The position numbers were made by a program, and so were the translations under genes. From Lytechinus pictus (Eukaryota): DNA of 60,000 bases. How positions within the stretch are numbered: position 1 is the first letter of the stretch; each line of letters begins with the position of its first letter. The notes under the pieces were generated by a model, which did not search any database, was not told where the DNA came from, and worked only from the letters and a program-made list of their open reading frames with translations. This document shows positions 1 to 60,000 of the stretch, one piece after another. The DNA is taken from NCBI RefSeq assembly GCF_037042905.1, contig NC_087251.1, positions 3,846,001 through 3,906,000 of the forward strand. Reading direction: 5' to 3'.

Positions 1-190
1 TTGGTCAGCTCCGCGGTACCATGCATGCATTTTTTAACTACTACTATTACAGCCATACCATATACCATTTACTTCTTTGATTTGCGACATTTGCTCAGCG
101 GAACGTTGTTATACTACCTCTTCATCAATACTTTGTGCAGAAATTCATTATTTTGCTACTTTTGGCTTGACTTTTACTCCCTTCACCACC

Positions 191-974
191 ATGTCAACGC
201 GTACTACACGTGCTAGTACTAGCGCCTCGGACAAGGTCGCTCAACCCGAGCCAACGCCCAACAGTATCGCCGAACTGAAGGCCGACATAAAAACGCTATC
301 CGAGGTGTTATGTCAGAAGATAGATGAGTTACGCAACGACACTGCAACCATGCACCGCAAAATATCTGACCTAGAAACCGCTATGACGGCTACGAGTGAA
401 CGGACTTGCCATCTAGAGACCGTCCAACTTCCAAAACTACGTGAGGACCACAAAGCCGACATGTCAGCCATAGAGAAGAAACTGATTCTCCTCGAGCTCT
501 ACCAGAGAAAGGCTAATCTCCTTTTCTATGGGGTCCCCCATAACAGAGATGAAAACGTCTATGAGAAGCTCCGCAACGTCTTCGTTAATCTTGGTCTATC
601 AGTGGAGGATGCAAATGCCATATCCATTGCAAATGCACATCGGTTACCCCGCAAGTCGCAAGCTGGAGCAGCCGCCCCTCCCCCTGGTCCTGAGCCTATC
701 ATAGCGAAATTCGTTATTTTTAGTGATCGTCAGCGTATCCTAGAAGCCTACGAGCATCAGCAACGCGTACCTCATAGCGATGCAAATAATATTAGCAGAA
801 TCTCGGTGAGAACCGATCTTCCACCAATCATGAAAGCTCGCAGAGCTAAGCTCGCTACGGTAGCATATGAGAAAGCAGAAAAATCTATCAACCAAGATAT
901 TTGTCAAGGATACCAATGTTATTCTTCAATTCAAGACCAAGGGCACCAGTGAATGGAAGACCTACCATGACTAA
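191..974 (+). pseudogene. LINE ORF1 (coiled-coil + RRM, L1-ORF1/transposase_22-like), frameshifted near 865
   Basis: ATG at 191 in CACCATG context; heptad coiled coil; motifs RKANLLFYGV, AHRL, PIIAKF, SVRTDLP. The natural-looking C-terminus MRKQKNLSTKIFVKDTNVILQFKTKGTSEWKTYHD* (TAA 972-974) is in another frame. Confidence 0.8.
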
Positions 975-1593
975 CATCCCTGTCCTGAAAATAAAAGGTA
1001 TAACATAATGATGTACTATAGTAAAGTTTCATGATCTAATTGATTTCAACATTTCATAATACTATACTCCAAGATGATGTCTTACTACTAAACTCCTTTA
1101 CCTATAAATTATGGTATCATAAATAAATAAATAACGGTATAATGAGGAAAAACTGACAACTTTTATTTGTAGTTGAGAGATGAATAAAACTGCAGCCTTT
1201 TCAGTTCAAATGTTAGAAGAGAACGGAACAACACTAGAATAGGTCTTCAAATTGTTATTTAGTTTTTTACTTGACCTATTGCCATAAATAATGTAATGAG
1301 CTAAACTTACAATGATATGGATATCTTATTCATAGATTAAAGACTGCAGTTTCTTCACATCCAGTGTCTTTTTACTGCATGATAACTCTAAATATTATAT
1401 TATAGATCTTGAAGCAATTTTATGTAACCTGGCAATTGAATTACGAATTACTTGTCATTTTTTCTTAACTTACACTTGATATTTTTAATATCATGTCTTT
1501 ATTGAGAGTATTGCCTCCATATTTAATGTCTCTGCTGGAGAACGAGAATACATTAAAAAGGTTTGACAACCTTTTTATACTCTATATATCTAT

Positions 1594-1814
1594 AACAGAG
1601 TATGGGGTGTTCTGGAGAGGTGGAGTGAAGCAGGTTTTCTTCAAATCATCATATCTCTAGGGGGGAAATGAAATTTAGATCTACAAGATAATAAATCCTA
1701 AACTTTTCCATGATTTTTTAAGATTTTCCCCAAATCTTAGGGGTCCCCATTTTCCCCCAGTTTCTCAAGAAAACCTGTTTCACTTTGTTTTCCCGGATCA
1801 CTTTATGCTCTGTT
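1594..1814 (+). ncRNA. Structured RNA domain, copy 1 (48-bp G-U-rich stem plus inner stems)
   Basis: 1594-1641 pairs gaplessly with 1814-1767: 34 Watson-Crick, 12 G-U, 2 mismatches. Inner stem 1657-1670/1748-1760; hairpin TAAGATTT-tcccc-AAATCTTA near 1719-1739. Confidence 0.7.
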
Positions 1815-2308
1815 TTACTTGATCTACTAGCCATAAACAGATAAAATAACGGTATAATGAGAAAAAACTGACAACTTTTATTTGTAGTTGAGAGATGAAT
1901 AAAACTGCAGCCTTTTCAGTTCAAATGTTAGAAGAGAACGGAACAACACTAGAATAGGTCTTCAAATTGTTATTTAGTTTTTTACTTGACCTATTGCCAT
2001 AAATAATGTAATGAGCTAAACTTACAATGATATGGATATCTTATTCATAGATTAAAGACTGCAGTTTCTTCACATCCAGTGTCTTTTTACTGCATGATAA
2101 CTCTAAATATTATATTATAGATCTTGAAGCAATTTTATGTAACCTGGCAATTGAATTACGAATTACTTGTCATTTTTTCTCAACTTACACTTGATATTTT
2201 TAATATCATGTCTTTATTGAGAGTATTGCCTCCATATTTAATGTCTCTGCTGGAGAACGAGAATACATTAAAAAGGTTTGACAACCTTTTTATACTCTAT
2301 ATATCTAT

Positions 2309-2529
2309 AACAGAGTATGGGGTGTTCTGGAGAGGTGGAGTGAAGCAGGTTTTCTTCAAATCATCATATCTCTAGGGGGGAAATGAAATTTAGATCTACA
2401 AGATAATAAATCCTAAACTTTTCCATGATTTTTTAAGATTTTCCCCAAATCTTAGGGGTCCCCATTTTCCCCCAGTTTCTCAAGAAAACCTGTTTCACTT
2501 TGTTTTCCCGGATCACTTTATGCTCTGTT
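2309..2529 (+). ncRNA. Structured RNA domain, copy 2
   Basis: Same sequence as 1594-1814 shifted by 715 bp. Confidence 0.7.
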
Positions 2530-3607
2530 TTACTTGATCTACTAGCCATAAACAGATAAAATAACGGTATAATGAGGAAAAACTGACAACTTTTATTTGT
2601 AGTTGAGAGATGAATAAAACTGCAGCCTTTTCAGTTTAAATGTTTGAGAGGACGGAACAGCACTAGAATAGGTCTTCAAATTGTTATTCATTTATTTTTT
2701 TTTATTTTGTTATTGCATGACAGCTCAAAATATTATATTATAGATCTTGGAGCAATTTTATGTAATCTGGCAATTGAATTGCTTGTCATTTTTATTGTCA
2801 TTTTATTATATTATAGATCTTGGACCTCTCTCATTCAATTGATTCATGATTTAAAAAAAAGGCCTATACATTTTTATTAATATATTCAAGCGAAATCAAA
2901 CAGCAGTCTTTTAAAGTTCAAATGTATCCGAGAGAACATAATGATATTAAAAAAGGTCTAGAACTTAGTTGTATTATACGACATATTAACCTTAAAAAAA
3001 AATGTTGGCCTAAGGAAAAAAAAAAATGTCTTGATTTCTAGCCATAAAGTATGGTACCATGTCAAAAGGAATACGGTGTATTCATTATACGTATAGATTC
3101 AAGAAGAAACAAACTACTGTTTGTTGTTGTTTTTTGTTTTCCATTTTATATGTCTTTGCGTAAAGAACACGACTTAGCATTATAGTAAATGACTTTAAAA
3201 ATAAATAAATGAATACGTAATGTCTACTTTGTACGTGATCTTTCTAGTTATAAATCGTACTTTATCTTGTAATGGACATGTTTGCTAGGATATCCGAATT
3301 TTGTAGATGCTCAAGAGACATGAAATAATGTCATTTTGCCGCATATAGTTACCGTTGCCTGGCATTGTCCCTTCCATTCGCTGAGATGTCTATGCATAAC
3401 ATTTGACAAAATCATTCACAGGTTTTCTTAAATGTCTTGATGAAGATGTCTACTGCAGCTGTTAACACCCACATATTTTCTATTTGTGTCCAAGATATTC
3501 ATGAGCATTCCGCATGTCTTTGTACTGTATCAATTATTTTCGATCATAAGCTATTCAATCCTTTTCCATACATCATGTACATACATGTAGTATGTTGATG
3601 GGATGGC

Positions 3608-4202
3608 TTAAAGGGGAGTGAGACCTTTGGAATAGGTAGGCTTGTGTCGTGGCAGAGGGGTCGGGGAGGCGGATCGGCGGGGGTTTGGGAGGGGTCGGAC
3701 GGGCGGTGGGAGGGTTGTGGGCGTTTGAGTGTTGCGATCGCTGGTGCTGCGGGGGTCCTCGCATTGGCGATGTGGCGGGGATGTGTGGTGCCATATGTGA
3801 ACGGCTTTCCCTTTGATGGACTGTGGGGTGCCCCCGCGGGATGTCTCTTTTTGCTTTTTCTTGTGGTGATGTGGGCTCTTTGTCCATGATGTGTCCTTTG
3901 AGGGTCTGCATTGCATGCCCTCCTGTGGAGAAAATGCGTGGTCAACAGGTGGATGTGATGGGGGAGGCAATTTGGGTGAAATGTGTACTAATGTAATGGG
4001 GAGAGTTGTTCGCAGGTGGCATCGCGCATCTTTGTCGCGTTGCCCGTGTGGGGATCTCCGTGGCATTGGTGATCGCGGTATTCGGGTGCTCGTGGCTTTC
4101 TCATTGTTTGTCTGATTCTTCTCGGGCTTTCGTTGGTCTTTTTCTTTGATTTTTCTGTTTTCGCGCAAGCTATCTTGTTCTAAGGGTTACATTCTCCTTT
4201 AA
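3608..4202 (+). ncRNA. Giant G-U-rich RNA hairpin (205-bp gapless stem, 185-nt structured loop)
   Basis: Position i pairs with 7810-i for i=3608..3812: about 112 Watson-Crick, 85 G-U, 8 mismatches, no A-C, no gaps (hand count). Confidence 0.85.
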
Positions 4203-5013
4203 AGTGACAGGTGATGTGTGGAGTTCACATTCATATCTATGCTATTTACATGTACGGTAATTCATGTTTCTGGATTTTGAGTTCTTTTTGTATTACTTAT
4301 TTCTTTCCTGGGGTCTGGAGGCAAGATTATGCACAATGCCTGGCGATTACAAACTACAATTATACTTGGAATCTTATCGGTAAACATTAATTACTCCTCT
4401 ATCTTGCAGGCCTATATAGCGGGCTTCCAGGCTCCAGAAATGAATGGGTATGCGTATCATTTACAGATGAAAAAATCTAAAATCTAGTAACTTGAACTCA
4501 TGCATTGATACTTATTTACTTCACAATACTGGTGTATATTCCACTCAAGTTTATATTTTTGTGTTGTTTTGTTTTGACAATTCCCTTAAATAATATTAGT
4601 TCCTATGATAACCATTGATTTTCTACAAATGAACGACACTGTCGTAACTCCCATGCTGTAAAACTTTCCACCAATTATCTTTTCTCAAAATTTGGAACTT
4701 AGCGGTAGCTGGACCACCCCTCATCAGTATATTGATTCAACCAATATCATGCGTTCCATTGTCATTTTTGGATTACGCGTTTCAGCCATTTTTTGTATTT
4801 TAGGCTATGGGTATTTCCCTTTGAACACCTTCTATTCAGTTACAATCTCCATTTTATATACAGATCAAACCAATCTTAACAACACATGTACTAGTTTGCT
4901 TTTCATAGTTTTTCATGTACTATTATTATTCACATCTGCCGTGCGCCTTGGAATTCCTTCGGTATATTTTACCCGCCCTGCTCTCACGCAATTTGTGTTA
5001 ACACATACATTTT

Positions 5014-8000
5014 ATGACGAGTGGCCTTAATACATTTCATTCTGCGCCTGAACTAGCAACTATTGTTCAGAGAACTGCCGGATCCTTGCCATCAAATTCT
5101 TCGCTGTCTAATTCTGAATCTTTTCAGAACCTTCAGTCAACTGAAGCATATCCTAACCCCCAAACTACTGAACTTAGTCTCGATTTCGAATCAACAACCG
5201 TAGAGGGTAACAACCCTTACTCTGACTACTTTTCTGAGCAAATGTTTTTCTCCAATTTAAATACACACAATGATAAAAATATAATACTTTTACAATATAA
5301 CATTCGGAGTCTCAATAGAAACTTCGACCAATTAGAAGCATTTGCTAAACAACTAAAATATCAGTGGTCAGTGATCGGCATTGCAGAAACATGGCTCAAA
5401 CACACTCCCTCCTCGCTTTATAATATAGAAGGATTTACCTTTGTCTCTAATAATAGAACTGAGAAACGAGGTGGCGGTGTGGGAATGTATATTCCCGACG
5501 GGTTTGATTTTACAATAAACGACGAACTAACCATTATATCAAATACTATAGAAACTATCTTTGTCGAATTACACTCTCCTCATAAAAAGAATATAATCAT
5601 AGGTGAAATCTATAGACCCCCAAATACAAATCCTAAAGATTTTATTGAAACATTACAGTCATTATTATCAGCACAAATACTGAATAATCAAACATGCATT
5701 ATTATGGGAGACTTTAACTTTGACTTACTCCGATGTGACCAAAACACTGATAGTCATGACTTTCTTAACTTAATGCTATCTAAACATTTCTTTCCAGCGA
5801 TTACCAAATCAACCAGGATAACCGATACATCAGCTACATTGATTGACAATATTTTTGTTGGAGGAACTTCAATTTTCAAGTCAGGAATTATAGTTAGTGA
5901 TATCTCAGACCACTTCCCCATCTTTACATTGATACCTAATACTATTCTTAATCCAAAGCCTAAAACAAAAAACAATATAGGATCACGTGATCTGTCACTA
6001 TACAACATCAACCGCTTAAAAAATGAACTCGATACAGTTGATTGGACTGCAATCTATCACTGCACTGATACTAACATCGCATTCGAACAATTCATAGAAA
6101 TAATTATGCATCACTTTAACTCTTGTATCCCAATTCGAAAAAAACATTCAAATTATAAAAAACGCCCAAGGCGTCCATGGATATCCAAGGCTTTATTAAA
6201 GTGCATCAATAAAAAAAACAATCTATTTTATAAATATAAAAACAATCTATTTTATAAATATAAAAACAACCCTACTTCTTTGAATAAATCCAAGTATTCT
6301 TCTTACCGTAATATATTAACATCTTCGTTAAGGCTTGCTAAGAAGAACTTTTATTCGAAAGAATTCATTAAACACAAGGACGACATTAAAAGTACATGGA
6401 ATACAATAAACGATATTCTGAAAAGGAAAAAGATATCCAACCAAATACCAAAAATCTGCATAAATAACAATGACATTCTAAATCCCCTCGAAATTGTTGA
6501 GGAATTTAATAACTATTTCGTTAACATTGGCCCTAATCTTGCCCATAACATTCCCTCAACTGACATAGACTTTAAATACTTTTTAAAATCCCCGAATCCA
6601 AATTCTTTATTCTTTACCCCAATCTTAGAACATGAAGTTATCGACATTGTTAATAATCTAAAACAAAATAAAAGCCCAGGATATGATGGTATAACAAATC
6701 GTGTATTAAAAGAGATCATACCATACATTATTGCACCCCTGACACATATCTTGAATCTATCCATTACAAATGGTATCGTTCCACAGAAAATGAAAATCGC
6801 CAAAGTCATACCAATACTAAAGAAAGGTGCCTCTGATCATCTTGGTAATTATCGTCCTATTTCTCTTTTGACCTCCCTCTCTAAAATTCTCGAAAAACTA
6901 GTATATTCACGTACAATGAAATTTTTAATATATCATAATATCTTATCTAATAATCAATTTGGCTTCAGACAGAAACACTCCACAACTCATGCATTACTTG
7001 TTTTCTTAGATAAGATAGCCCATGCCATAGATAACATGTCTCACACTGTTGGAATTTTCCTTGACTTCTCCAAGGCCTTTGATACTATCAATCATAATAT
7101 TTTACTGCATAAATTATCCCATTATGGGATTCGAGGAAAGGCCTTGGAGTGGTTTGGAAATTATCTTTCCGACAGAAAACAATTCGTTAGTATTAATGGA
7201 CAGGACTCTTACCCGAGATTAGTATCATGTGGTGTTCCACAAGGTTCCTTATTAGGCCCCCTATTGTTTATTTTGTATATTAATGATTTTCAACATTCAT
7301 CTGATAATTTGTCGTTTATTCTTTTTGCAGACGATTCTAATATTTTTTTCTCCCACCGTAACCCCACCAGCCTCCTTGAAATCCTGAACGAGGAATTGAA
7401 AATGGTCCAAGCCTGGATTAATGCAAATAAGCTATCTTTAAATGTTAACAAAACTCATTATATGTTGTTCAGTAATACTATCAAATCTTTACCCGGTGAT
7501 ATATTGATTGCTAACACAAATTTAACTAAAGTCGATTCCACAAAATTTCTTGGAATTTATATCGATAGCAAACTATCGTGGGAATCACATATTAATTATC
7601 TTTGTACATTAACGGCTAGAAACACAGGCATTTTAAACAAACTTAAACATGATCTACCCCAAAAAATTTTATTATCTCTTTACAATACTTTGATTTTGCC
7701 CTATCTCAATTACGGTATTCTTGCTTGGGGTAATAGCAATAAAACTCAACTACATAGGTTGTTTGTCATTCAAAAACGTGCGGTTAGAAACATAAACAAT
7801 GCTGGTTTTCTTTCCCATACAAGTCGTTACTTTCATGGAAATCAACTTCTCAAAATCTCAGACTTATATAGATATAATTTAGGAATTTTTATGTTCCAGC
7901 TATCCACAAATGAATTACCAGCCATTGTCACCTTATTATTTGTTAAACGAAATGTAATTCATTCATACGCAACTCGACAAAGTACATTTTATCATTTACC

Positions 8001-8169
8001 ACTGACTCGAACAACCTTTGCTCAGAAAACAATTACTTTCTCAGGACCGAAGTACTGGAATGGACTATCCAAAGACATTTCAGACTCCAATTCATTGTTT
8101 ATATTCAAACGTAAACTTAAACATACTTTTTTGAATGATTATGCAGTTCAGGCAGCAGTAGATATCTAA
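5014..8169 (+). CDS. LINE ORF2: apurinic endonuclease + reverse transcriptase, 1051 aa, intact
   Basis: APE motifs YNIRSL, IAETW, IYRPP, MGDFN, TLIDNIF, SDHFP; RT motifs NYRPISLL, QFGFR, FLDFSKAFDT, GVPQGSLLGP, LFADD. Confidence 0.97.
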   Translation: MTSGLNTFHSAPELATIVQRTAGSLPSNSSLSNSESFQNLQSTEAYPNPQTTELSLDFESTTVEGNNPYSDYFSEQMFFSNLNTHNDKNIILLQYNIRSLNRNFDQLEAFAKQLKYQWSVIGIAETWLKHTPSSLYNIEGFTFVSNNRTEKRGGGVGMYIPDGFDFTINDELTIISNTIETIFVELHSPHKKNIIIGEIYRPPNTNPKDFIETLQSLLSAQILNNQTCIIMGDFNFDLLRCDQNTDSHDFLNLMLSKHFFPAITKSTRITDTSATLIDNIFVGGTSIFKSGIIVSDISDHFPIFTLIPNTILNPKPKTKNNIGSRDLSLYNINRLKNELDTVDWTAIYHCTDTNIAFEQFIEIIMHHFNSCIPIRKKHSNYKKRPRRPWISKALLKCINKKNNLFYKYKNNLFYKYKNNPTSLNKSKYSSYRNILTSSLRLAKKNFYSKEFIKHKDDIKSTWNTINDILKRKKISNQIPKICINNNDILNPLEIVEEFNNYFVNIGPNLAHNIPSTDIDFKYFLKSPNPNSLFFTPILEHEVIDIVNNLKQNKSPGYDGITNRVLKEIIPYIIAPLTHILNLSITNGIVPQKMKIAKVIPILKKGASDHLGNYRPISLLTSLSKILEKLVYSRTMKFLIYHNILSNNQFGFRQKHSTTHALLVFLDKIAHAIDNMSHTVGIFLDFSKAFDTINHNILLHKLSHYGIRGKALEWFGNYLSDRKQFVSINGQDSYPRLVSCGVPQGSLLGPLLFILYINDFQHSSDNLSFILFADDSNIFFSHRNPTSLLEILNEELKMVQAWINANKLSLNVNKTHYMLFSNTIKSLPGDILIANTNLTKVDSTKFLGIYIDSKLSWESHINYLCTLTARNTGILNKLKHDLPQKILLSLYNTLILPYLNYGILAWGNSNKTQLHRLFVIQKRAVRNINNAGFLSHTSRYFHGNQLLKISDLYRYNLGIFMFQLSTNELPAIVTLLFVKRNVIHSYATRQSTFYHLPLTRTTFAQKTITFSGPKYWNGLSKDISDSNSLFIFKRKLKHTFLNDYAVQAAVDI

Positions 8170-8338
8170 ACCTTTCAGCAGCTCCATTTTACCTTCATAC
8201 CTCCCTTTAAAACATTACTTTCTTTCCAGGGCGTGCCACAGATGTGATTAAACCAATTGGTACATAAACTTTTGCTTTTCTTTTACCTTGTTATTTTTAA
8301 TAGCTATATAGCCTTATGTCTTATCACCTCCTTCCATT

Positions 8339-8379
8339 GGGGCCTATAACTCACAAGCTCTGCTTTCAACTTAGGCCCC
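8339..8379 (+). other. LINE 3' UTR stem-loop (putative RT recognition element)
   Basis: GGGGCCTA (8339-8346) pairs with TAGGCCCC (8372-8379) and encloses AAGC-tct-GCTT. Confidence 0.55.
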
Positions 8380-8961
8380 TCCATTTTTCACTGATTTAAA
8401 TTCTTATTGCGTATAACTTCTGTCTCAATAACGATTTATTTCAACTCAATATAATTATGTTATACTCATGTCAAGCATGTTAATGTCTGTATATGAATAA
8501 TGGAAATAAACTAAACTGAAACTGAAAACTGAAACTGAAGTCAGTTGTAGAAAGCCTGTCACATAAATGGGAGATCATCGGTTAGATAACCACCAGAGTC
8601 ACACCAAAGACTACCATGGGTAAATAAGAGTTTCATGGTTAATCAACGGTGGTATAATAAGCCAAACATTTTGAAAGCACCAGGGCAAAAATATCTTATT
8701 TTTTGGTTATGGTCATGATTTATTTTATTTTATTTTATTTATCTTCATTTATTTTTTTAAATTTTTTTTGGAGGGGTCATCAATATCATCATCATCATCA
8801 TCACCATCATTATTATTACTGCTGTTATCATAATCATCATCATTCTCAATATTATTACAACCTTGAGAAACTTTTGTATAGTATATTGCATATAACAGCA
8901 AGAAAGTTGGACTCATATAAACACTCTGTTGAAAAAAATAAATGTGGTGAATTTTACTTAC

Positions 8962-9110
8962 TGACAATCAGAAAGACTGGGTTTGTAGCACTGAAGTTGA
9001 AAACTCGCTTTGCATATTGAATGAAAGGCTCATCTTGGTTTGTTTGAGAGTTAACACGAAGACCAAAGGCACATGATCCAATCACATCCATGGCATATGG
9101 ACCATACAAT
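8962..9110 (-). CDS. CYP exon 7 (149 nt)
   Basis: LYGPYAMDVIGSCAFGLRVNSQTNQDEPFIQYAK; TAG acceptor, GTAAGT donor. Confidence 0.92.
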
Positions 9111-12100
9111 CTAATTTAAAAAAAGAAAGATACTAGTAATAGCTACATTATTGTGATATTCAGAAGAATATCCACTATATAAACATATATGCAATTAAAT
9201 TACACTGTACATTTTCAGCAAAATTAAACGTTAATAAGAAGATTCACACCATTAAACTTGCATTACTACTTTATAAGCCATTTCACAATTTGAATGCCTT
9301 TGAAATCATGCTGAAGTGTTCATGTGTCTGTTTCTTCAATGATTTAAGTCTGTGTGTGATATGCCTTCAAAAACAAAGGGGACCGAGTCATTAAATGAGA
9401 AGAGAAATGACCCATTTCAACCAAGGCTGAAAACGAGGCTTATCACTCTGCTGCACTTCAAAATGACTGACTCTCTACTAGAATAATAATCTTATTAACT
9501 TCTTTGTTCAACAAAAACACTTTTGTATGATGCAAATTCAGTATTTTCTTCTTAAACATGACTGGTGAAGGCTATATTTTACCACCGTGTAAAGACCTTA
9601 TCCAGTCATCTTAATCCAAGCTTGAATGCATATCATTTTCTTAGATATAGGATATGCATAAAAAGCTGGATCGGTTTCTTAATAGCTGAAGCTCCTCCTT
9701 TCACCATCCTTATTATAAAGTAATATACCTGGCGAAATACCAAATTATAGCACTTTGAAAATAGGAATATGATAGAACTGCAGGTGTTCACAAAATGGTG
9801 CCAGATGGTACAGCAATACAAAACATAATGAAAACTAAATATTACAAGTGTTACATTATACATACTCCTTGCATTCAATATTCTTTCCCTCTTCATCACA
9901 TTTGGTGGAAACATCAACAAGAACTTCAGCACATTCTTTCATCAACGGAAACATCTGAATATAAAACAAAATGACATATTTTCAACTCATATAGCATGAA
10001 TAATTATTGTGATATGAAGTCAATATTCTTTATAAGATATCATAGACAATCAGATACAACCAGGAATTCAGCTCTGCTGTAAATGTAGTACACTTGATTT
10101 CTACTACTAGTAGTATGATAATTGCAAAACTCAATAGAACAGTACCATATGCTATTATTTAGTAAGAAAGTTGTGTGAGAAGGGGACAATTTTTAAAAAT
10201 CATTTGCGAAAAAAAAATGTTTAAAAAAATGAGATGCAAGTTCAAATGCATGCTTCGGTTTAGTTTAAGTCAAGTTTGTGAATGATTACAACTTTCATGA
10301 AAATCCTCCATTAAATTTATATTCTTCACATTTAATGTTTTGGAGAAGTGATTAGTATGTCTCATACACACGGGACAATATATCAAATTACAACGCATCC
10401 CTTTGCCAGTTGAGTTTTAGTGTCAAATTTACAGTATATCATTATGTCAAGTCACACTATATACAGGGCATAAATGATTTCAATACTATGGAAACTACTT
10501 GTTTAAAGATTAATCTGAATAGGTTTAAAGCACTTACTCTCTTAAGCTTGACACTTGTAAATGATGGAGAGAGTAAATTACGAATTTGTCTCCATCTCTC
10601 ATCCTTAGCACTCAACATACCACCATCGAGAAGATCATTCTTCAATACAGCTCTCTAGGATACAAACATAATTAAACTTCACTATCAAATCATATAACCA
10701 ATGTTATTCATGCTTTTGGTGGAGAAAATAATACCATGTAATGATAAGAGGCATTCAAATAAAAAAAAATACCTTTTCAAAGTTTTGAATCAGTAAAAAT
10801 ACTAAAATATACATAAAGTAATCTCCATATCATTATCAAATATTTCTGATAGCAGTGATATTGTTACAAGTTTCGAAACTACCTATACATGATAAACAAG
10901 CAGTATTCATCTTATAATTCAAAGTTGAACTAGCTTTTATCACTTATTTAAATAGAAAATATTTTGCAGAGATTTTTTTGTGTGGTGGTGTTGTAGTCTA
11001 GATGATAATACTCTTGTCTTTCAATCTGAGGGACATGGGTTCAATTCCCAGCCATGGTGCGTTTTTCTTTCAGCAAGAAATTTACTCACATTGTGCTGCA
11101 CTCAACCCAGGTGAGGTATATGTAAATGGGTACCGCCAGGAAGCAATTCCTCAATAAGCTGTGAGCACCGGAATAGGTATACTAGCTTAGCCGGGGTGAT
11201 ATAGGAGCCCCTTGAGGACCTAATAAGGTGGATATGCGCACTATACAAATCCTTTATTATTTCATTATTTAAACAGTATCTGTCCCTTTACATTTCACAC
11301 TGTCTATTCCAGAGTCTTCTATTCAATTATGATCATTAAACACATGGTACATACATTCACTTTAACATGAAAGAGGGAGAATCTGAGAACCTATAATAAA
11401 GATAAAAAGGTGCCTGGCTTTTATAATGAGTGAATTTAGATTTCAAGAGGCTAATCTAAAGATGTTCCTTTGATAACCAAGCAGTCTTCATCTTACAATT
11501 TAAACTTGAAATATCTTTTCTCACTTATTTTTTCATTCCAAAAAGGAAATAATTTGCAGAGATTTAATTTCTCTTTACTTATCCTAATCTCTCAAAGACA
11601 ATAATTATGTACCCTACAAAAAATTTAAAAATAGAATAAGCTCCATACATCTCGATTCACGAAATGATCAAAGTCTTTCACCAATATTTTCCTCACTACA
11701 TCTGGATCAGAGACTAAGAGCGTGGGTTTCCGGAAATTGTAGACACTGTAACAATATAAAAACAAGTCAGTATTTTTGTTACCTTTTTTAATCATCTTTT
11801 CAAAATAACATTCATATGAGAAACACATTATCATACTTTTAAAATGTATTTTTCAAAACAAAAAATTAATATTTTTTTATTTGAAATTATTCCTTTTTAG
11901 TTAATATTTTGTCAAATTTAAAGTCTTATAAATCTATTTTCCATAAATACTTCAACTTACCCAACAATCTTTCCATATTTCTGGAAATATTCAGCAAATC
12001 TATCATGAAATACCTGTGAGAATTAATTTAAATATCATTATACTCCTAACATATAATCAAAGAAAGGATATAGATAAACAAGAGGAACGCCTCTGGCAGT

Positions 12101-14411
12101 CTCGCCTGTATTACGCAATTAGATATAACAGTGCTGACTTTGAAAGCAGCTAAAGAACACTTATTCACAAAAGAAAACACTCATATGATAATAAAATACT
12201 ATGTCCATATTGACCCAATATGACCTTGATAACCCTTATTGCCTATATGATTGATGAGCTATATGCTACATGTGTATAGATCCATAAACTTTCTAAGTTA
12301 TGATGCCAATTCAACAAATACCCCAAAACGGCCAAAGTTCATTGACCTTAAATGACCTTTGATCTCGGCCATGTGACCTGAAATACACACAGGATATTCA
12401 GGGATACATGGTTACTCTTACGTCCAAGTCTCATGAACTAGATCCATAAAATTTCAAAGTTATGATGACAATTCCACAAATACTCCCAACATGGTCAAAG
12501 TTCATTGACCCTAAGTGACCTCTGACCTGGTCATGTGACCTGAAACTAAAGCAGGATGTTTAGTAATACTTGATTACTCTTATGTCCAAGTTTCATGAAC
12601 TAGATCCATATACTTTTTAAGTTATGATGACATTTCAAAAACTTAACCTTGGTTAAGATTTTAATGTTGACGCCGCCGATTTTATTTTCTCAATGAATAG
12701 TGAAATTTCTTATACAAATCAACTATGATGTCAAAACACTTACAAACGTACTCCAGGCTGAAAATGATATAATTTGAACAGATAAAGTAAACTTAAAAAA
12801 AATGACAATTTCATTAAAATTGGACAAGGAATAACAAAGATATGACATTTTCAAATGTTGCATTATTTTATTGAAACAGATCTATGCATTTGTCTTCATG
12901 AATATATATGCAGTGAGCAAGCTGATGTTGTCATCATATCCCCATTTATTTTATTTCATAATAAAACGAAAGTATATATTTTTTTCCTTCCAAGAATGAA
13001 AAAACAATGTATTGCCAACTGATTTCATGAGTTAAGATAATCACTGATGCAACTTATGCAACTTGTTACAATGGAGATATATCAAACATGTGTGTATGAA
13101 AATATGAAATGATCAACACCATAAGAAAAAAGAAAGTGAGGTCTTTAACATCATCAGCCCACCTATTGCACATTCATTATTATGGCATGCATGTAACTGT
13201 TAGATATAATTGATTTCAGCCTGGGGTACCCCTTCATTTATTCTGTTTTCTCTCTCCAAATTGCTGTTAGTGAATCTCTACTGAAATCTTATTTTGCATA
13301 TGTTTATAGTTTATAGGAATAAAGCAGTTAATAACAAATGCAATCATTACATAGATAATGTTTAAAAACAATTTACAATATAAACAGGTAAGACTGGCAA
13401 CTCACAAAAGGGAAATATGGATTCAGAGATTCAAACATGTGCCCAGTGTAGGGACAATGTGAGATAGGGGATATGAAATGGGTTAATCTGATTGTATTAT
13501 ACTTACAACAAACCACTCTATAAAGTTTCCAAATACAGGTATGGAAGGTGGGCTGGGGATGCCCTGCCTCTTAAAGTATGTCCTGCACCATTTGTCATAC
13601 CTGCAATAAGTCAAATAAAAAAGGTTAGAGAGGCTTTCTAGGGAAATTCATTTAAAGTGAATAGCACATAAAAGTGTTATTTTGTTCCCAGCTAGCCAGG
13701 TATAGGTATTTCCAGTTTGCATCTAGTCATGCAATAGTTAACGTTTTAGGTCTACGGTACTTGTCAGAATAAAATCAGAGCCAATTAATTGTTCCAGTTT
13801 GTCAAGACTGTGTCATGTAGAACACCAATTACCCAAAGTATGTAAAAGCCCAGCGATCATATAACAAAATAAATCTTAATCATCACTCAGAATGAACATA
13901 GTAAATTAGTTTTCCACCATTAAAGTAGCTACAAGGGTCAATGAAGACCTGTCCAAATATGATATCATAAAGCTCCATTCAATTGTATTGAATTCAATAA
14001 AACAAAATAAGATTAGATTTAAAAAAAAATTGGGGGGGGGGGGTGCAGGAGCCAGCAAAAACCGAAGATCTGCATTTCTACAGGTCATTTGATAGAATAA
14101 GAAAAAAATGTGTATAGGCCTATACAGATTAACCAAGGGGTGCATGGAAATATAAATTTTAACAAGACTTTTAAGCCACCATATCACTGAATTCAGTCCC
14201 ATGCACTCAAAGGCCAATTATACAACCATACTGAGTAAACACCGGCCATCGCAGTGTTCTGATTCCGAACGTAATACCCGTGTACCCATTTGCATCGATA
14301 TCTCCTACTGTCATATACACCATAATTATTATTTCCAGAACTTGAAGATCATAATACTTACGTGAAATACAAAATGATAACGCAAACTATTAGTAAAAGT
14401 GTGGTATACAT
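8962..14411 (-). CDS. Cytochrome P450, CYP3 clan (CYP3A-like), exons 1-7; remaining exons lie beyond the left edge
   Basis: Seven GT-AG exons with matching phases give MYTTLLLIVCVIILYFTYDKWCRTYFKRQGIPSPPSIPVFGN...KYGKIVGVYNFRKPTLLVSDPDVVRKILVKDFDHFVNR...WRQIRNLLSPSFTSVKLKRMFP...YAMDVIGSCAFG. Confidence 0.93.
9866..9954 (-). CDS. CYP exon 6 (89 nt)
   Basis: MFPLMKECAEVLVDVSTKCDEEGKNIECK; CAG acceptor, GTATGT donor. Confidence 0.9.
10538..10654 (-). CDS. CYP exon 5 (117 nt, C-helix WxxxR)
   Basis: ERWRQIRNLLSPSFTSVKLKR; TAG acceptor, GTAAGT donor. Confidence 0.92.
10985..11270 (+). mobile_element. tRNA-derived SINE (degenerate), CYP intron 4
   Basis: B box GGTTCAATTCCC; body CAGCAAGAAATTT...GCTGCACTCAACCCAGGTGAG shared with 50600-50925; TATT tail. 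Confidence 0.75.
11649..11745 (-). CDS. CYP exon 4 (97 nt)
   Basis: VYNFRKPTLLVSDPDVVRKILVKDFDHFVNRD; CAG acceptor, GTATGG donor. Confidence 0.92.
11961..12013 (-). CDS. CYP exon 3 (53 nt)
   Basis: VFHDRFAEYFQKYGKIVG; CAG acceptor, GTAAGT donor. Confidence 0.9.
12077..12680 (+). mobile_element. Helentron-associated (HINE/pearl-like) non-autonomous element with TGACCT subrepeats, CYP intron 2
   Basis: Head AACAAGAGGAACGCCTCTGGCAGTCTCGCC, about 130-bp internal subrepeats, GACGCCGCC near the end; homologous to 24075-24690 and 52440-53932. The family assignment is inferred from structure. Confidence 0.7.
13507..13600 (-). CDS. CYP exon 2 (94 nt, proline hinge)
   Basis: YFKRQGIPSPPSIPVFGNF; TGCAG acceptor, GTAAGT donor. 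Confidence 0.92.
14362..14411 (-). CDS. CYP exon 1 (50 nt coding, membrane anchor)
   Basis: ATG at 14411; MYTTLLLIVCVIILYF; donor GTAAGT. Confidence 0.85.
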
Positions 14412-15589
14412 CTTGCTTCTAATTATTGTCCGCAGGCTCAATGTGTCGGATTAGTGCTATAGCCGTGTGTTGAATTAAAATGGAGAAAAATTAGGGTGAA
14501 ATGAGTAGCGAGCGTGCACCGCTTTGAGTGAGAACGGCACCAGTCGCGATTATTGTGGGCAAAACATGTGGAATGAGACATAATTATAGACCACGCCCAT
14601 ATATGCACTGTGCTTTGATCGGATCGATGAAGTGGAAAGTTAGAAAATATCATTGGTGTAAAGAAAATCCTTTTATGGTAAAAAATGTCTACAACTAGTT
14701 CTATGTATACTTTAAGGTTTCATGGTCTTGGGAAGCGGCAGGTGCGGTTTTTTTTTTTTTTTTTTGGGGGGGGGAGGGATTAGGGGACTGAAGCCCCCTT
14801 AAATCCATCAAAAAAAAATTATACCATAGAGAGAAAAAAACATATGTATAGGTCCTGTATGCGAAGGCCAATATAATTGATTAATATAGTATTCCATTCA
14901 TGTCGTCAAGTGCTCTAAAATCAAAGTTTTTGATATTCAAATTCTAACATTTTCTCGCTCGGTCGCTAAACGCTCCCTCGCAAAATATCATGTAAATGAA
15001 GAATACATTAAGGTGTGAGTATAGGAAATCAATAATCTCCTGCAATAGGCTGTACAGTAGACTGCCTTGCAAACTTTTTTTTCGAAATTAGCCTCCCAAT
15101 GCTTGCACCACTGATCTCTCCACTAAGGGAGAGATCAGTGGCTTGCACCCGCGGCCACCACGAAATGCCATAAAGGAAGTTTAAACTCTGAAAAATGTCG
15201 TGTTTTGTCAAAAGCGCTCCGTATTTTTGTCATTCTTTATGATATTTTTCTATCGCTATATACTCCTGATAGAGGCTAAGCTTATTAAAAACAAAGTTTA
15301 GAGTCAGTAGTGCTGATCCATGTTTTGGATGGCTAGAGGGGGTAAAAAAACATTCCGGCGCACTCTGCGCGCCAAATTATAATGCAGAATTTTGCACGTG
15401 AAGCTCACCGAAAAGTTTAGTTTTATATGTTTAATAGCATTTTCATGTCAAGTCTGATGGTTTTATAGCGGTTTCAGATGTTTTTCAAACACATTTTTGC
15501 AATGGATTCTTAAATTTGTCCATCGATCTATCAATATTATTGGGCAGGGCCAAATCGATATGTTAGCCGCATCCCCAATATTTTCATGG

Positions 15590-16168
15590 CAGTCTAGAAC
15601 CGCGCCTTGGGAGAGGGGGTGCTGAATCACCCCTAAGATTTTGCCAGGGGGTGCTGCGTGTATTATTTTCCATAGGCAGCACCCCCTGGAATTGTGGTAG
15701 GTGTGTCACAAGGGAGAAATGTACGGAAAATGACCAACATCTTGTGTTAAACCTTTTTTTTGGGGGGGGGGGGTTGTCAACATTTTTGGCACCAAAACGA
15801 CCTTAATTATGCAGTGCTTTTTTTGTTAGTCAAATTTACATTTACTTTTGGCGGAGCCAAAAAAAAGGAAAAAGGGCAAGGAAGAGAAAAGAAAAAAAAG
15901 GAAAAGAGAGGAGAAAAAAGAGGAGGAAGACGAGTGAATAAATAAGGTGAGGGGAAGAATTGAAAAATAAAATTTAAAAATCTTTCATGCCAATATATAT
16001 ATATATGGGATTATTAAATATTTGTTGTTTTAAAAGAATAAGCTATATTGACTGTTAGGGCTACCCTTTCAAACAAACAAAATAAAAATCGATTTTGTGC
16101 GGCTAATCGTAAAGATATGGGTAAAAAAATTTTGGTCCTCCTATTGGCGAAAGCTGGATCCGCCCCTG
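15590..16168. repeat. Interspersed MITE-like repeat remnants (GGGGGTGCT/AGCACCCCC arms, purine tract, CTGGATCCGCCCCTG end)
   Basis: Short inverted arms and an hAT-like terminus at about 16154-16168; boundaries uncertain. Confidence 0.45.
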
Positions 16169-19100
16169 CATTATCCTTTTTTTTACCTAGATGTTTAGGT
16201 ATGTATTGATGCATGAAAACATTATTAAAAACTGATAAAATAACTTTTTATATTATTCTTTCTCAACTCTTCCATTGTTAGATTTCATTTTCTTTGCCAT
16301 TCTCAGCCTGTTAGGATATCTTGATGGGGGGGGGGGGAGGTTCAAGAGGATCTGAAGATGAAGTAATGTTTCTTCTCAATCAAATTATAGGGGAATAGGG
16401 TTATACAAAGCCAAGGCTATACCTCTTTTTTACACTCTTCTTCTTTCCCTTTTCTCTCTTTATCCTTTTCTCCCAACTATTGTCTTTTATTTACAAAAAA
16501 AATCATAGGACGAGTCACCCCTGCTCACACACACAAACCCAACTGTAGAAGCGCCAAGGTCTTTCAATCATGACTATCATATTTCATTTCTCTTTGATCA
16601 TAAAAACTATAATGTTATCAAAATAAAGAATTGATTTGTAATGAAGTTTATCAAAATTTCTATAAAAATAACATTATCTATTGATTATTACAATCATTAT
16701 CATCATCACCATCATCGTCACCATCATCACCAGTTTATCACCATTACTATCTATAATTATTTGTTTCATATCACCTGAAATACAAGAAAATATCAACAAG
16801 AACAAGCCCATCATATAAATAATCAGAGTATCAACGAGAATGGTTTCAAATAGCACCTAAACGGATGTGTTCATTTTATTGAGAAAGTTCTTATGAAATT
16901 GTTCACATAAACTAAGATACAAATGTAGTCTGCACAATGTGTTAATACTTTTTGGCATTGTGTGTGTTGGTCACAAATAACTATTGGAAAGAACAAGTGA
17001 AGCATCAATAATGATTTCAGAATTACAAATCCTTATTTGATATTACTGATAGAAAGAGTGCCATGTGCCATTGGTTGCTGGAGTTTGACCATGTATACAT
17101 TGTCCTTGTAATGATCACTCACAGCCTGAACCAAATATTCATGCTACATCAAAGTTTTTGATTATGACATTTAAGAGCAGTCAAATCTTTAGAAACATGG
17201 CAAATTATGAAATATTGATATCATGGGTGTAAATACATGATGTCATACTATTTTAATGGGGGTATGACACAATAGTTCATCCCCCTATAGGTTTGTTGCT
17301 TGAATTTACACCAGTGATTGTTATAAAAAGCTGGGAAAAAAAACCCCATAATGTTAAGTAAGTAACTGCAAATACAGGGTGAATACCATCAAAGTAAACA
17401 ACTAAATGAATATAATATATGCATTGTTTATATTTGATACAGAGTGTATTATACATATATGAATCAACCCCACTTAAAAATCAATAAACATTATGTAAAT
17501 TTGTGGCTATAAATAGAGTCCTTATTAAAAATGTGAAAGACTTACAATTACACTACACAGAAGAAAGACAGGGATTTGAAAGATATTTCAATGCTGTTAC
17601 ATAATTAGGTCATTATCGGTCTGTTGCATGAAATTTAAGAATGATAACAAATCCCATATACCACAGACAATTCCTAGATGAAGATTATGTTAACAAATAA
17701 TCTACCCAAGTTTCATTCTAACAATTTTAATAGTCCTCAGACTTTATCAAAAGAATTTCACTTGCTACACATGATTTAAAAATACACAACTTTGCATACA
17801 GATTTTAAAAACTGTTTTATATCTATGGTAATATCATGATTGAAAGGCTGATTGACAAATAATTCTAAGAAAGTGAAAAGGTGATAAGTATTTCAAAGCA
17901 TTTATTATCATTCTCTACCCAACATTATTTTTTGAAAAAAAAATTTCATATACAAGATAATAATTGTGTCGATTCTCACTGTTTTTAATACTTTAATAAC
18001 CATTACAATAAAAAGGACTAAAATCAAAATGAATGATAAAAATATAAGTACACAGCTCACATTATGTAGCACAGATAAAACAAAACTTTCATGTCCATAA
18101 GGTTAAAAATGGGTATCAATTTTTTTTGGTAAAATACTGCATAAAATCAACAATCAGATCATTGTCGCATCTAAAAAAAAGTTGCATAGTAACTGTCAAG
18201 TACTGCTTTGGAAAATGTGTTTCAAATGAGGTAAGCTTCTGTGATCAATTACTGGGGTGGTCTAATAGTGTTGAAAGCTGGTGATTGTGTTGGGGTGGCA
18301 TTAACAACAGCCATAACACCCAACTTGAAGTGAGGCTGTAGGGATTAAATGGCAGCAAGTGCTTAGCTTTCAATGAAGAAAGTACTATCATTTTCTAAAC
18401 CCAAGTCTTATGCTCTCAAAATAAACACCATCACTTAACACTGTACTTGTTATCAACCAGTATATTACTTCATTGCAATATATTTAAACAGGAAAATGAA
18501 AAGCTTCTCCAATGCTTCACCAGCAGCATTTTAAGTGCAGGTAGGCTATTTTACACAATAACTCAAGAAAGGCACCAATCATATAGAAGGAAGACTAAAT
18601 TATACACAGTGGACATATATATGAGGATTAAATGAATGAAAAATAGCCAATATACATTCAAGATACACAACAACAACTAACAATCTACACAGCTATTATA
18701 CAAAATTAACAGAAGTGCATTTCTCTTTGTTAAAGAGAAACCATTTCTAGGCACCATAAGTTGAAAGTGTATTTCCACAATGTTGGAGAATCTCTTGACT
18801 TCAATAGCGAATGAATATCAAATGACAGCTAGCTAACTGGAACATCCATGTAACAATCTACATCGAGATCTGGTATGTGAAAAAATAGTAAGAAAATAAT
18901 AACGATAAATAAAGGGGAAGAGTATTATATTTTCTTATATGAGAATATGAAAAGAATTTAGGTTTGAATCAAGTCTATATCTTTGCTTAGACATTTTTTT
19001 TAAATCATAAAGTAAATTTTTCATCTCATAGATAATCTCACGTAAGTGAAGGAAATAATATATCATTTGTAATTTGAGTTTTGGATATATCAGAAAACCT

Positions 19101-19570
19101 TGAACCAATGGATCGTGAAATAGATTTTCAAGCATTCATTTTTTTAATTCTCAGCTTGGAGGATATTGTAGTTCCTTGAAAAAAGACAGAGAGCAGACAT
19201 GTAAACAAAGTGAACATACACTTAAGAACCTAAGCAAACATGGACTTTAGACCACAATTATAATGAGCCATCTTTGAATAATAATCTGAAGGCTTCATAA
19301 ATGACCTTGCCATATATGGACATTGAACAATGGTACAGAGGAGAGAAATGCCGAAAATATAGAGCATTGTGTGTCACAAAGTGGGAACAATGGGATTCAA
19401 TATCAAATTGATCTAATATTTTACATGCATATTCATACCAAATATTCAAAGCAGTCCCTTATAACAAGTCACTTAACTTTTTTTTTCTCCAAATGAGACT
19501 TGATGATTTTTCTGCCTGCGATGTAGACATTTGAAAAAAAAATAGCATTAGGGCAATGAATTACTTACAT

Positions 19571-19692
19571 TTAGTTGCAAGGGATGTCATTTGGTGCAAG
19601 GGCATTAGGACAAACACATGAAGCCCTGGATTCAGGAGCTGGAAGACATAGGTTTCTGCATCCACCATTCTGATAGGCACATCGGTTGTTAC
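19571..19692 (-). CDS. NID: Nidogen exon 23 (C-terminal EGF, stop)
   Basis: [28 protein letters not shown]...PCN*; TAA at 19573-19571. Confidence 0.93.
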
Positions 19693-22600
19693 CTAAAATC
19701 AAAATAAAAAAAAGAATGCAAATGTCAAAATATCTTTTATTCAAACTTGGACTTAACAAACTTTGTATAACCTAATATCAAAATATTGATGAATTGAATA
19801 TATATTTCCATCAGAATGTACCAGCAGCTTGAATAACAACTTCTGAAAACATACTTGGCAATTTTACAGTTAAAAACTGTATTACAGGATCTTAATATAT
19901 GTATAACAAAATATTTTAGGTCAAGGACTGTCTCATAACCAATAAATACATAACAATTACAAGTTTGCTGGTTACACAAATACAAAAGTTAGATTTATAT
20001 ATTTACTAGTTCAGGCCTTAAGGCATAAGGCAGTTTTGTATTTTGACTAATTTGCACAACATTGTTGATGCAATATAAATGATATAAGAGATAGAGCACT
20101 TACCAGCAGGGCACTGTGTAATAGCAGCAATACCATAGGGCTTTCCATTACCACCTCTGGGTAGAGCATGAGATTGGCTAACACCTCCATTTATGTTGAC
20201 AGACTGGATGTTGGTGCTAGGAAAAAAGAGAATTATTTCTATTGTAATGATGTCAAATATACTACAAATTATCTTGCTGTAGAATTTGTTATATTCCGCA
20301 TACAAAGAATCTTGCTATTGGATTGGTCAAAAGTCAGTCAAGTAATAAAGGGTACATGTAGTTTCCCCATCAATCATCACTCGCAGTGATTGGCCTTTTT
20401 TTTGTTTTGCCGATCTTTTTCAGCCCATAGGGTCATAACGCGTTGTGAATTAGTTTTGAAATTGCATTACCCCTCGATTGTTTTGTTGTGACGTGAAGTC
20501 GCAATAAATCTTGCTGGAGCAAGATCTTGGGAAAGGGAAAAGGAAGAAAGAAAAGCAGGGAAAGATGATGGTACTTACTTCAGCCAGTCTGTCCAATATA
20601 GATCATAACCCAATAAAGTAAGAGCGAAAGGATATTCAGCAGTGGAAGCCTGGTAACGTGAATCTGGGTCTTTATTACGGTTCATGCAAGAAACCGCCTG
20701 TTCACCTAAAAACAACAATAAAATGTGGCTGAAACTTTCATATTCTGCTATACTTATTCATAAATTCATAGATTTATTTATCATTTACTTTTTGCATATC
20801 TATTTTTTCTTAATCTATCTATTCATTTACTCCTATATCTATGTAATACTTAATTTATTCAATCAACTAATAACTGAGGACATTTAGAGAAAGACTGAAA
20901 TTGTCTCAATTGTATAAGTTCAGAACAAATAAATTGCTTAATTTCTTTCCAACACTTTCATCAAATAATAATAACAAGAGGAACAATTTGGAAGTTTATC
21001 TTATGATTTTATTCAAATACCCTAAAATCTAATCACAATAGCAAGCTGTAACTTGTGAATCTAGATATGTTTCTCTAATTCACATACAGATATTTAGATA
21101 AGATTATAAGAGAGAGAGATACATGATGAAAATTCTTACCAGCATCTGCCCAACAAAGTCTATTTGAGTTCAGATCAATAGTGAGACCATTGGGCATGAC
21201 AATATCTGTATCCAAAAACACCTCTCTGTCGCTTCCATCTGTACTAGACACTTCAATACGTGGGTAGCTACGATCCCAGTCAGCCCAATACAAGTACCTG
21301 AATGAATGGCACAAAAACAACAAATATCTCTATGAAAATCAATTGACACCAAGGAAAAATGTTTAAAATAAGAGGCTGTGCATAAACATCATTAACTTTT
21401 AAACTATAAATTGAAAAGGAAATAATATTCTGTATATCATTTTTTCAAAAATGCTAAGTTATATCAGTCTTAATTTATTACAAATTTCCTCTTCAAGATT
21501 GAGATTTAGAAACATCATGGGATATGAGAGTATACAGACATTATTTTGTCTTCTCACATCACTTGAGTAATAAAAGCTTTATAGCACTTTATTTTACAAA
21601 TCATACAAAGATATTCCTACCCTCCAACTGGATCCACAACAATAGATCTTGGATTGACAAGGTCTGTATCAAATAGCACATGTCTATTGCGTCCATCAAG
21701 ATTAGAGACCTCAATACGATCAAATCCTGAGTCAGTCCAGTACATGTTACGACTAAGATGATCAATAGCTACACCTTCTGGGCTGCTCAGACCTGTACAA
21801 ATAGAAAGAGAGAGAGAGATGAGAATCAAGGCATTGGATATTAAACCAGGTAGCATGGACAGGGGGCACAATAACCACCCCCCCCCCCCTGTCCCTTTAA
21901 GTCTTGTGAAAATATGTACACAAAAAGCAGTCTAAACATTGTTTTATAATTTTTTCTCTTTTGAGTCTTGTAAATCTTTTGAGACCAAACATGTGACATC
22001 CGCGCGTTCAGTTCTCAAGTTAAGCATCATTTGTAAGTATGTCAAACTTAAAACTGCAAAAACATGATTTCATATGCAAATCCAATTCAAACTATGTTTC
22101 TAGCAAATATTCATAATTGTATCATTATTTTTTTGTACTTTTAATGATCAAAATCAATTGATTTCATGTTATTTATGATTGAAATAGTCTCTAATAACAC
22201 CGGTGAAAAAATATATAGGATAGGTTTTAATAATCCTGCTCTCTTTGGTTAAATTGTAAAATTGTAAATTTTTGCATTTTAAATGTTTAAATATCTATAA
22301 ATCAATCAATGAAATGGCTTTTAACTGATATAGAAAAGCTAACACTGAATACAGCATTAGTTTTATACTTATTTCTTTATGACTTTCTTTTTTTCTCAAA
22401 TGAATTTATCTCAACTTTAACATATCCTATTTAGGAGCTTTTTGACTTACTGTACTTTTTGAATAACCTTTTTTTTCTACAATACTAAAATCATTATTCT
22501 TAAAATAAACTTACTTGAATTGATAATGACACTGACATCCCTACCATCAATGGATGCCCTCATGATAGTCCTACCACTGATATCAGTCCAATATACATGT

Positions 22601-25600
22601 TCATCAATGCAATCATACCCTACTCCAACCACTGTTTGACGGCTCTTCATAAACACCTTGCTTCCTTGACTACCATCAAGAGGAAGGTTCATCACAGACA
22701 TACCATATCCAAAAACTAGTGACCCTTCCACCTCAGGAAGAGCTGCAATAAATAAATTCATAAAAATATTCAAATATTGCCAAATAACAAGTATGATGTG
22801 GCTATTCCTTGTACATAAACTTGCAACAGTCTGCATCCAATGTGCATTTCACTTTCAGGTATCATGATTTTACTGAAAACTTACTATTTTCTTACCATAT
22901 AGTTTCCCTTAATACAGGCGTAATACTTTTGAATAGTTGAGTTACAATTTGTATGGCTATTCACTTTTATTTTTTTAAACAACATTTCACTTGAACAACG
23001 ATTATGACCAATTCAAGAAATGCCAGTCATAATATATGACCAAATTACATAGTCATTAAAGTCTACAGTCCAAACTTCTTGGTATTCTAAAATTTCAATC
23101 CCGTTATTCTTCAATTTGTTGTTAGATTTGACTAATGCATCATTTTATTGGATTTTGCTTTGTTAATACACGTCTTCTAATTACAATTTCGACCCTGCCC
23201 TTTATCAAGTTATACCGGTACATGAAATTAATTTTTTCTCCCAAATTCCATGAAATCTGTCCTTTTTTTGTATCACAGAAATAGTAGATGTACAAAAAAT
23301 TAATTGGAACATTACACAAGACGTTCATTGCGGCATATCTTGGCAAATAAAAAGTATTAAGATAGTTTACCTTGACATGTGTATCCATCTCCTTGATAGC
23401 CAAGATTACAGCGACAACTGTAGGAACCTCGTGTGTTCTGACACTGAGCATTTTGATCACAGGCAATCTCAGCTCCTTCCAAACACTCATTGACATCTAC
23501 AGAAATTAAACAATGTCAATCAACTTGGTACATACTGCATTTACATCAAGATATTATCATGAATATAATACACTGATATATCAAGTAGTAGCAGTAGTAG
23601 TAATACAGGTTTTAAATCAGAGGTTGGCTGGATTCATCTCGCACTCACAAAAATTATTCTCACTCCCTAAAGGGCAATTATGTTGAGCAATTAATCATCT
23701 GTAAATGATATCTGGAAAAAAGAAGTTAAGATGAACCAAGTAAGCAGATGAAAATAAGAAAAGTATGGGTTAATTTTTTCAATTGAAAGAAATGTCCTGA
23801 AAATTGAAAAATGTAAGTTAAAAAATGAAGAAAAAAACCCATAGAAGAAATGAATGAGTGAATTTAGCGCATGAATGAAATAATGAATGAATAAAATGAA
23901 TGAGTGAATGAATGACTGAGTGATATAGTGCATGAATTTAGTGAATGAGTGACTATGTGGGTGAGTGAGTGAATGAACAAACGAATGAGTGATAAAGTGA
24001 ATTAATGAATTTAGTAAATGAGTAAGTGAGTGAGTGCATGAATGAATGAATTAATGATTCAAAGGAATAATATGAACTAGATCCATAAACTTTCAAAGTT
24101 ATGATGGCAATTCAACAAAGACCCTCAACATGACCAAAGTTCATTGACACTGCATGACCTTTGACCTTGGTCATGTGACCCGAAATTCAGGCAGGATGTT
24201 CAATGATACTACATTACCCTTAGGTCCAAGTTTCATGAAGTAGATCCATAATCTTTCAAAGTTATGATGGTGATTCAACAATTACCCCCAACATGACCAC
24301 AGTTCCTTGACCCTAAATGACATTTGACCATGGTCATGTGACCAAAAACTCAGGCAGGATGTTCAGTGATACTCTTTTAAACTTTTAAAGTTATGAAGAA
24401 ATTTAAAAAACTTAACCTTAGTTAAGATTTCGATGTTGATTTCCCCAACACGGTCTAAGTCCATTGACCCCAAATGACCTTTGACCTTGGTCATGTGACC
24501 TGAAACTCAGGCAGGATATTCAGTAATACTTGATTACCCATATGTTCAAGTTTCATGAAGTAGGTCCATATACTTTATAATTTATGATGACATTTCAAAA
24601 ACTTAACCTTTAAGATGTCATGTTGACGACGTTGTCGTCGCCGCTATCAGCGCCTATAAGCCTCGCTCTGCTATGCAAGCGAGACAAAAAGGGAATAAAT
24701 AGATATGCATAATACATGAATAATGAATAACAATATTTAATCTAGAATGGAATCAATTTATTCATCTAACTTATTTTTGATGACATGTTATTGCTATACT
24801 TCATCTCCAAAAAGATTCTCACCAGTACAAGTGATGCCATCACCATTGAATCCTCCATTACAGATACATCTGTAGCCCCGTCCCTCAGGATAACAACTAG
24901 CATCAGTGCTACAATCTTCACATACATTCACCAGCTGGTCTGTTATGAAACAAAGAATACAAAATGGTCAAATATATGCATCAAACAACATTTCAGAATT
25001 TACCATGCAAAATGCTATAATAGATAATTCTCAATTACATTTAAATGTAATTGTAATGCTATGAATCCAGTGACCGGGTAATAATAATTGTGAAGCGCTT
25101 TGAACAGTCGTAGATTGATAAAGCGCTATATAAATGCCAATTATTATTATCATTAAATATTGACGATTCACCCCCCCCCCTTTCCTAAAAAAAGGAGGGG
25201 TGTGCTTAAACAATATTAGTGGAGAAGGTGAACCACATACATCCTTTTCTTTATACTATCATCATCCCCTAAATTCCATGTTTCCATGAGGTTTTATCCT
25301 CAATCCTCTAAACATTGCACAGATGAAACAGTCAGATTGCAGAACATAAAATCAATGTTAACTCTGCCATCAATGGCTAGAATTATCAAGAGCCAATCAC
25401 AAACAAGGTTTTCTTGGTAGTCGTTAATGGCAAGAGCCAATCACAAACAAGGTTTTCTTGGTAGTCGTTAATGGCAGGAGCCAATCACAAACAAGGTTTT
25501 CTTGGTAGTCGTTAATGGCAGGAGCCAATCACAAACAAGGTTTTCTTGGTAGTCGTTAATGGCAGGAGCCAATCACAAACAAAGTTTTCTTGGTAGTCGT

Positions 25601-28600
25601 TAATGGCAAGAGCCAATCACAAACAAGGTTTTCTTGGTAGTCGTTAATGGCAGGAGCCAATCACCAAACAAGGTTTTCTTGGTAGTCGTTAATGGCAGGA
25701 GCCAATCACAAACAAGGTTTTCTTGGTAGTCGTTAATGGCAGGAGCCAATCACAAACAAGGTTTTCTTGGTAGTCGTTAATGGCAGGAGCCAATCACAAA
25801 CAAGGTTTTCTTGGTAGTCGTTAATGGCAGGAGCCAATCACAAACAAGGTTTTCTTGGTAGTCGTTAATGGCAGGAGCCAATCACAAACAAGGTTTTCTT
25901 GGTAGTCGTTAATGGCAGGAGCCAATCACAAACAAGGTTTTCTTGGTAGTCGTTAATGGCAGGAGCCAATCACAAACAAGGTTTTCTTGGTAGTCGTTAA
26001 AGGCAAGAGCCAATCACAAACAAGGTTTTCTTGGTAGTCGTTAAAGGCAAGAGCCAATCACAAACAAGGTTTTCTTGGTAGTCGTTAAAGGCAAGAGCCA
26101 ATCACAAACAAGGTTTTCTTGGTAGTCGTTAATGGCAAGAGCCAATCACAAACAAGGTTTTCTTGGTAGTCGTTAATGGCAGGAGCCAATCACAAACAAG
26201 GTTTTCTTGGTAGTCGTTAATGGCAGGAGCCAATCACAAACAAGGTTTTCTTGGTAGTCGTTAATGGCAGGAGCCAATCACAAACAAGGTTTTCTTGGTA
26301 GTCGTTAATGGCAAGAGCCAATCACAAACAAGGTTTTCTTGGTAGTCGTTAATGGCAAGAGCCAATCACAAACAAGGTTTTCTTGGTAGTCGTTAATGGC
26401 AGGAGCCAATCACAAACAAGGTTTTCTTGGTAGTCGTTAATGGCAGGAGCCAATCACAAACAAGGTTTTCTTGGTAGTCGTTAATGGCAGGAGCCAATCA
26501 CAAACAAGGTTTTCTTGGTAGTCTTTAATGGCAGGAGCCAATCACAAACAAGGTTTTCTTGGTAGTCGTTAATGGCAGGAGCCAATCACAAACAAGGTTT
26601 TCTTGGTAGTCGTTAATGGCAGGAGCCAATCACAAACAAGGTTTTCTTGGTAGTCGTTAATGGCAGGAGCCAATCACAAACAAGGTTTTCTTGGTAGACG
26701 TTAATGGCAGGAGCCAATCACAAACAAGGTTTTCTTGGTAGTCGTTAAAGGCAAGAGCCAATCACAAACAAGGTTTTCTTGGTAGTCGTTAAAGGCAAGA
26801 GCCAATCACAAACAAGGTTTTCTTGGTAGTCGTTAAAGGCAAGAGCCAATCACAAACAAGGTTTTCTTGGTAGTCGTTAATGGCAGGAGCCAATCACAAA
26901 CAAGGTTTTCTTGGTAGACGTTAATGGCAGGAGCCAATCACAAACAAGGTTTTCTTGGTAGTCGTTAAAGGCAAGAGCCAATCACAAACAAGGTTTTCTT
27001 GGTAGTCGTTAAAGGCAAGAGCCAATCACAAACAAGGTTTTCTTGGTAGTCGTTAAAGGCAAGAGCCAATCACAAACAAGGTTTTCTTGGTAGTCGTTAA
27101 AGGCAAGAGCCAATCACAAACAAGGTTTTCTTGGTAGTCGTTAATGGCAGGAGCCAATCACAAACAAGGTTTTCTTGGTAGCCGTTAATGGCAGGGTTAT
27201 CATTAATTAAGCAAAAGGATGCTGGTCACATGGGCAAAAAACTAATGGTGAATAAATCAAAGAGACTTACCTGCTAGCTCACAGATATAACCATCTCCCT
27301 CATAACCAGATTGACAAGAGCAAGAATATCCTCCCGGTGCAGGAAAGCAGTCAGCATTAGGATGACATCGATTGTTCACACAAGGATTCTCTTCTACGTT
27401 TAAAGACATATCAAAACAATATCACTTATACCAAAGGTAAACATAAACATGATTTCAATTTCTAGGTGACACCACAGAAGAAACATAAATACAAAACCCA
27501 ATGGACGATGATTATGATAAAAGCAGTCTTTATAACAAAAGAGAATGTTGAGATTCTTCAAACTGGTGAACATTTCATGAAACAATTAGTCATAGATTTT
27601 CACTGAAAACTGTTATAATCTACTGAAATCCTTGCATCTGATTGGCTCAGAACAAATCAGACAGTAAGAATCATTTAACTGTTTGCTTTATGAAACACTC
27701 CCCTGATCTTTTGAAATGATGACAACTTATGAATCGATCAATCCAAATTTATTGTTAATTTTATGCCGCGATGGTATATGGTGTGCACCAATCATGGGTT
27801 AAAGCTAAATGAAAGTAGTTGCAGTAAAACACTGATTTTGTGAGAAAGTCTGTAAAACCAAGGTTAAGTATTACTATATCATCGTGGATCTAGATCTGGT
27901 ACAGTTACATAAACTGAATTTTGTGAAATCATAAAATCTAAGCTGAAAAACGATCACGCTGAACATTGCCAACACAGATATGCACACGTGGGACAGTGTA
28001 TATTATTATTGCTGGAATGAAGACCCGACGGAAATGCCCGAATCCGCGCTTATTTCTTCCAGAATCCTTTGGCACATATTTTTTATTCATACAAACAGAC
28101 ACTTGGGAGGTCATTATATTGGATTCTGTAAAAAGTCATTTTGAGATCGTGACCACAACTGGTATTTATCTTCAACAATAATTGTCATTATTTTATCCCA
28201 GACATAATAAATCATCATTTGCCCCCCTTTCACAGGGTTATTTTGAAAAGAAATTTCAAGAAAATAATTACAATATACATCTGCATACACATACCTTATT
28301 GTAGATAGTCAATATTTCAAACATAATGTTACAAATCATCACAATCTAGGGCAAAATCACATAATTTGATGATTTAATGCAAAAATTTCAAGACAAAACT
28401 TATATAAATATTAAATATTCAATGAAAAACTAATTAATATGACTTTAATCATTTGAAATTGATATGATTAAAAAATCATTTTGCTCACTTGGAAGAATGG
28501 CCTTGGGCCAGTCTATAGTTACTAGTAAATATTTTGCAACAAATAAAGATCATATATAAAACAGATCAGTGTTGGCTGTGGAATTGAACATGAATTTTTC

Positions 28601-31600
28601 CTGTTGATACCTACCTTGGCAGTTATATCCATCTCCTGTATAACCTGGAGCACATTCACAGTAGAAGGCTGTATCTCCTCGAGGACGGCAATAAGCATAA
28701 GGGCTACAGTTGTTGTTGTCACATGGATTACCGCTTTGTTCTAATGATTTAAGAATAAAATTAATGGAAGTAATATCCCTTACTTTTAAATTATATGAGG
28801 ACTATACAATATTTTGTAAAGCTCTTGTCTCTTTACAAGCGATTACTACGTTTATAATGACCAAAATATATCATGTAGGGAATAGGTTACAGTGGAAGAC
28901 AGTATCATTGTTCATTTCTACAAGTCCATCATCCATCATCCAGAGTGTTCTGATAGTTTATTTTGCCAATGCAGCAAAATGCGACTTTAATAAAGAAACT
29001 TAATCAACCCAGAAAAATTGTAGAACGCTTATTAGGATTAGACTTACCTTCCCTTGATGACCTCTACCTATAGAGAGAATCGTTGCTAAACTAAAACAGA
29101 TTATGCAGGACCCCACCCACCCACTCTACGATAATTTTACTTTCAACTGTTCAGGCATTCGTCTATGTACACCATGCACACTAAAAACCTGTTTGAGACA
29201 ATAATTTGTCCCCAATGCTATTCATCACTTTAACGCTCAAGTCCGAAGGTCTGTGTCTCGCCCGTAATTAATTAGTACCCTACACTTTTAATTGTTTGTT
29301 AATAATCACAATAGATAACTTTGGCATTTCGTATATATTAACTACAGATACTCGGCGGGTCGCACAGCCGAGCACATGTATCCCCCGAACTCACCGTGTC
29401 ATCCGTCATTGCGATATATAGAGCTCACACAGAAATTTGACAAATAAATACAATCATCATGGCGACAATGACCCTGCCCACATTTTGCCTGTGGGTACCA
29501 AATTTGATGACAATAATATGACATAGCAGCGTGACTCTGCAGAACCTTTGGGCCGGGCGCAGAGTAGATCGCACCGGCATGGCAAGCTGGCCTGTGACTG
29601 CCTGCTGGAGGATTGACAGTCGATTTGATTTCCGTCTCTGTTGAAGAGACTCTGTTTTCAGTGTCTTCTTCATCAGTTACACTACTCTTTCTTTCATACT
29701 TTCCGGTGATAAAAAAAAATGCTCTATTCCGAATTTGTTCAAATATATTTACTAGTGTTTGAGTATGTGGATCCCACACTGATGAACAATAGTCAAGTAT
29801 TGGTATAACCATTGTCTTGTACGACATGTGATGGACACGAATGCAAGTTTCTTCTCAGGAAACCAAGTACTCTGTTTGCCTTGGAGCATACTCTGTCTAC
29901 ATGAGAATTTCATGAGAGATCATTACTTATATCTACACCTAGGTACTTATAGGCTTTGGTTTCTTCTAGTAGTGTTATTCAGGGTGTAATTGTACTTCAG
30001 AGGGCTTCTAGCATGTGAAAGTTGCATGACTTAGCACTTTTTAGCATTAAAATCCATCTGCCACTTGTTTTGCTAAGTTGTTAATTTATCAAGATCTCTT
30101 TGCAACTTCTCAGAATATTTTGGGCAGGTTACTGTAGTGTATAATATACAATTGTCTGCAAACAAACAACATCAAGATTCTAATCCTTCAGGGAGGGTGT
30201 TGATATGAAGTAGAAAGTCTTATCAGGCCTGACACTGTCCCTGTGGCATGATAGAATCTACATTGACCCATTCAGAATGTTCATCCCCTACCACTACACA
30301 TTGTTTACGTTTGGTGAGAAACACTTCAATCCATTTGTGAAATTTACAATCAATTTGTCAGTTTTACAAATTCATTTGTAAATAATTATTTTATCTCATT
30401 GTGATACAGGGCCCAGACCACAGCATTGAAATACAAATAGAGAATAATGGTACCTCTTTCACAGTTCCTGCCATCTCCTATGAATCCTGGAGCACATTGA
30501 CAATAGAAACCCTCACCGTCAGGGTAGCAGTAGGCATAAAGAGAACAGTCATTGGTATCACAAGGATCACTTCCTTCATCTATTATACAAAGAAAATATT
30601 AGAAATAACTTCTTATTAGGTGGTTTCAGACCGCCTCGAAGTTCGTCAGTTCCAGGTATTCTCTAATCGGGAAATTTACCTCGATCAGAAAATACTAGGT
30701 ATTTTGGTAATGTGAAAGCAAACTATGCGTAATTTCCCCAAAAGAAAATACCCGCTAAATAGTAGGTACTTGGCGAAATTACGAGAACTTTCGCGGGGAT
30801 TTTTCCAAGGTCGCAGGTATTTTGGCAATGTGAAAGCAATTTACTGGAACTTTTAGCCCAGCGTGTCGTTGGGTGCGGGCGCCGTGGGTGGCTGCTGGGC
30901 TAGTGATTTTGAATCTCGCGCCTTGCCTGCTTATACAGACCATACTGCGCATGCTCGTAACTTCAGGAACTTATTCCGAAGAGTATGCTTTGGGGCGGTG
31001 TGAATGCAGAAATAATTAATGGGTATTTTTTAGCCTAATAAAGTTCTCGTAATTTAACGGGGATTCTTATGATCGAGGCGGTTTGAAACCACCTATAGAG
31101 AATATTTCATTCAGCAGTAAGAATTCACAGCACAGTCAATTGGTATTTTGTATTTTGCAAGTCAACAGTACATGTGTGGGTACACAGAATTGTATTTCAT
31201 GCAAATGGTTGTTGGGTGGTCTTTCACAGAGATTTTAAGAGATACATTTTAATAGATATCATAACTTAATGCACAATAGCATGTTGTTAACACCTTGATC
31301 AGACCATACCCTGAGGATGCATGCTACATCATATTTATCAACAAGATTGCCTGTATATATCATGTTCCCATTCAACTTTAAGTCACACTAACTCATTGTA
31401 AAAAAAAGACCCTGGAGAGTATTTCATCAACATGTTTCATCCAACGAGCTGTCTGATCAGATGGCTAAGAAGCAGTTACTATGGTAACTGTCGGATAAAA
31501 CTGGACTTGTCGAATAAAATATCCAACAAGTCTGTTTATAAAACGTTCCTCAGATGTGCTACTTGCAATAGGAAGTATAAAATTATTGTAGGTAAAATTG

Positions 31601-34600
31601 ATGTTTAAAATGATAATTTGACAGTAACCCACCTGGCACACAGACACGTCCATCTCCATTAAATCCTGGGGCACACTGACAAGTGAAGGTATCTCCAGCA
31701 GGGTAGCAATCAGCATTACTATCACAATCATTATTATCACATTGATTGCCTGTTGATCCTAGTATGAGTCAAACAGTGAATAGTCAATGAAATATCATAG
31801 TTGAATGCTTGAAAAAGTAACAGCCCTGATAAATACCTATGTATTGAGAGTACATTTTGAATAAAAAGTTCTTCTTCGGTTTTTACACCTAGAATCAAAA
31901 CTGGAAATGTGGCAACCTTTTAGCTATGAATTGAAATATTCAGGAGGAAATAAACAATCACAGCAGTGTGAGAGAAATAAGATTTACAAAAGTTTGCATG
32001 TGGATGGCAATACTGTGGAAATGTAGTTCTGGTTAACTTGTGCACTTCTGTGTTACTAATTGTAGTATTTTAAAGACATAATTGTGTCAACTGTAACATT
32101 ATACATTACTTGTAGATTGTACATTTTTGTTTCATTATCATTAACATGAATGTTTTCAGTTCACCATTTGTCATTCCCCAAATGACCAAACGATCAAAAA
32201 TGAAAAAAAAAAGTATGATGAAATGTGTATAGAAGAGCATTGCACTGTGGACAATCTTGGATTAAAATGCATTGCACTGTTATTATCATGGATATAGGTG
32301 TGTGAAAAAATGCGCACTGCTGAATTGTTCATTTACGAAGGATTGGATGATATCACTTGTTCACACAAGTATCTTCAAAGATCTCCCCTAACAGACAGTC
32401 TTACCTTCTGGCTGACAGCTATATCCATCTCCTTCATAACCAGATCTACAGAAGCAAGAATATCCTCCCGGTGCAGGAGAGCAGTCAGCATTACGGTCAC
32501 ATTGATTGTTCACACAAGGATCCTCTTCTGCATAAGAATACAATATCAGACATCATTTAAAGGCAGTGTAAATGATTTCTACAGAGAGCCATAATGCTCT
32601 CAATTTTCAAACTCATATGATCAATTAAACATCACTGCAAAGTCATTCAAGACCTCAAATCTAAATTTGATCTACAGATACTCAAATTAAACACAGATAT
32701 TTAGATAAAAGATATTTAAATCAATTTGAAATTAGTCTACATTTTATCGAAAATAAGGAAGTAGATACACTATTTGTCGCATTCTACACTACTTATTATA
32801 TCAGTGTCTACAGGATCACTAAGAGACAAGTAAAAATGGCATCTATATCATTTTTTGAAACAAATAAAAGAAATAATGGCATTGATAGTTAATTTCAAAT
32901 AAAAAAGAAGGAATGATTGTTTAACCTATGTCCGTGCAACAAGAAAACTTACCATTATGATAACTTTATCAGTAGTAATAACTTTAATGGATACCTTGAA
33001 TTTAATTGAATAATAAGTGAAATTACCATGGAAGTTCATGGTAAAGTCATCAATGATGGGGGTTTTGTGCTTCTTGGCCCAGACAGAAGGGCATTATCAA
33101 CAAAAGTTGATTTGAATAAAAAGAGGAAATCAACAAGCATAACACTGACAATTTAATCACAATCGGATGTAAAATAAGATATTTAAGGCATGTAAAAGTT
33201 TTGCTTCATTCCACAAAACATTTATATGCACATCCTGGTTGGTATGCAAATGAGAGGACCGATGACATCACACACTCACTATTTCTTTTGTTTTTTTTAT
33301 TATGTGAAAATTTGAATTTTCTCCTCATCATCATCATACCGAGGTTGTTATACCGAGGTTGTTTTACCTGACTGCTAAGAAAGCACGAATGCCTGTGAGC
33401 AAGCAACCAGGGGACCAACGGCTTAAGGTCCTCTCCGAGAGACCTGGTAATGAGGATAAATGCCTTACCAAAGGGCACTAGCGCACCACTTGGGAATCGA
33501 ACCCGGGTCACCGGAATCCGAAACCCCCGCTCTACCGACTGAGCTATCACGCCTCATGATAGAAAGTTTTATCTCCTCTAAACATGTGGAATTACTATTT
33601 TTTGGTTCAACTAAAAATGTTACTGTCAAATCTGTAAATATTGAAATATTATATAACATTTGTGAAAAATAAGCAAATTAAATTTTTTTTTTCTACATTT
33701 GATTCTGAAAAAAAAATGATCAGTATTGTGCTTGTTTGATATTGATTCAAATCACCTTTTTTCTGGGGTGGACTAAAATTCTGGCTTACCTACGCATGTG
33801 TATCCATTACCAGTGAATCCTGATCTACATTGGCAGGTGAAGGAATCACCTTGAACAAAACATTCTGCATTTTCACCACAATTATTATTCTCACAAGCAT
33901 CAGTAGGTACACCTAAGAGACGGGAAAATGAGATATTAGAAGTCTGTAATGTCTATTTGTTTATACCGCGGTACTAGGACGCAGTATTAACGCGGTAATG
34001 GGATACGGTACTTAAATCTGATGCATATTATCATGGTAATACCGTAAATTATGTACCGTAAAATTTTGTGGTCTAGTATCGTCCCAATTTACCGAGGTAC
34101 TTTAATGTGGTAATACCGTGGTAAAATTTTACCACGGTATTACCGCTGTAATATGACGGTACATTTTTATAAGGGTTATCATTCAAATTAATGTATGAAA
34201 AAGAACTTGCAATAATTTTCTTCTCAAATTGTTCTGCTTAAGCAATATTGCACTTCTAAATCTAACTGATATTGTAGCTGCATGTATACATAAATGTTAA
34301 AATAACATTTGACAAAAAAGTTAGTTATGAACTTCACTAACAATCTAATTTTGTCCCATACACTACAAATCTTGCTGTACTACTGGTTAAAAATCACACA
34401 ATCAAAAGTACTTTGTACTATGCAACATCTTGAATAGCAGTATGTCGCACTGTGTACTACTTTCACTAAAAAAATATAATTGTATAATCTTAGCACTAAT
34501 TTGCACTAAAATATTACAATATACAATTACCAATAATTCATCCATAATTTTGAGAGCAATCGGCCAAGATAATTTCAAACTTTTCTTTTTTATTAGGCCA

Positions 34601-37600
34601 AGATGACCTAGCTGTTTTGTACAGATATCGAATATGAAGCACAAAATGATTTCTGTCAATGACAACCTAATACTTCCTTTGCAAAATAAATATTAATCTC
34701 TTTCCTTAGCTCTGCCTCAGCATGGGAAAAAGAGCTATGTCTGAATCACCAAGGAAGAGTGCCTATAAAGTTTACCAAACAGCTTGCTATAATACAAAGT
34801 GCCCCCTTCCCCCATCCCCATTAAAAAAAAAACATACTTCACTAATCAAAGTCTTTGACACGTTGCTCCATGCCAGTAATATAAGATAGAACTATTTGTA
34901 TTTAACGTAAGAAAACATAGCAATGTGGATGAAGAAGCATAGTAGTTATTATAGTTTTAGTTACCAATATCAGGTCCTACACTGGTGACCATGGCATAAC
35001 GAAGGATTTCTCCCTGGGGCTCAAATATGGAATAAGCATAGGTGGTATTCATTCTCATAGCAGTAAGTGAGGCATCAGTGTTGATATCATCAGCTTCACA
35101 TTCCTCGTAGGTGATGGTCTGTTCAATAGTAAAACTAATGGTCCGCTCTTCAGCAGTATTAGCATTGACAAGAAGTTCACGCTCCTCAGACGAATGAACA
35201 TATCCTGAAAACAAAAATATGTATGAATTTATTGTTCTTTTAATATTGAGATGGTTGTTACACTAAATTTATAATAGACAATTATGCATTCAACCAAATG
35301 GTAAGAAATGCTAGTTGTAGACTAGTAAAGTAGACTGTAAACTAGGATTAGATAATTTTGGATGAGACTAAATGGAAAGTAGACAAAGTAGATACAGACT
35401 GAGTGGCAATAAACCAACCAAGCTACCCAACTTGGGCCTATCCTCTTCCTTGTACTCGTCAATGATGCTGCTATAAGTACAAGGTATCGATGGAAGTATG
35501 TAGACGACTTAAGCATTGTGGAGGTTTTACCAAAGAACCAGCAAAGCTCCATGCAGGACCATGTTAATTTGCTGAGTCAATGGTGCATCTCAAATAACGT
35601 TACGCCTAAACCCGAAAAGTGCAAAGTCATGCAAATGTCCTTCCTGAAGGTCCCTCCACCCCAGCTAGACATCACAATCAAGGATTGTCACTTGGAACGT
35701 GCCAACTCGTTAACCCTTCTTGGTGTGATGATTCGTTCGGATCTCAAGTGGGATGATCAAGTCCAACACATGATTTCACGCTCTTCAAGAAGACTGTATA
35801 TCCTCTGCATTCTAAAGAAATTTGGTGTTGATAAGCATGATCTCGTAAATATCTACAACGTGTACATTCGTCCACTGTTGGAGTTTGGTGTTCCGGTTTG
35901 GGGATCTGCAATCACTAAAACACAAAGTGACGAAATTGAAAGACTTCAAAAACGAGCTCTTCGTATGATTTTGTATCCGTCATCTCTTTCATACTCTCAA
36001 CAACTCACTCTTTTTGGCCTCCCTTCATTATGTGAACGCAGAAAGGATCTCATCTTGAGTTTTGGACTTGGTCTTCTCAAATCTCACCGCCATCGAGACA
36101 TGTTACCCCCCACACGTCAATCCGTTTCGCGACACAGTTCGGCCCTGCGTAATGCGCATCTTCTGGACTTACCGCGATGCAGAACTCAGAGATATAAGAA
36201 CTCAACTATCCCTCATGTCACAGCATTATTGAATGCTGCTCTGTGATATGTGCCTCTGTATATGCCATTGAAGTCAATGTCAACCCTTGTTCATGTTCGT
36301 ATATAATTTGTGTGTAAAAGTATGACATTGTTTTCTTCCCTTGACCCTTCACCTCCTTTTTCATAACTTACAAAAGTTTCCCCCCCCCCCCTCAGTTTAC
36401 ATTGAAATCAATCAACATAATACATATCCCAATATTTTTGTGTGTTTTTATCGGTCATTCTATAGCATTATCCCCTTAATTATATTTCTGTAATGTGTAG
36501 AACCTCGAGTGCAATATTTAATCTTACTATTATGTTCTTATCATATTTTGTTAATTCGTAGGTATATAATTTAATGTATTTTTCCTTTTTCTGTTAACTT
36601 TGTATGTGTCAGTCTTAGGACTGTTTTACAATGTCTTTCATAATAAACCGAATTGAATTGAATTGAAATTTTGTAAGGTAAATAGTTGAAATATGAGACT
36701 TACCTGGTCGATACTTGGTATAAACCTCTGAGTGAGGGATTACATTGACAGATGTACCAGGTGGAAGGTAGGGTACATCACCATTGATATTAACATAGCC
36801 AGATATAACCCCTTCTGCCTCACTGTCATCTACACCAGTATACCTCTGTGTGATGCTAACCTCTTCACCACTACCAAATCGTATGTTGGCAGAGTAGAGA
36901 AGGACTCCACCTAAATGATTAAGACAAGATATTATAAAGATAATCAATGTGGACTAAACTGACGTTGAAACTTTATAACCAAAATTATATTATACAAAAA
37001 CATTATTTTTGGTGTACAAACAAGAAAATGATATCTTTGGTAAATGGAGACAACAAAATAGTAATAGTTGAGATTCAGATGTGGCACCCTTTATACAGTG
37101 GCGTAACAGGCGGGGGGGCAAGGTGCCCCCCCTGGCGGATTTCACCGGAAAATTACAAAAACGGGAAAAAGAAAAAAAAGGAGGGAAAAAGAAAGGGAAA
37201 GGGGGGAAGGAAAGGAGGAAAAGGAATGGGAAAGGGAAAAGTGAAAAAGAAAATGAAGATTTTTTTAATGGAAAAGGAAAAAAAAGCGGGAAAAGGTACG
37301 AAAGAAGAACAAATCATTCCGAAATAGGCTTATGTAATGCAATAGCATGATGGGAAATAAATTAAAATATGACAAAATGGCAAACAATAGCGAGAAACGA
37401 AGGTAGAATAGTATTAGTCCAAAGCTAAATTAGAGAATAAAGAAAAGGGACAAGAAAAAAAATAATGACACTCTTCCGAATAAATTCTTGAAGCTTTATT
37501 AAGAATACAACCTGTTTCCTGTCGGCATATTGTTAATTGCATCTCAGGAAGTACTTATGGGTGAAATAGATTTACAAGCAAAACAGAAAGCTTCCAGGGA

Positions 37601-40600
37601 AGATCATACTTCAAAATAGACAAAATTTCCTTCTTGGACCTCTTTCAAAAGAAACACTATAAAACAATCTGAGATACCTACGATTATCTAATGTGAAATA
37701 TATATTAGAAAAGGCAATTGTGATTAATGTAAACTTAAGTTTTAATGCAAAGTATAGTGGAATGTCAAACAAAGTCATTGCCCATCATGTCACTATCACT
37801 TTCCCCACTGCATCGTTCACATATGTTTCCACATTAATACACTGTTTTCTGTTCTTTTGGTATGTTCAGTGTAAGTGTATGTCTGAGCTACAGTAACTTG
37901 GAGGCACAAAACCAACTGTCAATTACAGAAAAAAATGTTGCTGGACTGTCAAGACCTTGTATCTCAAAATTTAAAAAATATTAGATAGCTCAGGAAAAGC
38001 TGGACTTCAGATCGAGTTATAACATTAAAAATATTTGTTTACATAGGAAAAAGTTCTCTACATGAATTTGGACTCTTTACAGAAAATATCAGATAGCCAA
38101 CACTACCATATTTCTACAAAACAGCTTTTTGATATTGAGCCACCTAAATTCTTTTGAATTCTGAGATTCAAGATTTTAACAATTCAGCAAAACAACAAAA
38201 TTAAGTTTGATTTTCTCATATATTTTCCAAGATACATACCTGTCTGCATGAAGCCATTGATTCCCTTTGTAGCTGGTTCAGCAAACATCCATCCCATAAG
38301 CTCACCAATAGGTAATAGAAGCTGCAGGCTATAAGACAGTGATGATGGTACAGGACTGATTGCTGTAAAGGTACGTCCACCTCCTCCCATGATGAAGGTA
38401 TGTATGTAGACATCATCAGGTATGGTTACTCCATTGACGGTCCCGTTAACGTTCCCATTCATACGTCCATTGTTATCTAAAATAGCAATGGTGCCATTTG
38501 ATCAAACAGTGTCATTGACTCAAATATGAGCAGTAGACATGTAATCCTAAAAAGACCATGTTGTATGTCTTGAAAAATTGAGCCACAAGCTTCCCGTGAG
38601 AATGAATGTTGGTGGTGTATGTTTATGAAAGGCATGAATTGTAAAAATCAGCTCATTATGGACTGAGTTAAATAATGAGATGTTCCTTTACAATTGATTC
38701 AGTGTACATGTAGTTCGGATTAAATCATCTTCCCTGGGAATTATCTCCAATCTCAAACAGTTTTTTGCTTGGAAACCACCCTTCTCATGAATCACTGATA
38801 TTTAAGGAGACTACCCTGATTAATAAACCACAATCTAATCCCACCAAAATATCAAGGGCACATCTTACGGTCAACTTTGTAATACATCACATACGTTTTA
38901 AATAGCTTAGCTTTTGCCACTTCACCTGTAGGCCTCAAAATCCATTGTGGATGATACTGGTTCAGATAAGCATATGAAATAACAAAGTGACTAAAAAATA
39001 AAAAAAGAGCCCCATCATTTGTGCATTTTGTACCCATTATTGTCAATAAATATTATAAACTACATGAATATGTACTTTTTAAATGTTACATCGATCACCA
39101 CAGGATCAATTTGATTCATATAAAAAAGAGTCATATTACATGTAAATGAACTCAATCATGCAAATTTCATCAAAAATTGATGACAGATAACAAAATTAAC
39201 AGCTTTTAAAGGTTTGCACTGTTTAAAAATCAGTGAACAAGGATGTGCCAAAAACAAGTAGGGTGATGTCACAAGCCCAAGACATATTTTACTATATCAT
39301 CATGAAATACGAATATTTCTATTTTGAATATTTTGGTGGATTTAGCTGCTTTTGGAATAAAACAAAGAAAATCACCGTCCGTAGAAAAGATGAAAATATA
39401 TCTTTTTTTTTCTTTTTAAAATTTTCAATGGATAAACATCAGAAATTATGTAAAGTCTCCAGTGTTAAACATGTTTAAATTGGCAAAAATGGGCATTCAA
39501 CTAAGGTTTTATTCCAAAAGGAGCTTAATCCATGAAAAATAAAAAATAAATAAAAATCTGAAAAATTGATATTGAATGCTAGATTTTAAAAACATGATTT
39601 AATTAATCTAAGATGATAGCACTATAAATTATATCAAAGTAAAACAGCAGTGGATAAGGGAAAGTGGTGAATTAAAAAACCTTGATTTACAGAAAAACTC
39701 CAAAAGTGGATTTAGCTCCTTTTGAAATAAAGCTCTTCAACCCTGCATATCACTTTCTAAAGAAATACAAAATAAAAAAGCAAATCTGATGCTAATGAAA
39801 TTTTTACTGTTTGCTGGTTTGATTTTATACATGTTTATTCCAATCAACTTGATCTGTGAGTGAATACCAAACAAACTGGTTGTACTTACCATTAGATAGA
39901 CAATGTATACCATTACCAATGAAGCCTTCATTACATGCACAGCAGTATCCAGTGGGGTAAGGAACACATCGTCCATTTTGACTACAGCTACCTTCTCTAC
40001 ACTGGTTCTCAAAGTTCAAAACAACATCAAGTGCTGAAAAATATCAGAAGAAAGAAACTTAAAGAAGTGCTCTACTGCATCATTAAACGTTAAAATATGC
40101 CTTTTCCTTATTAAAACAACAAACAGCAATGTAGATCAATAAGCTAAAAGTCAAACAATTGCAAGAATTGATGGTTTATTTTGTTTTTTATTTAATAGAT
40201 TTCTGTTAAGAACCTCATTTATCGCTAAATCAAATTTCTTCTAAGGAATTTGCTCAATTTCGGGAGACCCTCCTTCTGGGCCCTCCTTATTGAATTGTAG
40301 GCATAGACACTGTATAATATGAATTGAAAAGTTTACATCAAACATTTATTTCTTTATTATTGTTAGCTTTATTTAATCACTGTGGTCTCTTCAGTAATAC
40401 AAACTGCTATCATTGAGGGCACTGAAATATAACCCCCCCCCCCAAAAAAATGAAGCAAAAAAAAAAATACTGCTAAATCAAACCTCTATTATCTTTATTG
40501 CCACACATTTCTTGATTTTTGATCATTTTGACATTTTGGAGATGATTGCTTTGGAGGCTCCCAATAAGTCAAAATAGCAAATGCAATATTCTTACTTTGC

Positions 40601-43600
40601 ACTGATATCAAATTAAAATAACATTATGTAGTTGAGGTCAGAAGTTTACATACACCCAGGAAATTCAAAGAAAAGTTGACACTTGCCAAAAAACATAAAG
40701 TTTTCTGCATCTTATAAAATATTTGTGCTATCATGACAAATTTGATATCAAACAAATGAGCATGTCATGCCCCTTCATCACATGGCTTTGTCATCAGGAG
40801 CTGAAAAATATTAAGGTGTAATTTTCCCTCAAAATCTTCATATTTTAGACAAATTAAAAATAAAAACTTGACAAAAACATTTCATATTTAGGCTAGTTAC
40901 TTCTCAACACAAACATTTCAGATTACACTTCTTTGTTCAGTGGTGACATAATTTTGACATTTATATATTTCTATAATAACAAACAATAGAATACACTTAG
41001 CATGAATATTACTTTTTTTCTTCGAAGAAAATTCCACCTGAAATATACTTTAATCCCAACGGCATCCCAATTATGTGAAAGAGCTCAATACGCTCTTTTA
41101 TTTGATACCAATAGTCATTGTAGTATTTATTTTTCTGAAGATATAGTAAATTTTATGATGTTTGGCAAGCGAACAAATTTCACTGAATTCCATGGGTGTA
41201 TGTAAACTTTTGTACCAGTATATAAGTTTATTTTAATTTAAATATATAATTATATATAATATCACTTTGCACTGATATAAATTAAAATAACATTACCTGT
41301 ATATAGCATAATATTGAGATAAAAGAATTCAATGATAAAAACATGTAACATATCTAATTATCACAACATCTAATGGAATTTTCCAATTCAACATTACATA
41401 TGACAAAGGAAAGAGGCCTTGATGACTTTAATACTGATAATGGTTATCTATGAATCACAATTTACAAAAGACCCTCACTGCTTTATTGCCTCATTTTCCA
41501 ACATGGCACATACTGAGTGCCTCACTTGGCAAGATTTCAGAAATGTAAAATCAAATTTAAACTTAAATGAATGGAAATCAGTATTAACACAAACCATCAC
41601 ATTATGAGTAATATCATCACAAGATCATGACTTCTTTAGATGTCCCCTTCTTATTTAAACCATCTCAACATAAAATATATTTCTATAGTCTATGATACAA
41701 AGTGAGCATAAAGACACAGCATTCAAGGGAAACTGGGAAAAACATGCTTGATTTAAATCTAAGTTCTAAATGTATGAAAAAATATTGTGTTCGAACTAAT
41801 GATGTGAACAGTTACTTCTATAATTTATCCTAGGAGTACATGTTTATGATACTTATTATAAACACAAGTATACACAAAAAACATTTTAATAATTCAATAA
41901 TAATTCATTTGATTTATCTACATTTGACTAAGTAATTCATCATTACCAGTGGCAGTTGGAGGATATTATTTGTTTGAAAGAAAAATGTGAATTCACCATT
42001 GTCCAGTTGGACATCAACTGTTTCTGGAGGGGGCTGATCATTCTGAGGAAGTTCTTCCAAAGGGACATAGGTCACAGCAGGGATGATGTTACCATCCATA
42101 CGTCCATCAATCTTATATGCCCAGACACCATTCAATCCAACATTGGAATCCCTAAAAGGTTATATGAGAATAAAAATGTTCCAAGGGAAAATTAATTTGA
42201 ATCAAGAATCATTTTTGTTGTAAACATCTAAAAAGTGATCTGTTTGCTAAAAGATTAAGTCCATTAAATAGGTCGCAGTCTTCATATTATTCAAATTAGG
42301 AAACATTTTCTTCTTAACACCCTGTACTTTAAACTGGAACTGGCAATAAAACTAAATAAAATATATTTTCCAATTTATCTGACATATCCATGGAGATGTT
42401 ACTAACTGTATAACATCTGAAATTTGATTTACAACACCAGATCAGTGTAAAGTACCACCGACATGGCAGGATATCTAAATATAATTAAATTAATAAGCTG
42501 TCTAATTGAACGGTGATGACTGGGTTGACTAGGTCAAGTGTAATTTAAAAAGGAACTTGTTATCAAGAGACCATTATAAATGGACAGATTTAGCAAAAGG
42601 AAATAACAGTTATTCATGTAATCTATCAAAAATCTATAATGAAATTAATTCTTTTGGAAATTACCTGACATTATTCATTCTAGTATAATAACTAGATCAT
42701 CATATTTATTACTAGTATGAGATTTTCCCACGCTTTAGGGGGAAACAATGTTAAAAACAACTTTATGAAATCTGTCAGACCTGTAAATAAAATGTTCAAT
42801 TTATGAATAAAGTAGAGGATATAGAAACCTCAAATCTAGGTGGGAGTTACAACTTTGTTTTGGGAAACAGACGAGACAATACTCATGTTTCCTGCTAAAA
42901 CAATTCAGGCAAATGCACAACAGGAAATCAAACCAAAATCTTTGACTGTATCATAGTCTGTCTTGTCTTTTCTGTTCCTATGTGAATTACATATCACCCT
43001 TAACATAATGTCTTCTTGAAACTAAAACATCATGTATCCTAGGCCATGGAAACAAGAAGTTGGTTGACAATATTGATAAATATGTTTTCAATGAAATATT
43101 GAAAAAATTGTCAATTTTCTCATGATGTATGCAGCTTCAAATAAACAAAACTTTAAAATGTTAGTCAGTTAGAACTTTCTTGAAGTTTACACCCAAAATC
43201 ACTGAAATGTTCAGTGGTATGCTTTTTTTTTCTTAATTTAATCAAATCCACTTTTTGTTTGGGTGGATTCGTTCTTAAGAAGAAATAATTTGAAATGTAT
43301 TTAGCCTCCTCAAAATTTTGTGTTGATGTTTATGCCTAACTCCAGTTATTCAGCATTATGGACAAGCTAATTCTTACCTGAGCGGTTCATAACTGTACCC
43401 ACTGATGCTAAAAATACCCTCTTGATTTAGTTTGACTTGTAGCTCTTCAGATTTACCTCCCATTTTTCTTTCAACACCATACCAAAATGACCCTTGTGTA
43501 CCCATGTCAATCACCGGTCATATCCATATCCCCCTTTCCTTCATTCTTAACAATTGTTTTAAAGACTCAAATACCTTGATATGTAATCTTGATATATTGG

Positions 43601-46600
43601 TATGTGATGCACAAGACACAGTTTTTACTTAGTTAGCGTATTTGTTGAAATAGTTAAGTATAAAACAAGAGGTTCATGTAGGCCTACTTGATGTGTAAGG
43701 CTGAAGAGAGGAGAGGGGAAAGATTTATTTATAAGTTATATAAATTTTACCTGCATTTCAAGAAGAGATTGTGTAAGTAGGGTGTGTGAAATGTGTTCTT
43801 ATTTTTAATCTTAATCCCTAAATTACTAACAAACACATAAAATCAGAAATAACCATGACTGCTATAATTGACTGCTTCTAAATGTTTAAAATTGCTATCC
43901 TTTATGAGAATTTGTACCATGCATTCATAAGTGCCTCGCACTGTAATATTTCACAAACCAAACCACATTATTGTTTAATCCCAATATAAAAGACTCATGT
44001 CAACAACAAAAAAACAAAAATCTAATTTTTAGTAGGCCTCCAGATACTCTAGTAGAAGAGTTCAAATAAGTTTACATGCGGACCCATCAAGTCCACTGAG
44101 TTCAACTGAATTCTTTTCATATCTGTTTGAGTCATTCATAACAGTCTACAAGATGCAGTGATTAACTTAACTGGTAAATGGGTAAACATCATGCACACCA
44201 TAGCTCTGTCAATTTGATTAGTACTAGAAGAGGCATACATGATAGTAGCCTATAATCTAGACTCAAAGGTCTGTGTGTACATTCTCCTTTGTACTCGCCT
44301 TTGAAACTTTTTCCATTCTGCAAACAATCGTTTTCTCTCATACAAAGAATCATGGTCAAGAAGACTTTAAAGCCAACAAGGTTTTGGTAAGGTTCAAAAT
44401 GTAATTTAGATTGGACCAAAATTCAAATTTCAATCTTAAACAATAAAGTTGGGGACCATAAGGCCTAGATTAGTTTTCCACAGATTGACTCTGAAAAATT
44501 TGTCAGATTTATCACAATCCCTTGGCAATGATATCATTTCCATGGTAAAGGTCCTTATAGACTCTGATATTGAACATGAAGGAAATGTTAAGAACATATT
44601 TTCTTTTTCAATTCTAATATAAAAATTGTATTATAGAATGAAAACACATTCATATACCAGTACCAACATATACATGTAAATCTAAAAAAATAAATAAAAA
44701 CAAAAACAAAACAAAACCAGACCTGTAATATGTATATCACCTTGGTTAGATGTATCGTCATATAGGCCCAAATTAAACATCCTCAACTGTCTAACAATTT
44801 AAAACTTTACAAAGTGTCAAAAAAGGCCCAAAATATACATCCTCAACTGTCTAACATTTTAAAACTTTACAAAGTGTCAAAAAAGGCCCAAAATATACAT
44901 CCTCAACTGTCTAACATTTTAAAACTTTACAAAGTTTCAAAACAAGAACAATAAATTAAGTAAAATAATTTAGGTTTTGATTCTTTGGAGGGAGGGGGTG
45001 TGTACACAAATGAATACAAACTACTATTACAGGGTCTAATAAAAAAACACTAATGAATCAATATAGGATGCTTGTATTTATAATATCTGATTAAGTAAGA
45101 AGAGAGCAGGGATATATAATTTTAACTAGTTCATTTTTCAAGAGTTGCTTAACAGTGAAATCTGGAAAGAACATTATATATGACTACAGCATTGAGGTAT
45201 AATACACTGGCACAGATGGCATTATATTTATCTAACTCCCAATAGATAATGTGTCATCACACTGCTATGCAATAGGTCGGAAATATACTTACATGTAAGC
45301 TTATTATATAAGTATATAAAGAGAGAGAGAGAAAAAGGCTAGGGCAGATTTAGATTAAGCATAGACGACTGATTTCCATTTTTTGTTTAATACCTCATGG
45401 CTTCAAAAAGAGTAGCAGCCTTGTTTTCTTCTGTTGTATAGACCATCTCAAACTCCCACTGATTATGGGCCTTGCCAGAGGTAAACCCTGCATCTATTGG
45501 GCTACTGATAAGATCAGGACGAGGGTATTCATTGTCATCATCGTACAGGAAGAAGGCAAAAGAATGGATTGAATCTGCTACCAAGATGAGCTGGAATGTT
45601 ACGGTCTGTGTAAATGAAGAAATAACATAAAGCAACAAAATATATCATATATCAAGAAAATACAAATGAAAAATAGGGAGTTGAAAACTATATGATGATG
45701 ATAGTTTTTCTATGGCCTGCCATTCATAAAAATATGAAAGTCTGTAAAAAATAAATGACAAAGCTTGAGTTGCTGTAAAGTAAAGGGCGCAAGCTAAAGG
45801 AGTCAAACTGCAATACAAATTTTGAACTTCTGCACTAAAGTTTTCTTCTTAAAAGTAGAATCCATTAATTTACCAATGTCAGTGACTTATAAAATGATAC
45901 CCTTTTATAATTATGCTCCAAGTCAAAATATGTGAAAATATCAAGACAGCCACAAATATTAATGTACAGCCTATAATGTACCGGTATGCCTAATCCACAC
46001 TGATACAACATGAATTAAGACAAATTTCATGGTAAAGTAAAATGACAAAAGAACAAAAAAAAAATATTCATTTATTTGTCATTGAAGTATAAAAATAATA
46101 GTAATCAAATAATAAAAACAGTCAAATATAAAAAGGGGCACAGGAAAATGCACTTCTATTAGCTGGCATTATAGGATCTGGATCTTGATATAAAAAGATT
46201 GAGAAGTTAAACAAAATATATTTGGCTTCATTTCCCACTTGTAATAAGGACCACCATGCAGTTCACACTCATCTAATCCTTTGGCAATATGACAATATTT
46301 ATGTTATAAAAGAAATATAGTCTGGCAACCTAATTTACAGTAATGCAATTTCCACTACTTGGAAATCACATCATCATAACAAGAACAAATTTATCAGATG
46401 TGTCAGTCTATAGCTTTATACTATAAATCATAGGCCTCAAAGTTGGCTTCAACATTTTTCACAAATCTTTAGTACAAAATCATGAAAATTCATTCCCCTG
46501 ATTCAACAGGTTTGGCGAATATCTTTCCAGAAATTTAAATTCTAAATAAAAAAACTAGAAAAATACCAGAAAAGTTAAAAACAATCACAAAACCCTCTCT

Positions 46601-49600
46601 TGAGCAATGTATGGTCTTGTTAGTAAGTCCTGTCAGTCAAATTTAATCTTAAGTTGCAAACAAATGATTAGCCAAGGAACATAGTTTTGAAAAATATTGT
46701 TCAATTAATTAAAATACATAATTGTGCACGACACGACATGAATACATGTAGGTAAAATTGATCAAATAATAAATTGTATATCTTTCTGTTTATTTTGACA
46801 GCTCTGGAAGTATAATTGAAGTTGTAGTTATCAAGATGTGGATGCAAACCCTCATTTGTTATTGATAGGACTGACAGCCTATATCCATTCACAATATGAC
46901 CTTTCCATGTATGTTTGCACCTATAAATCTATGTAACATTCATATCAGAATGAATCTGTATCTGCACTGTTTACACTACCAAACAGCCTTGGAAGAAGAA
47001 AGCATGTATAATTTTCTGCAGTACACCGATAGTTCTATTTGTAGGCCTATACTGTAGATAGCTGCAGAAAAATATGGCAGTCCTTCATCAACTTTTGACC
47101 AGACATTTTTGCAGAAATATTTCATATTCATCACAAATTTTTTTTATTAGTCATTTTATTTTGTCGTGCCCTCTGAAAGCAGTGCTTGTAGTTCATGCTG
47201 AATGAATTATTATTGTTATTCTACTAAATAATTGACTGAATTAATCACTGGAATCAGTAAAAACTTCCTTTTTAATACTCATCTGTCACTAAACACATGT
47301 TAACTGTAGGCCTACAAGTACAACAAGGTCTCTGAATGTGAGGTACTGTATCAAATTAATATCTTTACAGTGAAACCTTTCTAAATTATCAGTTGGGAAA
47401 TTATCTGAGTATTTCACATTTCATACTCAAAATAACTCTTGACAAATATGTATTTGACAGAAAAGTGTGTAATAACCATGGTGACCAGATGTAGCAAAAA
47501 GTGTAAACGCACCACCGTTAGATTTGATTTCCATCTGGCTTTTGACACTCCCACATCTGGTTACCATTCCATCTAATCACACTGCATACCAAAGAGGTGC
47601 TCTCACAAGAAAAAAATATACTTGAACAAATTAAATCATAGCCAATTTACTTGTCAAACCAATTTCAAGGGTGCATTTTGATAGAGTTTTCAGGTATCGT
47701 GCAATGTTTTTGAGGAAATCAATTTCTAGGTTGCTTGTGATATTCAATGCATCCTTTGATGAAAATATAGTTCAAGTTAAACTTAGTTCAAGTTAAGTAA
47801 CTTCATATTCACTTCATAATAAAGCAAGGACAAGTACATTGAAGTGTAACCTTTTCACATAAAATTATGCTTCAGACATTGGGAATCCAAAGTCTGAAGC
47901 ATATTTTACGTGAAACTGATGACAAAACTAAAAAATACAAAAAAAACTTTAGGGCCTATAGTGCTTGCTCAATATTCATGAATACGTTCGAACATTGTCC
48001 CAATGGTAAGATAAATGACAACAACCTTGTAGCATTTAATCACTGTGGTGCTCAATAGATTTGAAAATGAATAAATCCCTAACAAATCTTAAAAGGGAAA
48101 GATGATACCTATGGCAGATACAGTCATCACTTTTGTCTAAGTTATTTTTTATCTATAGGCCTATCAATATGTATTTTGACATAGTCTCCTTTGATAGGGC
48201 ACACAAATTATCTGAGACCAATCGAGCATTCAAGTCAATGCCTTGATGATCTTCAAATTAATTCAAGCTCTATAAAAATAATATAGGCCCTAGATACATT
48301 TTTTTTTCTCCCAATTTCAAATTATGTGCGATCCTCTATAGGAATAATCTGAATGTAAATAAAAGACTAGGCTCTACTCATTTCAATGAAGAAATATTCA
48401 TCAGTATCCACTTCTTAGTGCAATTATCGAGGAACTCCTTTTTATAACTCAGGCCCTACTTCTTTGTCAAGAAATTAAAGAAGAAAAATGAAAAAAAAAA
48501 ATGGCTTAATTGATAACATTTAAAATGCTTCAAATACACTGCAACTACAACTACTTAGTTTGGCTGGACTGATAGGAAACTCTCAATTTCACTTTCCATT
48601 AGGCCTAATTGTTGACAAATATAGAGGAGCAGATCAGGTACATTCCATACCTACTTGAACAGATGAGAAGGAACATAAAGATGACATGTACATCTGAAAT
48701 TCATTACTTGAGGTATAAATCCTCAAAAAAGGAAGTTATATTTAGAACTTTCATCATCAAACAGGAACTCCATCCATGTGGTATCCACAAGTCAATGGAG
48801 ATTTATTGTGTCTAGCCGAGAGAGGAGGACAGCAAGCAAAAAGTACAAGCAGCAAATTAAAGAAGCTCACCCAGAGAGTGATGACTTCACTCCATTCACA
48901 ATCAATCATTCAATCACACTTTAGTATTATCATGGACCTCTCTAGTAGGTCCATAGTATTATCAATAAAACTCACCAGAGCAAGTGAGTTGTTTACCAGT
49001 GCACAAATGTGCAAAATAAGGGATGATATGATAAACAGATTTACATCTACTTCATTTGAATTTTGCCTATATGATGGGCTGTCCAAACTTCACGGACATT
49101 TTAAAAATATTCATCAGGCTTAAATTCTTTCACAAAAATATTCACAATTTATACACAACCAATTAAGAAAATAGCTACCAAAATGACTGCAAGACTGTAA
49201 GCTGTAAAATCATTTAAGATAATGAGAAGTACATGTAGGTCAAGGGGTTTCGCCAGTATCGCCATCTCAAAATTCTATTTCGATCGACAAATGCATGTTG
49301 TGCTGGAAATCCATTCTGAAAAGGTGCGACCATGACCTAACTTCGCGGACCAAAGTGTGGAGATTTAAACAAAACTCAAGCTCAAAAGGTGAGATATTTA
49401 TATCAGATGGATGGCAAGTGCTATAGAATCAGTCAGTACCACGCTTTACTCACATTTTTTATAATATCAGATTTTTCGGAACGGTCACTAACGATGACAA
49501 ATTTGCCAATCTTTGGTAAATATTTTCATGAATAATGAACTCATCCTAAAGAAACTTACGCTAGAGGGTAATTTTAAGTCGCTTATCATGTTGATGACGT

Positions 49601-52600
49601 CAGATTTTAAAGATATTGAATAGTTATTCAGATAATGATCATCCGCAAAGTTTGGACTCACTGCCATTAATAAATATATATGTATGTAGATGCCTCAACA
49701 GTTGACTTTTCTTGTTTTTCTTCCTGCAGCCAATTTTAATATTTTACATCACTTAGCCAGATTGAATACGATTTTTTCCTTTGAAAATAAAAATCAATAT
49801 CATGTAAATTTCTTATACCTTTCAATTCGTGCAAAACTTAAAAACATATTTCAGAAAGGTGAGTCATCATAAAACATACAAACAAGCCAAAATGAAAATG
49901 TCTATAGTTCTGTACTTCTGAACCATATGAACTAATCAAATGAGTACTATTAACAAGTTTGTGGTATAACGCCTTGCATGTTTGTGCCAAGCCATAGACA
50001 TTTTTTGTAGTCTTGTCCAGAGGTTTTGTGATGATGTCTGCCACTGTCTCCATCCCTTGACAACACCAGACTTGGTTTCATGCATTCATGATGTCACCTA
50101 GCAAAACACACAACCTGCACAGGATGGTCTTTAAAGCAAAACATCATCATCCCTTGAGGACTTCTCCATGATTCCTGGTTTCAATCCCACCACTCATCTA
50201 TACTCATCTGCATTAGCCTGGGGGTTTTCATTTACACCACCATTTCTGATCAAGTAATTATCTCAATCAGAACAATTAAAGATACGCAGTTATTGGATAT
50301 TTTGTGGGATTCATTGTAAGATTCCCATGAGTCAACTTAGTATTTGCCAATTCCCAAATAAAGATGAACTCTGGTTTTGTTTCATTTATTCATACAAGTT
50401 GTACTATACAATCACACATTAATTAAACAACAAATCCAAAGTATGCATGCTCAGTAACCCAATGTTGTATTTGAAAAGTCTCCAGGCTGATTGAGATGGG
50501 GTTTCTTTAACTTCAAGATTAAACATATAATTTTTTTTTCCAATTTCTTTTTCCCCCACAGTAGGGTGTTTTATTCATTGTGGATTTTGCATTTTATTGT
50601 GGAGCGTTGTAGCCAAGTGGATTAGTCTTCTGACTTTGAAACAGAGGGTCGTGGGTTCGAATCCCAGCCATGGCTTGATTTCCTTCAGCAACAAATTCAT
50701 CCATATTGTGCTGCACTCAACCCAGGTGAGATGAATGGGTTCTTGGCAGCAATTTATTCCTTGAAATGCCACTGCACTGTAAAAGGCTGCGGGGATAAAG
50801 CCAGGGTAATAATATCCTAGTTCTTTGGAAGCGCATAGGGACGTGATGACATACCGGTAATGTGATATGCGCTATAGGCCTACAAGAACTGCGTTATTAT
50901 TATTATTATCATTATTATTATTCAATAAAGGGATGACTTGGCTAGAATCTTGAGATTGAGCAAACTCAGGCTAATAGAAAACCAGTACAATCTTACCCCA
51001 ATCACTTCATGATTGTTGTCTCTGTTTCGGATTGCCATATTCTCCCATGTGACAATGACAAATGAGGAAGGACTGAAGTTGTCGACATCAAAAGATCCTC
51101 GACTTCTAAAGTTTCCCTTGATGAGACGTTTTATCTCCTCTTCTTCTTTGGGTGATACTGTGTTCCTATACCAGACAGAGCTTTTACCTCTGCAAATAAC
51201 GGGGAAAATAAAAGAAACAATTTATTATAATTAATATAAAGGAGTAACCAGATTACAACTACATGCACATGTAACTCTACTAGGAGAGACTTTACTTCAG
51301 AAATGCATGAGACATTGCCTTGTGTTACAGTCTCATATACTAGCCTAAAAAATATGTCCCTTTAAAAGGACATAACTTTTAGTATTAAAGAGAGATATTT
51401 ATAGTATAATATTTCTAGTTACCTTATCAACTTGAGCTTTGTATGGAAAGGTGCAACCTCACTGCCTTCAAAAAAGCTAATGTATCCATCACGTAAGATC
51501 TGCAAAGATTAAAAGAAAATAAACTCAAATTAATGTCGCAAACAAACCAAATGAAAAATGTCTAAACAATCATTTAAAAATTGTAACATGTATAAGAATT
51601 TTTTAAAACTTTGGCAAAAAATGTCAGTAATGTGAATAATAAATTCTTTTGAAAGTATCATAAATTTAAAGATTACAATCCTGTAGTGGTCATTGATATT
51701 TTTTTTACAATTACAATTGAAATTTGGCTTTTAGCATCCTTTCTCTATCACTTTTTTAATAATTAAACTAACCATTTGAGCACTTACTTTACAATTTTTG
51801 TAATAGGATAGTAGAAAGCTACAGACGAAAATTACAAGTATATATTTTCATCCCAATTCCAAGCTTTAGAAGGTTTATACTTTAAGGCATAAATGTGAAG
51901 ATATTCTGTTTTGATTGGACACCCAATCTAAATAAATTTTGATGTAAAATCTGTAACTTTTTATCCAATTGAAGAATTTTTTTAACACAGTTCTATTTTA
52001 TATATTTCACATCATAACCGTTAATAGGGCAAACATATTAATAATAAATGTGAATGGAACTTTAGGGAGAGTTACCAAAACTAAAGATAGGCTTTAAAAC
52101 AGGAAATTTTTAGTATTACATCATAATTCAAAGTTTCAAAAACCAAACACCCAATACTTGACCAGATGATGCAAATCAAAGCTGGGAGACAACTATGATG
52201 TAAAGTTAGATTGATTTTTTTCTTTAAATTACAGTAAAACAATTGCTATAAAGTGACAGTTCAATTAAATTTGGTACAAAATTGGAATAATGTAACTCTA
52301 CAGCTGAGTTTTGCATACAGTTAATTATAAAGGTTTTTATGTCTGATTGTTAAAGTTGAAGGTCCTGGTGAAGTCCATCCCAACAACAAGATGATTTCAA
52401 TTATAGAGAAAACCAAATAACACTGAAAATTTCATAAAAAGTGGAATGCCTCTGGCTGTCTCACCTGCATCACACGATATAGCAGCAGTGCTGACTTTTA
52501 AAACTACTATAAAATAATTATTCACAAAAAACACCATTCATATAATGATACAATACTACGTTCATTGACATTTGACCTTGATCATGTGACATAAAACTTG

Positions 52601-55600
52601 TCAGTGTTACTTGATTACCCCTATATCCACATTTTATACACTATATCTATAAACTTTGAAAGTTATAACAGCAATCTAATAATTACCTCTAAAATGGCCA
52701 AAGTTCAATGACCTTATTAAAATGACCTTTGACTTTTGGTCATGTGACCTGAAACTCACATGAGATGTTCAGTGATACTTGATGACTCTTATGTCCAAGT
52801 TTTATGAACTAGACCAATATACTTACAGAGTTATGGTGGTAATTCAACAAATACCCCCAACATGGCCAAAGTCCATTAACCTTTGACCTTGGTCATGTGA
52901 CCTGAAACTTGCACAAGATGTTCAGTGATACTTGGTTACTCTTATGTAAACGTTTTATGAACTAGACCAATACACTTATAGAGATATGATGGTAATTCAA
53001 CAAATACCCCCAACATGGCCAAAGTTCATTGACCTTAAATGACCTTTGACCTGTGACCTGAAACTTGGACGGGATGTTCAAAGATCCTTGATTACTCTTA
53101 TGTCCAAGTTTCATGAATCAGATCCATAAACTTTCAAAGTTATGGTGGTAATTCAACAGATACCCCCCCCCCCCCACATGGCCAAAGTTCATTGACCTTT
53201 GACGTTGGTCATGTGACCTGAAATTCGCACAGGATGTTCAGTGATACTTGATTACTCAATACATGTATGTCCAAGTTTTATGAACTACATGTAGACCAAT
53301 AAACTTTTTAAAAAGTTATGATGGTAATTCAACAAATACCCCCAACTTGGCCAAAGTTCATTGACCCTACATGACCTTTGACCTTGATCATGTGACCTGA
53401 AACTCGCACAGGATGTCCAGTGATACTTGATATGTCCAAGTTTCATGAATCAGACCCATAAACTTTCAAATTTATGATGGTAATTCAACAGATACTCCCA
53501 AATTTGGCCAAGTTCATTGAACCTAAATGACCTTTGACCTTAGTCATGTGATGTGAAACTCAAGCAGGATGTTCAGTAATACTTGAGTAAACTTATGTCC
53601 AAGTTTCATGAACTAGGTCCATATATTTTCTAAATTATGATGACATTTCAAAAACTTAACCTTAGGTTAAGATTTTGATGTTGATTCCCCCAACGTGGTC
53701 TAAGTTCATTGACCCTAAATGACCTTTGACCTTTGACCTTGGTCATGTGACATGAAACTCAGGCAGAATGTTCAGTAATACTTGATTAACCTTATGGCCA
53801 AGTTTCATGAACTAGGTCCATATACTTTTTAAGTTATGCTGTCATTTCAAAAACTTAACCTTCGGTTAAGATTTGGTGTTGACGCCGCCCGCCGCCGTCG
53901 GAAAAGCGGCGCCTATAGTCTCACTCTGCTATAAGGGGGGCAAAAATTGAATGGGTCACTAGTAAAGATTTAAAGATTTATTAGATTTAAAGATTTATTA
54001 AAAACATGTGATCGCAGCTTCAAAGCTGAATTGGCAGTGTTTTATAATTAAAAATAAAAAATTAAATTAAAAAATAAGCAATATATAACAAAAGAATCAA
54101 GAAATAACAATCAAATTTATAAATTCAAAATATTATGGTATACTCAAGGTAATAGTGGTAATTTAAGACAATATTTTAAAAGCTAAAAGAAAATGTATTT
54201 TAAAGATTTTAGACCGTCATACAATGAGACCATCAGAGAAGGTTGAGCGGAACATCAATACGAAATTATAATGATGCCATATGTATTTTAAAAACAATTT
54301 AATAAAAGAAAATTCGTTTTACCCTCTGTATAAAGTGTTAGCAATTGAAAAAGGTAAAATCAGTAACTGGCTAGTGTAAGAGTAACTTAGGAAAATAGTT
54401 CACAAGAAATCAAATGTGAATATACACAATAATCAAGATAAATTAATGGTACTATAAATTAAAATGTTTCAAAATACATGAAAGAAATTGCTTAAAATAA
54501 TAAAAAGGGACATGTAATATATATCAAATAATTCTCATGCGAAACTGAGTTTAGTGTTCAACAAGCGGATTATGTATGATTAGGATTAAGATTAGAATGG
54601 TATTTCAGTATACATGTACCAGTATAATTCACAATAATGAAACATTGCCAAGGGTTTAGACAAGTTTTCAACTTATAAATGGAAAACTACTCTCTTTCCA
54701 AATTTCCATGACAGTGTGAACTACTGTTCACCTAATGTTATTCATACACTCTTATCAAAGAGTTTATAGAGCTTCACCATTATAGCACTTCACACTACTG
54801 CCAAAGCTACTACTGACAAAGTCTACCACAGAGGAGCAGCCCAAGCTACAAACCATTGCTATGAATGGAACAATACCCACTTCTTCTCTATTGTTGTCCC
54901 ACCACCCTGTAAAACATGCCAGCTCCACGGTGTCTGTGTTTTGCAACACAAACTGACTGCCATTTATATTCTAGCATTCAATTGGAAACTCACAGCACTC
55001 CCTCTGCATTTCGGCATGGGAAAAGAAATTCTTACAATGGTTCTACAAGTCTGACAATACATTGATTTGATGAACAAATCTTTTCACAGATTCAGACAAA
55101 TCGTGCTACAATTATAAGTAATTTCATATCCAATTACACATATTTATATCTCATGTGAGAAGAGAGTGCAATCATGCATTAGACCTACTCCCTCCTCAAA
55201 GCCAAATCTGTTTTGATTTCAGCTTCACTAGTCTAATGGAATTCCTGATGAAACAAGTTCAACCAGAAGTTTAGCACAAAACTTCCAGGAGACAAAGTGG
55301 GGTTGACATACAATACTTCAATGATATATTACAGCAACCTCATTTTTTTTTGTTAACTCCCTGCTGTGTAATTGCTCCCCAAGGTGTATCATATTTTAGT
55401 GGAGGTAAAAGACCCCATTAAATTCAATATGAATTCAAAGATATTTCTTAGATTTGAGGTTGATAAGAAGGGCACAGTAACAAGGCCTGCTGGCATACTG
55501 ATTTTGAGAAATAAAGAAGGTTTGGTTTTTAAGTCAAGTTTTATGTTTTTACAGTATCTCCTGACTTGCCATAAATCTAATACACACAAAATGTATCAAA

Positions 55601-58600
55601 TAGTTTCTGCATAAAAATGTAGATGACTGAAAAGTAATTGAATTCCTTACATACTTTTAAAGTTCAACCATAATAAAATAATAAAACTTAGATGTGTCCG
55701 AGGCTAATATTTGTTAAAGAATGGTATTATATAGTTTACAAAGCCTCACTGAATGATGCACAAAAAAGTAGGCCTAAAACCTTTCTTGCATAACATGACA
55801 ACCTTACACAAACTACAAGAAGAATATTGCATTACATTCTTCATATTCAGGGGCAAGGTGGGTGTTTCATAAAGCTGTTCACAAGTTAAGAGTGACTTTA
55901 AGAACAATTGGTGATCCTTTCTTGTGGTAAATGGTATTGGCGATGGTTTAGCATGTAAAAAAGGTTTACCGTACCAGTCGCTCTTAAAGTTGCTCTTACC
56001 ACAAGAAAGGATCACCAGTCGTTCTTAAAGTTGCTTTTAACTTATGAACAGCTTTATGAAACTGCCCCTTGGTCTTACAGACATTAAAACAAGGAACAAT
56101 TCCCTACCAGTGGAGTGAGTACTGGATCATGATCATATGCCAGCCCAATCGCCAATACAACAGGAAAGTGTCAAATAACTTTACATTTTTAAGAGGAACA
56201 ATCAGAGAAGATTGAGTTGTGGCAGCTGAAGCCATGGACTATTGATTGAACATGTCAATGGAGTCATAGTAGAGCTCTCATGCCTGAAACCTGACCCTAA
56301 AATGACAGAGGATGTCCTTTCTTTTCTCTTCTCTTGATACCAATAGCACTACTGTATGTCACACACCCCTTTCAGAGCAATGAACATCCCCTATTGTGTA
56401 CCCCTATATCAATCAAGTAGAGTCCTGGAAGGGGGGTAATCTAGTGACTAACACCAGACAATAAACTTCCTGTGGGTAATTTAAGTAGATTTGGTCGAAG
56501 TCATCTCTACCCCAAAAGATACACAAAATAAATATGAATCCTAAGCTGCAAGCAAATGTAGCCGAAGCTTCCAATTATGTTGATCATTGTCATGAAATAA
56601 GTTAGTCCAAACTAAAAAATCATATTACTCCACATACCAACTAACTGCTATACAATAAACTTTCAGATTTTAATCATGTTCTAATTAAGAAAAAACCTAA
56701 TAACCACAGGTCTAGGGAGGAAAGTTCACATATAAAAACATAACAATTTCAGGAAAATCAAGTTGACCATATCATAGGCAAATTTTTCAAGTGTTTTTCA
56801 TGATTACAAACATGTACTTTAACATTTTCTTACCAACATCTACTTTGACATTTCTATGATAAAGTATAACAACAAGGGCAAATCCATGCAAATGTCTACT
56901 ATACTCTACCAATATGCTTTTCACACTGCATTTCCTTAACCCCATATTATCCTTAACCCCATACTATCTTCTTTCTTTTTTCACACTGTCTTTATTAACC
57001 CCGGACTATCGCACAGCTCATGAATATTGATGATTTTGCCACACAGAGCGTGATTAACGTGCAATTTCGACTTCTTTGATTGGCTAATGCCTAGCCCCAC
57101 TTTTCCTTAGCCCAGTTTCGTTTCACACTGTATATCTTAGCACTGCAATTGTAGTGCTAGCTCCGCAATTAGCCAGCTAACCCTGCTTTTTTGCAGGGCC
57201 AGTACCGTACTATTTACCATGCTAGCCCACTTTGCTAAAACGTAGTGTGAAACAGAAGAGGGCTAAGCTTAACCCTCGGATATTGGTGGGGCTAAGACAC
57301 CCCCCCCCCCTGAGCCCCACCAATTCCCCAGGGTTATTTTTTAAGGAAAATATGTGCAGTGTGAAAAGCATAGAAGAAGCTACAAGTAGGGCTATTTCTG
57401 TCAGACACAGGTTGTCGGGCACACATACACACTAAAGTAGTCTAGAGTCCACAAGAAAAAATATCAAGCAAGTATGAAAGAGCAAGCATACACTACATAC
57501 ATGTACATGTGTACACAGTCAGAAAATTTACTTTCAAAAGTCTTCCTTTCAATCAAGATGCAGTGTTCCGAGACACTGGATTAGATTAGAGGCCATCTAA
57601 ATTCCATTGAAACACTTAATGAACTCTTTGGCACAGGATTAACCTTTGAGATTAAGGGGTCTATCTAACAGCCCCTAGGCATTACAATATATATGACTGA
57701 TCGTTCACTACTTTCATACCTCTCAATAGGCGTTGCTGCACCATCCCGAGTTTGCTCAATCTCGAGATTTTAGCCCGATCGGCCCTCTTCGCGATTAATC
57801 TCGAGATTCAAGAAACCCCGTCTCACCATCGCAAGAAGAGCGATGCCTGCTCGAGCGAGGCATCGATGCATTATGGTCTGACGCCGTGAATAAATAATCC
57901 CCAGTGCGTCTGCACCTACGAATTAGTGCGATATTTCGTAAAATAGCGTGCTATTTTGCAAATAATCCTAAGTTGACTTGGGATTGCAATCTTGAGATTT
58001 ATCCTACGAACTAGCGCGATAATTGCGTCTCCATTGCAAATAATCTCGAGATTGTTCAGATCGGGATAATTTGCCGGATCAGAAATAGCGCGCTAATTTG
58101 AAAACTCGGGATGGTGCAGATGGCCCTAATATTTCCTGAAACTTAATTTATTTACATAAGACTAAAAGTATTAAGAACAAGTTTGCCAAGTCTCCCTGAC
58201 CCACATATTATTCATAATCTAACACACTGGGGAAGATGTTTCAAATGTGAAAAATTTAACTCAATGATAAAAAGGTTCAAAGATATTGGAAAAAATGCAT
58301 CCCACCGCCATGTTTACACCAGCAGTTACATCACGACCTAATGTCAATGGGTGATTTAAAGTTCGGTGTTGACCTTTTGGTGTTGGTGTTAGGTCAATTT
58401 TTACACAAGTATAACACCACACATCAAATGAAGATGGTCCTGAAAAATCACTCACTAGTTGTTGAGATGTCAATATTGTGATATGGATCAGTTTTACAAA
58501 CTCAGAATAGGTTTTGGAGTTAGGGAAAGCAATCCAAATTCCAACACTAACACCGGACTTGAAATCACCCATTGTACAGGTATGTATGGTATTGTTAATT

Positions 58601-59640
58601 GAGCATAAAAAGAACAGTATTTTGTGTCTAAAATATGACATAGGATCAAACAGACTGTGTGCAATGTCACTGTACTAGAAGTCTAATTTGGATGGCCTTA
58701 CTTTCAAGTTGATCTTAATCATACCTGTCCCCTGTCAGTGACAGTTTCAAAGATTCATCAAAGGTCAAAGTCATGAATCAAAATAATGTGGAGGTGCCGT
58801 GGCCGATTGGTCTAATTGTTCGATCCCCAACCCAGGCACACCGCATCACCTTTGCTCTTAAGCAAGGTATAAATAGTGATCTTTTATCATATATTCAATC
58901 AAATAAATTGAAATGCTATTTATTCTTGGTAACTATGTGTGCCCTTGTTTTTTCTTTTAATATAGACGTAACAAATTCCATTATTTTGAAAATGCAAACA
59001 AATTGGTTATTGATCTAATATGTAAATCAACATAGAAATACTGGTATATTTGTTGATGGTTGGTTTTAGGAACTCTTCAAAATAAATTGTATGACTGAAA
59101 ATAAATCATTCAAAGTCTCCAAACCACGTTGTAATTAATAAATTTAATCGTCTGAACTGAAGTTCTGGCATTTGGCAAAGGCTACCTTCTTGTGAATGTG
59201 ATGTGAAATAATGCCCACATACCCTGGCCTGGGTACCCAAATTAAACTCAAGTCTTTAAGATCAAACAACCCATATCAACTGGTTCTTACCTTTGGCTTT
59301 GATCCTCCTCATAACTTTATTATCATGATTCTGATACATACACACTGATTTACGAAATCCACCTGAAAACGGGTCATACAATGAGTGCATTGTTCCATAT
59401 TATAGGCCTACACGTAGTAACTTATTAAAGCATTTTGGTAAAAAAAAAACTTACATGAAGTACAGATTGCTCCTCTCCTAAAAATGTAAAATGATCTCTG
59501 AACGTAATGGAAAGAGTCGTCTTGCTTCTCCTACTCAGCTTCTTGTTGGCGGTTCCATCTCCAAAAGGAAAGAATTGTTCCCGAGGCAAACATTGCACGA
59601 CAGCAACGAGAGCTGCTAAAAATCCTAGGAGAAGTTTCAT
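19571..59640 (-). CDS. NID: Nidogen/entactin, 23 coding exons, about 1186 aa
   Basis: All exons are GT-AG with compatible phases and total 3561 nt. The domain order signal peptide-NIDO-EGF-G2F-8xEGF-YWTD propeller-EGF is diagnostic of nidogen. Confidence 0.95.
20104..20216 (-). CDS. NID: Nidogen exon 22
   Basis: [18 protein letters not shown]. Confidence 0.9.
20579..20705 (-). CDS. NID: Nidogen exon 21 (G3 YWTD)
   Basis: [17 protein letters not shown]. Confidence 0.92.
21140..21297 (-). CDS. NID: Nidogen exon 20 (G3 YWTD)
   Basis: [15 protein letters not shown]...MPNGLTID...LCWADAG. Confidence 0.95.
21621..21792 (-). CDS. NID: Nidogen exon 19 (G3 YWTD)
   Basis: [28 protein letters not shown]...[11 protein letters not shown]. 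Confidence 0.95.
22515..22742 (-). CDS. NID: Nidogen exon 18 (G3 YWTD)
   Basis: [30 protein letters not shown]. Confidence 0.93.
23371..23496 (-). CDS. NID: Nidogen exon 17 (calcium-binding EGF)
   Basis: DVNEC...[29 protein letters not shown]. Confidence 0.93.
23850..24057 (+). repeat. Degenerate (TGAA/TGAG)n microsatellite
   Basis: Visible tetranucleotide run. Confidence 0.85.
24075..24690 (+). mobile_element. HINE/pearl-like element, 5'-truncated, nidogen intron 16
   Basis: TGACCTTTGACCT subrepeats; 3' hairpin CTCGC-tctgctatgcaa-GCGAG-ACAAAAA, complementary to the head motif GTCTCGCCTG of the sibling copies. Confidence 0.7.
24823..24939 (-). CDS. NID: Nidogen exon 16 (rod EGF)
   Basis: [33 protein letters not shown]. 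Confidence 0.9.
25088..25153 (+). mobile_element. L2/SINE-type 3' terminus (stem-loop + TAT tail)
   Basis: AGCGCTTT...AAAGCGCT-ATATAAATGCCAA-TTATTATTAT. Confidence 0.6.
25391..27194 (+). repeat. 44-bp minisatellite, 41 copies, nidogen intron 15
   Basis: Unit AGCCAATCACAAACAAGGTTTTCTTGGTAGTCGTTAATGGCAGG; first unit at 25391, last at 27152 (40x44+1). Confidence 0.98.
27271..27393 (-). CDS. NID: Nidogen exon 15 (rod EGF, paralog of exon 11)
   Basis: [36 protein letters not shown]. Confidence 0.92.
28615..28740 (-). CDS. NID: Nidogen exon 14 (rod EGF containing RGD)
   Basis: [37 protein letters not shown]. Confidence 0.92.
28870..29240 (+). mobile_element. Degenerate LINE ORF2 3' fragment (Rex1/Babar-like)
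   Basis: Translates to [12 protein letters not shown]...[24 protein letters not shown]...[10 protein letters not shown] with stops and frameshifts. Confidence 0.65.
29530..30350 (-). mobile_element. Degenerate LINE reverse transcriptase fragment
   Basis: MPQG, LFADNC, YKYLGV and [19 protein letters not shown]...SSVT, with frameshifts. Confidence 0.8.
30454..30579 (-). CDS. NID: Nidogen exon 13 (rod EGF)
   Basis: [36 protein letters not shown]. Confidence 0.92.
30619..31093. mobile_element. 475-bp MITE with TA target duplication
   Basis: TA|GGTGGTTTCAGACCGCCTCGA ... TCGAGGCGGTTTGAAACCACC|TA. Confidence 0.9.
31633..31758 (-). CDS. NID: Nidogen exon 12 (rod EGF)
   Basis: [36 protein letters not shown]; an in-frame acceptor 9 nt downstream is also possible. 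Confidence 0.9.
32405..32527 (-). CDS. NID: Nidogen exon 11 (rod EGF)
   Basis: [36 protein letters not shown]. Confidence 0.92.
33101..33775. mobile_element. Older MITE-like repeat hosting the SINE; fragments of the same family at about 12690-13200 and 39090-39400
   Basis: Inverted ends AAAAGTTGATTTGAATAAA / ATTGATTCAAATCACCTTTT; shared GATGACATCA-type internal motif. Confidence 0.55.
33329..33551 (-). mobile_element. Young tRNA-derived SINE with CCTCAT target-site duplication
   Basis: A box TAGCTCAGTCGG, B box GGTTCGATTCC, TCG in the anticodon position, body GAGGACCTTAAGCCGTTGGTCCC, (ATG)n tail; CCTCAT at 33323-33328 and 33552-33557. Confidence 0.88.
33790..33912 (-). CDS. NID: Nidogen exon 10 (rod EGF)
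   Basis: [35 protein letters not shown]; phase 1-1. Confidence 0.92.
   Translation of the reverse strand: MYLLMLVRIIIVVKMQNVLFKVIPSPANVDQDSLVMDTHA
33963..34176. repeat. Transposon-end remnant rich in TACCG/CGGTA subrepeats
   Basis: Includes a perfect 36-bp palindrome at 34109-34144 and ends TTTTTATAAGGG. Confidence 0.55.
34965..35204 (-). CDS. NID: Nidogen exon 9 (G2F)
   Basis: EQTITYEEC...[13 protein letters not shown]. Confidence 0.93.
35425..36668 (+). mobile_element. 5'-truncated LINE (RT C-terminal half, 3' UTR, (GAATT)n tail), nidogen intron 8
   Basis: Open frame [14 protein letters not shown]...WKYVDD...[12 protein letters not shown]... to TGA at 36246; AATAAA then GAATTGAATTGAATTG. 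Confidence 0.92.
36704..36910 (-). CDS. NID: Nidogen exon 8 (G2F)
   Basis: [25 protein letters not shown]...INGDVP...PHSEVY. Confidence 0.93.
37096..37480 (+). repeat. hAT-like MITE 5' end followed by a purine-rich tract
   Basis: CAGTGGCGTAAC start, GGGGGGGCA-agg-TGCCCCCCC hairpin, long A/G tract; right boundary uncertain. Confidence 0.5.
38240..38476 (-). CDS. NID: Nidogen exon 7 (G2F)
   Basis: GRMNGNVNG...[11 protein letters not shown]...[14 protein letters not shown]...NGFMQTG. Confidence 0.93.
39890..40033 (-). CDS. NID: Nidogen exon 6 (EGF1)
   Basis: [34 protein letters not shown]. Confidence 0.93.
40629..41220. mobile_element. Non-autonomous Tc1/mariner derivative
   Basis: TIR core AAGTTTACATACACCC / GGGTGTATGTAAACTT; the left end AGTTGAGGTCAGAAGTTTACATACAC resembles Tc1/Sleeping Beauty-type termini. 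Confidence 0.75.
41997..42151 (-). CDS. NID: Nidogen exon 5 (NIDO end + linker)
   Basis: [16 protein letters not shown]. Confidence 0.9.
44764..44941 (+). repeat. 60-bp tandem repeat, 3 copies
   Basis: AGGCCCAAAATATACATCCTCAACTGTCTAACATTTTAAAACTTTACAAAG repeated in register on three consecutive lines. Confidence 0.95.
45394..45605 (-). CDS. NID: Nidogen exon 4 (NIDO)
   Basis: [21 protein letters not shown]...AGFTSG. Confidence 0.9.
50600..50925 (+). mobile_element. tRNA(Gln)-like SINE with L2-type 3' tail
   Basis: A box TAGCCAAGTGG, anticodon arm TCTGA-CTTTGAA-ACAGA, B box GGTTCGAATCC, tail AAGCGCAT...ATGCGCT then (TTA)n. Confidence 0.85.
50997..51189 (-). CDS. NID: Nidogen exon 3 (NIDO)
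   Basis: GKSSVWYR...[14 protein letters not shown]. Confidence 0.9.
51423..51499 (-). CDS. NID: Nidogen exon 2
   Basis: [26 protein letters not shown]; phases 0 and 2 fit neighbouring exons. Confidence 0.8.
52440..53932 (+). mobile_element. HINE/pearl-like element with about 9-10 tandem 130-bp subrepeats, nidogen intron 1
   Basis: Head GGAATGCCTCTGGCTGTCTCACCTGCAT; repeated GTTCATTGACC..TGACCTTTGACCTTGGTCATGTGACC; (GCC)n and GTCTCACTCTGCTAT at the end. Confidence 0.75.
55859..56068. mobile_element. Short palindromic MITE (related degenerate copies at about 27570-27705 and 31411-31553)
   Basis: GTTTCATAAAGCTGTTCACAAGTTAA / TTAACTTATGAACAGCTTTATGAAAC. Confidence 0.8.
56915..57370. mobile_element. 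456-bp MITE with TA duplication
   Basis: TA|TGCTTTTCACACTGCA ... TGCAGTGTGAAAAGCA|TA, with internal TTTCACACT subrepeats. Confidence 0.88.
57729..58126. mobile_element. About 400-bp MITE (Harbinger-like ends)
   Basis: CTGCACCATCCCGAGTTT (57736-57753) / AAACTCGGGATGGTGCAG (58102-58119); CpG-rich with ATCTCGAGAT repeats. Confidence 0.8.
59455..59640 (-). CDS. NID: Nidogen exon 1 (signal peptide)
   Basis: [27 protein letters not shown]...; donor GTAAGT. Confidence 0.92.
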
Positions 59641-59940
59641 GATGCCTACCGTTACGGCAAAGCTTTCCTCGCAAATGGTAGTGGGTCGTCGTCTGCTAAA
59701 CTCTGGACTGGTATTTTGGTGGTATGGCCGGTGCATGCACTCTAGCTCTGTATGAACTGCACGGCCGCGCGCACTCACGAACCCACTGCGGAGATCCGCC
59801 GATGATCCGATGATTTCGAGAGTGCAAAACGGCTAATGGGGGTGAGCTGAGCCCCTTCGTGGGGGTCGTGTCGAGGCGGTGGTGGGGGTGGGAGGGGTGT
59901 CAGTGGAAGCCTGGGCCAAGGTAGGAGACGGTTGCCCCTA
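59641..59940 (-). promoter_or_regulatory. GC/CpG-rich 5' UTR and proximal promoter region of nidogen
   Basis: Local CpG-rich island with GGGGGTGGGAGGGG (Sp/KLF-type) boxes directly upstream of exon 1; the TSS cannot be determined. Confidence 0.45.
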
Positions 59941-60000
59941 ATACTTCAAATGGGATCGGAATCTAAAGGTGTCCTCTGCTCTAAAAAAAAACAAAATAAA

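What the first reader, a model, noticed from the sequence alone, without database searches (positions are those of the whole stretch)
1594..2529. Second G-U-rich structured domain (about 220 nt), duplicated in tandem in the same spacer
Seen: a 48-bp gapless stem (1594-1641/1767-1814) with 34 Watson-Crick, 12 G-U, one U-U and one A-C pair, closing inner stems (1657-1670/1748-1760 and TAAGATTT-tcccc-AAATCTTA). It is repeated at 2309-2529 by the 715-bp duplication. The 12:1 G-U to A-C bias is on the same strand as the giant hairpin, which independently supports RNA-level structure. Inference: a modular RNA domain whose copy number can change.
Basis: partly seen in the sequence, partly recalled or inferred. 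Interest (0 to 1): 0.7.

Follow-up and report, generated by a model that had tools for sequence, protein, structure and literature searches.

The report
RNA-editing scar inside a retrotransposon
A real hairpin in a sea-urchin-type jumping gene is rich in G-U pairs, most likely because the host's RNA-editing enzyme changed its A letters and the element copied those edits back into DNA, which would make it a heritable record of RNA editing more than a new RNA machine.

Summary
The 48-bp stem is exact (34 Watson-Crick, 12 G-U, 1 U-U, 1 A-C) and far beyond chance. It lies in the 4-kb spacer between ORF1 and ORF2 of a sea-urchin-type LINE. The neighbouring 205-bp hairpin (3608-4202; 85 G-U, 0 A-C) is a captured high-copy MITE with TTAA ends. 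Other copies read A where the window has G (G>A at 65-108 places, A>G at 2-19), and the sites avoid a 5' G (p=0.003): the ADAR signature, written into DNA by reverse transcription. The 220-nt domain looks like a weaker case of the same thing: same strand, G runs in mid-stem, 0 of 12 sites with a 5' G (p=0.27), and its one polarisable site reads A in a relative. Its interior is not structured beyond chance (z -0.4), Rfam has no match, and no target-site duplication or high-copy family was found. The two copies are identical, so they give no covariation. Best reading: an inverted repeat scarred by ADAR over rounds of retrotransposition, then duplicated once. A selected RNA function is not excluded.

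The parts
1594..1641 (+). 5' arm of the 48-bp inverted repeat, copy 1; holds 9 of the 12 G's of G-U pairs (1604-1606, 1617, 1619, 1620, 1622, 1623, 1630)
1767..1814 (+). 3' arm, copy 1; holds 3 G's of G-U pairs (1787, 1795, 1807)
1660..1758 (+). inner 11-bp inverted repeat 1660-1670/1748-1758, pair probability about 0.99, one G-U at 1665; the enclosed interior is not structured beyond chance
2309..2529 (+). copy 2 of the domain, identical to copy 1; a relative in run X7 reads A at 2380 (the G-U site equal to 1665)
1129..2558 (+). 715-bp tandem duplication (1129-1843 / 1844-2558), 2 differences
2559..2800 (+). older, partial third copy of the unit's start (94% over 140 nt, 84% over 94 nt) without the hairpin; likely homology for the duplication
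   Evidence: mechanism inferred
3608..4202 (+). giant hairpin: captured T2/Kolobok-like MITE with TTAA at both ends, 205-bp gapless arms (112 WC, 85 G-U, 0 A-C), A-to-G hypermutated on the LINE sense strand
191..952 (+). LINE ORF1, L1-type (coiled coil, RRM, CTD); departs from relatives after about 870, as from a frameshift; named relatives are from sea urchins
5002..8169 (+). LINE ORF2, APE endonuclease and reverse transcriptase, open for 1055 codons
8505..8539 (+). AATAAA and short AAACTG-type tandem tail: 3' end of the LINE

Best explanation
The domain is an inverted-repeat insert, possibly a small DNA-transposon relic, in the spacer of a LINE. In the LINE's sense transcript the arms pair (inferred from folding). 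Host ADAR deaminates A to I in the duplex (inferred). The LINE's reverse transcriptase reads I as G, so new genomic copies carry A-to-G changes that appear as G-U pairs (direction shown for the neighbouring hairpin, and at one site for this domain). Repeated cycles act as a ratchet: A-U pairs become G-U, and A-C mismatches, a preferred ADAR target, are turned into G-C. This gives a one-strand G-U bias with no need for a functional fold. The scarred domain was then copied once by a 715-bp duplication, probably through the older repeat at 1129/2559 (inferred).
For: Neighbouring hairpin: other copies read A where the window has G at 107, 108, 65 and 79 places (runs X21, X22, X1, X7), against 14, 17, 9 and 14 places for window T / other C (whole 3121-base stretch). 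5'-G depletion 13/85 vs 17/42, p=0.003, the ADAR motif (PMC5625713 passages). A contig of X7 spanning the spacer/MITE junction keeps most G's; its 3 listed G>A rows inside the stem are all G-U sites, which points to more than one round. Domain: same strand; 0 of 12 G-U G's have a 5' G vs 4 of 20 remaining A's; 1 of 11 candidate sites near the stem ends changed vs 11 of 21 in the middle, p=0.023, tested after seeing the data; stem G+C under an A-to-G origin is 14/46, matching the spacer's 0.32, but 26/46 under a C-to-U origin, p=0.0007; the one G-U site seen in a relative (2380) reads A; the surviving A-C has a 5' G. Sea urchins hyper-edit repeats (PMC5625713, PMC9989829 passages). Precedent in avian retroviruses (PMC12925331 passage).
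Against: Only 1 G-U site of the domain could be polarised, and none of the 12 in the outer stem. The domain's own 5'-G test is not significant (p=0.27). No free, unedited family was found: depth 16-36 in X7, zero in X1, X21 and X22; no target-site duplication. Some G-U pairs of the giant hairpin come from C-to-T: other copies read C at 3794 and 3684, and 27 of 85 U's lie in TpG. Selection on pairing may act as well. 233 variant rows were not shown. No inosine was seen directly, and no RNA read covered the domain.
Confidence: 0.62

Rival explanations
1. Selected RNA element: the LINE keeps the stem for a function (ORF2 translation across a 4-kb spacer, packaging, or RNA stability), and G-U pairs pile up because they are the tolerated changes; ADAR may supply the mutations but selection keeps them.
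For: 48 gapless pairs with only 2 non-pairing positions. A relative of the domain's interior persists in a second organism. The captured MITE is kept at the same spacer site in two organisms (X7 record 9).
Against: Interior at chance. No Rfam match. Selection alone predicts C-to-U as well as A-to-G, but the neighbouring hairpin is strongly A-to-G. The relative carries indels at 2354, 2363 and 2375. The older third unit lacks the hairpin.
Confidence: 0.22
2. Ordinary decayed inverted repeat (old MITE or template-switch inversion) with DNA-level decay; the 12:1 bias is chance.
For: Small counts. A GG[AG][AG]AAA motif occurs at 4 sites in 221 nt against 0.23 expected, as in subterminal repeats of DNA transposons (motif chosen after looking).
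Against: 12:1 gives p=0.003 alone and p=0.035 against the window's other inverted repeats, which decay symmetrically, 19:14. G-U share of pairs 12/48 vs 19/312, p=0.0002. Same strand as the 85:0 hairpin.
Confidence: 0.08
3. The tandem second copy is an assembly artefact (two alleles joined through the 1129/2559 repeat). This concerns the duplication only and can hold together with the best explanation.
For: The unit boundary falls in a near-identical repeat, and the units differ at only 2 of 715 positions. No laid run covered the junction.
Against: Homology-driven duplication (unequal exchange or a reverse-transcriptase jump) gives the same boundary. ORF2 also holds a perfect 24-bp tandem duplication. 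Neighbouring sequence 2715-4108 matches a contig of X1 with 0 differences.
Confidence: 0.15

Closest known systems
ADAR hypermutation of avian retroviruses (Rous-associated virus U3; avian leukosis virus inverted repeat), PMC12925331, passage read
   Same: A-to-G changes in an inverted repeat of a reverse-transcribing element; nearly 50% of A's there, 12 of 32 candidate sites here and 85 of 127 in the giant hairpin (assumes each G-U G was A).
   Different: Here a germline non-LTR element, with the changes fixed in an animal genome and largely shared with a second organism, so built up over evolutionary time.
Hyper-edited palindromic DNA repeats, e.g. Xenopus Harbinger (PMC5625713, passages read)
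   Same: A self-pairing DNA-transposon RNA as an ADAR substrate; G depleted upstream.
   Different: There the edits stay in RNA; here they appear in DNA because the repeat rides in a LINE.
T2-MITE / Kolobok non-autonomous elements (PMC6004289, passages read)
   Same: The giant hairpin has TTAA on both sides, AGGRR termini, long terminal inverted repeats and high copy number.
   Different: The 220-nt domain lacks these ends, has no found target-site duplication and is low-copy.
L2/CR1-group LINEs with Type II (L1-like) ORF1 (PMC4120745, passages read)
   Same: L1-type ORF1, APE-RT ORF2, short tandem 3' tail.
   Different: 4-kb spacer between the ORFs holding two G-U-biased inverted repeats; clade not assigned.
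APOBEC DNA editing of retroelements (PMC2873906, passages read)
   Same: A deaminase signature fixed in genomic retroelement copies.
   Different: That is G-to-A on the sense strand; this is A-to-G and confined to duplexes.

Membership tests
ADAR hyper-editing scar | Clustered A-to-G on the transcribed strand, inside a duplex | tested here: met
   Giant hairpin: G>A at 65-108 places vs A>G at 2-19 in 4 of 4 runs; G/(G+A) 0.6-0.86 in the hairpin vs mostly 0.2-0.4 elsewhere in the spacer.
ADAR hyper-editing scar | Same polarity shown for the 220-nt domain | tested here: inconclusive
   1 of 1 visible G-U site reads A in a relative; G+C argument favours A-to-G; the 12 outer-stem sites were not polarised.
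ADAR hyper-editing scar | Depletion of G 5' of edited sites | tested here: inconclusive
   Met for the giant hairpin (13/85 vs 17/42, p=0.003); same direction but p=0.27 for the domain (0/12 vs 4/20).
ADAR hyper-editing scar | Inosine in the element's own RNA, ADAR-dependent | not testable with these tools
   No RNA read covered the domain in X21 or X22, about 6% of each run read.
MITE (220-nt domain) | Terminal inverted repeats, no coding capacity | tested here: met
   48-bp arms; 221 nt long, no ORF of 150 aa overlaps it.
MITE (220-nt domain) | Target-site duplication | tested here: not met
   Flanks read by eye: no matching 2-9 bp direct repeat.
MITE (220-nt domain) | Dispersed, high copy number | tested here: not met
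   At 80% likeness: depth 16-36 in X7, zero in X1, X21, X22, against up to 335,088 in X7 for the giant hairpin; no other copy in the window. Older, more diverged copies would be missed.
T2/Kolobok-like MITE (giant hairpin) | TTAA target site and AGGRR termini | tested here: met
   TTAA at 3608-3611 and 4199-4202, AGGGG and AGGAG inward; definition from PMC6004289.
T2/Kolobok-like MITE (giant hairpin) | Dispersed copies with sharp ends | tested here: met
   Loose ends at 3608 and 4202/4203 with flank agreement 0.34-0.45.
T2/Kolobok-like MITE (giant hairpin) | Autonomous Kolobok partner with matching ends | not tested
   No genome held.
L2/CR1-group LINE | APE + RT ORF2, Type II ORF1, tandem 3' tail | tested here: met
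   Pfam RVT_1 E 3e-40 and Exo_endo_phos; ORF1 profile hits LINE-1 ORF1p at E 1e-5; tail 8508-8539.
L2/CR1-group LINE | Clade by RT phylogeny (Crack, Daphne, Kiri, L2) | not tested
   No named reference set among the hits; the L2/CR1 grouping rests on architecture and recalled knowledge.
Known structured RNA (IRES, ribozyme, other Rfam family) | Covariance-model match | tested here: not met
   0 matches at gathering scores in 60 kb; 0 matches to E=5 in 950-5050.
Conserved functional RNA domain | Covariation among diverged copies | not testable with these tools
   The two copies are identical; no full-length relative could be fetched.

The most novel reading that the evidence does not exclude
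A sea-urchin LINE lineage has turned host ADAR into a directed mutator. Duplexes in its spacer are edited, written back to DNA, and then kept because pre-edited, A-poor G-U stems escape further hyper-editing and dsRNA or small-RNA surveillance. The ratchet, shared across two organisms, would build long G-U-rich RNA helices with covariation-like changes out of captured DNA transposons, and the 220-nt domain would be an earlier or lighter product of it.
Probability: 0.25. Interest if true: 0.85.

Novelty: new variant of a known kind. Interest (0 to 1): 0.62.

Why it matters
If right, RNA editing here is a heritable, directional source of germline mutation for a non-LTR retrotransposon, and the genome stores a datable record of past ADAR activity and site preference in an invertebrate. 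Free MITE copies are the unedited control, so the claim is easy to test. It also warns comparative RNA work: strand-biased G-U pairs, missing A-C mismatches and A-U to G-C changes, normally read as selection on structure, can arise from editing plus reverse transcription alone. The 220-nt domain is the weaker of the two examples in this element.

Tried and rejected
No whole genome is held, so family copies could not be counted. Rfam: nothing. Two-arm pattern in JGI metagenomes: 0 hits. MITE-end pattern there: 8 hits, all matching over only 21-27 bases and taken as chance, so that collection seems to lack this host and the blank says little. Single-arm pattern in viral contigs: 7 hits of at most 32 bases, taken as chance. 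ORF2 alignment: 1 fragment in viral contigs and 19 loci in GTDB contigs at 23-48% identity; none of the 19 matched the spacer or the ORF1 profile, and their G-U-rich hits recur in sliding registers like simple repeats (judged from the pattern, not inspected base by base). Three-letter search of the window: only self-matches and low-complexity noise. No RNA holder listed. Earlier findings: none in 3 look-ups. A covariance model was not built because the two copies are identical. A long-range duplex 4926-4953/8224-8251 scores at chance level (17.5 vs 19 on the opposite strand). Folding both copies together favours cross-copy pairing, 0.76 vs 0.11; not relied on for a 1.6-kb RNA. Searches for a prior report of ADAR edits fixed in a LINE or in a LINE-borne MITE and of such spacers listed none by title or abstract start; subscription journals and Repbase reports are not covered.

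Full report
OBSERVATION. The stem is as described. 1594-1641 pairs without gaps with 1767-1814 (20 A-U, 14 G-C, 12 G-U, 1 U-U, 1 A-C), and the same stem recurs at 2309-2529. Its gapless-stem score is 36, against a maximum of 15 in 500 shuffles. The 231-nt region folds at z -6.4 on the + strand and -4.25 on the - strand. The 12:1 bias has p=0.003. Six other inverted repeats in the window, outside the LINE, decay symmetrically (G-U:A-C pooled 19:14), and the domain differs from them (p=0.035; G-U share 12/48 vs 19/312, p=0.0002). The inner parts are weaker than claimed. An 11-bp stem 1660-1670/1748-1758 is firm (P about 0.99), the TAAGATTT hairpin has P about 0.45, and the interior 1642-1766 folds no better than shuffles on either strand (z -0.43, -0.85). 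Rfam has no match.

CONTEXT. Bases 1-8539 are a LINE. ORF1 (191-952) is L1-like (profile hit to LINE-1 ORF1p, E 1e-5). The 2 named hits among its 32 relatives are from sea urchins (Lytechinus pictus 52%, Diadema setosum 40%), and it departs from them after about 870, as from a frameshift. ORF2 (5002-8169) encodes APE and RT, and a short AAACTG-type tail ends the element. The domain lies in the 4-kb spacer between the ORFs. The 715-bp units differ at 2 positions, none in the domain; an older partial third copy (94% and 84%) follows and lacks the hairpin. The duplication therefore postdates the G-U pattern and probably arose through that older repeat (inference). It gives no covariation. No laid run covered the junction, so an assembly artefact is not excluded.

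THE NEIGHBOUR SHOWS THE MECHANISM. The giant hairpin (3608-3812/3998-4202) has 112 WC, 85 G-U and 0 A-C pairs in 205. I laid 4 of the 23 listed runs on 2180-5300. The hairpin is a dispersed high-copy element: depth in DNA contigs of run X7 reaches 335,088 against 0-130 in bins wholly outside it, with sharp ends at 3608 and 4202/4203 and mixed flanks. It has TTAA on both sides and AGGRR termini, the marks of T2/Kolobok MITEs (PMC6004289, passages). Other copies read A where the window has G at 107, 108, 65 and 79 places (X21, X22, X1, X7). The reverse change is seen at 19, 19, 2 and 12 places, and window T / other C at 14, 17, 9 and 14. A 30-letter loose-end consensus before 3714 differs from the window at 17 positions: 13 G vs A, 3 C vs T, 1 A vs G (compared by eye). 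G's of G-U pairs have a 5' G in 13 of 85 cases against 17 of 42 for the A's that remain (p=0.003). Upstream-G depletion is the shared ADAR motif, and sea urchins hyper-edit repeats (PMC5625713 and PMC9989829, passages). Pairing selection alone would accept C-to-U as readily as A-to-G, so the direction argues for editing.

First, contigs of X1 match the window with 0 differences over 2715-4108, 4088-4170 and 4159-5300, so the G-rich sequence is not a base-calling error (X1 may be related to the source sample). Second, raw RNA reads on the G-richest bin (3650-3754) are strand-biased 48:1 and 27:1, and reach 0.33-0.42 of the depth of bin 4070-4174, against 0.026 and 0.0003 in contigs. About 90% of these reads run on into unlike sequence. 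I infer that transcripts of free copies are being edited towards the window's sequence; contigs drop rare variants and X7 is another organism, so this is suggestive only. Third, an X7 contig spans the spacer/MITE junction (3441-3740; 26 other letters, 19 listed). It differs by G>A at only 3 listed stem sites, all G-U sites, among 43 such G's in 3608-3740. So the insertion and most changes are shared by two organisms, and a few came later. Against a pure-editing origin: other copies read C at 3794 and 3684, 27 of 85 U's lie in TpG, CpG decay in free copies could account for some rows, and 233 rows were not shown.

THE DOMAIN ITSELF. It is on the same strand of the same transcript. Its G's come in runs in mid-stem: 1 of 11 candidate sites within 8 bp of an end changed, against 11 of 21 in the middle (p=0.023, tested after seeing the data). 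Editing rises with depth in a helix, and A-C mismatches are preferred targets (PMC3091650, passages). None of the 12 has a 5' G, against 4 of 20 remaining A's (p=0.27), and the one surviving A-C has a 5' G. If the G's were A, the stem's G+C is 14/46, like the spacer (0.32); if the U's were C it is 26/46 (p=0.0007). One or two low-depth X7 contigs (depth 16-20 each) cover part of the interior. The one G>A row shown, 2380, is the G-U site of the inner stem, and A restores a Watson-Crick pair. None of the 12 outer-stem sites was polarised. The domain is not a high-copy family at 80% likeness (zero depth in X1, X21, X22), and no target-site duplication is visible. A short G/A-rich motif at 4 sites, 0.23 expected (chosen after looking), hints at a DNA-transposon origin, which stays unproven.

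MECHANISM. Shown: the stem, its strand bias, its place in a LINE spacer, and A-to-G direction with ADAR context in the neighbouring hairpin. Inferred: the duplex forms in the LINE transcript; ADAR makes inosines; the LINE's RT fixes them as G; cycles accumulate them and erase A-C mismatches; the domain was then duplicated once. Confidence 0.62. Rivals are a selected RNA element (0.22, and selection may act on top of editing), chance decay (0.08) and, for the duplication only, an assembly artefact (0.15).

COMPARISON AND NOVELTY. It works like ADAR hypermutation of avian retroviruses, where nearly half the A's of an inverted repeat became G (PMC12925331, passage), but in a germline non-LTR element and over evolutionary time. 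It differs from APOBEC editing of retroelements in direction (PMC2873906, passages). Paper searches (on fixed editing; 18, 49 on spacers) listed no report of this in LINEs; I saw listings and abstract starts only, apart from the passages named, and read no supplements. The library lacks most subscription journals and Repbase reports. The domain fails two MITE criteria and is not filed as a MITE or as a known RNA family. Rating: new variant of a known kind, interest 0.62. The giant hairpin is the stronger example, and this domain is a probable second one.

Noticed in passing
window 3608-4202: High-copy T2/Kolobok-like MITE captured in the LINE spacer and A-to-G hypermutated on the sense strand (85 G-U, 0 A-C); present at the same spacer site in a second organism. 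The strongest part of the story.
   Followed up: yes
window 3650-3754: Raw RNA reads laid here are strand-biased 48:1 and 27:1 and far deeper relative to contigs, suggesting free MITE transcripts are hyper-edited now.
   Followed up: partly
window 4926-4953 and 8224-8251: 28-nt complementarity between the region just before ORF2 and the 3' UTR (22 WC, 3 G-U); best duplex for that stretch in the window (-37.9 vs -35.9) but at chance level by stem score. 4795-4964 is well kept in X7 (9 differences in 170).
   Followed up: partly
window 6214-6261: Perfect 24-bp in-frame tandem duplication in ORF2.
   Followed up: no
window 1554-1577 and 2269-2292: Small near-perfect hairpin just upstream of each domain copy.
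   Followed up: no
window 2715-8540: Run X1 holds 0.66 of the element's sampled words, close to the share of this stretch (0.68), and has no depth at 2180-2704; could be a shorter copy, a shorter transcript or filtering.
   Followed up: no
window 55864-56062, 40639-41212, 37938-38190: Other inverted-repeat elements with symmetric G-U/A-C decay, used as controls.
   Followed up: partly
window 35419-36186 (+) and 29820-30354 (-): Old, diverged LINE RT fragments at 25-31% identity to ORF2.
   Followed up: no
L017-L032: Contigs filed under bacterial and archaeal metagenome-assembled genomes carry LINE-like APE-RT frames, some beside apparent simple repeats: likely host DNA contamination.
   Followed up: no

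What the first reader, a model, noticed from the sequence alone, without database searches (positions are those of the whole stretch)
3608..4202. Hidden 205-bp gapless RNA hairpin with about 41% G-U pairs between LINE ORF1 and ORF2
Seen: base i pairs with base 7810-i from 3608 to 3812 with no indel. My hand count is about 112 Watson-Crick, 85 G-U, 8 mismatches and zero A-C, and both arms are strongly A-depleted. Neutral decay of a DNA palindrome would give G-T and A-C equally plus indels, so the structure is specific to the + (element sense) RNA. At about 55% Watson-Crick identity it would probably be missed by DNA inverted-repeat finders. Inference: it is either (a) ADAR A-to-I hyper-editing fixed over rounds of reverse transcription, or (b) selection for a long RNA helix that avoids DNA cruciforms or recombination and perhaps dsRNA sensing or Dicer. 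Possible roles include a decoy for ADAR/RNAi/dsRNA sensors, ribosome shunting to ORF2, or an RNP scaffold. I do not know of such a structure described in a LINE.
Basis: partly seen in the sequence, partly recalled or inferred. Interest (0 to 1): 0.92.

Follow-up and report, generated by a model that had tools for sequence, protein, structure and literature searches.

The report
ADAR-edited transposon hairpin fossilised in LINE
The hidden hairpin is a small inverted-repeat DNA transposon that landed inside a LINE retrotransposon, had about 60% of its adenosines changed to guanosine on the LINE's sense strand, most likely by ADAR editing of the RNA, and was written back into the genome by reverse transcription.

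Summary
Base i pairs with 7810-i over 205 positions: 112 Watson-Crick, 85 G-U, 8 mismatches, 0 A-C. The + strand RNA folds at -349 kcal/mol (z -24.6); the - strand at -112.8 (z -1.5).

It is not an intrinsic LINE structure. It is a 587-bp inverted-repeat MITE (3612-4198) flanked by a TTAA duplication, from a family with about 2,500 first-look matches in this genome. Four of four older LINE copies have the empty TTAA site.

Against the majority of 26 family copies, the window copy has 116 A>G of 194 ancestral A, 6 T>C of 196 T and 22 other substitutions. The LINE flanks show 7 A>G of 410 A. A 5' G is disfavoured, and the genome encodes an ADAR.

Three 5'-truncated daughter LINE copies, about 99% identical, carry the same edited sequence. 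A second, independent edited copy lies in the same position in a different LINE family.

Reading (a), ADAR hyper-editing fixed by reverse transcription, is strongly supported. Selection for the helix is not needed. This is a clear natural case of a known mechanism.

The parts
38..952 (+). ORF1-like reading frame of the host LINE (304 aa stop to stop).
   Evidence: It has no Pfam hit. It is 30% identical (E 1e-30) to the ORF that lies upstream of APE/RT in the second LINE locus on C62. A 94% identical copy lies upstream of the older LINE copy on C14, on the same strand and about 6.8 kb from it.
1118..2700 (+). Internally repeated part of the long ORF1-ORF2 spacer.
   Evidence: Window 1118-1462, 1650-2177 and 2365-2697 all map onto the same stretch of older copies L051 and L053. 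The period is beyond Tandem Repeats Finder's 500-nt limit, so it is not listed.
3608..3611 (.). Left TTAA target-site duplication of the MITE.
   Evidence: Four of four older LINE copies read GGC-TTAA-AGTGACAGG with a single TTAA.
3612..3812 (+). Left arm (terminal inverted repeat) of the MITE, hyper-edited.
   Evidence: In the left third 3607-3812, 52 of 80 ancestral A are now G and 3 of 50 T are now C. It pairs without gaps with the right arm.
3813..3997 (+). Middle segment of the MITE (the loop of the hairpin), also hyper-edited.
   Evidence: 37 of 65 ancestral A are now G and 2 of 64 T are now C. Both predicted-paired A (18 of 29) and predicted-unpaired A (19 of 35) are edited.
3998..4198 (+). 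Right arm (terminal inverted repeat) of the MITE, hyper-edited.
   Evidence: In the right third 3998-4203, 27 of 49 ancestral A are now G and 1 of 82 T is now C.
4199..4202 (.). Right TTAA target-site duplication.
   Evidence: In the aligned rows, TTAA flanks the 5' end in 23 of 28 and the 3' end in 25 of 28; some of the misses are failures of my string search.
5002..8169 (+). LINE ORF2, an uninterrupted 1055-aa frame with endonuclease and reverse transcriptase domains.
   Evidence: Pfam Exo_endo_phos E 4.6e-10 and RVT_1 E 3.4e-40.
8513..8539 (+). 3' tail of the LINE, an (AAACT/AAACTG)n repeat.
   Evidence: The tail's length and composition differ among the window copy and the three daughter copies. 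Similarity to all copies ends at 8522-8533.

Best explanation
Proposed sequence of events:
1. A 587-bp non-autonomous DNA transposon (MITE) inserted at a TTAA in the spacer between ORF1 and ORF2 of a LINE. It has about 200-bp terminal inverted repeats and duplicates TTAA on insertion.
2. Every sense transcript of that LINE copy then carried a near-perfect 205-bp RNA duplex.
3. The host's ADAR deaminated about 60% of the adenosines of that RNA segment to inosine.
4. The LINE reverse transcriptase read inosine as G, and the new insertion fixed A>G in DNA on the sense strand only.

Each A-U pair hit by editing becomes G-U. The RNA helix therefore survives at about the same stability, while the DNA palindrome drops to 55% complementarity.

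The edited copy stayed retrotransposition-competent and gave rise to the young subfamily seen today. Each further round added about one more A>G inside the hairpin.

Shown here: the insertion, the polarity, extent and context of the changes, inheritance by daughter copies, and the presence of an ADAR gene.

Inferred: that ADAR was the enzyme, that the change passed through RNA, and how many rounds were involved.

On this reading the G-U-rich helix is a by-product and a fossil. It is not a selected device.
For: 1. Polarity. Against the majority of 26 family copies there are 116 A>G of 194 A, 6 T>C of 196 T, 6 C>T, 1 G>A, 22 non-A>G substitutions in all, and 6 indel columns. The 26 ordinary copies each have 1-8 A>G.

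2. Origin of the G-U pairs. Of the 85 G-U pairs, 73 come from an ancestral Watson-Crick pair by A>G, 4 by C>T, 1 by C>G at an ancestral mismatch, and 7 were already G-U. Both ancestral A-C mismatches became G-C by A>G. The family majority pairs 190 Watson-Crick of 205 in the same gapless register.

3. Boundaries. LINE flanks in the same transcript show A>G at 5 of 268 A on the left and 2 of 142 A on the right.

4. Enzyme signature. The edited fraction of A is 32% after a 5' G (13 of 41), against 75% after A, 73% after T and 63% after C (chi-square p = 5e-5). The independent C62 copy shows the same trend: 20% after G against 46-52% (p = 0.011). Depletion of 5' G is the published ADAR motif (PMC2873906, passages read).

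5. Enzyme present. A C3 locus has two dsrm domains and A_deamin in one 554-aa frame. Three further A_deamin loci exist.

6. RNA intermediate. Three copies about 99% identical begin at window 3911, 3947 and 4138. They run to the 3' tail, have different flanks and different tail lengths, and carry the same edited sequence.

7. Nested insertion. Four of four older LINE copies (88-94% identical) have the empty TTAA site.

8. Recurrence. A copy on C62 has 78 A>G. It sits on the sense strand between an ORF1 homologue and APE/RT ORFs of a different LINE family. Other copies of that LINE lack the MITE. It shares only 2 non-A>G substitutions with the window copy, against 21 private to the window and 39 private to C62.

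9. Continuing editing. Private A>G changes among the young copies number 3 of 126 A-opportunities inside the MITE, against 2 of 5723 outside (Fisher p = 9.5e-5).

10. Precedent. In retroviruses with an inverted repeat, nearly 50% of A were replaced by G (review PMC12925331, passage read).
Against: - No RNA evidence for this copy. In three rRNA-depleted RNA-seq runs, each sampled at about 6%, no read lay on the LINE flanks. Reads on the MITE were partial matches from unedited relatives. Inosine in this transcript has therefore not been seen.
- No LINE copy with an unedited MITE at this site was found. All 6 left-flank candidates in the assembly were scored, so the intermediate is missing.
- The middle 185 nt, largely unpaired in an intramolecular fold, is edited as heavily as the arms: 19 of 35 predicted-unpaired A. 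A simple hairpin does not fully explain this.
- The 3' neighbour preference is not significant (p = 0.18).
- Target-site duplications of the daughter LINE copies were not clear.
- Only 40 of about 2,470 first-look MITE candidates were scored. The rarity of edited copies is therefore not established.
Confidence: 0.87

Rival explanations
1. Same enzyme and same route, but a different substrate. The dsRNA that ADAR edited was mainly an intermolecular duplex between the MITE segment of the LINE RNA and antisense transcripts of other MITE copies, not the intramolecular hairpin.
For: The middle segment is edited as heavily as the arms in the window copy (37 of 65 against 79 of 129). That includes A predicted unpaired in the hairpin fold (19 of 35). 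Editing stops at the MITE ends, which an antisense MITE RNA would also predict. Family-derived RNA-seq reads lie in both directions (table 2).
Against: In the independent C62 copy the arms are edited more than the middle (60 of 125 against 18 of 61), as a hairpin substrate predicts. A 190-of-205 intramolecular duplex should outcompete partners in trans. The RNA-seq reads are partial matches of unknown origin, so they are weak evidence. Several rounds of editing, or alternative folds of the middle segment, could give the same pattern.
Confidence: 0.25
2. The G-U-rich helix was shaped or retained by selection on the LINE RNA, which is the reader's option (b). Proposed benefits are a long helix that escapes DNA cruciform formation, Dicer or dsRNA sensors, or that serves ORF2 translation or RNP assembly.
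For: All 4 young copies that reach the site carry the edited hairpin, and the MITE-bearing lineage is the one that recently multiplied (at least 17 copies at 97% identity or more at the 3' end). RNA stability is unchanged by the editing: -352 kcal/mol for the family majority against -349 now. No indel has broken the register.
Against: A-U to G-U keeps pairing automatically, so the preserved helix needs no selection. Only 3 of 205 pairs changed on both sides. A>G is just as frequent where there is nothing to pair with and follows the ADAR neighbour rule. The young copies are about 99% identical, too young for purifying selection to be visible. Four of five 5' truncation points fall in or next to the hairpin, which suggests a cost rather than a benefit.
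Confidence: 0.06
3. A DNA-level, strand-asymmetric mutational process made the A>G changes without an RNA intermediate. Candidates are transcription-coupled mutation, error-prone polymerase synthesis on a DNA hairpin, or a DNA deaminase.
For: The palindrome could extrude as a DNA hairpin. A>G with a preference for A or T at the 5' side is also a feature of some error-prone polymerases (recalled, not tested here).
Against: Sixty per cent of A changed, almost only to G (116 A>G against 2 A>C and 2 A>T). The borders at the MITE ends are sharp within one transcription unit (7 of 410 flank A). None of the 26 other family copies aligned shows it, although they carry the same palindrome. Both edited loci found lie in the sense strand of LINEs.
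Confidence: 0.03
4. The G-U pairs arose from G-C pairs by C>T deamination on the + strand (APOBEC-like, RIP-like or methyl-CpG decay).
For: C>T on one strand would also turn Watson-Crick pairs into G-U pairs without producing A-C.
Against: Polarisation against the family majority shows only 6 C>T in the element, and 4 of the 85 G-U pairs come from C>T, against 73 from A>G. The composition shows loss of A and gain of G, with C and T unchanged.
Confidence: 0.01

Closest known systems
ADAR hyper-editing of an inverted repeat in retroviral RNA, fixed in proviral DNA (Hajjar & Linial 1995; Felder et al. 1994). I know these only through the review PMC12925331, passage read; the originals are not held.
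   Same: A long intramolecular duplex in a retroelement RNA, about half of the adenosines replaced by G on the sense strand, and passage through reverse transcription into DNA.
   Different: Those were avian retroviruses or vectors observed over a few replication cycles. Here the host is a non-LTR LINE in a chromosome. The duplex was supplied by a nested DNA-transposon MITE. The edited copy became the founder of a subfamily, and a second LINE family shows the same event independently.
A-to-G clusters in mammalian retrotransposon copies attributed to ADAR plus retrotransposition (Knisbacher & Levanon 2015, Ann N Y Acad Sci 1341:115). I saw only the title in reference lists. The paper is not held, so its content is recalled.
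   Same: The same idea: RNA editing of a retroelement transcript becomes heritable when the transcript is reverse transcribed and inserted.
   Different: I could not read its data. Here the ancestral state, the empty site, the daughter copies and the duplex partner are all identified for a single locus.
APOBEC G-to-A hypermutated retroelements in vertebrate genomes (PMC4866542, passages; PMC2873906, passages).
   Same: A host deaminase leaves a clustered, strand-specific, context-dependent mutation footprint that is fossilised on integration of a retroelement.
   Different: That is a different enzyme family acting on single-stranded cDNA (C>U, read as G>A on the sense strand), with no need for dsRNA. 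Here the change is A>G on the sense strand and is confined to a duplex-forming segment.
ADAR editing of transposon-derived inverted repeats in transcripts, such as inverted Alu pairs and Xenopus palindromic regions (PMC2873906, passages).
   Same: The same substrate class (TE-derived long dsRNA) and the same depletion of 5' G.
   Different: Those edits exist only in RNA and are not inherited. Here they are in the genome.

Membership tests
ADAR hyper-editing footprint | A>G predominates and is confined to one strand. | tested here: met
   116 A>G of 194 A, against 6 T>C of 196 T and 22 non-A>G substitutions in all.
ADAR hyper-editing footprint | The substrate can form long dsRNA. | tested here: met
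   The family majority pairs 190 Watson-Crick of 205 without gaps. Its RNA MFE is -352 kcal/mol.
ADAR hyper-editing footprint | Editing is confined to the duplex-forming segment. | tested here: met
   Flank A>G is 5 of 268 and 2 of 142. Caveat: the middle 185 nt inside the element is edited too (37 of 65).
ADAR hyper-editing footprint | G is disfavoured at the 5' neighbour of edited A. | tested here: met
   Edited fraction 13 of 41 after G, against 53 of 71 after A, 24 of 33 after T and 26 of 41 after C, p = 5e-5. The C62 copy gives p = 0.011.
ADAR hyper-editing footprint | 3' neighbour preference (G favoured; this rule is recalled). | tested here: inconclusive
   Edited fraction 70% before G, 70% before C, 66% before A and 52% before T, p = 0.18.
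ADAR hyper-editing footprint | The host encodes an ADAR (dsRNA-binding motifs plus a deaminase domain). | tested here: met
   The C3:52.51 Mb frame has 2 dsrm and A_deamin. There are four A_deamin loci in all.
ADAR hyper-editing footprint | Inosine, or A-to-G mismatches, seen in the RNA of this locus. | tested here: inconclusive
   No RNA-seq read lies on the LINE flanks in the sampled fraction. Reads on the MITE come from other copies.
Non-LTR (LINE) retrotransposon | ORF2 with an AP-like endonuclease and a reverse transcriptase. | tested here: met
   Exo_endo_phos and RVT_1 in a 1055-aa open frame.
Non-LTR (LINE) retrotransposon | 5'-truncated copies that share the 3' end. | tested here: met
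   Young copies start at 3911, 3947, 4138, 4230 and 4456, and many more are truncated further 3'.
Non-LTR (LINE) retrotransposon | A 3' tail of simple repeats that varies between copies. | tested here: met
   (AAACT/AAACTG)n differs in each of four copies.
Non-LTR (LINE) retrotransposon | Target-site duplications flanking the copies. | tested here: inconclusive
   Only 6-8-nt shared words were found, and they are not adjacent to the junctions.
piggyBac-type (TTAA) MITE | Insertion at TTAA with duplication of TTAA. | tested here: met
   The empty site has one TTAA in 4 of 4 older LINE copies and the filled site has two. TTAA lies at the 5' end in 23 of 28 aligned rows and at the 3' end in 25 of 28.
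piggyBac-type (TTAA) MITE | Terminal inverted repeats, small size, many copies, no transposase gene. | tested here: met
   About 200-bp inverted repeats, a 587-593-bp unit, and about 2,470 first-look candidates of which 40 were scored. The only long frames are on the T-poor - strand of the edited copy.
piggyBac-type (TTAA) MITE | Termini shared with an autonomous piggyBac element of the same genome. | not tested
   piggyBac-type transposase genes are present: 59 matches to PF13843, of which 13 cover almost the whole domain inside an unbroken frame of 544 aa or more. Their ends were not compared with the MITE.

The most novel reading that the evidence does not exclude
ADAR editing followed by reverse transcription rescued the LINE. 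A perfect 205-bp hairpin would have made the transcript a target for Dicer or dsRNA sensing. One or a few editing rounds converted it into a G-U-rich helix that is invisible as a DNA palindrome and a poor substrate for those pathways. Only that edited lineage went on to found the currently active subfamily. The retained helix may now modulate the LINE's own cycle, for example by limiting full-length cDNA synthesis or by affecting access to ORF2. If this recurs (two LINE families here), it would be a general way in which host editing domesticates dsRNA-forming insertions inside retroelements, and a source of strand-specific RNA helices that DNA repeat finders miss.
Probability: 0.15. Interest if true: 0.8.

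Novelty: new member of a known kind. Interest (0 to 1): 0.55.

Why it matters
This locus preserves every stage except one. It has the empty site, the unedited source family, the edited insertion, its retrotransposed daughters and an independent replicate in another LINE family. Only the unedited MITE inside the LINE is missing.

That makes it an unusually complete natural record that RNA editing can be written back into an animal germline genome through a LINE.

It also gives an in vivo map of ADAR site choice on a 600-nt substrate: 116 edited and 70 unedited A, with 65 sites re-used in the independent event.

It shows that editing plus reverse transcription leaves an RNA helix intact while erasing the DNA palindrome. 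Scans for inverted repeats at the DNA level will therefore miss such structures.

The clustering of 5' truncation points in the hairpin suggests that such helices limit full-length LINE copying.

Tried and rejected
- **RNA evidence.** The run search listed no RNA holder. I laid three rRNA-depleted RNA-seq runs, about 6% of each, and one contig set on window 3300-4600 at 90% likeness or more. There was zero depth on the LINE flanks. The 164-226 reads per run on the MITE were almost all partial, 90-95% alike, and showed G>A at 32-35 places, so they come from unedited relatives. This says nothing about expression or editing of this copy.
- **Rfam.** No family matched 3300-4500 at E of 1 or less.
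- **Earlier notes of this scan.** None exist for this genome.
- **Unedited intermediate.** All 6 left-flank candidates in the assembly were scored. Four have the empty site, one is the window itself, and one (C3) carries a different MITE. No LINE copy with an unedited MITE was found.
- **Daughters of the C62 edited copy.** None appeared among the 40 of 2,493 candidates scored.
- **LINE target-site duplications.** Not clear.
- **Shared ancestry of the two edited copies.** Rejected, because they share only 2 non-A>G substitutions. The excess of shared A>G sites (65 shared, odds ratio 6.8) is therefore read as site preference.
- **C>T origin of the G-U pairs.** Rejected.
- **Genome-wide census.** Not possible.
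- **Papers.** Knisbacher & Levanon 2015 and Hajjar & Linial 1995 are not held. Searches for a MITE-in-LINE ADAR case listed none by title or abstract. One search call failed on term length.

Full report
**1. The observation.**
It gives 112 Watson-Crick pairs, 85 G-U pairs (57 with the G in the left arm, 28 with the G in the right arm), 8 mismatches, no A-C and no indel.

The arms have 12.7% and 10.2% A and 47.8% and 28.3% G. The flanks have 27-30% A and 16-17% G.

As RNA the + strand folds at -349 kcal/mol. Shuffles average -207.9 (sd 5.7), so z = -24.6, and 0 of 100 shuffles fold as well. The - strand folds at -112.8 kcal/mol, z = -1.46, with 9 of 100 shuffles as good.

The DNA inverted-repeat finder reported only the outer 37 nt, at 70% complementarity.

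**2. What the segment is.**
A search of the window's own 812-Mb genome with 3550-4260 gave 2,471 first-look candidates. Forty were scored. Most match window 3607-4203 end to end at 74-76% identity and also match their own opposite arm.

So 3608-4202 is one copy of an abundant element of about 590 bp with long terminal inverted repeats. The majority sequence of 26 copies pairs 190 Watson-Crick, 7 G-U, 6 mismatches and 2 A-C of 205 in the same gapless register.

Four of four older copies of the surrounding LINE (88-94% identical; two on C17, one on C9, one on C14) read GGC-TTAA-AGTGACAGG with nothing in between. The element proper is therefore 3612-4198, and TTAA is duplicated at 3608-3611 and 4199-4202.

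TTAA flanks the 5' end in 23 of 28 aligned rows and the 3' end in 25 of 28. Many intact piggyBac-type transposase genes are present in the genome. Duplication of TTAA as the piggyBac hallmark is recalled knowledge. I did not compare the termini with an autonomous element.

**3. The host element.**
- ORF2 (5002-8169) has endonuclease and reverse transcriptase domains.
- The 38-952 frame has no Pfam hit. It is 30% identical (E 1e-30) to a frame that sits in the same position upstream of APE/RT in a second LINE locus. A 94% identical copy lies upstream of the C14 LINE copy. 'Between ORF1 and ORF2' therefore stands.
- The spacer is about 4 kb long and contains an internally repeated part at 1118-2700.
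- Similarity to all other copies ends at 8522-8533, in an (AAACT/AAACTG)n tail that differs from copy to copy.

**4. Direction of the changes.**
Against the majority of the 26 copies the window copy has:
- 116 A>G of 194 ancestral A (60%)
- 6 T>C of 196 T
- 6 C>T and 1 G>A
- 22 non-A>G substitutions in all, and 6 indel columns

The rows dropped before this count were the window's own locus, the two partial daughters L002 and L004, and the second edited copy L003. The 26 ordinary copies have 1-8 A>G each.

By region, A>G is 52 of 80 in the left arm, 37 of 65 in the middle and 27 of 49 in the right arm.

Of the 85 G-U pairs, 73 come from a Watson-Crick pair by A>G, 4 by C>T, 1 by C>G at an ancestral mismatch, and 7 were already G-U. 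Both ancestral A-C mismatches became G-C. Only 3 pairs changed on both sides.

In the LINE flanks of the same transcript, polarised against sites where the older copies agree, A>G is 5 of 268 on the left and 2 of 142 on the right. The hypermutation stops at the ends of the element.

**5. Enzyme signature.**
The edited fraction of A by 5' neighbour is:

| 5' neighbour | Window copy | C62 copy |
|---|---|---|
| A | 53 of 71 (75%) | 33 of 71 (46%) |
| T | 24 of 33 (73%) | 16 of 31 (52%) |
| C | 26 of 41 (63%) | 21 of 41 (51%) |
| G | 13 of 41 (32%) | 8 of 40 (20%) |
| chi-square p | 5e-5 | 0.011 |

The 3' neighbour effect is not significant (p = 0.18). Depletion of 5' G is the published ADAR motif (PMC2873906, passages read).

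The genome has four loci with the A_deamin domain. One frame carries two dsRNA-binding motifs plus the deaminase domain.

**6. Passage through RNA.**
Three copies on C5, C2 and C10 are about 99% identical to the window from positions 3911, 3947 and 4138 to the 3' tail. They have unrelated upstream DNA and different tail lengths, and they carry the same edited sequence.

These are 5'-truncated retrocopies. The edited element was therefore part of the LINE RNA template, and the bulk of the editing predates their common ancestor.

Among the four young copies, private A>G changes at ancestral A occur at 4060 (window), 4072 (C5 copy) and 4183 (C10 copy). That is 3 of 126 A-opportunities inside the element, against 2 of 5723 outside (Fisher p = 9.5e-5). 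This fits a little further editing at each round.

**7. Recurrence.**
A copy on C62 has 78 A>G among its 127 differences from the majority. It lies on the sense strand between an ORF1 homologue and APE and RT frames of a LINE. That LINE's ORF2 is only 34% identical to the window's over the 320 aligned residues of its N-terminal part.

Other copies of that LINE on C21, C22 and C2 have the two flanks 5-41 bp apart, which leaves no room for the 600-bp element.

The two edited copies share 65 A>G sites, with 44 in the window only, 13 in C62 only and 60 in neither (odds ratio 6.8). They share only 2 non-A>G substitutions, against 21 private to the window and 39 private to C62. I read this as two independent events with the same site preferences.

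**8. Consequences.**
The family majority folds at -352 kcal/mol and the edited copy at -349. The RNA helix is as stable as before, while DNA complementarity fell to 112 of 205.

At least 17 young copies (97% identity or more) share the 3' end (40 of 97 candidates were scored). Six of them reach position 5100. Of those six, one is full length, and the others start at 4456, 4230, 4138, 3947 and 3911.

Four of the five truncation points fall within 3608-4232. The binomial probability is 1e-3 under a uniform spread over 5,100 nt, with the interval chosen after seeing the data. This suggests that the helix, or cleavage of it, limits full-length copying.

**9. What does not fit, or is missing.**
- The middle 185 nt is edited as heavily as the arms in the window copy, including 19 of 35 A predicted to be unpaired. 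Antisense RNA from other copies, several rounds of editing, or alternative folds may explain this. In the C62 copy the arms are edited more than the middle (60 of 125 against 18 of 61).
- No LINE copy with an unedited MITE exists in the assembly (all 6 candidates were scored).
- RNA-seq gave no reads on this LINE.
- Only a small part of the MITE family could be scored.

**10. Comparison with what is known.**
A review passage states that retroviral inverted repeats had nearly 50% of A replaced by G (PMC12925331, citing Hajjar & Linial 1995 and Felder et al. 1994; the former is not held, and I did not look up the latter).

The idea that edited retrotransposon RNA re-enters mammalian genomes is the subject of Knisbacher & Levanon 2015. 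I saw only its title in reference lists, the paper is not held, and its content is recalled.

APOBEC footprints in retroelements are the DNA-editing analogue (PMC4866542, PMC2873906; passages read).

Four full-text searches listed no paper whose title or abstract describes a MITE nested in a LINE as the source of an ADAR-edited, inherited hairpin. This is not proof that none exists.

**11. Verdict.**
Reading (a) is strongly supported. The structure is a fossil of ADAR editing of a nested MITE and was not selected as a LINE device. The mechanism is known. This case is unusually complete and occurred twice in this genome.

Noticed in passing
Window 3911-4232; copies at C5:3917386, C2:2144980, C10 (L056) and C15:21077634: Four of the five 5' truncation points of young LINE copies that reach position 5100 lie inside or within 30 nt of the hairpin (3911, 3947, 4138, 4230). 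The fifth is at 4456. The binomial p is 1e-3, with the interval chosen after the fact. The helix may block reverse transcription, or the RNA may be cut there.
   Followed up: partly
L057 (C62:89000-98999) 4370-4970: A second, independent hyper-edited copy of the same MITE (78 A>G). It lies on the sense strand between an ORF1 homologue (39-1052) and APE/RT frames (5889-6974, 7837-8838) of a different LINE family. Other copies of that LINE lack the MITE.
   Followed up: yes
L045 (C3:79822332-79822688), homologous to window 3608-3611: Another, more diverged copy of the host LINE carries a different inverted-repeat element of about 350 bp, inserted at the very same TTAA and again flanked by TTAA. 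This TTAA may be an insertion hotspot.
   Followed up: no
Window 1118-2700: Three stretches of the ORF1-ORF2 spacer (1118-1462, 1650-2177, 2365-2697) map onto one stretch of the older copies, so the spacer holds a long-period tandem repeat. A spacer of about 4 kb between LINE ORFs is unusually long. On C14 the ORF1 part lies a further 6.8 kb away.
   Followed up: partly
Window 6214-6269: A perfect 24-bp tandem repeat (2.3 copies) lies inside ORF2. Its copy number differs among the young LINE copies, by in-frame 24-nt gaps in L056, L059 and L060.
   Followed up: no
Window 3544-4186, - strand: Long open frames of 122-192 aa run on the - strand through the hairpin. They are a composition artefact: the + strand is A-poor, so the - strand is T-poor and has few stop codons.
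   Followed up: partly
L060 (C5) at window position 4919: The C5 daughter copy has about 635 bp of extra DNA inserted at window position 4919 (locus 5395 to 6031). I did not examine it.
   Followed up: no
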